Of a stretch of DNA of 64,000 nt, positions 1 to 64,000 are shown piece by piece (the stretch's first letter is position 1; every line of letters starts with the position of its first letter). The stretch comes from an uncultured virus (IMG/VR IMGVR_UViG_3300035665_000019) (taxonomy: Duplodnaviria; Heunggongvirae; Uroviricota; Caudoviricetes): the IMG/VR virus record IMGVR_UViG_3300035665_000019; one strand, written 5' to 3'. The notes under the pieces were generated by a model that saw only the letters and a list, made by a program, of their open reading frames with translations, made no database searches and had not been told where the DNA came from. Position numbers and translations under genes: made by a program.

Positions 1-2229
1 TCCTTTTATGGTTCTTACTTGACTTGGTGGAGAGGAGTACTGATCGGTAAATAATATATCAAAATATTCTCCATTTCCAAAAAAAACATTTCTTTCAAGA
101 TTATATTTTTGCTGGAACTTTTGAGTTATTCCATAAGCATCATATATAGCATTTACAGCTTGATTATAAAATTCTGTATCTAAATTACCATAATCCATAA
201 AAGAAAGTATATGTATATCGTGTATGATACTTTTATCCTCGTTGCCATTCTCATCGATATATGATAATCTTAAACTCTCTCTTTCTCCATCTTCAAATTC
301 GGCATCGTCAGGAACCTTAAGTCTAGTATAAATATTAAATCCAGCAATATTAAAATTTTGTTTATACCATAGAGAAGCAGCATTATCTGGCGCCCACGGA
401 GCCCTTCCTCCACAACTACAAGGAGCATTTCTTACTGGACATAAATTATTTATTGGAATATGCATCTTTTCTTGGAAATTTAAATCGATATAACACTGAG
501 CATCCTCTACATTAAATTTAGATACAATTTTTGATTTTTGATTTTTTGGGAAATATATATATCTATTTTTAGTACTTTTTCTAAATAGTTCTGTAACCAA
601 GTCCTTTTTTGTCGCCACAATTCTACCATTATCAAATGTTAAATTTGAATGATTTTCCATAGCAAAAGCAAATGGTTTAACTTCATTTTTTAGAATTTTT
701 TGTTCGGAGCTTTTGTCTTTTCCTAATAATTCTGGTATTTCACTACCAGCAATTGATTCTATTGTCATTTTACCAAATAAATTTTCTAAATTACTTTTTA
801 AATTTGTTAAATTAGCTACTGAATATAAATCAAATAAATCTAGACCATTAAAATCTGGATTAGCATATAAATTGTGAGTTATTCCTTCGTCTACTGGACT
901 AGTAGATAAAAATTTACATAAATTCTTGGCTGCTATATATCTATTATGTCCTTTTTCGAAAAAATCAGGATCTGATCTCATTCCATAAGCAGAAGTTATT
1001 CTTTGTCTTTCTTCTCCTGGTAATAAATTAGCATTAATTCTATCAACTTCAAATATTTTTGCAAGAGTATTGTCCGTGGTTGCAATATTAAAAAGACTAT
1101 TATATGATGCTATGTATCTATTATAATCATTGGTATTAATTTTACATTTTGGAAAAGAGTATGAACCAAACTCTCCGTCTTTTCTATCTATATAATCTTG
1201 TTTATCAAACTCGCTATTGAATGATACAAAAAAATCATCATATGGAATAAATATATCTAGTCCAGGAATAAATCTTTTTTTACCTAAACATATCCATTCA
1301 GCATTATTTTTTACTTCATATATATATTCGTCATATATTTCGAAATGTGGATTTGTTTTTTCTTTTATAATGACTCTATCTCCGTCCACTAATCCTGAGT
1401 GAAGACCATATCTAACGACATTCGTAACTTCCTCTCCGTCTTCTGGTTCTGAATATGCATGGTCTATAAGCTGAGCTTTATACCTTTCGTTATTAAAATT
1501 AAATGCTTTTAAAATAACATCTGTCACTGTTTGTTCTGGAGTAACAATAGTAAATGTTTGTTTAACTTTATTTTCTCTATCCGTCTCATACCATCTATAC
1601 CAGAACATTAAGCCTAAAACAGAAGCTTCTACAACACTATCTTTTGGTATAGAAAAATCTATATTGAAGGTAGCCCCATCGCTTAATGTCCAGCTCTTTA
1701 AGATTGGTCTATTTATCGTAATAAATTGTTCTAATTTAAGACCGGCTTCATAAACATTATCTTGTCCTAAGTCTTTTCTAGTTATCACTGTGTTTCTGTT
1801 ATTAGCGTTTGCATGGTCTATATATAAAAATGCTGGTCTCCATATACCGCTTATCTCTGGTCTAAATGGAGATACATAATCTTCTATGCGATGATTTATA
1901 ACAATATCATTTTCTGATATAGAAGACATATCCAAGTCATAATCAAAAGTTGTGTTATATATATCACAAGAATTTGGACCATTAAACATTTTAGATTCAT
2001 TTTGTATTCCTATTTCATTAAATCTAAATGTATATGGCAATGCGCTGGTTAAAGGTGCTGGCGCTGGCCTTGGCACAAACGGCCTAGGCCTCAATTGTTC
2101 TGTTGGAAGTATGTAAGTATTATATAATTCAAAATCATAAGGAGGATATGATTTTAAAATTAAAGCTAATGCCTCTCTAAAAAGAGTAGAGGCTTGGTCT
2201 GAAGCTTGTTGTGACGCAAGACTGCCCAT
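1..2229 (-). CDS. Large hypothetical (probably virion/tail-tip) protein, partial; appears to run off the left edge
   Basis: ATG at 2229-2227, 2 nt after the stop of the upstream gene. My translation begins MGSLASQQASDQASTLFREALALILKSYPPYDFELYN and is still open at position 1 (...DILFTDQYSSPPSQVRTIKG). I read both ends, not every codon between. Its absence from the ORF track fits a frame with no stop in the window. Confidence 0.75.
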   Translation of the reverse strand, partial: MGSLASQQASDQASTLFREALALILKSYPPYDFELYNTYILPTEQLRPRPFVPRPAPAPLTSALPYTFRFNEIGIQNESKMFNGPNSCDIYNTTFDYDLDMSSISENDIVINHRIEDYVSPFRPEISGIWRPAFLYIDHANANNRNTVITRKDLGQDNVYEAGLKLEQFITINRPILKSWTLSDGATFNIDFSIPKDSVVEASVLGLMFWYRWYETDRENKVKQTFTIVTPEQTVTDVILKAFNFNNERYKAQLIDHAYSEPEDGEEVTNVVRYGLHSGLVDGDRVIIKEKTNPHFEIYDEYIYEVKNNAEWICLGKKRFIPGLDIFIPYDDFFVSFNSEFDKQDYIDRKDGEFGSYSFPKCKINTNDYNRYIASYNSLFNIATTDNTLAKIFEVDRINANLLPGEERQRITSAYGMRSDPDFFEKGHNRYIAAKNLCKFLSTSPVDEGITHNLYANPDFNGLDLFDLYSVANLTNLKSNLENLFGKMTIESIAGSEIPELLGKDKSSEQKILKNEVKPFAFAMENHSNLTFDNGRIVATKKDLVTELFRKSTKNRYIYFPKNQKSKIVSKFNVEDAQCYIDLNFQEKMHIPINNLCPVRNAPCSCGGRAPWAPDNAASLWYKQNFNIAGFNIYTRLKVPDDAEFEDGERESLRLSYIDENGNEDKSIIHDIHILSFMDYGNLDTEFYNQAVNAIYDAYGITQKFQQKYNLERNVFFGNGEYFDILFTDQYSSPPSQVRTIKG

Positions 2230-2231
2230 AG

Positions 2232-2621
2232 TCAAAATCTCTCATCTAGATATCTAATTAATAATCCATATGCTTTATATAATTCATTAGTAATAAAAAC
2301 TTGTAAATTATCATAAAAAATATTTGCTGTTTTTACATTTGTCTTTCCCTCAATATCAGAAATATGAGATAATATTGATATCTTTTTTTTATACTCTGAT
2401 CTATATTGCTCCAAAAGATTCAATAACTCTCTATTTAGATCGTCTGCCTGAACTAAATCTATATTATTGGCTGTTTTTCTAGTAGCAATATAATTTATGA
2501 GTTTATTTTTCATATCAAAAAATATATTATCCATATGATCTAAAATTATTTTAAAATGATAATAATCATTAAGATTACTTATTTGGTTATAGTCTATAGA
2601 CTCAAGTTCCCACGGATCCAT
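2232..2621 (-). CDS. Hypothetical helical protein (~129 aa)
   Basis: The ORF track gives 2232..2651. The ATG at 2621 (MDPWELE) overlaps the upstream TAA as TAATG, so it is the more likely start. Confidence 0.7.
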   Translation of the reverse strand: MDPWELESIDYNQISNLNDYYHFKIILDHMDNIFFDMKNKLINYIATRKTANNIDLVQADDLNRELLNLLEQYRSEYKKKISILSHISDIEGKTNVKTANIFYDNLQVFITNELYKAYGLLIRYLDERF

Positions 2622-5600
2622 TATTGACCTCCTATGGACATTAAATTCCAAGATCCTTCCATATAAATGAATAGTGCTTTGTGATTTGGTTTTATTTCTA
2701 TGCCAAGATTATTAGCAAATTTTGTAGTAATTTTTGCTACTTGCTGAACTATTCCATTATTTGGTGCCGCATATGAGTTATATATTGTGGCAGTATTTCC
2801 TTGTTGTAGAACTCCAGAAGCAATGATGTTGGGCTTGCTAACTGGATCATAAAATCCTGTTTCTGAATTATATCTACAATATAATTTAGCTCCTCTTGGT
2901 GCCGTATATCCCGCATAGTCTTTTACAAATACCACTCTTCTTAATCCTGATGGCAATGGATCTTTAGAAACTTCTGTACTATCTATAAATCCTCTGGCTG
3001 GATATGTAGTTTTAGAATTTCTTTCTAATACCATATCTTCTTCAAGCGTAACATAGACATTTTTATACGGCTGTGGCACAGTCCATACGCTTCTATCTTC
3101 ATCCCATCTCAAATCTATAGGTCCAACTGGCCATAGATTAGGCTGTTGACCCCATTCATTAGCAAAAGACATCTCTTTGTATGGAGCACTCCATGTTGAT
3201 TTGGCTTCGTCCCACACTTGATTTTTCCCTATAACTATTGATCCGCAATCACCATCCTCAGGATTTGCACTACCAAATGTATTTAAATCTTTTGTTCTTA
3301 ATGGTCTTCCTTCAGTATCTATATAGTCTGGGTGTGGTTCTCCAGAAGCATTTGGTACTGGATATCCTTCTGTATCGTAACCCCAAGCATGTAATACAAG
3401 CGGTCCTCTAAGACTAAAAAACCTTTGGTTAAGTAGCTCATATTTTGGATTCTGTAAATTAATCACATGCTTCAAATGTCTATGAAACTCATAATCTAAA
3501 TTACTAAAGTCTTTTGCTATATAATTTCCTGTAAATGCCGTATCATCTATAAATGTACCAGCTTGAGGATCATATCTTTTTAATTTTTTATTAGCATTAC
3601 TGGATTTATTAGACATAATTTCGCTATTAACAATATTCTCTGTAATTCTTAATGAATTTTTAGGAGGAATATAGCCTCTACCTACTATGTCTATGCTATG
3701 CCCGCTCATATCTCCGCTAGATGCATTAGAATTCCTAAACTCCCCAGTGGCTACTATAATAGGATTAAGATTAAATAAGTTTACAGTTTTTTTACCAAAT
3801 TCTTCCAAAAACTTTTTTGGATTTTGTATTAAGGCCTTATCTGTAACATATTCATAAACCATTACTTCGGCTGATTGATTAACTGGGTCTCTTACCGCAA
3901 GTTTTATTCCAGAAGCTAGTATAAAAGGAGGTAAATTCTCTCTTATCGAAGGAGACCTCTTTGATCCCGATCTATCTTCACAATAATCGCAATAATATTT
4001 TGTTGCGCTATCATTTTGTTGAGTTAGGGCATCTTTTGTATATACCTTTGTTCCATTACAAAATGGACAAAATCTTCTATCATATTTAATATAGTGTTTG
4101 GTTGATGTAAATGGAGTAGGATAAAATGATACTGGGGAAAATATACCATCAAGACTCATAAATGATTTCGTAGCATATCCTGTATCAAGTTCTCTATTCA
4201 TTTCTTTAGGTTCATATAAACCAACACGAGATCTATGCATAGACAATATGCCGGTAGGACCAGAGGCTCCTAGAGCAGCATCTTGCGTAGAAAGTCTATT
4301 TGTTACAAAGTTTGCATAGTGATTAAATGACCCAACCAAAACTTCTGTAGGACTTGATGAAGAAGTTTTCCTCATCTCATGCCTATATAGCAGATCTCTA
4401 AGAGTATTATTAAAATTTTGTTCTGTAAGTTTACGATTCCTATGATACATCATATTTGTAAATTTACTAGATTCTTTTTTAACTTTTCTACTTTCTTCTG
4501 CTAGTTTTTTGAACCTGTCTGCATTTTCTTTATTGTATAAGCTTAGTCTTGATGTATATGTTCTTAATGTGTATGTTGTCTCACCCTTACCATTACTTAG
4601 TTGAACAGACATGCTTGTTACATTGCTAGAAAGCGCTAGTGGTGCCACTCTACCATTTTTATTAATTCCTAAAGCACCACCACCACCGGCTCGATTATGA
4701 TAAATATCATTATTTAATAATGTACTTCCTCCTAGTCTAAATTCATCTCCTAAACTAAATGCTGGTAATCCAGGTATGGTAATTTGTCCAGTTTCTAAAG
4801 ATAATTGATAGCTTAGATCTTCATTTATAATTTTATCAACATAATTATCCAACATATAAACGCCATTAAAAGTCCAAGGATTTAAATCTGTGTCAACTTT
4901 GACTTTTGTATTACAGATCATATTCTCTATAGCTATGTTTTGTTTTGCGTCATCGAGAAGATATGGAAATATTTGTTTTTTTTCTTTTATTGGATAGTTT
5001 GTCCAAGGGCCGTATACAAGCTGATTACTAACTATCGGGACCGCAGCAAAATGAGGCATCGCAGCTTTGTGGGATATGTTTATGTTTCTACTATTCCATA
5101 AAGATGCTTCTATTTTTTGTTCTGGACTCATTTTACTTGGCATTATTGCCTGACCAATAGGATCTGTTAATGTAGGATCATTAGCGCTCCTTTTTTTATT
5201 TTTTGTTAGAGTCTCATTTGCGCTAGTTTTATATAAAACATATATAGTGCTAAATAATTTAGCAAAAACATCCCTATATGGCCTAAAGTCATATGGGGTT
5301 CCTTGTCCATGATATGTTCTTTTAAATGGAGGAAGGTGCCTCGCTAAAGTGGCATTGCCAATGAAAGTACCACTCGTTAACCTAGATAATATTGTATAGT
5401 CTTCGCTAGCTATTAATGGAACCAATTTAGATTTTGGATTTTGGCTGTGATCAGAACCTAAAGCACTAGGATTATTAACATAAACTTGATTTGGTAGAGT
5501 CAATATCGCTCTTGGATCAAGGTAATTAAATGGATCTCCAAAAACAAAGTCATCTTCAGCTCCGCTTTTTACATATAATTTTTTTTGCCTAGGAAACCCA

Positions 5601-6187
5601 TCGGCATTCAGTCCAGCTAAATTAAATGTTCCTAATGGATCAGTAGGCTCTCCAAGAACAAAGCCTTCAGTTTTATCAGGATTCGATGATGAGTCTGGAA
5701 TAGTCTCAGTAGTTGATCCAATTGCGAAATAATTATCATTTCCTGGTCCAAAATTTGTACCACCAGGATATGGCCCATAACTATCAAAATAATTTTTATT
5801 GATTCTACCAATATGAAGATAATGATCTTTAGCATCAACATTATGCTGTAAACACGGATAGAAAAAATCTGCTGGTGGACAAGATATGCAATTATTATTT
5901 GCTTCTGGCGTTGGAGGATTGCCGCTAGTTGAAGGAAGAATTAAGCCCAAACAGGCTGCTAAATCCGCGCCATAGTTAACTTGAGCAGGCTGAGGCGGGG
6001 ATGATTGTTTAGTTGATGAATCTTGGGGAGGTGGACTTCCAGCAAAAACAGCTACGGCAGTGTTCCATGCTGCCCCCATCCAATCAATAAAACTTCCTGT
6101 AAAACCTCCACCGCCGCTACCTCCATCTCCACCGCCGCTGTTATCGTCTTCTTGTATATCGTATTCATTATTTTGTATCATATTCAT
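2621..6187 (-). CDS. Putative tail-tip/baseplate-hub-associated protein, 1188 aa, with a CxxC...CxxC zinc-finger-like motif
   Basis: Long ORF coupled by TAATG overlaps on both sides. Contains CPFC (~4058-4070) and CDYC (~3979-3991). The segment ETGQITIPGLPAFSLGD...VTSMSVQLSNGKGETTYTLRT resembles the C-terminal barrel of tail hub proteins (inference). Confidence 0.55.
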   Translation of the reverse strand: MNMIQNNEYDIQEDDNSGGGDGGSGGGGFTGSFIDWMGAAWNTAVAVFAGSPPPQDSSTKQSSPPQPAQVNYGADLAACLGLILPSTSGNPPTPEANNNCISCPPADFFYPCLQHNVDAKDHYLHIGRINKNYFDSYGPYPGGTNFGPGNDNYFAIGSTTETIPDSSSNPDKTEGFVLGEPTDPLGTFNLAGLNADGFPRQKKLYVKSGAEDDFVFGDPFNYLDPRAILTLPNQVYVNNPSALGSDHSQNPKSKLVPLIASEDYTILSRLTSGTFIGNATLARHLPPFKRTYHGQGTPYDFRPYRDVFAKLFSTIYVLYKTSANETLTKNKKRSANDPTLTDPIGQAIMPSKMSPEQKIEASLWNSRNINISHKAAMPHFAAVPIVSNQLVYGPWTNYPIKEKKQIFPYLLDDAKQNIAIENMICNTKVKVDTDLNPWTFNGVYMLDNYVDKIINEDLSYQLSLETGQITIPGLPAFSLGDEFRLGGSTLLNNDIYHNRAGGGGALGINKNGRVAPLALSSNVTSMSVQLSNGKGETTYTLRTYTSRLSLYNKENADRFKKLAEESRKVKKESSKFTNMMYHRNRKLTEQNFNNTLRDLLYRHEMRKTSSSSPTEVLVGSFNHYANFVTNRLSTQDAALGASGPTGILSMHRSRVGLYEPKEMNRELDTGYATKSFMSLDGIFSPVSFYPTPFTSTKHYIKYDRRFCPFCNGTKVYTKDALTQQNDSATKYYCDYCEDRSGSKRSPSIRENLPPFILASGIKLAVRDPVNQSAEVMVYEYVTDKALIQNPKKFLEEFGKKTVNLFNLNPIIVATGEFRNSNASSGDMSGHSIDIVGRGYIPPKNSLRITENIVNSEIMSNKSSNANKKLKRYDPQAGTFIDDTAFTGNYIAKDFSNLDYEFHRHLKHVINLQNPKYELLNQRFFSLRGPLVLHAWGYDTEGYPVPNASGEPHPDYIDTEGRPLRTKDLNTFGSANPEDGDCGSIVIGKNQVWDEAKSTWSAPYKEMSFANEWGQQPNLWPVGPIDLRWDEDRSVWTVPQPYKNVYVTLEEDMVLERNSKTTYPARGFIDSTEVSKDPLPSGLRRVVFVKDYAGYTAPRGAKLYCRYNSETGFYDPVSKPNIIASGVLQQGNTATIYNSYAAPNNGIVQQVAKITTKFANNLGIEIKPNHKALFIYMEGSWNLMSIGGQ

Positions 6188-9100
6188 TAATCTCCAACAT
6201 TTGGACTTCTGCCAGGATCTGTTTGCTCTGCTTCTTCTGTTTCTCCTTCTGCGGATCCAGTATCTCCTTGATTATCTCCATTATTAGTATCCCCATCACC
6301 ACCTCCATCCCCACAACCACCACCATTAAAACTACTATATTTAGTTTTTCTATCTGATGATAAAATACCTGCGCGTTTTACAAGATCATAAAAATAAAAT
6401 TTGCCACCTTCTCTTGCGTATGTTTCTGCATTTTTCTTCACGTCCAAACATACAGCATAAGATTCCCAATCAAAATGATCATCTGCCAAGAATCCTAATA
6501 TCGGCTGAATGAGACCATTATCATCCTTAAAAATATACGATGTTGAAGAGCCTATTATTATGCTATCATCGATACTATTTCCATATTCTTCCCAAGCTCC
6601 TTCTGGCGAAACCTCATAATTTGAATATAATTTACCGCCACCAATAGTTAATACAAAATTATCACCCAAAGATAAAAATCCATTAGGAGTTATTGCATAG
6701 TCCATATCTCTGTATGTCATAACAGCAGGCATTCTTATCATATACTTTTTACCATAATATTGCTGTGCTATATCTCTAAAAAATCCATGTAAAATTTCTA
6801 GATCAGCAACCACCTTAGCTGCTAATCCTGCTTTTGTATTAACAGGAGCATCAGCACTAGTTGGTTGAGAACTAGTTTTTAAATTTGCATTATCGTGATT
6901 TATATCAAAGATAGCAGCAAAAATTTTACAAGCATCCCAATCGTTATCACTTAATAATTCGTACTGAGGAGACTCAGATGCTCTTGGCGGCGGAAGACCA
7001 ATACCAGCTGATGTACCATCTGTTCTTCCTGGTCCATTTATATCTTCTGGTGGTTGTCTTCTTCTGTTAGGATCTTGGGCTGCTGGTGGCGGAGGAGGAG
7101 TTGGTGGCGGAGGTATTACTCTGTTTCCACACAAACATTCATGTAGCATAAGCACAATGTCTGGTTTGAACATTTTTCCACTTAAATACGCTATCCATGA
7201 TTCATAACCATCAAGAGCTGCTCTAAATTCTGATTCAGTTACTGTGAATTGGAATCCATTATATCTTCCTCTTAAACAATTGTAAAATGATGTTATTGGT
7301 AGTTCTTTAACATTAAATACTACAACAAATTGATTTGTCCATTTATCCAAATAAACTGGTCTTGGTCTTTTTACAACACTTTTTAAATCAAAGTTTGCAG
7401 CATCATTGTAAAAATTTGTATAGCCAAAATATGGACATATAACATTAAGACTCATTGGATGAAATCTGGTACCTAAAGCAGTAGGATTAACAATAGCTAT
7501 TCCTAATATCTGCTGTGCTATAGCAGTATTGAGTGCTATTCCACAATTATATAGAGTATTTATAACTTGTTTTCCTAATTCCCACGCTCTGGATATTATT
7601 GTTTGAGCAAGTGTCCAAATATTACCTTCTGGATTGGTTGTATTAGTAACTTTTCCTGTGGCATCTTGAGCGGTATATTGTTGATTGTCGGAATTATTTC
7701 CACCAGTTATATTGGAGGTTTTGGGTGGACACGGAGTGTCTTTAGCTGGGAAACACGCTGTAGTATCTGCTTCGTATCCTCCAGTATACAAACAAGGATA
7801 ACATGGAGTAGGGTTGAATTTTTGATTTTGTTTAGGCATTGGTCCTGGTGGAGCTGCATTCATTATCCTAAAAACAGGATTACCAGTTGATGGTATATTT
7901 AATATATTAAGTTTTTCATAATTTCCTACCGCAGTAAATGCTCCAACATGAGCATATCCAGCATCATTTTGATTAAAATCCGTTTTTATTATTTCATTTA
8001 TTCTTGTTGTCTTCAGACTAGGTTTTTGTCTTTCCTGTATTATAGCTGCTGATTCTCTTGTTGACCATTTTGCTGGACCTCTATACTTATTTCTTTCTTC
8101 GAATTTATTATAATAGTCTTCATAATGAACAAATGAATTAATTGCCACATTATATAAATAATTATTTGTTCTAAATGGCACCATGCAATTTTTGACTTGA
8201 TATAGTCTTCGTTGTTTGTCTCCTATAATTAATGCTCTTGGTGTAGCTTCGCTATATTCTACTCCTAAATTTAGAGAAGATATTGGAACACCAGCTCTGT
8301 GTATGATATTAATATAGTCTTTAACAGCAGTATTTGAAGGTTGTTGTCTTCTTGATACTGTTCTTAATTTAATAACTTTTCTAAATTTACCAGCAATTTT
8401 AACATATAGCAATTCCCAAAAATACTCATAGCCTTCGTTCGCACAAATATTGCCTACTAGTTGATTTATGGATGTGACACTATCTCCATTAACTTGTGTT
8501 CTAATTTGTTGCGGAGGAATGGGTAGCTCTAAAAGATCAAGAAAATATACTTGTCTTGCTATACCATCAGAAGTAAAATCAGGTGATATTAATCCAAAAT
8601 CCCATATTTTGTAATTACCTCTGGTGCTTAACGCTCCGTCTGTGGTAAAATCTCCTGCATGAGATAGTCTTTTAGCAGCATCGTCATAAGCTTCAACATT
8701 ATCGCTAAAAGTTCCCACAGGAGGACATGTTCCTTGATTTGCTTTCTTAGGATCAGGAGCACATGCAGATGTTCTATCCAAACTGGCAGCACTTAGCTGT
8801 GGCATAGTATAAGTCATGTCATCAACCATAGGACACTTTGTAAAATCAAATATTTCATATGGTAATCCTGGCTGGATTCGACTGTATATGCTCTGAGGAG
8901 TTCGGCTAATTAAACATCCATAAGGATTAAACATATTATCACTCTCTAGTCCTGTTCTGGTTCCTCCTCCAAAGTTTTGAGGACGACCCAGCAAGTAGTT
9001 AAGAGCAGCAATAATATTTACTGTTGGTATGCCATTTTCTGTTAAATTCGCCCCTCCAAAACCTCCAACAGACAAAGATTCTAAAAATCCATAAATGTTA

Positions 9101-10173
9101 ATAACATTAGGCATATTTCCTTCTGATAGCTTTCCCACAAAACTATTATATGGTATTTTTGCAGGATCCATTATATGGTTGTGTGGGCCACTAACTTGTT
9201 GCAGACCGTCGTTGGTCATTCCTCCAGCTTTATTAAAAATACTACCATGATAGTGACTTAATATTAATTGAGCATTTTCAACTATGGTGCTTGGGCCTTC
9301 AATCTCAACAATATATTGTCTATTACTATTTTGATCTCCTGACATTTTCCATGATTTTACTATGCCATTAAATACAAAATCATCAACATGAAAATGTACC
9401 GGACATCCTATTATATCTACTGGTGTTCCTAAAAATACATCAGGATCGGTTGGGAGCATTCCTACAAAAGGATCTTTACCTCTTTGGAACGAACCATTCA
9501 TTTTGAATCTGTTTCTGTCTGCTATGAATCCGGGATCAGGACCGGTCCAATATTTTTGTACTATATCTGTTCCATTAAAAAAATAAAAGATTTTTCCAGG
9601 AATGATGGGATTTCCATTTATATCTAAAAAACTTAATATTCTGTTTTTATGAGATGTTGCGCTTTCTCCTATGAGTGGTCTCATAACATTATAATAATGA
9701 TTATCGACTGACCATGCACCTTGAGCAGCAGCTTTGTAGGTGGTTCCCTGACTAGGTCTGTCTAATAGTGCTTCATAAGATAAACTATAATGAGGACTTC
9801 TATCTTCTGCTAGTGTTACTGTTAATTGTGAGGATTGTGCTCCCCATCCTAAATTAACATTAAAATTAACAACACTACATCCTAGAAATAATGTTTGAGG
9901 ATACGGACCAAACGCTCTAAATGGTAATGCTGCCTGAGTATCAACATCTCCCTTGGTAACTTGACCCATATCAGCTAAAGGAACAGCAGTATTAGTATTG
10001 GTTACTGTTGGTGTTGCTGCTGGATATCCTCCAGCTGGCATCTTATGACTCTTAGTCATATTTTGATTTGATGGAGTTGGTGGAGGAGTATTATTTTGCT
10101 GACTAGGAGTAGGAGCTATAACTGGTCCATATATTTTGGACACATTATTTGGCGTACAATCAGGATTAGGCAT
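6187..10173 (-). CDS. Putative tail hub/Tal-like protein, 1328 aa
   Basis: Long ORF. The segments FLGCSVVNFNVNLGWGAQSSQLTVTLAED and FVFNGIVKSWK resemble the N-terminal barrel of phage hub proteins. Lies in the tail module. Confidence 0.5.
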   Translation of the reverse strand: MPNPDCTPNNVSKIYGPVIAPTPSQQNNTPPPTPSNQNMTKSHKMPAGGYPAATPTVTNTNTAVPLADMGQVTKGDVDTQAALPFRAFGPYPQTLFLGCSVVNFNVNLGWGAQSSQLTVTLAEDRSPHYSLSYEALLDRPSQGTTYKAAAQGAWSVDNHYYNVMRPLIGESATSHKNRILSFLDINGNPIIPGKIFYFFNGTDIVQKYWTGPDPGFIADRNRFKMNGSFQRGKDPFVGMLPTDPDVFLGTPVDIIGCPVHFHVDDFVFNGIVKSWKMSGDQNSNRQYIVEIEGPSTIVENAQLILSHYHGSIFNKAGGMTNDGLQQVSGPHNHIMDPAKIPYNSFVGKLSEGNMPNVINIYGFLESLSVGGFGGANLTENGIPTVNIIAALNYLLGRPQNFGGGTRTGLESDNMFNPYGCLISRTPQSIYSRIQPGLPYEIFDFTKCPMVDDMTYTMPQLSAASLDRTSACAPDPKKANQGTCPPVGTFSDNVEAYDDAAKRLSHAGDFTTDGALSTRGNYKIWDFGLISPDFTSDGIARQVYFLDLLELPIPPQQIRTQVNGDSVTSINQLVGNICANEGYEYFWELLYVKIAGKFRKVIKLRTVSRRQQPSNTAVKDYINIIHRAGVPISSLNLGVEYSEATPRALIIGDKQRRLYQVKNCMVPFRTNNYLYNVAINSFVHYEDYYNKFEERNKYRGPAKWSTRESAAIIQERQKPSLKTTRINEIIKTDFNQNDAGYAHVGAFTAVGNYEKLNILNIPSTGNPVFRIMNAAPPGPMPKQNQKFNPTPCYPCLYTGGYEADTTACFPAKDTPCPPKTSNITGGNNSDNQQYTAQDATGKVTNTTNPEGNIWTLAQTIISRAWELGKQVINTLYNCGIALNTAIAQQILGIAIVNPTALGTRFHPMSLNVICPYFGYTNFYNDAANFDLKSVVKRPRPVYLDKWTNQFVVVFNVKELPITSFYNCLRGRYNGFQFTVTESEFRAALDGYESWIAYLSGKMFKPDIVLMLHECLCGNRVIPPPPTPPPPPAAQDPNRRRQPPEDINGPGRTDGTSAGIGLPPPRASESPQYELLSDNDWDACKIFAAIFDINHDNANLKTSSQPTSADAPVNTKAGLAAKVVADLEILHGFFRDIAQQYYGKKYMIRMPAVMTYRDMDYAITPNGFLSLGDNFVLTIGGGKLYSNYEVSPEGAWEEYGNSIDDSIIIGSSTSYIFKDDNGLIQPILGFLADDHFDWESYAVCLDVKKNAETYAREGGKFYFYDLVKRAGILSSDRKTKYSSFNGGGCGDGGGDGDTNNGDNQGDTGSAEGETEEAEQTDPGRSPNVGD

Positions 10174-12235
10174 CGTATTTCCATGTTATATTTTTAGTAA
10201 ATTTTCCATCCAAAGGATTCCAACTTTCGTCATCTTGTATCACATATAATTGTCCTACTGTGCTGCTTCCAACTGGTAAACTAACAGTTATTCCTCTAGC
10301 AGCCGAGTTGGTTGCTGCTTCTCTTAATTTAACCGGTGACCAGTTAGCTGCCATAACAGGTCTAAACATGTCCACTAAATTTAATACATCTTTATATACT
10401 ATACCACCAGTATACATTGGGCAATCTGGATATCTCATATCAAATTCTGTTAAACCTTTTGGTATATTTGTTTGTATTTCCATGCTAAGTTGTCTAGTTT
10501 TAGCCGATTTTGATCCAGAATCTTGTAAAACAGGTCCTCTTTTTCTTCCTAATACAAATACCTCTGAAATAACATCACTACCTTTAGTATCTTGCACACT
10601 TATTGATAATATTCTACCGCCCTTGATCTGATTCGCACCTGTTCTAGAATTAAATTCGCAAGAATAAGTAATTGTTCCTTTCGAAGGATCAGATCCTATA
10701 GTTTTTGACATTGCTTTTGGATCCAATAATATATCAGAAGCATGTTTATTAAATACTGGACATCCATTATTTACTTGTGTTGTTGTTATTATTGGTTGAT
10801 TATCTTGAGTAATTCCGGGGACAGGATCCACGCCATTTTGTCCAGCGTTTCTTGAGTTAGTTGGTCTAGCATGAGATGTTTTTCTACCATCCAGAGACAT
10901 AGAAGCAAAAGTATGACTTCTAACATACATCATTGGCTCAACATAATTCCTCCAAGCATATAATGCATTATCGTATTTGTTAAGATAAATATTTGTTTCA
11001 TTCATAGATTTTAATGTAATTTCATTATCTTTATTACCTATGGTTGGTTGATATGTACCAGCTAAATGTTGAGCTGCTGTTATAAAGTTTGCTTGATGTC
11101 CAAAAGGACTACTTTCATTATGATCTAATTTCTTTAATTCCAAACCTTGAATACTACCATTAATTCTAGCTGTTACTACATTATTAAGATCTTGTGTTAA
11201 TTCTACACTATATTGTTCAGTATAGCCTGCTGGCTTGCTCATTGCTAGCCATGAATCAGATATTTCATAAGAGCCAGCGGTTTCACTAACATTAACAAGC
11301 CTGCTATGATTGTAAAGATACGCTTTTGGTTCTGCGTCAGCTTGTGGTGCAGAGGCGTATTTGCTGGCATCATTTTTAAAAGATGCTGGATAATTAGCTG
11401 CACTATTATCTACACTTAAAAATATATGATTGATTTGATCATTGCCTCTTTTTACTTGACAATGAACAAATTGTTTGGCGTTTAACCACGGAGATCCTCC
11501 ATGATAAGGAGTTGATGCGCCTTCTGCTTGTCCTTGTGGTGGCAAACCAGTAGGAGCATATGCTCCAACAGCACTAACTCTGTGTGTGATTCTATATTGT
11601 ATTAAATTTTCTAGACGATTATTGCCAACTGGATAAACTTGTGTAAAAATATTACCTAATTGTCTCAAATTATTCTGAGTATTCATCAGATAATAAGAAG
11701 GATCATCTATCGGCTCAACTGACCAATCATCAGAATACGAAACAACAGGAAAATGTTTTGCGCACGGATGTTTTACGCCAGCTTTTGTATAATGCTCTAA
11801 TTCTATGTTATAATCAATAGATCTTGTCCAATTATCGTCTGTTCTTGAAAAATTTAAAGAGTTTACTTTACAAAATACCCCACTGCCAGTTATCGCGTTT
11901 CCCGTAACAGATTCTGCTAATCCAAAAGTTAAATCTGTTCCACCGCATTGCATTTTTAATATGCCATGTTCTTTAAATAGCTCTCGCATATGTTTTTCTA
12001 ACTTCAATAAATTCTCAATTCCAAGAGCGTTGCTGCTTAAAGCATTACTATCATTCGCATTGGCTGGATCTTTACGAGGAACCCATAGTTTGCCTTCTAA
12101 ACTTATGGTTGTTTTAAATCCTAAGATATCTCTTTCTGCACTATCTTTAACTACCTGAGTACTAAGATTCAAAAATGGAGTTGGTCCATAATATGCCAAA
12201 TCTTGTCCTTTATAGAATATTTTAACTGAAGCCAT
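10166..12235 (-). CDS. Putative distal-tail/tail-tip structural protein, 689 aa
   Basis: Beta-rich ORF with an AAGGA SD upstream and an 8-nt overlap with the downstream gene. Function inferred from context only. Confidence 0.45.
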   Translation of the reverse strand: MASVKIFYKGQDLAYYGPTPFLNLSTQVVKDSAERDILGFKTTISLEGKLWVPRKDPANANDSNALSSNALGIENLLKLEKHMRELFKEHGILKMQCGGTDLTFGLAESVTGNAITGSGVFCKVNSLNFSRTDDNWTRSIDYNIELEHYTKAGVKHPCAKHFPVVSYSDDWSVEPIDDPSYYLMNTQNNLRQLGNIFTQVYPVGNNRLENLIQYRITHRVSAVGAYAPTGLPPQGQAEGASTPYHGGSPWLNAKQFVHCQVKRGNDQINHIFLSVDNSAANYPASFKNDASKYASAPQADAEPKAYLYNHSRLVNVSETAGSYEISDSWLAMSKPAGYTEQYSVELTQDLNNVVTARINGSIQGLELKKLDHNESSPFGHQANFITAAQHLAGTYQPTIGNKDNEITLKSMNETNIYLNKYDNALYAWRNYVEPMMYVRSHTFASMSLDGRKTSHARPTNSRNAGQNGVDPVPGITQDNQPIITTTQVNNGCPVFNKHASDILLDPKAMSKTIGSDPSKGTITYSCEFNSRTGANQIKGGRILSISVQDTKGSDVISEVFVLGRKRGPVLQDSGSKSAKTRQLSMEIQTNIPKGLTEFDMRYPDCPMYTGGIVYKDVLNLVDMFRPVMAANWSPVKLREAATNSAARGITVSLPVGSSTVGQLYVIQDDESWNPLDGKFTKNITWKYDA

Positions 12236-12256
12236 AGCTTTTATCCTTTAAGTCTT

Positions 12257-15200
12257 TTATCTTACTCCGTCTCCATTGCTATTAGCTGAAACTATAGCTG
12301 GAGTATTATTATTTTTAGTAGCATATGTAAAGTATGCTGAAGATGGTATCGACTCATAGAATGTATATACTCCAACATTCTCTCCTCCTCCATCTCCTGT
12401 TGTGTCTAATACTCCAGGACTTATGGATATGGTCCAAGGATATGGTGGTTCTCCAGTATAATTTACACTAGTTACTGTTGACCAAGATGCTCCTGTTCTT
12501 ATTCTCCATCCAACTTGGATCTGTGGCTCTATTGCTACTGGAAAAGAACTAGTTACTCCTAGATCATTGTCATTGAGATATGTCCATGAGTTTAAATTTG
12601 TTTGATTAGCAGAGTAATGTGCTGCTTTATACCATTCATCTTCTCCTGGTATCCAATATGAGATATTTTGATCAGTGTTTGGATTAATAACATTCTTTAC
12701 TGGATATGATTCAGGATTAACTAAATTATATGCGCCATCCTCTGTTGTTGTGGCATTTTGTGATCCTGTTGGTTTAAAATTACATAACCAATTAACATAT
12801 CTTGCAGCGTCATACCAACTAACTAAATTAACTGGCTTGTTACCCATATTTGGTCTTACAGAATAAGAATAAGATCCGTTTGATCCTACTCTTTCTATAC
12901 CGGCTCTAGGATTTGTTGACATTGAGATATTATAAAGAGCATTATTATCCGTAGAAGCAATAGCATTTAAGAATTCTACATATTGAGAATTTGTTATTTC
13001 AAAAGCACTTATCATATAGATATAGTCAACATTACCATATCCTGTTGTATCTGCTGGATTATTTATATCAGATATTCTTACAAAAGTACCAATATTTAAT
13101 ATGTTAGATGCAGAGCACACTCTAAATCCAATACTTGGACTTTCGTCAGAAGGATTGATTACTGCTCTATTAGATTTTGCTAAAGTATTAGCACCATAAT
13201 CAAATGATCCTCCTCTAATCGTTCTATGACCAATTGGAGAAACCGTATCTGTCCATTCAAACACGTTACCGCTTTGATCATAAGTGCCCCAATAACTTGG
13301 ACCGCCGTTGGTGCCAACTGTAGTAACATTACCAGTTGTTCCGTTCCAAGTTGCTCCATAGAAATAATTAGCTGCATTTGGAGTGGCCATTGTAACCGTA
13401 GGAGTTACTGTTGGTGTTCTGGTAGGAGTATTAGATACTGTTAAACTAGGAGTTACTGTTGGTGTTCTCGTAGGAGTATTAGATACTGTTAAAGTTGGAG
13501 TTATTGTGTTGGTTGGCGTGGACGCAAGATTAGTTCTCGTCACAGTGCTTGTGGGAGTAGGAGTTGCTCTTGTTTGAGTATTAGTTGCTGTTGAAGTAGG
13601 TGTTTGTGTTCTGGTTGTAGTTTTAGTAGGAGTTATAGATGGTGTTGTTGTTGATGTTCTAGTAGGAGTAATATTGGGAGTTCTAGTGGGTGTTGATGTT
13701 ATAGTGGCTGTTGGAGTAGAATATAAAGTCGAGGTTGGAGTATTTGTTGGTGTGGCACTAGGCGTTGGGCTGGGCCCTCCTACTGGAAAAGGTGGTGGAT
13801 CCGGAGTATAAGAAGATGCCAATACGGCAAATGGTGGGGTATATTCTGTTCTAAATTTTACTGTCGGAGTATCAATATTTCCGTCAACTAAAATAGCAGG
13901 AATAATACAAAATCTGAATCCTCCATCGGACATAACATCTAATGGTATAGTTGTCAAATCAATTTGTGTAGAATAAATAGAGGCTCCGTCGTCTAGTATT
14001 GTTGCAACACGATATCCATTAAAAGCGTCAGCCACCACATCTGCGTCTGACGCAGCAGGGCAATGGGGATATGATGCTATAACATAATAAGCTACAGAAT
14101 CTCCTGATATTAGACTATTATCAAGTCTTGTGGTAACAGAGCTCCAAGTTAACTGAACAATGTTGAACTCTGTTATATGGCCGATATTTCTCGAAGCAGT
14201 AAAAAATTCTGGTATGGACGGCAATGCCATGAATAAGTCTAAGTAAGGTGATAATGAATTAATGTGAGAGATGCTTATGTTTGATGTAGACGCATCATAT
14301 TGAGTTGATAGTAATTTGGTATCTGATAAATAATCATTAGTTTTTGTATTTAATGCACTATTTATATAAGGCTGTAATGTGGATGTTTTGTAAGATTGTA
14401 AAAAGTTGTAGAAAGCGTATAATTCTTCTATATACATTTGTCTAGTTGAAGCATTAGACATAACCCTAGTATAAAATGTAGCGAATGATATTTCTTCGAT
14501 GCTCGTTGCGGAGCCGTTATATACATATGGAAGAAAAAACACAGCACTGTTGCTGAAACAGGAGTCATTACCCCAAGGCAATAGTCTCGCTATATTAGAA
14601 CTATCAATGTGCAAATATGTATTATTTTGCCCATAAACAAAACCGTCAAATTTACCTAATACGGTCTCCATAGCACAATACCTAATACACTGCCTAACGT
14701 CCATACATGTTTCCATATTATTTTTCCAAGAATTAGGATTGTATTCCCAAGTTTCAATATTAGCGGCCCTACTAATACTATCATAACTATTAATTTTGCT
14801 AATCAAGTTAATTAAATCGCTATTGTCAGAGGATCCATAATCAATACCATATCCAAGACCATTAGGATCATTATATAAAGATGGAATTTGTGAGCCCTGT
14901 ATTTCATAAAGATGTTTAGTATTATTAATACCGAATAATTCGTTGAGCTTATATATATCTTCAAGAGGCTCTATTATCAAATATTCCCCAAAATCTGCAT
15001 AAAATTCAGAATTAGGAACTAATGTAGAAATTGGTAACGTATCTCCTCCTGGGGTAGCAGATACGGCGAATGTGTTAGTTGTTAGATACGGTTGAACAAC
15101 ATAATAAACATTATCTGGATTTATTCCATCAATATTAACTATTCTGACTGCTTGGTTAACTTTAAGATAATGTCTTGCACTTGTTATTAATGCTGGTGAA

Positions 15201-18200
15201 GATCCGTGCCTGTTTACTATTTGTATAGTAGAGTCATTTAAGAAAACTCTAGTAAAATTAGTTCTAGGAGCAAACATGAAGGGTTGCGGAGCAGATTGTT
15301 GCGTTAGGTAACTATTGTAGTCATGGAATATCTTATACGATAAGTGTTCTGCTGTTTTTGAGTTATCCTGTAACATATTGTTTATATTAAGCGTTTTAAG
15401 AGGAGATAATCCGTTTATTGTTACAGAGTTTGTTTTAATCTTAAATGGAGATTTTCTATTATATGGTCTAAAAGTTCCAAATCCCTTAACTCTTCCTTTT
15501 ACATTAGCGTCAGTATACTTTTGGTTATTGTATGAAATTATAATTTGTACATTTTTATAGCTTTGTCTCCATGCGTTTATTTCTTTTGCTCCTACGGATG
15601 TGTTTGGAACAATATAGTCGTTAGGATCACCATATTCAGTGGGAATACTCCATGGCCAATTAGTTGGAGCTTTTATAAGTTCATTCTTTGCTGTTTGATC
15701 TATTTTAATAGAAATTGTTGGGTCACTACTTAGTGAGAAAAAGTTATTCAAATAATTTGTTGCGGTGGGTGTCTGGGTAACTGTTGGCGTTGGGGTGGTT
15801 GTTAATGTACTAGTTAAAGTTGGCGTTGGTGTTAATGTAGAAGTTCTTGTATTTGTAGGAGTAACTGTTGGACTCGCTGTTGCCGTAGGAGTAGCATTAA
15901 TCACAAAAGTAGCTGTTGGACTGCTGGTTGGTGTGCTAGTTGGAGTTGCTGTTGTTTGTGGGAAAATATTATATACCAATGGTTCTATAAAATTACTTCT
16001 ATTATTTACAATTAATACATGGTTTGATAGATGTCCTATTCCTATGATCTTAGTATCATTGATATTTGTTGGAATTATGAAATTACCATTTGGTAAGTTG
16101 GGATTAATCACAAGTCCGGGTATGGTTTGGATAGTAGATATTACATTTACTCTAGAAGCTATATTTCCTGTTTGTCCTCTGTTGCTCTCTCCCCAAGACC
16201 ACATGGACCCTGGAGCAGCAATATCTCCCTCTGCTGATGATTTTATAGCATAGGATGTGATTCTGCCAGCATATACTCTTCTCCAATAGTTTCTACTATT
16301 GTCATTTTTAATCGCTCCGAAAGTTATCTGTGCGATTTCTACTACTGTTGGATCATCAGTAATAACTTTTGGCGAACCAATAACTGTTGATAGTTGTCTA
16401 AAATCATTATTTCCCCAACCCCATATAGAGCCATAGTCTGTTATATCTGAGAATTCTTTCTTAATTGCTAGATTATGATATCCTCCAGCAGCTATATCTA
16501 ACCAAATATCTGTTTCTGCTTCTTTATTTCTAAAGTCAGAATAATTATCTTGTAATACAACCACTCTAACTGGCAATGGAGCATATGGTATTGTAGTATT
16601 GGTTCTGCTAGGAACATCTTTTTCTACGATACTACCAACAGCAGGATATGTTTCTTGTAGTATTACTGCTTTTTTGATTTGTGTGCTAGTTGGTCCGAGT
16701 CCAATCTGACCAAATCCATTATCTCCCCAGCACCAGATTTGACCATAATGATCAAGTCCTAATGTATGGAATCTTCCTAAACAAATTTTCTTCCATCCAA
16801 AGCCTCTATTATAACAATATCTTCTTCCTGTTGGAGGATTAACAAGAACCATATTATTCATGATTCCTATTTTAACTATTGGACGACCATTATCTGTGAC
16901 TACCTCTCCAGAACCATCAACTTCTTGGATCAATCCTATTCCAAGCTGTCCATACTTGTTGCTTCCACAGCCATATAGTCTGCCAGAACTATCTAAGGCT
17001 AGAGTATGAGCTTCTCCAGCATATACCTTACTAAAGGTTTGATATTCATAGTTTACTTCGCTAGAAGTGAATCTGATGATAGAAATAAACTTTAATTTTG
17101 AAGTATCAATAGCATTTATCATAGAATGATCTACTGTGATCTTGCTTATATCTAAATTGCTATTATATTCTACATTCAATACCTTAACTTTGTGTAGTGC
17201 TGCTGGATAAGAGTTATCATCATAAATATTTACAAAACATAAATGCTTGTTACTATTATTTAATATAGATGTTATATTACCATATACTGTAAATACAGGA
17301 AAATATTGTTTTGTTTGGGTTACAGTAGGAGTAGGAGTTGTTGTCGGTGTTGTAGTAGGAGTTTCTGTATTTGTTGGAGTTGATGTTCTAGTAACAGTTA
17401 CTGTGGATGTATTTGTAGGAGTAGAGGTCCTAGTTTGTGTAACTGTGGCAGTAATAGTGGCAGTATTAGTGGCTGTTTGAGTAAATGTTGGAGTAGAAGT
17501 AAAAGTTGGTGTTGATGTCTTTGTTGGTGTTGGTGATGCTGTTGGCGTTGGTGTCAACAAAGATGTGGCAGAAGGTGAGGGTGTATTAGTGCTGGTTGGA
17601 GTAAATGTTGGAGTAACTGTTGCTGTTGCTGTTTTAGATAATGTATTGGTTTGAGTATTAGTGTTCGTAACAGTTTGAGTAAGGGTAGCAGTTGGAGTTT
17701 GAGTATTAGTTGTTGTTGGACTGCTTGTTATTGTACTAGTTAAAGTATTAGTGGGGGTTGTCGTTGGTGTCGAAGTTGGTGTTTTTGTAGCATAAAAAGA
17801 TGATTCTTTTTCGATACAATATCTGTATTCTTTATAAACTTTAATCTTACTTGGATTAGCCTTTGCTAATAATCCCGGATCTGTATCCTTCTTGGTTTTT
17901 GAAAGAACCGTGGGAATAACAGAAAAGTCCATATTCTCAGCATAATTTTCCCACAAAATACCTATGGTTGTATAGGTTTGACCACCTATAGACTGTACCA
18001 CTGGATCATAGAAAACCATGGCGCTTGTGTCTGTAATATTATTTTTACCATTGTAATAATCAATTATTAGTTGATCTTGGTTTGAATATTCAGAAGATAC
18101 ATCTCCTGGAATATTTATAACATATATTTTAGTTTCGTCATCAGCATTTGAAATTAAATGTATTGGTCTTGGTAAATAATGGTTACCTAATTGTCCATCA

Positions 18201-21130
18201 GAATTTCTTCCCCATGTCCATAAATCTCCATTTTGATCTATAGCAGCTCCGTGAAACAATCCAGCGCTTACCTCTTGGAATCTAGTTTCACTAGGAGTTG
18301 ACGATATTGATGTAAAATTTCTCTTAGTATCATAATTACCTAATCCTAATTGACCCCACTGATTATTGCCAACGCTATGTAATTTTCCAAAAGAGTCTAT
18401 ACCAAGACTAAAATTAGCTCCTACTGACACAGCATCAAATATAACACATGAACGATTATCTAAATTAGTATACTTTAAGATATTATCATAATTATCATAT
18501 GCATTATTGCTTTGATCAGCTAATCTAGGAGGATCCAAGAATGACTCAGTTAATCCAGCAAAACTTAATTGACTATAATAGTTATCTCCCCAAGCAATAA
18601 GATTAGATATAAAACTAGTTGGTGTGGGTGTTGGCCTTGGTGTGCGAGTTATAGTATTAGTAGGAGTTTGTGTATTGGTAGCAGTGGGAGTAAGCGTCGG
18701 AGTTTTAGTCGGTGTCTCTGTATTAGTTGGAGTATTAGTTGGAGTAGTAGTATTTGTTGCTGTGATACTAGGAGTAACTGTTGCTGTTGCTGTTTCTGAT
18801 GGAGTTTTGGTCTGTGTTAGTGTTGGGGTTTGTGTTGGTGTGGATGTAAAAGATGGAGTTGGAGTTTGTGTTGGTGTTTTAGTTGGAGTAACTGTTGCTC
18901 TTGCTGTTTTTGTTGGAGTTCTAGTCTGTGTTGGAGTTTTAGTAAAAGTTTGAGTTGGAGTTCTAGTCTGTGTTACTGTTGGTGTTGGAGTATTCGTTAT
19001 GCTAGAAGTTACAGTAATTGTAGGAGTTGGTGTTGGAGTCGTTATAAGAGTTTCAGGAATATAATCATATGCTTTAATATTACTAAATATATTATATGAT
19101 TTAGAAACTTTTCCACCCAATATCCATATATTAGATATTGGGGTACCTTTTTCTCCTGGTAATTCTCCAAAAACTATACCACAACTATATCCGCAACCAT
19201 TTCTAGTTGGATTGTCAAAATCAGTGTTACTTGTAGTAGCATAAGCAACGACCCTGTTCTCTCCGTCTATCATAGCCAATTCTAGAGTAGAATAAATCAA
19301 GTTTTTATATGGGCTATTATATATTGTATGATCAATATTTGTTTTATAATCAAAATAAGAATTAACTCTAAATCCAGTTCCGTTGTTAGGATCTATTGTG
19401 TCTATTAAAAATGGCTCATCCTTTTTCACTCCATCATAATATCCAGCCCAAAAATCTTTGATTTCGTTATTTTCTGGGTTCTTCATTCTAAAAGCACTAG
19501 AAACGCAATATACTCTTAATGGGAACTTTACCAATAAGTTATAATTAATAGCTATTCTACCACCCAAGTCTGATCTATATGATGTAATATCATAAGACTG
19601 TTTGGTGTCTTTATTTAGATTTGTTAACGTAATATGATTATCAGTGAATGATCCTTGTCTTATAAAATATTTTGATTTTAATTGAACATCTCTTGTATCT
19701 GGTGTTGATGTCCACTCCTTGACTCCGCCCGCAACATCTTTAACGCCGTAGTAAGAGCCTACATCATAAGATTTGATTTGTGAACTATTCCAATTTGCAA
19801 TATTGTTATTATTCAATAAATCTATTTTTGTTAATGTTGGTAAATTAGGATCCCAATTAACAATCCAATAATCGTTAGTTGTATTTGATTGCAAATTAAT
19901 GACTGTTTTAGTATTAGAATATATAAGATCTACTAAAGAATATGGTTTAGTATTTATTGGAGCTTGATTAATTAACGATAATAATTCATTAATTGTCTCA
20001 AAGTCTTGCGGTAAAGAGCTGTCTGATAATAGATGGCCATATGCATATACAAAATTACTTTTATTGTTCAGTATTATTTGATCAGCATCATTTATTTGAC
20101 CATCATTGTCATAATCCCTGATTTCATCTAGATCGAATCCAGGAATATTGTCTGATCGTGTTCCATATCTCCAATATTTATCATTTTTACCGTCATAATA
20201 CGCAGCTTTGTACCATTCGTCTTCTGTTGGAATCCAAAATTTAGCATTAGCATTCTTAGGAATCGGAGTGTCCATAGTTCCATATAAAGAATATGCCCCA
20301 TCCTCTGTTGTAGTAGAGTCTGGATAGCCTCTTTTTTTATCGTTATGCAACCAGTTGCAATATCTCGCAATATCAAACCATGTTAAATATCCTATAGCGC
20401 TATTTTTAATACCGGGATAATAGTAACATCCTCCGATTGACTCTCCGGCTAATACATTGCTAATATCCAAAACGTCAACATTTCCGTCTGCATTGGTGTC
20501 TTCGCAAGTTAATAATGAGTAACAATTATAATTGCCATCAAATTTTTTAACAATACCACATTTAATATCTGATGCCATTTCAGGTTTCCATAACTGATAT
20601 GGATCATCATAAAAAGCCACAGCATTTAAAAATTCCATCCATTCGCCAACTGTTATTTCTGCTTTACTTATACCATATGGGTAATTTACAGCTCCTAAGT
20701 CATTGGAGTCAGGATAGTTTTTAAGATCGTCTATGATTGCGTAATTTGACAATAATAAATATTGCTGTATATTTATTGGTGTTTGTGTTGGTGTTGGAGA
20801 ATTCGACGGAGTGCAAACGGGTTTAGAGTTATTTGATATTACTTTTAAACAATAAATTTCTCTACCAATACGATTCAATTCATCGTCATGAATGACTAAT
20901 TGTATAAGATATTTTTTAAGATCATTACTTTGTATTAGAGCAAATGTTTTTATTTTTTGTGATTCTGACGTGGCAATGAACATTCCTGCTTTGGGTTTAA
21001 AAGACACCGTGCCACTATTTAAAAGACTGAATTCATATGTATACGAATTACCAATTACCAAATTTTCTATGGTTGCTTCTAAAGTTACTTCTATGGGGCA
21101 GTCAGCCTGATTAATTACTGTTTCTTGCAT
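12257..21130 (-). CDS. Giant multidomain virion appendage/adhesin, 2957 aa: FGE-sulfatase (SUMF1) domain, RCC1 repeats, CotH-like kinase, circularly permuted FGE-sulfatase domain, Thr/Pro linkers
   Basis: FGE motifs [39 protein letters not shown]1 motifs [29 protein letters not shown] and [26 protein letters not shown]. CotH motifs [29 protein letters not shown]. Four TPT-rich tracts. Confidence 0.85.
13399..13494. repeat. 48-bp tandem duplication inside a Thr/Pro linker ([15 protein letters not shown] x2)
   Basis: taggagttactgttggtgttct(g/c)gtaggagtattagatactgttaaa(c/g) at 13399-13446 and 13447-13494, with 2 mismatches. Confidence 0.9.
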
Positions 21131-21175
21131 AAAATGATCAATATTGGTTATTTGTTAATAAAATGATAGGTCCTA

Positions 21176-21189
21176 CATTAATATACACT
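21176..21189 (-). promoter_or_regulatory. Putative late-promoter motif AGTGTATATTAATG
   Basis: One of four RGTGTA-NNT-WAW copies at gene junctions. Lies upstream of the 2957-aa gene and overlaps the stop of the 412-aa gene. Confidence 0.45.
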
Positions 21190-22426
21190 AAGGAACGACT
21201 TCAAAAAATGGACAACTGAAATAATTAGGCTGGCAAGAAGTATTAAAATTATCCCAGCAGCAAGAAAAGACCGGTAAAGAGCCATTTGAAGGAAAGCAAT
21301 CCAAAGTAATTTGATCACATATTTTCGTTGCCGGTAGCCCTATGCTCAAAGAACCAGTCACTACAAATTTATCATTAACACAGCATACTAAAAATCCTAT
21401 AGACACATCTTCATTGCAGGCATTTTTCAATGATACATTGCTACTCCAACAATCTTTACCCATTTTAGTCCATTGCATAGGTTTAGTTATATTGTTTAAT
21501 TGACCCAAACCAACGAAGGTACTATTCCCAGAAAACTTAGCAATCATTTCGTCGCATGTTGGACAGCACTCATAATTTAATTTAGTCGATTTATTAGGCA
21601 GCACGCAACTATCAAATAATTTGATTGTTTGTTCATTTATGGTTGTGGTTAGAACAACCCATGTAATTCCGTCATGACACTGGCCATTAGATAGATTACA
21701 AAAAAGCTCAACAGAGGCGCCTTCCTTAAATAGATTTAATGGAACGTCTGAAAAATTAAAGGTAGCAGAAACATCGTCTCCTGTTGATCTATTGTTTAAA
21801 CTAATTTGAGTTGATGAAAAAGATTGACTATTAAAAGTTAATTTTGGAATAAATACTGCTCTGTCGCAAGCGTGTCCTCCTGCGCATTTTGATTGAACTT
21901 GGCCTAATCCTGGTATATTAACCGTAGAGATAGTTTTCCTGTAAAAAGCGTAACCATTCACAGTTATTTTTTCTGGTGTTCCATCTGGAAGTTTTTTATC
22001 ACATGGTAGTGTCGGAGGATTGGGTGGTACTGGTGGTTCTGGAGGAAAAACAGGGGGAGTGGAACATTCACAACCATTAATATCTAACACTAAAGGAGGA
22101 ACACAATTGATATCTCCGCAAAGTTTAGTGGCAGAAGGAGTTACTGTTGGAGTATTTGTGGGAGTTGGTGTTCTTTTACTAGTTGATGTTGGTGTATGTG
22201 TGCTAGTTTTCGTTTTAGTAGGAGTAAATGTGCTAGTTGCTGTTCTTGTGGGAGTGTTAGTACGAGAAGCACTTGGCAATATTAATGTGCGAGTAGGAGT
22301 TTTTGTAGGAGTTGGAGTTTGCGGCACCGTGCTTGGTGGTGTAGCTGGAGGTGTGCTGGTTGCCGTTGGACTTTTAGTAGGATCTATTTTTGGTAAAATT
22401 GTGTCGCAATTACATTGATCTGTCAT
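21188..22426 (-). CDS. Cys-rich protein with Thr/Pro linker, 412 aa (probable virion appendage component)
   Basis: N-terminal TPT tract, a Pro-rich segment, then many cysteines (CAGGHAC, ECCPTC, VCCV, SCCW). Confidence 0.75.
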
Positions 22427-22436
22427 ATTTAACTCT

Positions 22437-25400
22437 CTATTCTGAGTATTTAATAAATGGTTTGATACTAATTATTGCTATATTAGTTGATGCTGTTATT
22501 TGATTAATATTTTCAATTATTTTACTAGACCAAATAGAGTTATTTAAAATTACAAGAATTATTTGATTAATAGTATTGATACCAAGGACAAAAACAGTAT
22601 CGTACATAACGCAAATTCTGTATAAATCATTCAATGGAGCATTTATATTTGTCCAGGTTGCTCCGTCTTCTGACATGAATGCATTATTAGCAGTAGCAAT
22701 ATAAATTTTAGAATCTACAACAAATACATCTCGAACAATGCCAATATAAATTTTGGTAAAACTTATAGACAAATCTGTAATAGTATTATTAGATACATAT
22801 AATCCGTCATTGGTTGCCACATAAATTTTTTTGGTTATTGGTTCAACATATATACTATTTACATTCTCATTATTTTCCCCTGATTCTGTTAAAGATAGAG
22901 TATCCCAATTGTTAGTAAAAATATTAGAGTTTCTAGCAAGAGAACTTGGTATTACTGACAACTTATCATAACCGAGCAATGCGAATACCGAGTTATTAAT
23001 CTGTACTACATAAGGATTAGTCTTATTAATATTGCTCCTTAACGATACAGGTACGCTGTAATAGTCATATAATACTAATTGATCCTGATTATTATCTTTA
23101 TAATTTTGTATTCTATATAATCCACCGTTTATAGTAGAAATTATTGCAGTGGGCGCGGGGTCGTATAGACCATTATTAGTAGGATCTGGAGAGCTGCTAT
23201 GAGCTGGATAAAAGTCTATAATATCTGTAATTGTTCCTTCTGATGGTCCGGGACGGTTTGTTAATTTAACTGCATTATTATACGTAATAAATGATCTTCC
23301 TAAGTTTTTTGATATTTTTAATTTACCATTCTCTATAGTATAATAAATTTCATCTTTAAAAAAGGTGGGACCAACCTCTACATCATAAGCATATTCGGAA
23401 GTTGTTGGGGCAGAACTACTAGGAATTGCGGTAATTGTTCTTGACCAAAGAATAGCTTCCATAGCAGATTTACTAGCAGTAAAAATTGTGCCTACTCTGA
23501 TCGAATATTCAACGTCATTTTGTAGTTGATTTATTATAGTTTTTGTTACTCTAGCGCTGTTATGAAAATATTCATATGTATACGAGGCCCCTGCTTGATT
23601 TGGTTTGTATTGTACTACATAGTAGATATCTTGTGTTCTAGCAGTTGACGAAGGCGTCCAGCTTATTTCTACTGCTTGATTTTTTACAATGGCAGTTAAA
23701 TTTTTAGGGGCGCTTGGCGATACAACTTCTCCCTGAATAGGAGTAGCATAATATATAGGCGACCAGATAGTGGTATTATTAATCCCTTCTGAAGTATCGT
23801 TCAAAGCTTCTCCAACCTTTATTTCGTATGTAACATCATTCACTAAAGATGTTATTTCTGTAGTTGTTGATATGGAACTAGTCGGAATACTGCGATATGT
23901 CCAATTATTAGTATCTTTTATTCTGTATGCTAGTATGCATACTCCTATAGGAACATATGTAGTATTGTTTCCTATTACTACCTTATTTGTATACCTCCAG
24001 CTAGATCTTGCTATATTTAATTTTAATGAAATTTTATTATTTATTGCGTTAATATTTGATATGGTCATATTCGCCATAGTTGTTTTATCGCTTGATGTAG
24101 TAAATAAATAGTTTTTCGACCATATAACTTGCAAGTCCTTGATTATATCTTCTGTAAGATTAGAATCATTTATTTCTTGTTGATCAAAAATAACAGAATT
24201 ACCCGCTCCAATTTTAATTTCATATTCATCATTTTCTAAGTCAGCAAGAGTAAATTGTATTGATAAGCCTGCCCCCCCAAATTGTGACCCAAAAGAGTTA
24301 GGCGTGCCATATCCAAACTCAGTTTGATTACTAGGAATAATTTTATATGCAAAAGTGGCTCCTGGTTGATTTAATCTATATGCTATTATATAGTAATCAT
24401 CAAGCTTATTTCGCAGATATCTTGTAATGTATGGAGGATTCCATATAAGGTAAATGTGTTGATTTCCTGGCTGAGAAATAAAATCTGTATTGTTGGAAAA
24501 AGCGGTATCCCTAATGACAGGACTTGCAGGAAGATTTTTGTTACTAGATGGCATTGAGGATATTGAGGCCAGCCAATAGTTTTCAGCCTCAAAATCTTGT
24601 GGAGGAACTCTATTACCACCATTTGGAACAGGCCATCTCCCACTAAGTAGTAGAGTATCGTTACTTCCAATTTTTATTTCATACTCAATATTATTTGATA
24701 AATTTGTTAGATATTGATCTGGTATATTATCTATCCCAATATAACTAGTATCACTGCCAAGAGCATGATATAACCAAACAGAACCCTCTATTTTTGGTCT
24801 ATATGCTATCGTAGTAAATCCCCCCGTGTCCCATACTACTCTTATAGTCTCATTACCAGGGAAAGCAATTAATTCAGGAGCGGAATAGGGTATGGGTACT
24901 GTTTTGGGAGTTCCATATGTAGAAAGAGACCAGATAGTAGATTCAAAATTTTGAAAAGTTTGAACAGGAGCAGTTCCAACTTTAATTTCATATTGCGCAT
25001 TCCTAATGTTTGCTATGCTCACTTCTGTTATATTTATTGGAGTATATACATATTTGAATGCTCCGGCAGGAGTTTTATATGCAACAGCATAAAAAGAATG
25101 TCCTGATATGATATTTTGTGGAGCGGTCCAACTAATATAAAGAGTTCCGTCTCCTCCAAGAACACTTAAGTCTCTAGGGGCGTTAACACTAACACCCCCC
25201 GTTTCTCTTGGAGTAACATATACCGTATTAGAGTAATATACAGGATCCGCAAAATTTGGCTGTCCCAATATTGATTGTGATTTTGCTATACCAATTCTTA
25301 TTTTATATTGTTGGTCATTATTCAGAGATTGTAGCGCAAACATTCTGGGCGATGAGCTGGATAACTCTTTGATAATAATTCCATCTACTTCTAGTAGATA

Positions 25401-26822
25401 TAACGAATTTCCTGTTATAAGATTCGTAGGAGGTTGCCATGTGAGATCTATAAATTTATTCTTTTCAGAAGCAACTAAAGTAGGTGCTGCGGAAACACTT
25501 TGGTTTTCTGTAGGAGAAGCATATATTGGTGAAGGCGACCAGAAAGGAAAATTAGAAGTAGTTGCAGTAACTGTGCCAACCTTTATCTCGTATTCTACAT
25601 TATTCAATAAAGATGTTAAGATGGTTTTTCTATCAGTGCTTATTGGGATATATATTATATTAGCGGATTCTTCTCCTTTAGGCGCATATGATACTGTATA
25701 GTTAGTGATTGCTGTTCTAGGTTGTAGTGGAGCTTCCCAAGTGATTTCTAAACTTTCGTTGCCACTTAATGCTTTTATATTATAAGGAGCGCTAGGAAAA
25801 GATAATGCTTCTATCGGCGGCCTTGGTATTTCTGTTGGACTTGGCGTTATTGTGGGAGTAGGAGTAAATGTTGGTGTTACCGTGGGCGTCATGGTCTGTG
25901 ATTGAGTAATAAGTGGCACACCGCCGCCACCACCTGATGTATTTGCTATACTTATATTAGCTTTGATAGGATTTCTTGGCTTTGGTGTGGGTTCTGGAGG
26001 CTTAGGACACACAATATATACAGCCAAGTTATCATAATCTATTAGTTCTTGATCTATGTATAATTCTATTGTGAGATTAAAAACAGTATTAACAAGCTTT
26101 CCTCTAAAAGTTATATCAGTAGAATAATAATATTCTGAAGTAGATATATTTGAAAGAAGAATCTCAGGATTAGATATTTGCACAAAACTATTATCGCTAG
26201 AAAGTTTAATTGTATAATCTCTATTTGCATCCAATTTAATAGCATTAGCATATATTTTTGCAGAAGCGGTGGTATAATCGTTGCAGAATCCTGTAAATAT
26301 CCCGTCTAGATTAATGAATTTAGATAATTTATCGTCATGAACAGGCTTAATCCCATTCGCGGCAGAACATTTATAAACATCAAAGAAAACCTTCTCTGCA
26401 ACATCAGCATCGCTTAGAGCATTAGCATCTTGGTCATAAAAATGATAAGGAATATTATTTGAAACAAGTATATATCCATTATTTTTTTCTAAAGTTTTTA
26501 TTTGATTAAACTGATCATTAATATTTTTTAAAGATGTTATTGAATAATTTCCATTATTATCTGTTGTATATATTTTAGATGATTTTTGAAATAACGATGC
26601 TAAAGATTCAACAAAAATCCAAGGACCATCTTTAACTAGGTATGGACCAACATTATTGACCCAGACCATTGTTCCTTCATTAACTGTTACATTTCCTGTT
26701 GATGTTTGAACTACTAGGCCTGATTTATTAGAGTTTAAAGCAATATGAGAAAAAGATAATGGTAAATTTTGTCCATTATATTCTATAAGTTGTAAATTAT
26801 TTTCAATATATTGTTTGATCAT
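22437..26822 (-). CDS. Fibronectin type III repeat protein (~7 FN3) with C-terminal beta-propeller-like region, 1461 aa
   Basis: Repeated pattern P.AP..L....G...L.I.W..P ... Y.V.Y ... L.N...YEIKVG at ~23420-25795. Asp-box-like ISKNLGRSF and MSEDGATW near the C-terminus. Confidence 0.85.
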
Positions 26823-26835
26823 TTTATAATCCTAA

Positions 26836-29800
26836 TTAAAATATTATATCTGAGGACCAATTACTAAATCCAGAATTAGACTCATTTGTTCCGACGCTAA
26901 AGAATTTCATTCTATATTTAAGTCTACGATCTATAGAAATCGAGCTACCAAGATCCTTTAAGATATTAGGCCTAATATCACTAACACCTACTGTTACCCA
27001 CTTGTTCACCTGTGGAGCCCATCCTTGTACAAAAATATGTCCTCCATAAGTATTATAACTATACACATATATTGAATTAGTGGTAGTACTAACATTAGCT
27101 GTTGGAACACTTAGATTTGTATTTATAGGATATTTATCAAGAGGTTCGTTTCCTATTCCAAGAGTTGAGTTAAAGCTAACGTCTGGTCCTACAAATGAAG
27201 CACCATCAATATTGATATTTCTTCTATATATTGGTCTAATTCCCGCTAATCTATTATGAATATTTATAATTTCACTACCTAATAGTAAACCAGTTTGAAG
27301 GTTAAATTGGGAAATCTCATCAGAATCATATACTGGCATGCCAGCAAAGTTAAATGCGTGCTTGTCAATGGTTGATGTACTAATAAAAAAGTTGTTGTTG
27401 CCGGCCATGCCGGGCGGTGGGTTTCCTGGAGATGCTGCTACTTCCTTAAATATTCCATCTTGAGATGAATTACTGATATATCCTGGTAATGCATAAGTAT
27501 TTATCTGATCAAGACCAGCAACTGCTAAGTTGGGGTATATATAATAACCATACACACTAAAAGCATTAATTAGTTTATTTCTAAGTGTTACTCGATATAA
27601 ATTTGGATTAAAAATTATGGGAGGAGAAACGCTTGTCATGCTATTTTCAGTGAAAGTTAATAATGAAATTGGTGCTATAGTAGTAAAAATATAAGGAGGC
27701 ACAATATTCATAGAATTATTATAAGAATATACGCCGTATCTTAACGGAGTTGCCCCTGCAGTAGGAGATATTGTGTTATAAGACCATGACCCATAAGTGT
27801 CTGCTTGATTCGTCTTGCTTCTAATTCTGATATATTGTCTTGGTTCTGGAGACGGTAACCCTGATCCTCTTTTAGATTTCATGCCAGCATTATAATCAGC
27901 AGTAGACCCGGAAACATTATTAATAAATGTATAAGGTATCCAATTTATATTATCATCAGAATCCTGAATTTCAGTAGTCAAATTATATTGAGCCTCATCT
28001 ATATTGTATAGTAGTATTGTTCTGCCATTGTGCGTTGGCAAACTTGTCTCAAAATATTCGGCACCATCAACAACCATGAACATGGGAGGTTGTGGTACTG
28101 GTAATACTGGAGCAGATCTCGGAGTGATTGGCGATGAAGGATTAGAGTAAGTGCCCAAACCAGCACTATTAACACCAGCTACCCTAAATATATAAGAATT
28201 AGATGGAGACAAGCCAATAACGGTAAATTGAGTGAACGAATCCTGATACTGACGACCATGAGTTGTAAAAGTTGAACCGCCATCAATTGAAAATTGTATT
28301 CTATAATTAAATATAGGGCTTGATCCTGTATCTGATGGAACATTCCAGCTCAAATTAACTAATTCATAACCAGTATTATTGGTGGCGACCAAAGATAAAG
28401 GAGCGCTAGCAGTTCTTGGTAGAATAGTTTCTGTTGGAGATGGGGTAACTGTTGGAGTTGCTGTTTTTGTTGGCGTAACTGTGCGTGTTGTGGTCCTTGT
28501 TGGAGTAACTGTTTGAGTTCCTGTTCTTGTTTGTGTAACTGTTTGAGTTGGAGTTTTAGTTGGAGTAATAGATGGTGTAGGAGTTGCTGTGGGTGTGAGT
28601 GTCGGAGTCGCAGTTTGTTGTATAACTGCTGTTGGATTGAGCGTTTTATTGATAAAGCATTGTTGTGATGCGGAAAACTCAGAAGTTTTAAATGGCAACT
28701 TATAAACTTGCCCAGGCAATATTGTACTTATACCATATTGTCCTTCTTTTATTCCAAAATCAGATTTAGCCTCGACTAAACCAACAAAAGACTTAATATA
28801 AATATACAAATTATATTCATTATCAGTTATATATATACGATCAAATGTCTCTTGAACTTTAGTTGCAAATACAGATGTTCCAATAACGGTATTTTTAATA
28901 ACAAAAGGAATTAAGGTAGTACTAGCGACTATATTACTGTCATTAGAAACACCAAGACGATACATGGTATTGTCGCTTTCTTTAACGGCATACAATATGT
29001 TATCTAGTGATACATTCGAATATTCACAAGATTTCCATGTTTCAAAATCAACCGCATTAAACGTACCCGTATTCCATTGATAAGTATAAAGAGTTCCAGT
29101 ATTTGTGATGTAAGCAGCTTGTATATTGGTGGTGGGGCCAGAACTGTAACTAATACTACCTACCGCTATATCTTTTACTAATGTTGTGGTTGCCTCTCCT
29201 CCATCTCCTATTGATCCAGTATCTGTGCGCATAATTCTAAGTGTGTCATCTTCTAAGATACCCAAACCAAAAAATTCGCTTAATAAGGACGAATTTAACC
29301 ATGTGGTCAATACTAATTGTTTCCATTTTAGATTGCTACAGCGTTGAAGTCTGATATTATCGCTAGAAACTTTATTAATATTTGGGAATATTTTAGATAT
29401 TGGCATGATAGTACTTATAGGCTTTCGAGTACCAAAACACGCATTAAGGTTATGATCTCTATCTATGCCATAAATCATAACAGATTCATTATCAGACGAT
29501 TTATTTAAACCAAACGTATTTGATATAGAGGAGTCTACGTCTGTATAAGCTATAGTTAATGGTCCACTATTATAGTTTCCTCCACTATTAAGCATGGTAA
29601 AATTACCATATATTGGTAGTATCCTACTACCAGAAAAATTATTATTATAGCCCAAAGTCAATATTGGTCCAGATAAGGCGTATTTGAACATTGGAGGAAA
29701 TACTGGCGTACTTGTGGCTTGGCTGGTATTATTTCCTATGGGTATAAAATACATTCTACCAGCAGCATCTACTCCTAATCCATCTTTTAATCTTGACCAT

Positions 29801-32800
29801 AATATGTCTCCGAAAGCCGGAGTAAATATTGTTTTGTTCCCCTTGTCTTCAAACATAAAATCAGAATAGTAACGACTATCATCATCCTTGACAAAATAAA
29901 GATCAGAATCAATATTATGAAAAGATGGTCTAGATGGTTTGACAAACGAATTACTATATATATGATTATTTTTTGTAATTTTAAAATCAAATATTCTTGC
30001 ATTACAATTTGGAAAATTAACAGAATAATTTGTTGCAGAACCTACGGACATATATGAAAGACCTTGACTTGTTGGAGCAACGAAGGCGGATTCTCCGCTA
30101 AGACTTACATCTGATTGCATTGAGCCATCTATAAACATTCTCCATCTTGATGTAACATCATTAATTTTTTCACAATTAATAACAATGTGATGCCAGTTTG
30201 TATCGTTTACAGGATTTAAAGAAGATAGGAGTGGTACGTTTCCAGATTGATAATTATATGCTGTAAAAAACAATTTATCCTGAGTATCGAACAATAAAGC
30301 AAAAGACCCTCGATATGATCTTCCGCCTCTTGCAAATATGCCCCTGTTACTATTAATAGCTTTATTTTTTATCCAAAACTCTATACAAAAAGAAACATTG
30401 GAAAAAGTATGAGCTAGTATACCATTGGATAAAGCAGCAGTATCAAATGGAGCATTATCATTTACTAATAAATACCAATTTGATATATCATAACTATTTA
30501 GACCGCTAATAGTTCCAAATGGAGTATCGCTACTTAGATCGCTAACAATAAGATCTGAGCTTACCCCAGGAAAACTAGTTGATAAAGAGCCAGTTAAATA
30601 TTTTAATACTGGATAATGATAAGAAGAATGATCGACAACAACCGGTATAGTATTTTCTCCTTTAAGCCATAAAGTAATTGATGTATCAGGAATACTCGTT
30701 GTGGTGGGTGTAGGAGTAATGGTTGGAGTAGCTGTATTTGTTACTGTAACTGATGGGGTAACTGTCTTAGTTGGACTAATAGTTGGGGTGCTAGTAGGAG
30801 TAGGACTCATCGTGGCTGTTTGGGTATTTGTATTTGTATTGGTTGGCGTATTAGTTTGAGTCGGACTCACTGTTTTAGTCACAGTAGGAGTAGATGTTAT
30901 CGTGGCTGTTGGAGTTCTTGTGGTAGTTGTTGTCGGAGTCTGAGTTAATGTTGGAGTATTTGTAGGTGTAGAGGTTGCTGTTGATGTTATTGTAACTGTT
31001 GGAGTCGGAACAGGGTGATCGACAAAAGCTCTGGCTGGACTCATATTCAAATATAAACTTTGGCCGTTATCACAAGCACCAAAGTCAAGAATATTATTGT
31101 ATGAACCAGTATATGGCGCCCCAACAGTTGACAACTGCAAAATATTATTGACTTTCCATAAGTATGTACTTGATAAATATGAAGTAAATAAATTAGTTGT
31201 TGAACCAACGCACGATGGAGCAACTGTTCCGATGTAACATAATACTTGATTGTTGCTATTGTCTTTTAACAATATGTATCTGTCTTTGATGGTGCTTACG
31301 GTATGATTAGCCGGAATACTTATCTCTCCGAATACATTCACCGTAGCTATTCTACCCAAATTACTCAATGCTCCAGCAGAAAATACCTTGCCATTAGCTC
31401 CGATTAAATATACGTTAGTATTTGTATTGGATGCCGATACTATGGACGTACCTATAGTAATAGAAGACGGATAAGAAGCTACTCCAGACGATATGCTAGA
31501 ATAATATATACGATTAATATTATCTATATCTTTAATTAATAAGTATATACCTGATGTTACATTACTATCCGAAGCTGCCGATATTGTATGCACGCTTAGT
31601 ATATTAGTATTCCTTGGTAATTTCCTATTGCCAGCAAAAGCAAATTCTATCACTGTTCCTTCTTTATTTACAAAAATAAGAGCTTTTTCTTGGTTCTCTG
31701 ATTCTACTAATGCTAAACATCCATGATTGGTTCTGGTGCTAGATGACGTTAAAGCTAATGGAGCAATATCTCTCAGTTTAGTTATATTGGATGAAAAAGT
31801 TATATTTGTAATTAGATTTTGTGTTATAACACTTGCAGCTACTCCGTCATCGTAAATTGCTATATTTCTATTAAAAAGAGTCTTGTCAGTAATTCCCACA
31901 AATACTGTTTGCTGACCAGAAAAATTGGATATAGCTATGGGATTATTACATTCTCTAGTGTCTAATAATTCTATTAGATCTTTAGACAGCTCATTATCTC
32001 CAGTAGCATAAGGAGAAGTCTTTATTTCTCCAAAAGAATAATCTGCTGTTCCAGCAAATTTTCTTAATAGTCTATTATTAGTAGTTCCATTAGCTCCAGC
32101 GCTTAATACTCTATGAGTTTGTGAGGATTTCAGATACTTACCAATGAACATAGTTTTTGTTGGAGAACTTGGAATATACGTAGTAAGTCCTGCTAAAACC
32201 ATATTTGTTGGACTACTAATAGTATAGTCTACGAATATATTATTAATAACATCGAAAGAGCAAACACTATTACTGTCAACAGAGTCAAAAAAGGTATTTC
32301 TTGCTAACTGTGCTACGTCATTTCTCCCAACACTAATCAAAGCATCAACCATTGTAGATGGAGTAGGCGTTGACGTATAAGTGGGAGTTGGAGTAATTGT
32401 AGGAGTGATTGTTGATGTTGGTGTTATGGTAGTGGTTTGTGTTGGCGTAGAAGTATTAGTAGGAGTTATAGTCGGTGTTGCTGTTAAAGAGGGTGATATT
32501 GTGGGTGTTACAGATACGGATGGGCTAACAGTTGGAGTTTGAGTAGCTGTTTGGGTGACTGTTGGCGTTATAGTTTGTGTTGCTGTTGTTGTTGGTGTTA
32601 TGGTTTGTGTTGCTGTATTAGTTGGAGTAAATGTGGGGGTTGGCGTTACTGTTTGGGTTCCACGAGGAGTTTTTGTTGGAGTACTAGTAGGAGTACTTGT
32701 TCTTGTCCTTGTTGGTGTTCTTGTTGGATAGGCCGGTAACGTTGATGTTGGAGTTTTCGTAGGTGTCGGAAGTGGTGGACAAAAATCTCTATCACACAAA

Positions 32801-34269
32801 TTTATTTCTAATGTATTAGTTGCACTAATGTTATTATCAATATTAGTTACTTTTACATAAATAATAGATCTAATCCTATCAGATATTGACATGAATGATT
32901 CAATGCAATACGAAGAATATCCTAGAGGAAGGATTCCGGCAGAAGAATCAAATGTGATAAATTCTGTTTTTAATAAATCTTGTGGGTTATCAGGATTAGC
33001 GTGTCCATATTCTATAACTCCTAATTCATAAATATAATTTGATGTTTCTGAAAGATTGGATGCTGTAAATTTAATAGGGGTTTTTAAACAAGAACCATAA
33101 TCACAAAAATTAATATTGAGTATCGGAGCATCAGCAAATGATACACTATGTTGCTTCGGCGTAGGAGTTAATGTTGGAGTTGGGGTCGGTAAATTTAATG
33201 ATGTTGGAGATATACTGAAACAATATTTATCTACGCTGATTACTGCTCCATTACTTGGATTAATTAATGATGCTTGTATCTCATAAAATCCATAAGAACT
33301 ATCTTGTTGACGTAATTTAGGAGGATGCATATATAGAATATTATTAATATATACATTATCCTTAACACTCTTAATTCTTTTTATTCTTTTATCTATCACA
33401 AATAATTTACGACGAACGATATCTTCAGAATTAGGAACAATAGTAAATGTATTGGATTCTATATTATATTTGTATATTCCATTGACATTATTGTAAGATT
33501 CTACAAAATAGTATAGTTGATTGTGCTTAATAAAAAGACTATTATTAGATAAAAATTCAGAATTTAAAGAAAGTTCATTCTCTGTGTTTGATAAAACGTC
33601 GATATCTCTAAGTACAAAATCATAAACATCATAATACTCAGCATCACCAGCAAGAATAAAATCTAATTTTAATATGTATTCTTTGCTAACAGAACTTGGA
33701 GTAAGCTTAGTAGTAAAAACAACAGGTCTGAAATCAAAACTATTAGCCAGGTCTAGAGATATAACATTGTTTATAGGGTCTAGTGACGATCCATCTGAAC
33801 TAGAAAAGTTCTTTTGAATAATCTCCATATCGAACAATATAGACGAATCAAAAGACTGTTCTGTAGAATACCAAATATATGGTAAACTAGCATTTTCCTT
33901 GGAAACAATAATGTATGTTTCGTTAGGTGTTATCGTAGTGAATTGATTAAAATTATCTAATAAACCAAAATATACTTCATAAGCAGAATTTTTATTGACT
34001 TTATAAATTTTTTGTACATTTTTAAAAAATGACTCATAATATTTACTGAGAATATTATTTTTAAAGATATACAATCCATTTTCATTAGGATTAGACTGAG
34101 TACTTAGAAGAACTAATTGATTGTTTTGAATACCATTAGCTATTGCAAAACTAATATTATTAGAAATATTGACAGCATAAGAAAAAGTATAATCAGGCAC
34201 TAGGCTTATGTCTTCTGTTCCCTTGTACTGGATAATTTGTATTGGTTTAGTTATATGCTGTTCGTACAT
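26836..34269 (-). CDS. Giant adhesin-like protein, 2477 aa: Thr/Pro linkers, LamG/concanavalin-A-like domain, FN3 domain
   Basis: LamG motifs [27 protein letters not shown] (~29950-30680). FN3 segment SAPLSLVAT...[22 protein letters not shown]...[17 protein letters not shown] (~28125-28410). Three long TPT tracts. Confidence 0.85.
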
Positions 34270-34271
34270 TA

Positions 34272-34949
34272 TTATAGTGTTTCTATTATTAGTTTACCAA
34301 GTTGACCGTTATCGTATGATCCTGGACCTAATAGGCCATCTAATGGATAAAAAGTAGTATCGTCAATATAATAAACAAATTCAAAAGACATTGTTGATTT
34401 ATAATCAGATATTAATGATATTCTTGCTATGTGTGTTTTTGTTACAACTTCTTCGAAAGGCGGCGCGGTGGCCTTTCTTCTTTGTTCAATAAAAATATTA
34501 TAAGATATCGGTAGTCCCTCAACAATTGGCACGGGATTGAACCTGATTGCATTTTTCTTAGCAGAAGTGAGAGTTATCCCATAAGCCGAATTGGTACAAA
34601 TATCTGCACAATTTTCGGGTATTGATAATGAAAATTTATATAATCCCAGAGATGGACTAGAAGAGTCTGAGCATATGACTGTTGGAGCATACATTATAAT
34701 ATCCCCTCCTAATGTTTTCGAATATAAATTTCCTGTGATAGCGTTAAAGACCAACTCTCCAATATCAAGATCTTCCCCACAAGGATGATTTGATGTAGTA
34801 ACATCTCTTTTTATCAATAACTTGTTTTGTGATGCACCAAATTGATTGGCTAAATTTTCCCAATTAACATTTGGAGGTGGATTTTGCCCCAGTATATGCG
34901 GCTGATTAGGGTCAAATACTGGAGCTTCTTGATCGTCAGGCCATCCCAT
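34272..34949 (-). CDS. Hypothetical fibre-associated protein, 225 aa
   Basis: GAGGT SD upstream. The motif LLIKR...[17 protein letters not shown] resembles N-terminal motifs of phage fibre proteins. Confidence 0.6.
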
Positions 34950-34962
34950 TTTTACCTCTTTA

Positions 34963-34976
34963 CTTTAAAGTACACC
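34963..34976 (-). promoter_or_regulatory. Putative late-promoter motif GGTGTACTTTAAAG
   Basis: Intergenic copy of RGTGTA-NNT-WAW upstream of the 225-aa gene. Confidence 0.5.
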
Positions 34977-34981
34977 TTGCA

Positions 34982-37900
34982 TCAATCATCACAAACAACT
35001 TTTAATTTATCGCATTTCCCTCTAAAAACAACGATTCCACAGTCTATAGTATTAAAATGATTAAAATTATCAACATGCAAATTATTAATCTTTACATTTC
35101 CTGCAAGAGTAGTGTCAGCTAAAATTGGCAATTTTTTATTTTGTCCATTGATATTGGCTATTTTAGTATCTATAATATCTGGCAAAATTGTATTATTAAC
35201 TAAATAAGAAGAGGTTTTATTTGTAGATATGTCTTTATAGTCTACAAAGCCAAGATTAGAAGGTGTTAAAAGACCAAAATTGCTATATGGTATGCGATTA
35301 ACTCCACTAAATTGTGGTAGATTTTCTATAATCGCCATTTCAGTATGCAATATTCCATTCACTCCAACGTCGGCATATACTGGAATTAAACCAGACCCTA
35401 TAACCTTGTTAGCAACAGTAACTTTTGGCAATTGTCTTTTTACAATCTTAAATTTGACATTATTGTTTATAATATTTCCACTATTATCTCTAGCTAGGTT
35501 ACCAATTACATCATCTATTAACCCATAGCTTAACATACTAATAGATAATGATACTTTTTGACCATCAATTGATAATACATACATATTTATTTTTTGATAT
35601 GTATCATATACAACTTCTAATATATCTCCGATATTAATTTTATCTGTTAAAGTTACAGATGTGCTAATTACTGTTTTGTTGCTTACTGTAGAGATTTGAC
35701 CTATGATATAATCATCATTCCATCCATAATCATAATAAAGATCGCTATCAATATTTCTTTCGTCTTCAGCAGTTAGTGGTGATGTTACCTTTGTGACTTT
35801 TCCGTATGATTTTGCTTTATCTGTATTTAGCAATACTGTGTTTGTTATTTTATCTAAATTAATTTTTGGACTTGATTGATCTCCATAAACACTAAATCCT
35901 ATCTTTTTGCCATTAAGATTAAATTCAGTATCTATATTTGGTCTATTGCTTAATACAATGTCCGGAGAAGATCCTGGGAAATTAAATGTTAAGTAGCCAC
36001 CTACTGTTTCAGATATAATCGCGGCTCTTCTAAATGCGCTATTCCTATCTAAATTATATGTTTCAGATACTACGTTATCTACTTTTTTATCCAGTATAAT
36101 ATGTGTCCTATTAAAAAAGCTTCTTGGACCACCAATATCATCTGCTGTCAAATTTACTTTCTGAGAAGACTGTATATTTATTCCAATAACTTTAGCTCTG
36201 ATAATTGAACTTACTGTTTGTTCTGTTGTTCCTGTGGTATCAAGATAGCGATAAAGTAATCTAACAATATCTCCATTCTGAATTCTTCTGGTAGCATCTC
36301 CGTCTACCACTATTTCTGTTGTGTTAGAAGAGGTATTGTAAGTTAATACTCCTTCTAGAGCATTAGTATATCCATAATAGAATAGGTTCTCTGTACCATC
36401 TATATTCATATCATTAGATGATGTTGGCACAGAAGATTCGTTGAATGTTCCATTATAATTATCGTATGCGTTTGGTCTTGGATTTTTAGCAAATAAAAGA
36501 CTATTTCTTGTTACTCCTCTAAGTTTTAGTGCAGCATTACTTAAAAGATTTTCGTCTCTTACACTAAGATTATCTCTGTACAGCCTTGCTGTATCATTTG
36601 TATTATCTGTTTCATATGCGAATTCTATAGTAGCATTAGAGATTCTATCTAAAACACCTTCTGTTAATATCTGACTACTAGTAGGAGTCGTATTAGAAGT
36701 TAATGTATCATTAGTGGACGATACTCCTCCTAAAGGTTCCCAAACAGCAAATCCAAATTTATCTGATGTTAAAAACATCCCAGCGGTACTTTCGTAAATC
36801 GGCCCGCCTTGAGCGTCAATAGCTGGAACTAAATTACCATCAGCATCAGGAGCAAGTGCCCTACGAAAGCCCTGTCCAATTCTGATACCGCTAGTGCCAA
36901 TCCATCCTCTTACAGTAAGGTCTGCAAATTGAATGCCGCTTTGAATAGGGTCACATGGTTCGCATACGTCGGCTGGTAATTTAAAAGGAATCCAACTGGG
37001 ACGATCAGTATGAATCATGAAAGAGCTGATAGAAGAATTAAAATAAAAAGCAGGAACTTTGGTCAAGAATGGCCTATCCGCAATATCGGAACCTAGTCCT
37101 GTACTAACCCAATCCATATATTCTTGGTCACCACCAAATATGAATTTAGATGGTTTATCTGGGATACCCGCACTATTACGATGCTTTGTCCCTGTGCCAT
37201 ATATTACAAAGTCTATTTCTTCTAATCCTAAATTAAAAGCAGTTGCTACAGATCTTTTTTGAGTAGCATATACTCTATAAGTTAGACCAACAGTATTAAA
37301 TTTAGGTCTGGACCCAGCGTCTTCGGATGTTCTTGTGGTATCATAATACCACCAACTCTGATAATCTTTACCAGTGAGGTTGTCGCCAGTCATTGGTTTT
37401 ATAATATCATATTTGTCTCCGATACCAGGACCATTAAAATCATCGTAATATGGAGCTAGATGAGGAGAGTATAGTTCTTCAAGATTATACTTGTATCTAG
37501 GAGCTCTCCAACTATTAGAACCAAATTGATCTTTTTTAGGAATTGTAGATATTATAACTTGCGGAGCAGATAGTCCACCTGGGAAGAATGGATTATTAGC
37601 ATCAACATCTTCACCTCTATCCAAATTCGTTGGCTGACTGTAATCTATTTTTCTTCTACCTATAGCAAATACAGATTCCTTAGCTTGTCCAGCTTTTGTT
37701 AATGAAAGCTTATAATTATCTGCTATTTGTGCTGGATCAATAGATCCTAAATATTGTGCAGATTCTGGGATGAAATATATAGCATTGTATTGTCTTGGTA
37801 TATAGTGAGCTTCGTCTGTTTTATTATTGGCTTTCGCCAAATCTTTTAGTCTTTGTATATAGTCAATTTTTCCTGGATTAACAGTTGTTAAATCTCTTGT

Positions 37901-40900
37901 TTCTTCTATTGGATAACCCAAAACAGCTCTTCTGTGTTCATCCAAAGTCATAATAGCATATTTATCTATATTATAGTATTGATCAAATACTAATCCACTC
38001 TTACTAATAGTAGAGCCTGAGGGCTCATATGTGACAAAATTTAAAAGGAAGTTTCCGTTGGGCTGTGTTATTTGTGTGCTTATTGGTTCTACTTTACCTC
38101 CAGCTCCTGCTATTCCGCTAAAGTATAATAAAGTTCCAGGTATGCCACTAACATCAATCTTTACTCCGCCAACCCATTCCATATCTCCAGCATTATTAAC
38201 ACTACTCAAGAAATATCCTTGTTTAGCTCCGCTGGACATTGTTATATTAGTAGATCTGAAATATTTAGTTGTTCCGGTATCTGCTACGAATGTTCCTTTT
38301 ATATCCAAATCTACACTTGGTGTCGGATTGTTTATTCCAACAAATCCAGTACCACTAGACACTACAGTAAGAACAGGATCTTTAGTACTAGAATTATTTA
38401 ATACATAAAAATTATTTTGAATATTATCTGCATTAAATACGATTCCCCTTCTGGCATAACCACTAATTCCTATTTGTTCTGCATAAAATGTTTCTGTCTG
38501 AGGAGGACTAATATTAGGATCTATAACACTGGTAATTTTGGTGTCAGATCTTCCAGATAAATCGAATATCTTAATAGTATTTGTATCAAAGCCAAATTTA
38601 ATAGAGTTAGGATCAGCATTTCTAATATTAAAACCAACAGCTCCTTGAAAAACAGGATTCGCATTAATGTATTTATTCTGTATGCTACTGGCTGTCATTG
38701 CCAGCTCATTAAATACTTTATTATTATCTCCAACTATAAGACCAGATGAAGTAGTCTGTGTATTATAAGAATCTACATTGAATTGATTATTGCTTCCAAC
38801 AACAGAAATTTTTGATGTTCCTACAATAGTATTCTCGTTTCCTATAACAGATCCGTCGCTATCGTTGGAAACGAAAGATAAAAATCCAGTTATTCGAGAT
38901 GGAGTTACATCAGGAAATATACTTGTTATATATTCGTATAAGGTTATCGGATTAGCATCTAGATCTGAGGCAGAGGCCGATTGTGATCTTCTGTCAAAAG
39001 ATACAGAGGTTGAGGTACTGCCAGCACTTGGAGGAGAATTAGTAACAAGCCCAGTGTATGAGCCTATATATTTTTCATCATGATAAAATTGTATTATTGC
39101 TCTGTCTAAGATAGAAAAACGTATAATATTGGTAGTAAAAAAATCTTGAGACTCAGCACTGTAGTATCCAGAGGCAATTATGTGAGATGTGTCTAGCCTT
39201 GTTGGAATATTTGGCCTATTGTATAAATCATAGCTTACTGGTAGTGCTGTTTGTCTTTGTGATCTGTATGTTATTTGATTGCCAGACCCCAAGACAGAAA
39301 TATTACTTTGAGCTGCAATATTATCTTTTCCTATTACATCATTAATATTGATAGATTTATTTGAATTTCCTATTGCTATAGTATCATTTCCGTATATGCT
39401 ATTATTGAAGCCAATTGCTACAGAGTTTGTTAGATTTCCTTTATTCTCTCCTATAGATATAGCATTGATTGCTCCACTAACATATATCCCATTTCCAATG
39501 CTAATGATATCATTTCCAAAAACTTCGTTATCATTACCATGAATGAAAATTCTATTTCCACTGGAATAGTTAGATGATCCAAGATTGATCCCGGATATTC
39601 CAATTGCGGTATTTTTATTTCCAATAATTTGTATTGGTTTGGACCCAAATTCTATCAATTTTTCTTGCTGTGTTCTAGATTTAATATTTGCTGTTGATAT
39701 TCCCGGTATAGCAGAAACTGTCTCTATGGTTAATGTCGAGGTATCTTGATTGAAGTAAACAAGTTTAATAATTCCAGATGCTGACTGAGTTTCTCCAGAA
39801 ATATCTATAATATCATTATTTTTATAATATTCTAATTCTTGAAGCGTAGAATTGATTCTGGTAAATTGTGTGCCAGGATTATTAGAGACAAATGCTAAAG
39901 AAGGCCAAGTAAGATCAAAAACATTGTTTAAATTATTGTTATCTCCTAAAATTAATACATTTGCTATTCCTGAATTAACTGTATTATTGGTTCCTAAAAT
40001 GTTTAGATCTGTATAAACTCCACTAGATATAGAAACATTGTTTGATAAAATAAAAGATGAAGATATTGAACCAGAATGATTAAAATTATTAGATAATATT
40101 GTTGTATTATTTATTAAATCTATATTAGTATTATTATTTCCAATTAAAATATTATTATTACCTGTTGCTCTAACATTGCTTCCAACAGAAATATTATTTG
40201 CTCCTGATATATTAATATTGTTTCCTAATGCATTTATGGAATTACCTTGTGCTACATTATTAGTTCCTACAATATTACCAGAGCTTAAAACAATAGAGTT
40301 TGATGAGCCTATAATATTATTTAATACTCCAGTTGCTCTATTATTATTTCCTAAAAGATAAGAATTAGATAGTGCAATAGAGTTATTTATACCAAAAAGA
40401 CTTGAAGATATTAGAGTTCCACTATTATTATTTCCTATAGAGATACCGGAAATAGTAATTAAATTATTGTTATCTCCAATAATGATGCTATTAATAGATC
40501 CGCTTGTAGAAATGTTTTCTGATCCAACAAGAAGCATTCCGTTTACGCCACTAGCAGAATTTTGATTTCCTAGAATTATTAGTCCGCTTGAAGCAATGTC
40601 GTTATACTCTCCAATAACAGTAACATTATTAAATAATGTATTATTTGGCAGAATTATGTTTTGTATATTTTGGGTTCTTATATTATTAAAGCTACCAAAT
40701 ACGCTTAAATTGTTACCACTAACATTAGTGTTGTTTCCAAATACAACGAGATTATTTCCAGAGAGAGTATTGTCTGTGCCAACTAATAGATTAGAAGTTC
40801 CAAGATAGGCTATTGCTGTGGAATTATCTAATGGAGTCCAAATACTATCTGAAGCTATGTAGTAGCCATTATTTAAACCATTATTAGTTACTTCAACAAT

Positions 40901-42388
40901 ATCGCCAGAAACCATACCATCAAGATCTGCCCAATCCAAACCGCTGAAACTTCCAACATTTGGTTCAGAAAGAACAAATTTCACACTATTTTTTATAAAA
41001 TCTATACTATTTCCAGAACCTAATACAAATACATTATTTGCATTTGCAATGCTATTATCGTTTCCGACTATAGCAGAATTTTTGAGATTATCAGTATTAT
41101 TATTTTTGCCTAGCACTATAGAATTAGCAGATGAATCTACTTCATTCGAACCTAGTACAACATTACTATTGTCTAGTTTTAGTAAATTCTTAGGTACTCC
41201 AGAAACATCCACATTGACTAAAAATTGTCCTTGTGTTTGTCCTTTGATTGGATTTAGAATTTTTGATTGTACTTGCGCAAAGTTTACTACATTTCTATTG
41301 CTATTTCTTGCTGATAGATTTACTGTACCAGCCAAACTACCTGATTGCGGAACTACTTCTGGATTATTATATAGCGTTAGTGCAACGCCACCAGCCCCGC
41401 ATATACCTTCGAATACAGCACATCTTCCCACAACATGAAAATTAGGAGAAGATTCATACAAAGGTAGACTAGGTGTGTTTATCCCTACTTTTCCTTCTTT
41501 TGTGAGAGCAAAATAATTTCCATTATTAAGCTTTAGTAAAAATGGATATATGCCAGATGTCTTATTTTGTGTAGCGCTTATTACAACATCGGCATTAGTA
41601 ACATTATTTGTTTCACCAAAGTATAAAGTTTTAAATGTATCATCCCAATAAGCCTTTGCTCCAGCTTGAGAATTATTATTGTTGTATTGTAATGACTTTA
41701 CCGGCATACCAAGACTAGAACCACCTCCAGACATTTCTTCATTACTAAATAGTTTATACCAAGTTCCACCAGAGCCAGCTATAAGTTCTACATAACTTCC
41801 AACACCAGTAACGCTAACACTATTAGAGGTACCAGATTTAGTTAATATGTTATTTGATCCAGATGCTGATATAACTAGATTATCTGTGGTATTATTTTTG
41901 TTTGCTAGTAAAAATCCATATTTTAAGTTTATATTGTTTATAGTTGCTGGCGGTAGCGTAACATTCATATTACCGCTTAATGAAATTACATAGTCTGATG
42001 TTAAAAGTTCTGGAACAAAATTATTTATATTTTTAAGAAAAACAGCATTACTGGCTATTCTATTTGATAGAGAATTACTGTTTTCTATAGTAATCTCCGT
42101 ATTTACAGATGGGTTTAAAGTACCATAAGAAGATATTATGTGCAATACTTCTATAGATCTATTATTAAATCCATCTATATTATATTTACCAAGACATATA
42201 GTAAATGCTGATGTTTGAGATGCTTTAACATAAAACAAATCGCCAGGTTGTACATAATTAAAAAATGGGCGATAGTCTGTTCCTATAGAAACAAATTCTC
42301 CATTAGGAAGATTGATCGTTGTCAATACATTGCTAGTTAATGCTACAGAACCTAATTCTCCTACATTATCATAATATTTTATATACAT
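34982..42388 (-). CDS. Tail fibre protein with YadA-head-like GxxN beta-roll repeats, 2468 aa
   Basis: Dozens of ~14-aa (S/N)xxxGxxN repeats (~38650-41170). Fibre-type motifs GKVGINTP and VGINNPTPSVDLDIKG. Immediately follows the TMP gene. Confidence 0.8.
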   Translation of the reverse strand: MYIKYYDNVGELGSVALTSNVLTTINLPNGEFVSIGTDYRPFFNYVQPGDLFYVKASQTSAFTICLGKYNIDGFNNRSIEVLHIISSYGTLNPSVNTEITIENSNSLSNRIASNAVFLKNINNFVPELLTSDYVISLSGNMNVTLPPATINNINLKYGFLLANKNNTTDNLVISASGSNNILTKSGTSNSVSVTGVGSYVELIAGSGGTWYKLFSNEEMSGGGSSLGMPVKSLQYNNNNSQAGAKAYWDDTFKTLYFGETNNVTNADVVISATQNKTSGIYPFLLKLNNGNYFALTKEGKVGINTPSLPLYESSPNFHVVGRCAVFEGICGAGGVALTLYNNPEVVPQSGSLAGTVNLSARNSNRNVVNFAQVQSKILNPIKGQTQGQFLVNVDVSGVPKNLLKLDNSNVVLGSNEVDSSANSIVLGKNNNTDNLKNSAIVGNDNSIANANNVFVLGSGNSIDFIKNSVKFVLSEPNVGSFSGLDWADLDGMVSGDIVEVTNNGLNNGYYIASDSIWTPLDNSTAIAYLGTSNLLVGTDNTLSGNNLVVFGNNTNVSGNNLSVFGSFNNIRTQNIQNIILPNNTLFNNVTVIGEYNDIASSGLIILGNQNSASGVNGMLLVGSENISTSGSINSIIIGDNNNLITISGISIGNNNSGTLISSSLFGINNSIALSNSYLLGNNNRATGVLNNIIGSSNSIVLSSGNIVGTNNVAQGNSINALGNNINISGANNISVGSNVRATGNNNILIGNNNTNIDLINNTTILSNNFNHSGSISSSFILSNNVSISSGVYTDLNILGTNNTVNSGIANVLILGDNNNLNNVFDLTWPSLAFVSNNPGTQFTRINSTLQELEYYKNNDIIDISGETQSASGIIKLVYFNQDTSTLTIETVSAIPGISTANIKSRTQQEKLIEFGSKPIQIIGNKNTAIGISGINLGSSNYSSGNRIFIHGNDNEVFGNDIISIGNGIYVSGAINAISIGENKGNLTNSVAIGFNNSIYGNDTIAIGNSNKSININDVIGKDNIAAQSNISVLGSGNQITYRSQRQTALPVSYDLYNRPNIPTRLDTSHIIASGYYSAESQDFFTTNIIRFSILDRAIIQFYHDEKYIGSYTGLVTNSPPSAGSTSTSVSFDRRSQSASASDLDANPITLYEYITSIFPDVTPSRITGFLSFVSNDSDGSVIGNENTIVGTSKISVVGSNNQFNVDSYNTQTTSSGLIVGDNNKVFNELAMTASSIQNKYINANPVFQGAVGFNIRNADPNSIKFGFDTNTIKIFDLSGRSDTKITSVIDPNISPPQTETFYAEQIGISGYARRGIVFNADNIQNNFYVLNNSSTKDPVLTVVSSGTGFVGINNPTPSVDLDIKGTFVADTGTTKYFRSTNITMSSGAKQGYFLSSVNNAGDMEWVGGVKIDVSGIPGTLLYFSGIAGAGGKVEPISTQITQPNGNFLLNFVTYEPSGSTISKSGLVFDQYYNIDKYAIMTLDEHRRAVLGYPIEETRDLTTVNPGKIDYIQRLKDLAKANNKTDEAHYIPRQYNAIYFIPESAQYLGSIDPAQIADNYKLSLTKAGQAKESVFAIGRRKIDYSQPTNLDRGEDVDANNPFFPGGLSAPQVIISTIPKKDQFGSNSWRAPRYKYNLEELYSPHLAPYYDDFNGPGIGDKYDIIKPMTGDNLTGKDYQSWWYYDTTRTSEDAGSRPKFNTVGLTYRVYATQKRSVATAFNLGLEEIDFVIYGTGTKHRNSAGIPDKPSKFIFGGDQEYMDWVSTGLGSDIADRPFLTKVPAFYFNSSISSFMIHTDRPSWIPFKLPADVCEPCDPIQSGIQFADLTVRGWIGTSGIRIGQGFRRALAPDADGNLVPAIDAQGGPIYESTAGMFLTSDKFGFAVWEPLGGVSSTNDTLTSNTTPTSSQILTEGVLDRISNATIEFAYETDNTNDTARLYRDNLSVRDENLLSNAALKLRGVTRNSLLFAKNPRPNAYDNYNGTFNESSVPTSSNDMNIDGTENLFYYGYTNALEGVLTYNTSSNTTEIVVDGDATRRIQNGDIVRLLYRYLDTTGTTEQTVSSIIRAKVIGINIQSSQKVNLTADDIGGPRSFFNRTHIILDKKVDNVVSETYNLDRNSAFRRAAIISETVGGYLTFNFPGSSPDIVLSNRPNIDTEFNLNGKKIGFSVYGDQSSPKINLDKITNTVLLNTDKAKSYGKVTKVTSPLTAEDERNIDSDLYYDYGWNDDYIIGQISTVSNKTVISTSVTLTDKINIGDILEVVYDTYQKINMYVLSIDGQKVSLSISMLSYGLIDDVIGNLARDNSGNIINNNVKFKIVKRQLPKVTVANKVIGSGLIPVYADVGVNGILHTEMAIIENLPQFSGVNRIPYSNFGLLTPSNLGFVDYKDISTNKTSSYLVNNTILPDIIDTKIANINGQNKKLPILADTTLAGNVKINNLHVDNFNHFNTIDCGIVVFRGKCDKLKVVCDD

Positions 42389-42393
42389 AGTTA

Positions 42394-45300
42394 TTATGAC
42401 CCATACAAATTAATAGCATTTTCGGAAACCTTAGCTAATTGACTAAATGCTTTATCAATTTCGCTCTTTACTATATCGCTAACATAGGCATTGAGATTGT
42501 TAAACACACTAGCTCCATTAATATTGACGTTAACATCATGTTTTGCGTTTATCGTAATCACCGGCGGTATATTCAATTTGAGCAAACTCTTGCTAAATTC
42601 ATCAAACCTATTACTAAATGTAGTTAATGCTCCCAAGCTAGTGCTATCAATTCCAATAGTTGGTAGTCTAAGTTCCAAAAGCTGTTTAGCAAATTGATCA
42701 AATTTGGCCGTAAAGTCCCTTAAAGCTGCTATAGATTTTTCATCCAATCCAATATATGAATTTAATACACCTTGCTGTTGGTTTCCTCCTACAATACCAC
42801 CCATGTTTCTGTATATTGGTCTTATTGTTCCTCCTCTGCTAGCATACTGAACAATATTGCCCTGAGTATAGTTTCCTTGATTAATAGCTTCTAAAATAGG
42901 CATGTATCTTTGACTAGAATCTTTGTTAATTACAAATTCTCCTGGTGTTAACATTGCAGGAACAGTGTCTGTGCCTTTTGCTGACCAATCAATATTATTC
43001 GGCTTGTAACTTTGATTATATATCAATCCTCCAGAAGCTCTGGTTTGAGGTTGGCTCTTTTTATCTGGTTCGGCAGAGGACATTCCTAATGCTTCGGCAC
43101 CCTTTTGAGCACTAGGTAATAGTCCTCCAAATCCCTGCATCTCGTCTTTTTTAAGTTCTGCTAAGTTTTTACCAGCACCAACAGAAGCTAAATAAAATGC
43201 TCTAAAAGTATTTGGACTATTAGCCGAAGCTTTGTCTGCTAGAACAACTAAATCGCTACGATCCCAAATCTCATTGGGAGGTTGCAACATAGTTCCTTCA
43301 TTTAATTTGCTATATGCTTTATTAGCATTATTATAATTGTCTTCAATGTATGTTTTATACATATCAAAAATTTCTTGAGTATAAACGCTTGGTTTTATAT
43401 CTCTTGTTTGGCCAAATTCTGTAGCTATTAATTTTCTAAGCTCATTAACTCTCTGAGCTTGATCATCTGTTAGTGTTCCAAGTGTTGGGTTACTCGGATC
43501 AACTGGTCTTGGGCCAGTTATAGAATCTACAAACTCTTGCGCCGAAAGAGCCATGTTGTCTACGACTGTTCCATATAACGAATTATAGTCTGCTCCTCCT
43601 GTTAGTCCTGGCATAGCATTTAATAAAAAGTCTGGTAAACCTCCAGACACTTGACTTATTTTCGCTTGTACTGCTGCTCCAACAGCAGGATTATACAATT
43701 CTGCAGAAGAGGTTGCTTTCAATAACATATAATCTCTAGCAGATAAATATTCTTCAATATATTCGAGATCATTTGACATATCTTCCCACCACTCTTCGTA
43801 TCCAGAATTTTCAAAATTTGGAGCATCAAAATTGGATCTTGCTCTATCTTCTATTAATGCTCTTAGCATAGAACGTCTGCCAATTTGCATAACTTGATAT
43901 TGATCCATCATTTGTTCATAAACGCCGCCAGGACCAGTAAAAGTTGTTGGCGCTTTAGCTTCGTTAGCTCCTCCTGTTGTAAGATCAAATGCTATGTCTT
44001 CTCTTCCTTTTTTGTCTACCATTGTACCATAAGCATCTAAAATTGCTTGTTCTTCTGGTTGTACCGAATCTTTTTTATATCCTCTACGATAACTTAAAAG
44101 AGTTCTTGCTCTTCTATCATCTATTTTACCTTCTTGTTCTGATAAAACAGTTTGAACAAATCCGGCATCAGAAGCTAATTTAGCATTGTCCCAATATGTT
44201 CTTTCTAATCCAGCTCCAGTGTCATCATAGTCTCTTTCCCATGGCTTATCTCCTTTTTTGTTTCTGTCTGGTGCTTGTAAAGTAACTTTTTTAGTAAATT
44301 TCTTTAGATCTTTTTCATATCTATTATATAGGCGTTTAGAAAAAGGATTATCTTTAGGACTATTATCGTCCTTATATGATGTTGCGCTTCCTCCAGCTGT
44401 TCTAGACTCTTCCATAAATCTCCAAGCAGAAACTAACTTACCCAAAGAAGATATATTTACTCCTCCTGATTGTTTATATTTATCCTGACTCTCTTCATTT
44501 GCAGAATAGGCTTCTACGGTTTTTGCTCTAATCCAAGCTATATAATTTTGAGCAGGAAAAATGTCCTCGTCTGCTTTGATCTTATCTGGCGGATCTGCTA
44601 TTGTTCCGGCGGCAGCTAATATATAGCTTCTTTTCCATTCGGCAGCGTTCCTATATCCATCTACTCCAAGGTCTGGAGCCGTGTCTTTAACTGCTTGCCA
44701 AACTGGATCTGCTGTTACAAAAGCTTGATCAGGATCCCATAATGGTAATTTTAATCCATCTTTCTTTAAGAGTGATTTACCAAGACTAGATGCTAAATTA
44801 TATTGTAATAAGTTTTCCCTTAATTTTGATTCATTATTAGCGCTTGTATCTTGAGATCTTTTTGCGTATATATATTCATATTTTTTAAATAAAGCATTAG
44901 ATATATCAGCAACTTCCGCATTCTCTGGAACATAATTACCTTGTTCAAAATTCTTACCTCCTTCACTATCTGTTACTTCTCTATCGAATTGTGTTGTATT
45001 ATTAACACTTCCAACAAATTTATCTAGTGCTGTAGGTAGTTTTATAGGCGAAAGAGGCAGATAAATGGATGGTTTGTTGAAAATTTCTTTTTCAACCCAA
45101 TATTTAACAAATTTTTCCATACTTTTTTCGTCCTGATACGCTGGAATCACAGCGTTAGGCTGAGCCAAGCCGACAAATGGATTAATACTAAAAGGATCTA
45201 TTTTTTGTTGATTTTCCCACCATGGAACTAATGCAGTAAGTGATTGAGCGGTATAGTCCATACTATCTTTATCAAATAAAAGAGATGATAATGAGTCATA

Positions 45301-48300
45301 TGGGAATTTGATTTTTGCTGTATATTGATTAGGATCTCTTGTGTCTGTATATGATTTACTAAATACTTTAGGAATGACTTTAAAAGAAGAGGCCCCTGAA
45401 GATAATGCCATTTCTTTTTTAACTGCTTCCATAGTTTCTGCTGTGAATATGCTATTTTCTCCCCAAGACCAAGGCAATCCTTTAGTATACTGTTGATCAA
45501 ATTCTGCTCCGGTTAAAAGATTTCTTAATTTTTTGCTATATTGTAATGTAAATAATTTATCATTTGCTCCAGTTTGCCAATATTTTTTAAGGTCTTCATC
45601 TTTAATTCCAAAATTAGTTTTCATAGACTCTGTATTAGGCCATCTACCTTTAAAAGCTTCTGAATATACATCTAATTTTTCAAAATCTCCATCTATGCCA
45701 GCCATCTTTTTAAATTCATCGCTCAAATCTTCTTCTTTGAGTTGGATATGTGTTATTTGATTATTAATTAATTTTCTTAAGGCTTTATTTCTAGCGTTAG
45801 TTTGTTCTTCTATAGGAGTAGTGCTTCTTGACTTATCTTTATCTAGTTTATCTATATAAGCTCTCCATTCTTCTACTTGTATAACTGATTTATATTTATC
45901 GGTAAAAGACTTAAGCTGATCTTCTGTTGGTATTGTTTGAATACCCCCAGATATTACTGCTGTATTAGTTGAATTTGCCAATGGAGATGTAGAAGATGTC
46001 GCATAGCCATATTTAGTAACGCTAAAAGATGGCTCAGATAAATTTCCTCCTACTAAAGATTGGTCTATAGAAGTGTTTGGTTTATTAAAACTAAGACCCA
46101 TATATTTATCTGGTATTGAAGATCCTAATATGAGTCCATATTTTCTAAAACTTGCGCCATATTGACCAATATTTGCTGCAGAATTTATGGCGCCGCCGTC
46201 TTTTGATAAATTAATTTCTTTTTGTTTAACATCAGACAATCCTTTGTCAACCTGATCAAAAATCGATGTTAGTTTTTCTTTCTGTAATTTAGCTTGGTCT
46301 TCTGATAAAAGAGTTGTTCTTGCTCTAGGTCCTTTTCCGCTTGCTGATCTGTCATTTAAAACATCAAAAATATCTGGATTTCCTAAATCTAATAGATCCT
46401 TGGTAACCATCTGTTTTTGTAATGATTTACGATTGGCTGTAACGGTGGCTCCAGTTGCACCAGCAATAGCATTTGCACCCCAGAATATTGGTAAATAGCC
46501 TAAATTGCCTGCGGATCCGTGAAAAACAGTTAGATCAGGAAACCAACCTAGTTTACCTCCGGTTGGAGATCTATTATCTTTAATCCATTTTGTTGTTGAC
46601 TGTTTATCAAGACCGTCTGCTGTTGAACCAGAGTTATTAAAAGTAGGATAGGCTGATGCTTGGTATCCTTGTAAAGCTCCAAAGCCTTGTTCTAAATCCA
46701 ATAAATTTTTAGCAACATCATCACTAGATCCTAGCTTAGAGAAGAAAGATCCTGTTAATGGTTGTCCTCTCAAGTCCTCATAAGGATCGCTAAAATCTTT
46801 AAGATGCGGTGATTTTACGTCTCCAACAATACCACCAGCTGCTCGATATGTTACTTTTCCTCCTTTGGCAAATTGTCCACTATTAATAGACTCTAATAAT
46901 GAACCATGCTTTTGAGTTGCTGATCTGTTAACAACAAATTCTCCAGGAGTTAACATGGCAGGCACAGTATCGGTACCTTTGGGCTTAAATATTGAGCCTC
47001 CAACAGCCTTATATGTTATGTATCCACCTTTAGCTGCTGTGGTTACATCATCAGAAGAACCACCACCAATATTACCTTGAGGAAATACTTTAATTCCATC
47101 TCTAAGTCTACTGTCTATACTATTAATTTTATTTTTTACATCACTACTTTCTGCTAATTCGAATTTTTGAGTTACTGTTGCTAATGATGTTCTTAATAAT
47201 TCGTCTGATTTTGTTGCCATGTCTTGTGCTACTTTTCCATCTAACATAGCAAGATATACATTGGCTTCTTGTTGTAGCCTATTGGCTTCTTGATATTCTT
47301 TAATAGCAGCATCCATTTGAGGATCTCTTTCTGGATTTCTTAATCCTTGAAGAGCCTTTTCAAATAATGGAGACATTTGAACACCAGATTCTCTCATCAT
47401 ACTTTCTAATACATTAGCCTTTAATTCATTTTGTTGATCTCCTAGTAATGGAGCTATCATATTAAATGCATCTAAGGTCTCTTTACGATCTTGTGCAGCA
47501 GCCTCTTGGGCCTTATTCATTGCTTCTGCTTGGGTAGAACCGCTTGTTAGTGAGTCTCTATATGCTTTCTGAACATTTACAGAATCCCACATGCTATTTG
47601 TGGCGCCATCCATATTATTTTGTAGTCTTTCAAAAGCAGAAGAGAGTTGATTTTGTTCTTGTGGTGTTGATGTTACATATCTTTCTAAGATATTAGTTCT
47701 AGCAGCATTCTGTTGTTGTATATCATTTATTTTATTCAATGCTGCTGATGCAACATCGCTACTTTCAGCTAATTCTTTTAAAGCAGCGTGATTCTCTCTC
47801 ATTTGTAATGTAGTAGTCTTTAATTGATTAGTCATTACTACATATTCTTGAACTGCTCCTCTGTTAGCAGCAGAAGTTACTCTTGATTGTTGCTGCTGTC
47901 TTTGCTGTTCTAAATTTGCTAAATTTTCGAATATTTGTCTTGGGTCAGTTGTTCCTGCTAAAGACTGAACATTTGATCTAACATTAGACTTGGTAGCTTC
48001 AAAACTGGTTGATTTTCCAAGTGCTCTTGATAGATCTTCCTCAGACTTGATTCTTAAGTTATTAACTCTTCTTAATCTTTCTCCAATATTATATTGTAGT
48101 TCTGCAAGACTATTTATAGACTCTGAGTATTCATTAAGTGACTGCTGGAAAAACTCCAGTCTTTTAACAGCCATTTCTTGGGCTCTTTTAGTTGCATCAA
48201 CAACTTTTGCTAATCCTGGTACTTTATCTGCCAAGTCATCAAAATCAATCTTTTCATCACCATCTGTCCTCATTTTGGAAACTGCGGCAGAAGTTTGCGA

Positions 48301-51300
48301 TGCTAATTTTTGTTTTAATGAATCTCCAATATCTAATCCTTCTATTTCGTTCGCAACAGACCTATTAACAGCTGCTCCTATTTTTTCAGATGATCCTTTA
48401 GAGTTTTCAGCCAAAGCATTATTAATTGACGATAAAATTCTACCCTCTATATTTGATCCATACTCAAGTAATCCGGTAACGCTTTTGCCTTGAGATCCCA
48501 TTAATGAACCAGCTAAGCCATATGCTTGTGTTTTTTCTTGTCTACTGGCAACATTAGGATTACGGATTACATCTATAGCATCTAATGTAACTTTCCCAAT
48601 TTTTGCCTGACCCTGTAAAGCTGCGGCTGATAATTCTGCAGACGATCTTAATTTATCAATAGAGTAAGAGGTCGAGTCCATTGCCTGTTCCATATTCTGA
48701 AAGCTTCTTTCCAAGCTAACCATATATGATTTACTTTCATCTGCTGCTCTTTCTTGTTCTCTTTGTATTCTAACTTGTTCTGCTTGTTTTCTTAATTCTG
48801 CACTAGCTGTGGATGCAATAATTTCTTGTTTTTTTGCATCTCTTAGTTCTTTAGAAACAGATAGGTCTGCATCTATAAGTCTAAGTTGTTCTTCTGTAGC
48901 AGCATTGGATCTGGCTATTAATTCTGCTTGTTGTTGCCATTCTGGAGCTGATTGAATTTCAGATTCCGAAACGCCCGATTTAAATAATTGTTCAAAATAT
49001 TGATCTTGTCTTTGTCTAACTGGAGTTAGAGTTGCTGCAGTTTCTGCTGCCTGAACAGAAGCTAAGGATCTAGAAAGATTGGTTTGTGTATTAGAATCAA
49101 ATAATGATTGAGTATAGGCCCCTGTCCCAAATCTATTTGCTATTTCTGATCTTTGAGAAATCTGCTCTTGTCCGCCTCTACCAGAGAAATATGCTACGGC
49201 TTGATCTGACGCATAGCCCGCAGTAGCACCAATCGCAGTTCCTAATAGGGCCCCTATTACTGTACCAACACCAGGAAATATTACTGTTCCAATTGTTGCA
49301 CCAGCAGTTGCTCCTCCAACAGCACCACCAACAAGACCTCCTCCTACGGTCCCAATATTTTCTCCAATAATACTAGCATATCCTCTGTCTGGATTAGTTT
49401 TATTAAGATTTACTATTGTTAATGCTGCACTAGTTGCTTTGGCTAATTGTTCGCCAGCAACTTTGAGCGCAAAAGCATTATCTGTTGTATTTTTTGTATA
49501 TAATTCTAAAGCTTTATCAAATTCTTCCAAACCTTGAGTCATATTATTTTTGGCTATTTCTTCTGTTTGTTTTCTAATAGCATCATTATATGCCTTAAAT
49601 GCTTCTATTCCAGCATAAATAGTCGCAGCGGCTATAGCTAATCCTGCTGCTGCTCCTCCTGCGGCTTGAACTCCGGTTGTACCAAATCCACCACCAGCAG
49701 TAAAAGATCCAATACGTTGTCTAACTAGTTCTTGAACACCTTCTGGTAATACTTCATATGCTCCTTTTATTGCTCCAGCAGCACTATACACTGTTCCAGA
49801 TGCTGTGGTGATGCTATTTGCAAAACTCTGTACAACCGCACCAACTGCAGACTTTTCTCCTATAGTTTCTGCTAAGAAATTTGCTGCGACTCCAACAACA
49901 CCAGTAAGTACATTAAGTCTAGTAGTAAATCTATCCATAGATCTAAAACTATTATTAATTACTCTAGATCCATATCTATCTAAAATTTCTTCTCTAGTCC
50001 TTGGTCTTCTTTCTGGTCTTTCTGCGGGTGTTCTTTCTCTGGTATCTGACGAATCTCTTACAGTAGCAGAAAGTCTGTCTATTACTTCTGATAACTGTCT
50101 AATTCGTTCCATTAAGTCTCTTATTGTTGGATCAGAATCTCCACCTGAGCCTGGGCCAGACGGAGGGACAACATCGCCATCAGCGAACCTATGTACAATT
50201 CCTCCTCTATTATAACCCTGTATTTTATCCGCATGATTTAATTTTTTAAGTTTGCCATATCCAATTTTTTGAGCTGCTTTTTTATTAATTACAAATTCAC
50301 CAGGAGTTAATAATGCTGGTACAGTATCTTCTACTGATCCTCCTTGAGCAAAAAATGATAATTGTTGACTTTGTAAAAATGACTTATATTTATCATCATT
50401 TAAATTGACAATATCTGAGCTATTTAATAGCTCTGAATTTTTACTATATCCACTTTGTAATATCCAAGCAGGATCAGAATATGGTGGCCATGTATTTTTA
50501 TCTCCTAATAATTTAGGATCAATTAAGGCAGAGTTCTGTGTCCATTGATTTCTATCTAGTGGTGTTTTTCTTACATCTGATCTATTATTAAAATAATATG
50601 ACCAAACACCTTTTGCAGCATCGCTAACAATATTTCTATCAGGAGCTAACATACCACCATTGGCTGTGGCCGCTTCCATAACAATATCATAAAGCTTAGG
50701 ACCATATCCTTCACTAGCTTTAGACAAACCGACAGTATATAAGTTATCTGCCATTTTTTTTGCACTAACCATACCACTACGATCTTTTGTGCCCAAATAT
50801 GCTGCTATAATTTCGGACCCATTATTTTTTATTCCAATTTTTCCAAAGTTTTTCTCCTTTTTTTGACCTTCTACCGACCCACCGTCTGCAAAAGTTTCAA
50901 TATTACTCGGCTTGAGCGGTGATGATCCAACATACTTTAATGCTAATCCTAGTGGTTTTTCAAAAAGTTTGGATTCAAAAGAATTTACTAATTCGGGGTC
51001 TCCAGATTGAATTCTAGACATAAGCTGCCCAAGCAAAGCTCCTTCTCTAACATCTCCCCCACTTCCGGCATAAATAGATTTTCTTGATCCTCCAGGCAAG
51101 GTAAACTCTGTTCCGTCTTCGGACTTTAATGTTTGAGATCCTTCTTGAATACTTACTCCAACCGACATCATTCCAGCGTCTGGATTTTTATCAAACTTAC
51201 CTTTTAATCCGGTTTGATTTTCAGTAGGAGCATATTTATCTTTAAGAGTATCGTAATTATCATGCATCCATTGTACTACTAGTCCTTTTTGCAATTCATA

Positions 51301-54300
51301 ATCTAAATCATAATCTTTAGGGCTTAATTGTTCATTAAAAGTTAATACCATAGGCTTTCCTGACCTATCGCCTTGAGCAACAGTAAAGTTGCTTCCTCCA
51401 TTAACTCTCATATTAGCTTGTTGTTGTGCTTTATTCTTTTCTGTATATAAGTAGAATCCTTCTCCTTGACCATAGCCTTTAGCAATATTAGAAAGAGCTC
51501 CCTTTTCTTTAAAACTATTTAAAACACTATCATTTATTCCTGTATTAGATCCATGATAAAGTTTAACTTTTCCACCAGTAGCAAAAACTTGTAAAACTTC
51601 TTTATAATATCTTTCAATTTCTTCTCTTGTTCTCGCTAAACTATCTCCATTAATAGTTCTTTTAACTTCTGTTGGCATATCCGGATCTATACCAAAAAAC
51701 TTAGCCGCATCTCCTAGTCCATCTGGATAATCTATTGGTCTATTTGCAGGAGCATTTTCTCTTAATGGGGCTCCGAGTCTTGCTAGAACTAACTCTATCA
51801 TTGCCCCTTCTATGCCAGCCTGTCCTGCTTTTACAGCTGGCCCTTGAATATTTGCTAGTGATTGTGCTCCAAATCCTCCTGCTGTTTCCAAATTTCTAGC
51901 AAAATTTTCATTAACTCCAAATATCTCTCTTTGCATTTGATATACAGCTTCTGCATATTGAGATCTTAATCCTCTAGCTATTATTGTGGTGTTTCTTCCT
52001 CCTATATCTTCAGGGCCAAATTGTTTACTATAGTCCCACTTAGGGTCATAAATTGTTCTACCCTGATCATTAGTTCCAACTTTAGTTTCTCCAAATAATC
52101 CAACCAAGCCAAATTTCATTGCTTGATCCATAGCCTGCTGCTCTGCTCCAATAACTTCTGCATATTGAGCTAAGATTTTATCTTGTATTGTTTTTTGTGA
52201 TTGATTAACAACTTTTTTCTTTAAAATCTCTAATATTTCTGTTGATCGAACGCCACCTATTTTTGCTGCTGGTTCTAACCCTCCAAGAGCATCAATTATT
52301 TTTCTCGCTGGGGCAGGAAGTTTTTGAACCATCTCTCCTGCCATAAATTTTTGTATCAATCCTCCCTGAGCAAACTTTAATCCGTATTTATCTGGTTGAT
52401 CTGATGCTAATTTATCTAAAAGTCTGTATGGCTCAAAAGCTCCAGCGCTTTGTAATTTAGTTTTTTTCTTTCTTAACTCTTCTAATAAGGCAATTTTAGC
52501 AGCATACTCCGGATCGCTCTCCGCTTGTTTGCGATTAATTCTTTTGATTCCTATGTCGGTTATTTGTTTTTCTACAGCATCAACCGATGATTGTTGTGAA
52601 GCTTGTACTTGTTTAATAATTTCAGGTAAAACATTAGCTCTATTCTGTAATATTGGTAAATTTTTTGATATAATATCGTAAACACCAGGAGATAAAACGT
52701 CTTGCAATTGGTCGATCTTACCGGACATAATTAAGTCACGAACCATTGTACCGCTAATTCCGCCAGTTCTTTCTAAATTAGTAACATCATAACCAGCATC
52801 TTTGTATTTTGCCATTTGTTCTGGAGTTTTGTCTGCTACAAATGCTCTACTTCCTTTTTGTGGCAATATTACTTTGCGTCTTCCTGTGCCTTCGGATATA
52901 TCAAAACCTTGAGGAACTTCAAAATCTCTTGGTTTTGGCAGAACGGTGGCTCCCTTGGCTCCGAACCCGGCCTTGGCTAGCAATACTCTAAAATCTTGAT
53001 CAAATACTGCTGTTCTATAACTACTAGGATCTCCTGCCTTAATTCCTTCATTAGCTCCAACAAGAGCAATAAAGTCTTCTGGAGCAAAACCCATTGCTGC
53101 AGCAGCATCCATGATACTTTCATGACCAGCTGTTGTTGGTGCGAAACCTCCCCAAGTAAATGCTAATTTCTTTTTTATAACTTCTACAAGTTCTTGTCCT
53201 TGTTTTCTTCTTAGATTTCCAGAATCGCCTCTTCCTAACACAACTGATTTTTTACCTAATTGAGATAATAATGCTTCTCCAACAGTGGTATCTGATGATG
53301 CAGATCCTGTTGTTCCTGGTGCTCTTCCTTCTAATCCTATTCCGCTGATATCTCTACCTAATCTCTGAGCCATTACTTTTTCTTGCTCAGATTTTGTTGA
53401 AGAACTAAGTGCGTAAACTCTATCAACTTCAGTAAAAAAATCTTCCATTTTAGACTTAGAAACACTACTACTTAATATTAATATTTCATTTGCCTTTTTA
53501 ATATCATCGGGACCTAATATTGGAAAACGAGTTGTTTCTCTTAAAGATCCTTTATCTGTGCCTTGACCTCTTGCTAATGTTGTTTTGCCACTGCCAGCAA
53601 CACCGTAAATTGCTTTTAATTTATCTAAATCTCCAGCTTTTCGCGAAGATACTGCTAATTTTGTTAAAGCATCAGTATAAAGTCTAGGTCCAGTAACTCC
53701 AAGCTCTGACATTCCTTTTTCTACAATGCTTTTATTTGCTTCATTAGCGATAACGTCATAATCAATATAGCCAACATTTCTTCGTACTTTTCCTCCAAGA
53801 GCAAATTTTTTGACAATACCTCCGATATTTAATTCATTCCCATCTTCGTCCCACTTTCTTCCTGTTGTGTACTCGTCATCTATAGAAAATCCAGTTTTAG
53901 CTAAGTATCTACCAACACCACCTCCACCAGGAACGGTTTTATCGGCTGCTGCTGTTCCTACGAATTGATCAAGTTTACTTTGTAATTGCTTTGTTGCTTC
54001 TGCTGCTGCTGTTGCTGCTGTTTCATTTCTAGAAGTTACTCTATAATTTTTTGGAACTTTATATCTACCGGAAGACTCTTGTAAAGGGGGTTCTTTTGGA
54101 TTTAGAGACATTATCTTTTTTGCTCTGTCCGTAGAAACTAAACTCGATTTACCTCTTGTTTCATACGTATCAAATTCGGCAACTCTAAATCTTGCCGTAA
54201 ACTGATCTCCTGTTGGCGTAACAGTTGCGTCGAATGTATCTCCGTCAACAGCTCTAAAGTCACCATCTATACTTGCTAATTTAGCTGCCTTTCCACCCTT

Positions 54301-56340
54301 AGCAAATCTTTGTCTTCTGAGCCTATTACCAGATCTAATACTACCACCATTACTATATTTATTCATTCCATATAATTGATCTGCCCCTAGTGTCTCAACA
54401 GCCTTTTTTCTAATAACAAATTCGCCAGGGGTTAACATTGCTGGTACAGTATCTCTATTTCCTTGTCCAGGGACAAGTCCGCCTCTAGCAAAACCTGTTC
54501 CTCCTGGCCTGGATACAATTGTTGCGTTAAGGTCTACTACTGAAGTATTCAATACGGATATCTGTGAGACTAATCCGGCTATACTATTAGTAGATAATGC
54601 TTGTATAGCATTTGTTAAGGGGTCAATGGATCCCTGTAAACTATCTAAAGAAGTTGTTACATCTTGCAAGGATGAACGGAAATCGTCTCTACCGCCACCT
54701 CCTCCACCACCGCCGCCTCTTCCTCCTCGTCCACCACCTCCGCCGCCAGCACCACCTCCGCCACCGCCACCTCCAGCATCGCCACCAACACCAGGCCTTA
54801 ATCCTCCTATAAATCCACCAATAAAGTTGGTTAATGCTCTTCCTCCTCTAACAGCAGCTATCGCTGTTATTATTGGTAGTAACGGCTGAGCAACATCTGC
54901 GAGTCTTATTAAAACATTAGTTAGTGTGAGTCCAAGCTTAACTAAATTCTGAAAACTATTACTTTGACCAATCTCTCTAATTAATGCAACAAAGTTTTCT
55001 CTGGTTTTAGTAAATTGTACAGCTAATGACTGTTGGGCCTTAACAGCATCTAGAGTTAAACTAGAAGATCCTCTTTGAGCAACAGCAAGTGCCTGTTGTG
55101 CTGTTCCAAACTGTTGAATAAGAGGTAGAACCTTACCAATTTGTCTAAAGCCACCAAGTTCTTCTACTATTCTAGAAAACTTTACATCTCTTGGATCTAG
55201 ACTATTTAATCCTTCGCTAAGTAATTGAACAGCTTTGTATGCTCCGACGAATTTACCCTCAACATCTTGTAGATTAACTCCGTATTCTTTTAGTGCTTCT
55301 ATGGTTCCTTCTCTTTGAATTCTAGTAAAAATTGTTCTCAATCCTGTTGCAATAGTCTCGGCACTTTCACGAGTTGTTGCTCTTACGCTAGTAAATACAG
55401 CAATGAATTCGTTAAGAGCATCTGTTCCTTCGCTAACTCCTTTACTTGCACTAGCGAACACACCACCAGTACGCTGAATAGCAGTAATAATATCACTAGA
55501 TTCGACTGCAAATGCTGCGGCCACAGAATTAACAGAACCCAAAGCAGATTGAAGTTGTCCAGCGCTAATACCGAACTGTCTCATCAAAGCAATAGAACCT
55601 TCCACTGTTTCATTAAGATCATCAAACGACGGAGCCAAAGCAGTTAAAGCCAATGCTCTTAATGCCTTTTCTGTTTCACCAGCACTAAGTCCTGCTTGAG
55701 CAAGAGTATCTGCTATTGTGATCAAGCTAGATGAACTAACTCCAAGATTGGTTGATAAATCAGTAATAGTATCGGTTATTCTTCCTAAACTTTTATATGA
55801 TTCTCCAGTGATCTGTGTTAATCTTACTAATTGTCTATCAAAGTCTATAAACTCTCTGGTTGCGCTAGTAACAGCATTTACTAATCCATAAATAACACTT
55901 GTTGAAACACTAAATGCAGCAAATCTTCTAACAGCTAGTCCTGCTTGTCTTCCGAATTCTTCCATCTCAGAAGTTGCTGCTCTTGTGGCTCTTGCGGCAG
56001 CAGTAACATCTCTAGCAGCCGCTCCCACATTAGTTGTTAGATCTCTTAAACCATTGCCAGCTCCATTAAGAGCATTACGTAAATTATTAATTGTTCCAGC
56101 TAAAGTATTAATATTAGCATTTGCTCTAACGGCATTTGCTGCAGTTGCCGCTAGAGTAGTATTTAGTCTTTGCAAAGAAGCATTTGCAGTATCAATTGAT
56201 CTTTGTGCATTTCTATCAATACGAACATTAACATTCGCTGTGATATTACCCAGCTGTCTTCTAATATCATTAATAACTGGCCTAAGATTAGAAGGTCCTC
56301 TTAGGTTTAATTCAGCAGTAAGATTGAAAGCTCTTGCCAT
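42394..56340 (-). CDS. Tail tape measure protein, 4648 aa, with embedded enzyme-like cargo modules
   Basis: N-terminal TMP core (FDRQLVRLTQITG...LGVSSSSLITIADTLAQAG; ESAETIATGLRTIFTRI). Gly/Ala hydrophobic segments at ~49200-49900, long coiled-coil regions and four DTVPAxLTPGEFV motifs. GAGG SD at 56347-56350. Lies downstream of the tube and chaperone genes. Confidence 0.92.
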   Translation of the reverse strand: MARAFNLTAELNLRGPSNLRPVINDIRRQLGNITANVNVRIDRNAQRSIDTANASLQRLNTTLAATAANAVRANANINTLAGTINNLRNALNGAGNGLRDLTTNVGAAARDVTAAARATRAATSEMEEFGRQAGLAVRRFAAFSVSTSVIYGLVNAVTSATREFIDFDRQLVRLTQITGESYKSLGRITDTITDLSTNLGVSSSSLITIADTLAQAGLSAGETEKALRALALTALAPSFDDLNETVEGSIALMRQFGISAGQLQSALGSVNSVAAAFAVESSDIITAIQRTGGVFASASKGVSEGTDALNEFIAVFTSVRATTRESAETIATGLRTIFTRIQREGTIEALKEYGVNLQDVEGKFVGAYKAVQLLSEGLNSLDPRDVKFSRIVEELGGFRQIGKVLPLIQQFGTAQQALAVAQRGSSSLTLDAVKAQQSLAVQFTKTRENFVALIREIGQSNSFQNLVKLGLTLTNVLIRLADVAQPLLPIITAIAAVRGGRALTNFIGGFIGGLRPGVGGDAGGGGGGGGAGGGGGGRGGRGGGGGGGGGRDDFRSSLQDVTTSLDSLQGSIDPLTNAIQALSTNSIAGLVSQISVLNTSVVDLNATIVSRPGGTGFARGGLVPGQGNRDTVPAMLTPGEFVIRKKAVETLGADQLYGMNKYSNGGSIRSGNRLRRQRFAKGGKAAKLASIDGDFRAVDGDTFDATVTPTGDQFTARFRVAEFDTYETRGKSSLVSTDRAKKIMSLNPKEPPLQESSGRYKVPKNYRVTSRNETAATAAAEATKQLQSKLDQFVGTAAADKTVPGGGGVGRYLAKTGFSIDDEYTTGRKWDEDGNELNIGGIVKKFALGGKVRRNVGYIDYDVIANEANKSIVEKGMSELGVTGPRLYTDALTKLAVSSRKAGDLDKLKAIYGVAGSGKTTLARGQGTDKGSLRETTRFPILGPDDIKKANEILILSSSVSKSKMEDFFTEVDRVYALSSSTKSEQEKVMAQRLGRDISGIGLEGRAPGTTGSASSDTTVGEALLSQLGKKSVVLGRGDSGNLRRKQGQELVEVIKKKLAFTWGGFAPTTAGHESIMDAAAAMGFAPEDFIALVGANEGIKAGDPSSYRTAVFDQDFRVLLAKAGFGAKGATVLPKPRDFEVPQGFDISEGTGRRKVILPQKGSRAFVADKTPEQMAKYKDAGYDVTNLERTGGISGTMVRDLIMSGKIDQLQDVLSPGVYDIISKNLPILQNRANVLPEIIKQVQASQQSSVDAVEKQITDIGIKRINRKQAESDPEYAAKIALLEELRKKKTKLQSAGAFEPYRLLDKLASDQPDKYGLKFAQGGLIQKFMAGEMVQKLPAPARKIIDALGGLEPAAKIGGVRSTEILEILKKKVVNQSQKTIQDKILAQYAEVIGAEQQAMDQAMKFGLVGLFGETKVGTNDQGRTIYDPKWDYSKQFGPEDIGGRNTTIIARGLRSQYAEAVYQMQREIFGVNENFARNLETAGGFGAQSLANIQGPAVKAGQAGIEGAMIELVLARLGAPLRENAPANRPIDYPDGLGDAAKFFGIDPDMPTEVKRTINGDSLARTREEIERYYKEVLQVFATGGKVKLYHGSNTGINDSVLNSFKEKGALSNIAKGYGQGEGFYLYTEKNKAQQQANMRVNGGSNFTVAQGDRSGKPMVLTFNEQLSPKDYDLDYELQKGLVVQWMHDNYDTLKDKYAPTENQTGLKGKFDKNPDAGMMSVGVSIQEGSQTLKSEDGTEFTLPGGSRKSIYAGSGGDVREGALLGQLMSRIQSGDPELVNSFESKLFEKPLGLALKYVGSSPLKPSNIETFADGGSVEGQKKEKNFGKIGIKNNGSEIIAAYLGTKDRSGMVSAKKMADNLYTVGLSKASEGYGPKLYDIVMEAATANGGMLAPDRNIVSDAAKGVWSYYFNNRSDVRKTPLDRNQWTQNSALIDPKLLGDKNTWPPYSDPAWILQSGYSKNSELLNSSDIVNLNDDKYKSFLQSQQLSFFAQGGSVEDTVPALLTPGEFVINKKAAQKIGYGKLKKLNHADKIQGYNRGGIVHRFADGDVVPPSGPGSGGDSDPTIRDLMERIRQLSEVIDRLSATVRDSSDTRERTPAERPERRPRTREEILDRYGSRVINNSFRSMDRFTTRLNVLTGVVGVAANFLAETIGEKSAVGAVVQSFANSITTASGTVYSAAGAIKGAYEVLPEGVQELVRQRIGSFTAGGGFGTTGVQAAGGAAAGLAIAAATIYAGIEAFKAYNDAIRKQTEEIAKNNMTQGLEEFDKALELYTKNTTDNAFALKVAGEQLAKATSAALTIVNLNKTNPDRGYASIIGENIGTVGGGLVGGAVGGATAGATIGTVIFPGVGTVIGALLGTAIGATAGYASDQAVAYFSGRGGQEQISQRSEIANRFGTGAYTQSLFDSNTQTNLSRSLASVQAAETAATLTPVRQRQDQYFEQLFKSGVSESEIQSAPEWQQQAELIARSNAATEEQLRLIDADLSVSKELRDAKKQEIIASTASAELRKQAEQVRIQREQERAADESKSYMVSLERSFQNMEQAMDSTSYSIDKLRSSAELSAAALQGQAKIGKVTLDAIDVIRNPNVASRQEKTQAYGLAGSLMGSQGKSVTGLLEYGSNIEGRILSSINNALAENSKGSSEKIGAAVNRSVANEIEGLDIGDSLKQKLASQTSAAVSKMRTDGDEKIDFDDLADKVPGLAKVVDATKRAQEMAVKRLEFFQQSLNEYSESINSLAELQYNIGERLRRVNNLRIKSEEDLSRALGKSTSFEATKSNVRSNVQSLAGTTDPRQIFENLANLEQQRQQQQSRVTSAANRGAVQEYVVMTNQLKTTTLQMRENHAALKELAESSDVASAALNKINDIQQQNAARTNILERYVTSTPQEQNQLSSAFERLQNNMDGATNSMWDSVNVQKAYRDSLTSGSTQAEAMNKAQEAAAQDRKETLDAFNMIAPLLGDQQNELKANVLESMMRESGVQMSPLFEKALQGLRNPERDPQMDAAIKEYQEANRLQQEANVYLAMLDGKVAQDMATKSDELLRTSLATVTQKFELAESSDVKNKINSIDSRLRDGIKVFPQGNIGGGSSDDVTTAAKGGYITYKAVGGSIFKPKGTDTVPAMLTPGEFVVNRSATQKHGSLLESINSGQFAKGGKVTYRAAGGIVGDVKSPHLKDFSDPYEDLRGQPLTGSFFSKLGSSDDVAKNLLDLEQGFGALQGYQASAYPTFNNSGSTADGLDKQSTTKWIKDNRSPTGGKLGWFPDLTVFHGSAGNLGYLPIFWGANAIAGATGATVTANRKSLQKQMVTKDLLDLGNPDIFDVLNDRSASGKGPRARTTLLSEDQAKLQKEKLTSIFDQVDKGLSDVKQKEINLSKDGGAINSAANIGQYGASFRKYGLILGSSIPDKYMGLSFNKPNTSIDQSLVGGNLSEPSFSVTKYGYATSSTSPLANSTNTAVISGGIQTIPTEDQLKSFTDKYKSVIQVEEWRAYIDKLDKDKSRSTTPIEEQTNARNKALRKLINNQITHIQLKEEDLSDEFKKMAGIDGDFEKLDVYSEAFKGRWPNTESMKTNFGIKDEDLKKYWQTGANDKLFTLQYSKKLRNLLTGAEFDQQYTKGLPWSWGENSIFTAETMEAVKKEMALSSGASSFKVIPKVFSKSYTDTRDPNQYTAKIKFPYDSLSSLLFDKDSMDYTAQSLTALVPWWENQQKIDPFSINPFVGLAQPNAVIPAYQDEKSMEKFVKYWVEKEIFNKPSIYLPLSPIKLPTALDKFVGSVNNTTQFDREVTDSEGGKNFEQGNYVPENAEVADISNALFKKYEYIYAKRSQDTSANNESKLRENLLQYNLASSLGKSLLKKDGLKLPLWDPDQAFVTADPVWQAVKDTAPDLGVDGYRNAAEWKRSYILAAAGTIADPPDKIKADEDIFPAQNYIAWIRAKTVEAYSANEESQDKYKQSGGVNISSLGKLVSAWRFMEESRTAGGSATSYKDDNSPKDNPFSKRLYNRYEKDLKKFTKKVTLQAPDRNKKGDKPWERDYDDTGAGLERTYWDNAKLASDAGFVQTVLSEQEGKIDDRRARTLLSYRRGYKKDSVQPEEQAILDAYGTMVDKKGREDIAFDLTTGGANEAKAPTTFTGPGGVYEQMMDQYQVMQIGRRSMLRALIEDRARSNFDAPNFENSGYEEWWEDMSNDLEYIEEYLSARDYMLLKATSSAELYNPAVGAAVQAKISQVSGGLPDFLLNAMPGLTGGADYNSLYGTVVDNMALSAQEFVDSITGPRPVDPSNPTLGTLTDDQAQRVNELRKLIATEFGQTRDIKPSVYTQEIFDMYKTYIEDNYNNANKAYSKLNEGTMLQPPNEIWDRSDLVVLADKASANSPNTFRAFYLASVGAGKNLAELKKDEMQGFGGLLPSAQKGAEALGMSSAEPDKKSQPQTRASGGLIYNQSYKPNNIDWSAKGTDTVPAMLTPGEFVINKDSSQRYMPILEAINQGNYTQGNIVQYASRGGTIRPIYRNMGGIVGGNQQQGVLNSYIGLDEKSIAALRDFTAKFDQFAKQLLELRLPTIGIDSTSLGALTTFSNRFDEFSKSLLKLNIPPVITINAKHDVNVNINGASVFNNLNAYVSDIVKSEIDKAFSQLAKVSENAINLYGS

Positions 56341-56350
56341 GTCCTACCTC

Positions 56351-56390
56351 AAAAAGCAAACACCAACAGCATAACAGCTATTGGTGTTGC
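56351..56390 (-). terminator. Intrinsic terminator-like hairpin immediately upstream of the TMP RBS
   Basis: Minus strand reads AACACCAATAGC-TGTTAT-GCTGTTGGTGTT-TGCTTTTT-GAGG: a 12-bp stem (one U-G pair), a 6-nt loop and a U-tract. Confidence 0.65.
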
Positions 56391-56421
56391 ATATAGTGAA
56401 CTGATTCCTGAACTAAAAAAA

Positions 56422-57330
56422 CTACTCTGTCTCTGAAGAAGTTTCTGTATTTGGAAGAATCTTTGGTGGCACTGGTGCTGGCTCTGATTCTGCTGTAACG
56501 GTTTCTGGTTTTGGTTCATCTTTTTTATCTTCATCTAGGACTACTGGATTTCCGTCATCATCTAAAAATGGTTTAGTTTCTACAATGTATTCGCCCTCTT
56601 TGTCCACTCTGTTTCCAAATTTGTCAACAAAGTTACCACTCTCATCAATAAACCTACCGTTTTCATCAACAAGCCTACCCTCATTATCTGTTAATCTACC
56701 CTTTTTATCAATAAATCTTAATTTATCATCAATAAATTTATATTTCTTTAAAAACTTATTTTCTGGTAAATTATTTTCGTAATCATTATCCAAACCATAC
56801 AACATTGCGGCTAAATTTTGAGCACCAAGTACTGCTGCTTCCTCATTGGCCCTATTCAAATAGTCCTCCATATTCTTAAAATATGGATCCTTATTATCAT
56901 TATTATACACCACACAAGCAGATACCAAGTAGTTGAAACGAGCATTGTCTGCTTGTCCTTCGGCGCTATGATTGTCTAAAGAAGTTTTAACGGCTATTAG
57001 AGATCTAATTTCATCTCTGTATTGTCTCATTTTAATAGCAGCTTCTCTAGCTTGCCTCAATGGAATACCTCCGCGAGCTAACTGCCTTTCAGATTCAAGA
57101 AGTTCCTGCTGTAATTCAGCAAACTTAGCCTGTTTATCTTGATTCCATAAACCTTGATCTTCTAATAGATCATCCATCTTTGCTCTAACAACACATTTAG
57201 ATTTAATAGCGTCTGTAAAAGCCTGATTATAAACCTTTTGAGCCTCTCTTTGATCATTAATAGATGGAGTACGAACCATTAGCTCTGTATCTTTCTCATT
57301 AACAGTAATCTTGAAAGTTTTAGTTTTCAT
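56422..57330 (-). CDS. Putative tail assembly chaperone, 302 aa, with DxxG heptad repeats
   Basis: Directly upstream of the TMP. Helical N-terminus, repeats DKKGRLT/DNEGRLV/DENGRFI/DESGNFV/DKFGNRV/DKEGEYI and an acidic tail. Confidence 0.6.
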   Translation of the reverse strand: MKTKTFKITVNEKDTELMVRTPSINDQREAQKVYNQAFTDAIKSKCVVRAKMDDLLEDQGLWNQDKQAKFAELQQELLESERQLARGGIPLRQAREAAIKMRQYRDEIRSLIAVKTSLDNHSAEGQADNARFNYLVSACVVYNNDNKDPYFKNMEDYLNRANEEAAVLGAQNLAAMLYGLDNDYENNLPENKFLKKYKFIDDKLRFIDKKGRLTDNEGRLVDENGRFIDESGNFVDKFGNRVDKEGEYIVETKPFLDDDGNPVVLDEDKKDEPKPETVTAESEPAPVPPKILPNTETSSETE

Positions 57331-57646
57331 TTCTATAGTCTCCTTCGTTGTTTCTCTGATTTGAATTCATATAAAATTTATAGTGATACTTAGTCTTTGG
57401 CGAAGACTGTTGAAAAAACTTGTCAAGGTCTGCTAGTACATTTCTTAACTGATTATTACCGTTATTTAATATAGCAACTCTCGTTTTTTCCCACAAGTTA
57501 CTAAAATATAACTCTTTCTCTGTTAAGTCCTCATTTTTATCTATTCCCCATAAATAACCAAAATTTTCTTCAAACTTTGCCAAAGCTCCTATCATTGTTG
57601 TTTGTATTTTTTTCTCTACATTTGCATAGATATCATCATTTTTCAT
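57320..57646 (-). CDS. Hypothetical protein, 108 aa
   Basis: ORF in the tail operon with a GAGG SD. Overlaps the downstream gene by 11 nt. Confidence 0.75.
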   Translation of the reverse strand: MKNDDIYANVEKKIQTTMIGALAKFEENFGYLWGIDKNEDLTEKELYFSNLWEKTRVAILNNGNNQLRNVLADLDKFFQQSSPKTKYHYKFYMNSNQRNNEGDYRNEN

Positions 57647-57649
57647 ATA

Positions 57650-58696
57650 TTACCTCTTTGATCTAGATTGCTCCATTTTCTGTAATGCTTCTGCTCTAAC
57701 ATCTGGTAACTCATGTTCATGAACTGTTTTATTAGCAGATACTATAGCAAATTTTTCTTTCATTCTATTTTTAGATTCCATACTATTAGCGGTATAAATT
57801 TGATCATATTCTTCTTTTGATGATGCTACCATATATACTTCTGAAGCTTTACTCATATTTTTACTAACCATAGCATCTGCTTTGCTCTTATTTTTTTCAG
57901 CTTCATTTTTACGCTTTTGAAAAATCATCCAACCCTCAAGAGCATCGTCATCATCTATTATATCTTGACTAGGACATTCTGGATGTTCCATAACAGAATC
58001 ATACATACGAGTAATATTAATTAATGCTCTTTGTTCATCTGTCCATGAGCATGATGAACCAGGAAAAATATTTGCTTTATTTCCAGAGGTCCAATATGAT
58101 TTCCATGATTCTGACCTAGCTAGCTTTTTAAGAACATCAACAGATGGTATAAATCCAACCAATTCCGCAGCGACATCATTTAAAAAAGAAGCGCTCTGTG
58201 AACATATCTTTTTGTTTCTAAAAACTTTTTTATTATTAATAGTATATAAACTATTCATGATAATATATTCATTCCTAATTCTACCAGCATAAGCTTCCAG
58301 CGTATGATCATCCATAGAGTGTTTTGTTGTTATAAGCTTAACTCTATTTTTATTAGTATTATTTATTTGCTTTTTTAATTCTTTTCTTTTTGATACTTGT
58401 ATAAAATTTTGAAATAGTTCCACTTTAAGATTTTCCAGTTTTTTATCCAGATTTTTTATTACGTCATCATCTGATATGTGCCACAAACCATTTTCTATAA
58501 GAATTACTTCTGTGTCTTTTAATAATATCCAATCATTATATAGATTATCTTTGATAGTCTCTTGATAAATAGTATCCGCCATTTGAATAGTAACAGTATC
58601 TGGAGGTCGCAGAATATATTTCTTCCCATTCAGTGAGAAGATTGTTATTCCAGATATTATTCTCGATAGTAATAGATCCTGATCTGTCCTTATCAT
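57650..58696 (-). CDS. Hypothetical protein (possible tail chaperone), 348 aa
   Basis: Helical, charged ORF between the tube and TMP genes. Motif YDSVMEHPECPSQDIIDDDDALEGW. Confidence 0.6.
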   Translation of the reverse strand: MIRTDQDLLLSRIISGITIFSLNGKKYILRPPDTVTIQMADTIYQETIKDNLYNDWILLKDTEVILIENGLWHISDDDVIKNLDKKLENLKVELFQNFIQVSKRKELKKQINNTNKNRVKLITTKHSMDDHTLEAYAGRIRNEYIIMNSLYTINNKKVFRNKKICSQSASFLNDVAAELVGFIPSVDVLKKLARSESWKSYWTSGNKANIFPGSSCSWTDEQRALINITRMYDSVMEHPECPSQDIIDDDDALEGWMIFQKRKNEAEKNKSKADAMVSKNMSKASEVYMVASSKEEYDQIYTANSMESKNRMKEKFAIVSANKTVHEHELPDVRAEALQKMEQSRSKR

Positions 58697-58699
58697 TCA

Positions 58700-58843
58700 T
58701 TATTCTTTGTCCTGGAGTAATTTCTTGAGCTTTTCTAATTCTTGCTCTTGATCTTTTATTTTTTCCTGATATTTTTCTATTGCTTTATGAGCCTGAAAAA
58801 CATCTATATATAATTTACCTATAATATTAAATATTTCTTCCAT
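58700..58843 (-). CDS. Small coiled-coil protein, 47 aa (not in ORF track)
   Basis: My translation is MEEIFNIIGKLYIDVFQAHKAIEKYQEKIKDQEQELEKLKKLLQDKE*. It has an AAGGA SD upstream and fills the gap between two genes. Confidence 0.75.
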   Translation of the reverse strand: MEEIFNIIGKLYIDVFQAHKAIEKYQEKIKDQEQELEKLKKLLQDKE

Positions 58844-58906
58844 ATTATTTTTCCTTTATCCTTTGTTGAACTTATTATAATCGTTCCAATATCTTCTTTA
58901 TATTAC

Positions 58907-60211
58907 TTATGAACCAGCACCAGAATAAGTACCAGTACCAGTACTACCAGGACCATTATTACCGGCTGTGCCGGTACCGTTCTCAGCTACTGTTATAGTT
59001 GCTGTACCAAGACCACTAACCGTTCTTCCACAAGGATTATTCTGACTTCCGAGGTAAGGAGCGCTAGCAATACTACTATAAATTTCTGTTCCCTGATTGA
59101 TGAAGCATGTGTTATATCCTGTGAAACTATAGGTTATGGTAACGTTACCACCACCAGTATCTCCACCACTATAGTTAACACTGGTTAGTCTGTTATTTGT
59201 TCCAAGATAAAAATTCATACCACCAGCATCGCCTTCTAACGTAGGTCCGCAAATTCTTAATAGAATTGCGCGCTTACGACCATTTCTCAAGCCAGCATTA
59301 CACTTGGCCTCAGCAAAGTTAGTAGCACTAACATCATAATCTGTTGCTAATACTTCGAATTCGCTTGTAACTTCTAGTGGTACTGTTACTAAACGAGTAT
59401 AAGGATTACGATTACCAAGCTCATTTAATGGTTCACGACCAAGGTCGCAACTAATTGTTAAACTTGTAATGTGTGGAGTAACATACTTACTACCATCATA
59501 AGGAACAATAATGCCACCGTCCCAGCTGGTTAATCCGCTTGGCAACACTGATTTACTTAAATCAATATTTTGACGACGAGCAATACCAGTAGCTCTTAGA
59601 TTATTAAAAGCACCACCAAAAGCTGTTCCAGGAGCTGGGGGAAGAACACCATCTGAAGCACTTCCAGGAAGAGTATTAGCAGTTAAACTTGCTGAATTTG
59701 CTAGCCAAACTTTATTATTTCCTACTAGTGTTACTTCTTCTGTGAAATTTCCATCAGTAACAAGATTATATGTGAAAGAAGACAAATACATTCCTGTCAT
59801 CTCTACTCTATATGGCATTGCGCCAGAAACGTTCTGAAAATCAATATCATTACCAACGAATAATCTAGCGTTGCATCTGCGACTAGCAAGAGCCAAAATA
59901 TTTTGTCCAGTTGTGGTCTTGCCATTTCCGCCCATCGCTAAAACATATAAAGGATAGCGATAGTCAATAACTTTATTTACTGTGACTTCGATTTCTGGAT
60001 TATCATCCAAAACGTCGTACTGATCGAATTCACCTAACTGGAAAACGTTTTCTAGATTGAAATTGGTTGAGATTCCAACGCTTTGAACACCAGTGACAGT
60101 TTCCCATGCGCTTACTGCTTCTGGACTACCAGAATCTATACCAGGACCATTAACACCCTGTAACTGAAGACCTTGTATTGCATAGTAAATTCTATTAGAG
60201 CTTTTTGGCAT
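58907..60211 (-). CDS. Putative major tail tube protein, 434 aa
   Basis: Strong GAGGTG SD and its own promoter-like motif. Two tube-like halves (VQSVGISTNFNLENVFQLG...PEIEVTV and ITSLTISCDLGREPLNELG...PLEVTSEF). Canonical position before the chaperones and TMP. Confidence 0.7.
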   Translation of the reverse strand: MPKSSNRIYYAIQGLQLQGVNGPGIDSGSPEAVSAWETVTGVQSVGISTNFNLENVFQLGEFDQYDVLDDNPEIEVTVNKVIDYRYPLYVLAMGGNGKTTTGQNILALASRRCNARLFVGNDIDFQNVSGAMPYRVEMTGMYLSSFTYNLVTDGNFTEEVTLVGNNKVWLANSASLTANTLPGSASDGVLPPAPGTAFGGAFNNLRATGIARRQNIDLSKSVLPSGLTSWDGGIIVPYDGSKYVTPHITSLTISCDLGREPLNELGNRNPYTRLVTVPLEVTSEFEVLATDYDVSATNFAEAKCNAGLRNGRKRAILLRICGPTLEGDAGGMNFYLGTNNRLTSVNYSGGDTGGGNVTITYSFTGYNTCFINQGTEIYSSIASAPYLGSQNNPCGRTVSGLGTATITVAENGTGTAGNNGPGSTGTGTYSGAGS

Positions 60212-60251
60212 TTCTACACCTCGTTGGAATGTATTTTGTAAGATGTTACAG

Positions 60252-60265
60252 TTATAAATTACACC
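60252..60265 (-). promoter_or_regulatory. Putative late-promoter motif GGTGTAATTTATAA
   Basis: Intergenic copy upstream of the tail tube gene. Confidence 0.55.
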
Positions 60266-60274
60266 AAGGTTTGA

Positions 60275-61225
60275 TTAAACCACAATTTCCATACTAAGTC
60301 TAACTGTGCTGTAGAATAGATTATAGTTTAAAGATTGGTTATCAATAATGTTAACATTATCTATATAACTAATTCTCCAAAAATATTGATTATCGTCAAA
60401 CAATTGGTTATAATTTTTACGATTAGTATTTAAAGAACCGTCTTTATTAAGAGAATACACCTGATTTTTTATTACTTTGTTAATGTCATAAAATTTTAAA
60501 GGTTTTTCTTTTTGAAGTCTTATAATATCAACAATATTATTACGATCAATATAGTTTTCTGTAAAAATATGCAATAGTATATCTTGTTTTACGTCATATG
60601 TTAAAGATCCAAGTTCGTAAGGATTAAAATCGGCCGAATTAATTGGTTCTATTATTATGCATGGTAATTGTGCTCTATGATTAGAGGACGTTTCCTTATC
60701 AACGTCCGCTCTTTTAAAGGTCATTTCTTGGAGTCTTTTCCAGTCTGATAAATTTTCTTGAGCTTTATATACTTGGATAGCTCTATAAGAAAAGCTCATT
60801 TGAACATCTGAGTTAGACGGTAAGCCACTATTAAAAATTACTCTACCAAGATCATAGTTTAATTTAAATGGGTATTGGGAGGTTCCTGTTGGGGCCGGAG
60901 CGAATACATTATTTATATAAACACCACTAATATTAATAGGAGATCCTGAAGCGTAAACTACTCCGGTTTCGTATACCCATTGCTTTTTGAAAGTTTCCCA
61001 TACTTGTCCGCTTTTATATAAAGGGTCTTCTTTTTTAGTAAGTTTATGAAAACTAATATTATTAGAAATATTATTTGTTGGCCTATTTATATTAACAAAG
61101 CCCCCTATGTTTAGAAATCCCCAATTCAAGAATGATTTTAGATTTTCCTCTAACTGTACATATAAATAGTGTTTGCCAAGCTTATCAACATTTTGAAAGA
61201 AAGAATTCGGATTACAGTTTGTCAT
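60275..61225 (-). CDS. Putative tail terminator/completion protein, 316 aa
   Basis: Directly upstream of the tube gene. The segment QLPCIIIEP...DVKQDILLHIFTEN resembles the tail-terminator fold pattern. Confidence 0.5.
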   Translation of the reverse strand: MTNCNPNSFFQNVDKLGKHYLYVQLEENLKSFLNWGFLNIGGFVNINRPTNNISNNISFHKLTKKEDPLYKSGQVWETFKKQWVYETGVVYASGSPINISGVYINNVFAPAPTGTSQYPFKLNYDLGRVIFNSGLPSNSDVQMSFSYRAIQVYKAQENLSDWKRLQEMTFKRADVDKETSSNHRAQLPCIIIEPINSADFNPYELGSLTYDVKQDILLHIFTENYIDRNNIVDIIRLQKEKPLKFYDINKVIKNQVYSLNKDGSLNTNRKNYNQLFDDNQYFWRISYIDNVNIIDNQSLNYNLFYSTVRLSMEIVV

Positions 61226-61878
61226 GGTATGTGTCTCGTAATTTCTGTTTGAAATATATTATATATATTATCATCTAATTTATCTATGGCTCTTGTGATC
61301 CAATTATTATTAATTGTACCAGCAAATTGAGATGGTACTCTCCAATTTGATCCAGGGTCATCTTCCATAATAGCATTACCAGTTCTAGAGTAAATACTAG
61401 CTCCAAATTTAACACTATAATCTTTTACCAAAATATTTCCACCTTCTAATAATAACCATTTTAACCATGGCAATGAGTAGCCTCTTTGCGAATCATTAAC
61501 ATTTGCATCATTCATGGATAAAACGTTAGCAAAATCTCTCGCTATCATTTCTAAACTAAATCCGCCAGATAAACCATTATTAGTAATTTTCACCCCATTA
61601 TTTATTACAACTATATTAGATATCCAGGCATCTATAATTGAATTAACTCTTGATGATGCGTCTGGTATTCCTAATTCGTATCTGAGCTGTCCTCCAATTA
61701 ATGATTGATATTCTGGTTCATTTATGATAGCTTTTTTAACAATATCTTTTATTTGATTTTCTATAAATGGAATTGATTTTGATATAGTTATATTAACTTC
61801 ATCAGCCAGTGCCCTCAACATTGCTGCTCTAATTTGAGAATCTGTTTCTATTATTTTTATATTAAATTTTAGCGTCAT
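61222..61878 (-). CDS. Putative neck/tail-completion protein (~218 aa)
   Basis: The ORF track starts it at 61899. The ATG at 61878 (MTLKFNIK) forms an ATGA overlap with the upstream stop, and there is another ATGA overlap downstream. Confidence 0.55.
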   Translation of the reverse strand: MTLKFNIKIIETDSQIRAAMLRALADEVNITISKSIPFIENQIKDIVKKAIINEPEYQSLIGGQLRYELGIPDASSRVNSIIDAWISNIVVINNGVKITNNGLSGGFSLEMIARDFANVLSMNDANVNDSQRGYSLPWLKWLLLEGGNILVKDYSVKFGASIYSRTGNAIMEDDPGSNWRVPSQFAGTINNNWITRAIDKLDDNIYNIFQTEITRHIP

Positions 61879-62393
61879 TGTTGTCTTTGCCAAATGCAAA
61901 TTAAGTAATCTTTCGAACTAAGTCCAGCTATTTCTGGTTCTCCAGACAGAGTATACAAATTTGTATCATCGTTATTAAAATAAACATAATTACAGTTTTT
62001 AATTTTATTTATTAGCTCATATTTACATATTGTTTGTACAGATCCATCCGGAATTTGAACTGTTTTTGATTTCCAACCCATCCAGTATCTAGTATCATGA
62101 ATTACTGCTATCCTAACAGTATCTTTTGAGTCTTTGTCTATATATCCAAATCCGCCGCAAACAGGACAAATACTATTATTCTGAAATGGAGAAGGTCCTG
62201 TCCCATTATATTCGTTTGAGGATTTGTTAGCTATAGGATCAAATGTACAATTACCACAATAGTCTCTGAACGTGCTAGAATATTTAAAAGTGGCCGGTAT
62301 TGTTAAGGCAGTATCCTCTAGTAATGCATCTATTGCATAATTATATGTTTGCTTAAAATTTTCTGAAATAATATTACTAAATGGATTTGACAT
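61875..62393 (-). CDS. Putative head-closure/neck protein with CxxC...CPVCGG zinc finger, 172 aa
   Basis: CGNC and CPVCGGFG motifs. First gene after a promoter-like motif, in a neck-gene position. Confidence 0.55.
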   Translation of the reverse strand: MSNPFSNIISENFKQTYNYAIDALLEDTALTIPATFKYSSTFRDYCGNCTFDPIANKSSNEYNGTGPSPFQNNSICPVCGGFGYIDKDSKDTVRIAVIHDTRYWMGWKSKTVQIPDGSVQTICKYELINKIKNCNYVYFNNDDTNLYTLSGEPEIAGLSSKDYLICIWQRQQ

Positions 62394-62425
62394 AATTATA
62401 TATTATCCCTATGGCAAGAGTGCTA

Positions 62426-62439
62426 ATATTAGTTACACC
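62426..62439 (-). promoter_or_regulatory. Putative late-promoter motif GGTGTAACTAATAT
   Basis: Intergenic copy upstream of the 172-aa gene. Confidence 0.5.
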
Positions 62440-62448
62440 TAAAATAGA

Positions 62449-63429
62449 TCAATTAGTCTTTATAATAGCGCTCATACCTTTTTGATTATATAAGTTATCG
62501 CTATTTTTTATATATTTCTTAATAGAACCATTTTTAGAAAGATGAAGCCAATTGATAAATATATCATTATCTTCATTTACATTATTAATTAATTTACCAC
62601 ATATTAATGGTTTATTAAATATAAAACAATTGTTATTGTATGTAATTATTATTTTAAAAATTTCTTTTAAGTTTTTATTTTCTATGAGAATAAAATCTTC
62701 ACTATCAGATACTTCTATTGTCTGATTGTCTAAGCCCACAATATATCCAAATATTCTTTCTAGCGAATGGGGAATGGTTCCTTCTTTTATATCTGAGATC
62801 ATTCCAAAATTTAAAGTATTGTATAGAGTGTCGCAGATCTCATTGGGGAAATATTTTTTAAATAATTCTGATTTTGCCATGAACATTGTTCCTCCAATGA
62901 ATTTACAATTATCATTATTATAATCTGATAAATTTAAAATATGAGTCATTAAATATTCTATTATATTTTTATTATAAAATTCTTTATCATTATTCAAGAT
63001 AAGAGCTCTGGATCCTATCATTCCAATCTTATTGTTATTATCCATTTTAGAAATGTTATTTTGGAAAATATTTTTATTTCCTATTAATGCATTTACTAAA
63101 AATTCCCTCCAATTTACATTTTTATATCGACCCCATAGAGATTTTTTAGAATGTAACTTAATAAAGTATTTATGCTTTTTTGGATCTAGATCTTTCATTT
63201 GTAATAGGAATGGTCCTATATCAACTCCTCTATTATCCACATATCTAACAATACTGTTCCCATTAAAAGTATTTAAGCAATCTTTCTCAATATATTCGTT
63301 ATTATTTTCTATGTCATCATTACATAATAATAAATCTATATCTATATAGTCTTTTATTTTTAGCAATAATTCTTTGTATTCTTCCCATAAGGAAGGATAA
63401 TATAGATAAATTAAAATTTTAACTTTCAT
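62449..63429 (-). CDS. Rhamnan synthesis protein F (RgpF)-like glycosyltransferase, 326 aa
   Basis: Motifs VDNRGVDIGPFL, FIKLHSKKS, WR..L, FIGGTMFMAK and HSLERIFG, typical of the RgpF family. Confidence 0.8.
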   Translation of the reverse strand: MKVKILIYLYYPSLWEEYKELLLKIKDYIDIDLLLCNDDIENNNEYIEKDCLNTFNGNSIVRYVDNRGVDIGPFLLQMKDLDPKKHKYFIKLHSKKSLWGRYKNVNWREFLVNALIGNKNIFQNNISKMDNNNKIGMIGSRALILNNDKEFYNKNIIEYLMTHILNLSDYNNDNCKFIGGTMFMAKSELFKKYFPNEICDTLYNTLNFGMISDIKEGTIPHSLERIFGYIVGLDNQTIEVSDSEDFILIENKNLKEIFKIIITYNNNCFIFNKPLICGKLINNVNEDNDIFINWLHLSKNGSIKKYIKNSDNLYNQKGMSAIIKTN

Positions 63430-63434
63430 AAATC

Positions 63435-64000
63435 CTAAATCGCTTTTATAGCAAACATGTATCCTTTGTTTCTATATAGATACGAACTACTAGTACTATC
63501 AGAAGTCCAAAATACTCTAAAAATTAAATCGGGAGTAGATGTTACGCAAAATATTTCTTTTTCAAAAGAAAAACCACTACTAGATATATTTCTAATATAT
63601 GTATTGTTTAGATCATTGGAATCTATACCATATATATATGTAATATCTTGATTTGGTAAAGTAATTAAAGCGTTAACATCACTAGTAATAGAACTTAAGC
63701 TTGTGGCACCATTGCGGGGCTCAAATGTCATTCCTATTTTAATAAAATATGCTCCAGTATTAGTTAACTGTAAATAAATAGGATCTAGTTCAGAATTAAG
63801 ACTTGTTCCTGGAGCTTTGCCAAAACCTGTGGATTGATAAGAAGAAAATCCTAAAGACCCACTACTGCCGGTTTTTCCTTTTGGTCCACGAGGACCAACA
63901 CTACCATCTCTACCGGGCGGACCTTGAGGACCAGGAAATCCAGAACTTATTTCAATTATATTAGATACAAATAAATTATCTTCTATATTTAATATTTCAG
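63435..64000 (-). CDS. Collagen-like (Gly-X-Y) protein, 5'-partial
   Basis: The frame of the 98-aa ORF stays open to the right edge: ...IIEISSGFPGPQGPPGRDGSVGPRGPKGKTGSSGSLGFSSY...IKIGMTFEPRNG, with 11 consecutive Gly-X-Y triplets (~63850-63945). Confidence 0.8.
   Translation of the reverse strand, partial: EILNIEDNLFVSNIIEISSGFPGPQGPPGRDGSVGPRGPKGKTGSSGSLGFSSYQSTGFGKAPGTSLNSELDPIYLQLTNTGAYFIKIGMTFEPRNGATSLSSITSDVNALITLPNQDITYIYGIDSNDLNNTYIRNISSSGFSFEKEIFCVTSTPDLIFRVFWTSDSTSSSYLYRNKGYMFAIKAI

Follow-up and report, generated by a model that had tools for sequence, protein, structure and literature searches.

Cleavage of the tape measure protein (TMP) has been described in bacteriophages lambda and T5. 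The gpH of lambda is cut within a glycine-rich region into gpH* and gpHC, with the loss of a C-terminal piece of ~14 kDa, and the site and the catalyst of this cut are still called unknown in 2025, the question dating back to 1983 (PMC12617516). In T5, pb2 is split into pb2* and pb2C by a cut after R1127, which was mapped by mass spectrometry (PMC10038345). The Tal protein of the lactococcal phage TP901-1 is reported to be proteolytically processed as well, at the Gly-rich junction preceding its catalytic domain (PMC11409707). The present analysis concerns a TMP in which a short glycine-containing motif, FAxGG, recurs. A literature search yielded no description of this motif or of giant cargo-bearing TMPs; among the matches listed, the motif string returned degenerate-primer strings only.

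Architecture of the giant tape measure protein

The window, i.e. the whole analysed stretch of 64,000 nucleotides from an uncultured member of the Caudoviricetes, contains a TMP gene (P0001; 42394..56340, (-) strand) which is a single ORF of 4,648 codons' translation, that is, a protein of 4,648 aa. The Pfam search placed PhageMin_Tail (PF10145) near its N-terminus, on residues 190-384 (E 9.8e-24; 84.8 bits against a cut-off of 33.2), as in TMPs of the TP901/PF10145 type, and the TMP PHROGs 4211/28/167 fall on residues 40-583, with PHROG 4704 matching as well. The N-terminus shares only 20-26% identity with known TMPs, and megablast against GenBank phages revealed no close relative. The large ORFs of the window are all co-oriented; giant ORFs with fn3, RCC1 and CotH domains lie downstream of the TMP and a collagen-like tail-fibre PHROG upstream. 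The window ORFs showed no recognisable tube, chaperone, Dit or Tal family. The ORFs 57646-57320 and 57330-56422 overlap by 11 nt, but no canonical slippery heptamer was seen by eye and a programmed frameshift is not claimed.

The N-terminal region (residues 1-514; 54799..56340; (-) strand, as for all features below), which carries the Pfam and PHROG matches, is covered by 112-115 HSPs from 120 relatives. It is followed in the translation by a Gly/Arg homorepeat (residues 515-550; 54691..54798), where HSP ends cluster at residue 524. The middle region (residues 2062-3094; 47059..50157) consists of a charged stretch, Gly/Ala-rich hydrophobic segments (about 2210-2380) and a long helical-looking part, with about 85-104 BLAST HSPs from the relatives over residues 2500-3090. 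The C-terminal tail (residues 4520-4648; 42397..42783), judged by position, may correspond to the hub-binding C-terminus of the TMPs of lambda, T5 and Douge.

Between these parts lie four copies of a module of ~75 aa, termed R (FAxGG...DTVPAMLTPGEFV...YxxGG-xx-FAxGG), in which FAxGG is followed by a short loop, the core [ST]D[ST]VPAxLxPGEFV, a helix-turn-helix, YxxGG and a closing FAxGG. R1 (residues 611-690; 54271..54510; hmmsearch domain E 1.3e-27) comprises FARGG at 617, the PGEFV core, YSNGG at 662 and FAKGG at 679, and matches phrog_35029, the sole family match of R, the function of which is unassigned. R2 (residues 1990-2061; 50158..50373; domain E 5.5e-28), with FAQGG at 1997, PGEFV, YNRGG at 2043 and FADGD at 2052, and R3 (residues 3095-3179; 46804..47058; domain E 5.8e-38), with AAKGG, KAVGG, PGEFV, FAKGG at 3157 and RAAGG, were delineated by paralogue alignment. 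R4 (residues 4428-4519; 42784..43059; domain E 1.9e-37) contains RASGG, PGEFV, ASRGG and RNMGG; it is the last copy and ends about 128-130 aa before the C-terminus (median 148 aa in 249 relatives), and the last R lies shortly before the C-terminus in lambda (about 65 aa) and JWF (about 70 aa) too. All 19 pentapeptides listed by the earlier note are present in the translation of 42394-56340 (-) and their coordinates are right, the quoted coordinate being the low end of the last codon and the positions of FMAGE and FADGD having been obtained by arithmetic.

R is common to all 249 giant relatives (1,126 copies) and is the only such element observed in them besides the ruler parts. R1 is nearly invariant across 41 related loci, and an alignment of 45 sequences shows no variation at D26, T27 and E36 of the core. 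Orthology between the copies follows their position, R1 finding its best match in the first R copy of the relatives in 201 of 248 cases. A search with the R profile retrieves 18,672 representative proteins at E<=1e-3, the best 150 of which are 2,122-7,872 aa long and carry 4-11 copies each. The four copies gave no match in Pfam at E<=10 and R none in NCBIfam at E<=0.1, and a search of the ESM Atlas returned hypothetical proteins only. The AlphaFold model of residues 600-860 (11 sequences) has a mean pLDDT of 48.9 and found no counterpart in the PDB by Foldseek at E<=0.001; that of R1 (45 sequences) reaches 58.7 and contains only a helix pair at 41-55. Despite their conservation, R and the joints score 25-61, which is expected for a linear or assembly-dependent motif, although a shallow alignment gives the same result.

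FAxGG also occurs free-standing, outside R, in four bare joints between the cargo modules M1-M5, where neighbouring cassettes are joined by a 9-residue unit, GG-x-V-Q-K-F-A-x-GG. M1 (residues 691-836; 53833..54270) has a DGDT motif and is possibly SNase-like; this copy has no Pfam match, the relative P0009 carries PF00565, and both PF00565 and PF03496 occur in the Pfam lists of the 120 relatives. The predicted core of M1 lies at about residues 696-800 (AlphaFold pLDDT 57-76), a fold search found nothing, and in 5 of 10 aligned relatives M1 is swapped for unrelated sequence. Joint J1 (residues 837-850; 53791..53832) reads NIGG-IVKK-FALGG; across 11 sequences its F247 and G250 are invariant and G251 is nearly so, while the cargo differs. 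M2 (residues 851-1322; 52375..53790) shows, by eye, the motifs of a P-loop and a HIGH-type nucleotidyltransferase-like domain, with Pfam matches to PF16581 (E 8e-4) and PF01467 (E 0.25), neither of which reaches its curated cut-off. After J2 (residues 1323-1336; 52333..52374; FAQGG-LIQK-FMAGE) comes M3 (residues 1337-1585; 51586..52332), which has no assignment and an internal boundary near 1493-1507 without a canonical motif. M4 (residues 1591-1816; 50893..51570), weakly DUF3990-like (PF13151, E 0.053), is enclosed by J3 (residues 1586-1590; 51571..51585; FATGG) and J4 (residues 1817-1821; 50878..50892; FADGG); effector-type domains in the TMP, namely PF16581 and PF13151, are matched below threshold only. 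M5 (residues 1822-1989; 50374..50877) and the insert M6 (residues 3180-4427; 43060..46803; 1-18 HSPs per 50-aa bin) have no Pfam match.

Specificity of the motif and its coincidence with mosaic boundaries

Enrichment of the motif was assessed against 2000 composition-preserving shuffles of the TMP from which the poly-Gly tract (the Gly/Arg homorepeat) had been removed. FA.GG occurs 8 times (0.14 expected) and [FY]..GG 12 times (2.39 expected), and neither count was reached by any of the 2000 shuffles. The same applies to the arrangement G[GDE]-7 residues-G[GDE], in which GG units stand 9 residues apart (9 against 1.48 expected; 0/2000). The loose class [FYRKA]..GG, in which the motif had originally been framed, is enriched as well (24 against 10.4; 1/2000 shuffles) but much diluted in comparison with strict FA.GG; its R-, K- and A-initial variants were accepted as real only because they align with F/Y in paralogous copies. 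[FYW]A.GG is present 8 times in the 4,648-aa TMP versus a single time in the other 20 window ORFs (16,507 aa in total), several of which are giant multidomain proteins too. In the TMP, motif positions span residues 617 to 4515, and many other xxxGG pentapeptides, e.g. FTWGG at 1061 and ERTGG at 1190, fall by position inside modules. Throughout the motif contexts of the family (n=1,314), GG is the invariant part; G is found at -6/-5 in 33-38%, V/I is conserved at -3 and Val at +6 in 61%, and no conserved nucleophile stands beside GG.

In the comparison with the 120 relatives, BLAST HSP ends cluster at each of the listed motif sites. HSP starts cluster at residues 618, 840 (J1), 1326 (J2), 1583 (J3), 1817 (J4), 1993, 3104 and 4433, and HSP ends at 671, 854 (J1), 1324 (J2), 1595 (J3), 1822 (J4), 2059, 3174 and 4508. 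The coincidence of motif and boundary also holds in homologues: in 121 proteins, a breakpoint cluster is found no more than 12 aa away for 481 of 545 FA.GG (120 expected) and for 682 of 787 [FYW]A.GG (173 expected). The controls [FYW]A.AA (9/35 near breakpoints; 7.5 expected) and [FYW]A.[^G][^G] (534/2912; 632 expected) are not enriched, and the R core is depleted of breakpoints (26/423 against 94 expected). Relative to the F of the motif, starts of long HSPs peak at -8..0 and ends at +4..+8.

Together with an alignment of 11 sequences, in which R1 and the closing joint are invariant and the cargo between them is swapped, these HSP ends and breakpoints support the suggested cassette exchange: relatives swap cassettes exactly at the motif positions. 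Free-standing homologues of M4 (239-302 aa) support the boundaries further; they cover 96-100% of this module and their ends lie some 10 residues or less from FATGG and FADGG, the F of J4 aligning with a conserved F at their end. The assertion that every module boundary is so marked goes too far. All listed motifs do lie at boundaries, but boundaries without a motif were found at 524, 1381, 1493/1507, 2393 and others, and across the family FA.GG accompanies only 480 of 5,751 breakpoint clusters.

A recombination joint at the level of DNA, one of the functions initially considered, is rejected. The amino acids do not vary among 72 unique R1 cores, and yet all four codons of Gly, Pro, Ala and Val and the six of Leu and Arg are used, with a mean nucleotide identity of 0.747 and a median exact shared run of 11 nt, and the four R copies within the TMP gene are 69-77% identical over 70 nt. 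The synonymous sites of the core being scrambled, selection acts on the protein and not on a DNA recombination site. FAxGG(xV) is very probably a protein-level recognition motif specific to TMPs, selected as the junction motif at cassette boundaries.

The same observations make a passive flexible linker improbable. Such a linker, with glycines serving flexibility and the motif persisting as a recombination scar through copying of cassette ends, would suit the Gly-rich, predicted disordered character of the units and their place at mosaic junctions. However, F, A, GG and V+6 stay fixed over scrambled synonymous sites, the shared exact runs between R1 cores and the identity of the within-gene copies are as low as given above, and the neighbouring giant multidomain proteins do without the motif.

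Proposed processing of the tape measure protein and competing explanations

The family HMM built from the 1,126 copies matches residues 733-788 of lambda gpH (E 2.4e-9), which adjoin the glycine-rich region of gpH cleavage; with the 4-copy R profile, 8iyk_H is matched at 750-784 with E 0.09 and Douge gp16 with E 1e-4. The gpH of lambda possesses one R module of the same kind, with FATGG at 733, GEFV at 754 and YATGG at 778. PF09718 covers gpH 627-701 and not the R module, and NCBIfam TIGR01541 spans R in gpH (472-813) and does not match the giant TMP. By mass calculation, cuts after GG at gpH 710-737 would yield pieces of 14.6-12.2 kDa, and positions 710-721 fit at least as well as FATGG 737.

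The pb2 cut of T5 can be written FVPR|AEGG, and the downstream A-E-G-G-M-M-Y-P-G resembles the A-x-G-G-x-V-P-G of R1. The R profile gave no significant match to pb2 (score -2.6), aligning AEGGMMYP alone and detecting no GEFV core; homology by profile was not accepted, and the resemblance serves as no more than a lead. Should T5 be a guide or a homologue, one would expect the cut to separate the aromatic position from Ala, and not to follow GG as the earlier note had drawn it. A cut at residue 1066 of the JBD30 TMP, which is a speculation of the respective paper derived from a PeptideCutter prediction, was not taken as evidence.

Cleavage of the giant TMP at the motif is plausible on these comparisons, and for the mechanism we lean, tentatively, towards the motif units marking where the TMP is processed as it matures. 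Such units would be sites of the same kind as those at which gpH is trimmed to gpH* + gpHC and pb2 to pb2* + pb2C, multiplied here so that the ruler becomes a polyprotein. The pieces would be the N-terminal ruler, the enzyme cassettes, the membrane/coiled-coil part, M6 and the hub-binding tail, and they might come apart either in the assembled tail or once ejected. With the same joint on every cassette, a crossover within a joint would leave the recombinant functional, and it is proposed that mosaic boundaries pile up at the joints because such crossovers stay functional.

A protease that could act on the joints, as envisaged in the earlier note, was not recovered, no peptidase family being found within the 64-kb window: Pfam recognised none in the TMP at E<=0.01 and none in TMP segments at E<=1, the window ORFs gave no match to C39, C48, C5, JAB, M23 or NlpC/P60 (E<=1 or 1e-3), and the Pfam lists precomputed for the 120 relatives contain no peptidase family either. 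Access is a further point against cleavage, since a protease would need to get at numerous sites while the protein is shut in the tail lumen.

The strongest competitor, although somewhat unlikely, is a structural or docking joint that is never cut. In that case the GG units and R cores would be inter-chain strand-turn elements in the TMP oligomer, or would dock onto a conserved partner (the tail assembly chaperone, the tube lumen or the hub), so that the chains are kept in register across non-helical cargo, which is packed and threaded out. Such a joint is favoured by the constant spacing of 9 residues between tandem units and by the conserved G at -6/-5, V/I at -3 and V at +6; the spacing and Val +6 suit a strand-turn element as well as a cleavage site, which weighs against cleavage. 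The conservation of the R core is extreme and far beyond the needs of a cleavage site, the low monomer pLDDT fits folding upon assembly only, the motif is TMP-specific, and the positional orthology of the R copies suggests position-specific roles. On the other hand, no structure shows R, since gpH ~690-817 and Douge gp16 outside 1658-1699 are absent from the resolved parts of the structures, and a joint of this type alone does not explain why both TMP cuts, the mapped and the estimated one, fall at or near the module.

Processing by the R core itself, its conserved D/E...GEF acting as a catalyst that cuts flanking or nearby FAxGG units, is highly improbable. It would account for the catalyst of gpH cleavage, called unknown in PMC12617516, and would agree with the occurrence of R in all giant relatives, with the invariant D26, T27 and E36 and with the lack of a separate protease in the window. 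Nevertheless, R has no similarity to any peptidase family, AlphaFold shows no fold beyond the helix pair, 433 of the 1,397 motifs in giant relatives lie more than 25 aa from any R core, and GG is not accompanied by a conserved nucleophile. The least probable explanation is a bacteriocin-type double-glycine leader, to which the motif had been likened, or clan-CE-type GG|X processing by a phage protease encoded elsewhere. In its favour, GG is invariant, viruses are known to process polyproteins at GG|X and AG|X, and 142 kb of the 206-kb contig fall beyond the window. Against it, the motif sits inside the protein with no leader context, neither C39 nor another such peptidase was found among the window ORFs, and the T5 pb2 cut precedes Ala instead of following GG.

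In its widest form, which is possible but more doubtful than the processing marks proposed above, FAxGG/R could be a universal code of TMP maturation, supplying the cut site of gpH and the mapped one of T5 pb2 and multiplied in giant TMPs, whose polyprotein would be cut into nucleases, nucleotidyltransferases and ART-like enzymes delivered into the host before the DNA; the boldest version would make the R core catalytic. If the joints are processing sites, the question of gpH conversion to gpH* becomes directly testable, a very large, undescribed set of TMPs becomes one of injected effector polyproteins, the motif provides an annotation rule that marks domain starts and ends where Pfam is blank, and phage tails gain a natural splice point for cargo exchange. 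Even without cleavage, a short motif with no assigned function is conserved from lambda to marine jumbo phages.

Comparison with known systems

The protein described here shares the R module with lambda gpH but differs in its number and setting, gpH having one R copy and no enzyme cargo and the giant TMP four copies and four bare joints. In T5, the pb2 cut separates the ruler from a C-terminal, enzyme-bearing piece. The TMP of mycobacteriophage Douge, gp16 (PDB 8ZDO), has two R modules (964-1034 and 1412-1461), which lie outside the only resolved residues, 1658-1699. Among Gordonia phages 91 records match R, and most of the matches listed have two places. The TMPs of Douge, Gordonia phages and other actinophages are of ordinary size, unlike the giant TMP.

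Polyvalent proteins of phages and conjugative elements combine several unrelated enzyme-like domains in one virion-associated polypeptide; they evolve as mosaics, and their domains are predicted to be released by proteolysis (Iyer et al. 2017, PMC5512222). A zincin-like MPTase, the enzyme proposed to release them, did not turn up in the TMP; the main text of that work contains 0 occurrences of ‘tape measure’, ‘linker’ and ‘glycine’ (PMC5512222). The Tal protein of TP901-1 differs in being a tail fibre/lysin with a single site and the motif NGGGNSGGGD. In polymorphic toxins, demarcation motifs such as VENN (CdiA) and DPxGL (Rhs) stand at the border between the constant and the swappable part and are tied to processing. 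Their working is similar to that of the joints and there is no sequence relation; FAxGG, for its part, recurs many times within one phage tail protein.

The FAxGG motif in the tape measure protein

The whole of the finding lies inside a single ORF of 4,648 aa (42394-56340, minus strand), which is identified as a tape measure protein (TMP) by its N-terminus, where PF10145 matches residues 190-384 (Pfam, E 9.8e-24) and TMP PHROGs match residues 40-583, the identity with known TMPs being only 20-26%. The window belongs to a 206,291-bp viral contig, to which locus L003 is 100% identical, and a megablast search of GenBank phages gave no close relative of the window.

All pentapeptides listed in the earlier note are present in the TMP, the positions it quoted being the low end of each last codon. 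In 2000 shuffles, with the poly-Gly tract taken out, the observed counts of FA.GG (8 against 0.14 expected), [FY]..GG (12 against 2.39) and units nine residues apart, G[GDE]-7 residues-G[GDE] (9 against 1.48), were never reached, and that of the looser class used earlier, [FYRKA]..GG (24 against 10.4), was reached once. The motif is specific to the TMP, with 8 occurrences there versus one in the other 20 ORFs of the window (16,507 aa together), several of which are likewise giant and multidomain. The sole [FYW]A.GG outside the TMP is FARGG at residue 1312 of a 2,477-aa ORF (26836-34269, -). The sequence logo, drawn up over 249 giant relatives (1,314 unique contexts), reads GG-x-[VI]-[QRN]-[KR]-[FY]-A-x-G-G-x-V, with Gly at -6/-5 in 33-38%, K/R at -1 in 50% and V at +6 in 61% of the contexts. 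The GG preceding [FY]AxGG accounts for the pairs about nine codons apart.

Thirteen of the 19 pentapeptides are flanks of four copies of one repeated module, R (residues 611-690, 1990-2061, 3095-3179 and 4428-4511), all matched by phrog_35029, a PHROG of unknown function. The module follows the pattern [F/x]AxGG, variable loop, (T)DTVPAMLTPGEFV(I/V)xK, ~20 residues, Y/FxxGG, four residues, F/YAxGG. The remaining six form four bare joints, NIGG-IVKK-FALGG, FAQGG-LIQK-FMAGE, FATGG and FADGG, which separate the cargo modules M1 to M5.

Module boundaries in related proteins

A search with residues 580-2100 gave, among 1,460 scored candidates, 190 related proteins of 2,556-8,134 aa (E<=1e-3), the best 120 of which are all mosaic. 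When the TMP was compared with these 120 by BLAST, ends of match blocks (HSPs) were found at each listed motif site, with starts at residues 618, 840, 1326, 1583, 1817, 1993, 3104 and 4433 and ends at 671, 854, 1324, 1595, 1822, 2059, 3174 and 4508; motif-free clusters of HSP ends occur at residues 524, 1381, 1493/1507, 2393 and others.

In an all-against-all BLAST of 121 proteins (HSPs of at least 150 aa), 481 of the 545 FA.GG motifs had a breakpoint cluster, i.e. a pile-up of HSP ends, no more than 12 aa away (120 expected), as did 682 of 787 [FYW]A.GG (173 expected). The controls [FYW]A.AA (9/35 versus 7.5 expected) and [FYW]A.[^G][^G] (534/2,912 versus 632) were not enriched, and the R core, PGE[FYW]V, was depleted at breakpoints (26/423 versus 94). 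The earlier proposal that the motif marks every module boundary is too strong, however, since only 480 of the 5,751 breakpoint clusters have FA.GG nearby. Resolved to single residues and counted from the motif F, the starts of blocks are most frequent at -8 to 0 and their ends at +4 to +8, which means that the motif is the overlap common to adjoining blocks. FAxGG is a TMP-specific, protein-level junction motif located exactly at cassette boundaries.

Across 11 aligned sequences R1 is invariant, as is the closing joint (F18, G21, G22 ... F247, G250); of the intervening segments, six are DGDT-type and five unrelated. The homologous R1-M1 stretch of a 5.4-kb viral contig (L010, 3099-3809) has an in-frame stop codon and was excluded from the alignment. 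Free-standing homologues of M4 (239-302 aa) cover 96-100% of this module, their termini lying no more than ~10 residues from FATGG and FADGG; in the alignment, the domain's conserved last F falls opposite the F of FADGG. The well-conserved C-terminal part of M3 (~51650-51830, -; residues ~1505-1565) carries PID...(T/A)EVK, by eye reminiscent of PD-(D/E)xK nucleases, a reading for which no supporting family match was found; the same pattern is seen by eye in the alternative cargo replacing M1 in some relatives (L016 and L069, alignment A2).

The 72 unique R1 cores taken from related loci are invariant in amino acids, yet use all four codons each for Gly, Pro, Ala and Val and six each for Leu and Arg; pairwise nucleotide identity averages 0.747, with a median of 11 nt for the longest exact run in common. 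Over 70 nt, the four R copies of the TMP gene are 69-77% identical. It is thus the peptide that is under selection, and a recombination site in the DNA is not supported. R1 finds its best match in the first R copy of 201 of 248 relatives (mean identity 0.61), the identity between copies within the TMP being 0.41-0.52; the copies are positional orthologues and not recently homogenised repeats.

Distribution of R and neighbouring features

At E<=1e-3 a profile of the four R copies matched 18,672 representative proteins, of which 5,493 still match at E<=1e-10; the 150 best are 2,122-7,872 aa long with 4-11 copies each. The 249 giant proteins contain 1,126 copies (median four per protein), the first starting at residue 531 and the last ending 148 aa before the C-terminus (medians); of their 1,397 [FYW]A.GG motifs, 964 have an R copy no more than 25 aa away and 433 are free-standing. 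Among GenBank phages, R matches occur in 133 records (Gordonia 91, Synechococcus 7, Mycobacterium 7, Pelagibacter 4, and others), mostly in annotated TMPs. Beyond siphophage TMPs, R was observed in a 950-aa virion lysozyme adjoining the TMP of the T4-like cyanophage Synechococcus phage S-SCSM1 (L084, 2171-5023) and in hypothetical proteins of Pelagibacter phages (H72, H75, H78). In Achromobacter phage JWF (L083, 1-4342) a copy lies ~70 codons before the end of a "putative lysin" gene (record 17616-23099, ~1,827 aa), which by position is the TMP; after it come lambda-like M, L, NlpC/P60 (K-like), I and J-like genes. The R module is very widespread and, as far as the literature searches went, undescribed; these came upon no account of either the motif or giant TMPs with cargo, and the main text of the polyvalent-protein paper (PMC5512222) does not contain the term "tape measure".

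Several other features of the window were noticed. A 36-residue Gly/Arg homorepeat (54691-54798, -; residues 515-550), inside which HSP ends cluster at residue 524, separates the N-terminal ruler domain from R1; homorepeats in TMPs are reportedly the subject of a 2026 paper (PMC13585406). Gly/Ala-rich hydrophobic stretches with GxxxG-like runs (49200-49710, -; residues ~2210-2380), situated between R2 and the long helical part, are candidate membrane-inserting segments and give rise to the low-complexity DNA repeat families D1 and D3. Directly upstream of the TMP, ORFs of 108 aa (57646-57320) and 302 aa (57330-56422) overlap by 11 nt (57320-57330) at the usual position of tail chaperone pairs; no canonical slippery heptamer was seen on reading the sequence. 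A 2,957-aa ORF (12257-21130, -) combines RCC1 repeats with CotH kinase and FGE-sulfatase-like domains, a mix unusual for a phage tail-region protein. Two fibronectin type III ORFs of 1,461 aa (22437-26822, -) and 2,477 aa, the latter also matching phrog_15511, probably encode fibre or baseplate proteins. An RgpF-like (rhamnan synthesis) protein and an adjoining collagen-repeat, tail-fibre-like ORF (62449-63429 and 63435-63998, -) lie upstream of the tail genes.

Possible action of the motif and known tail systems

Of the readings considered, the one tentatively favoured is that the motif units would be processing marks, homologous in kind to the maturation cuts of the lambda and T5 TMPs. Ranked next, as a rather doubtful possibility, is an uncut structural or docking joint. 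AlphaFold gave residues 600-860 a mean pLDDT of 48.9, with 25-45 for R1 and the closing joint and 57-76 reached by M1 alone (~696-800); R1 modelled alone (45 sequences) had a pLDDT of 58.7, with a helix pair at 41-55 only and the FAxGG units as coil, although shallow alignments could produce the same low values for R and the joints. No autonomous fold is thus predicted for R, which would fit a linear recognition motif as well as a structure dependent on assembly. A passive linker appears improbable, self-processing by the R core is considered very improbable, and a dedicated GG-specific protease system is given the least credence of all. No peptidase family was found in the TMP itself, in the 20 other ORFs of the 64-kb window or in the precomputed Pfam lists of the best 120 relatives.

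The TMP of lambda, gpH, has a single R module (FATGG 733, GEFV 754, YATGG 778), matched by the family HMM at 733-788 (E 2.4e-9). Pfam Tape_meas_lam_C covers gpH 627-701, outside the module, and NCBIfam TIGR01541 spans 472-813, R included, and has no match to the giant TMP. According to passages of PMC12617516, gpH is trimmed to gpH* by a cut in its glycine-rich region that removes a C-terminal piece of ~14 kDa (gpHC), gpH ~690-817 is structurally unresolved and residues 818-849 bind gpI; computed for a cut behind each GG dipeptide at 710-737, the released piece would be 14.6-12.2 kDa. The Douge TMP (PDB 8ZDO) has two R copies, residues 1658-1699 alone being resolved. The TP901-1 Tal protein is described, in a section of PMC11409707, as processed at a glycine-rich junction preceding its catalytic domain. 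T5 pb2 is cut after R1127, as stated in a portion of PMC10038345; its sequence there, FVPR|AEGGMMYPG, bears a suggestive resemblance to F-ARGG-LVPG of R1, homology being unsupported by the profile (score -2.6). If T5 is taken as a guide, processing of the giant TMP would by analogy occur before Ala and not, as the earlier note had it, after GG.
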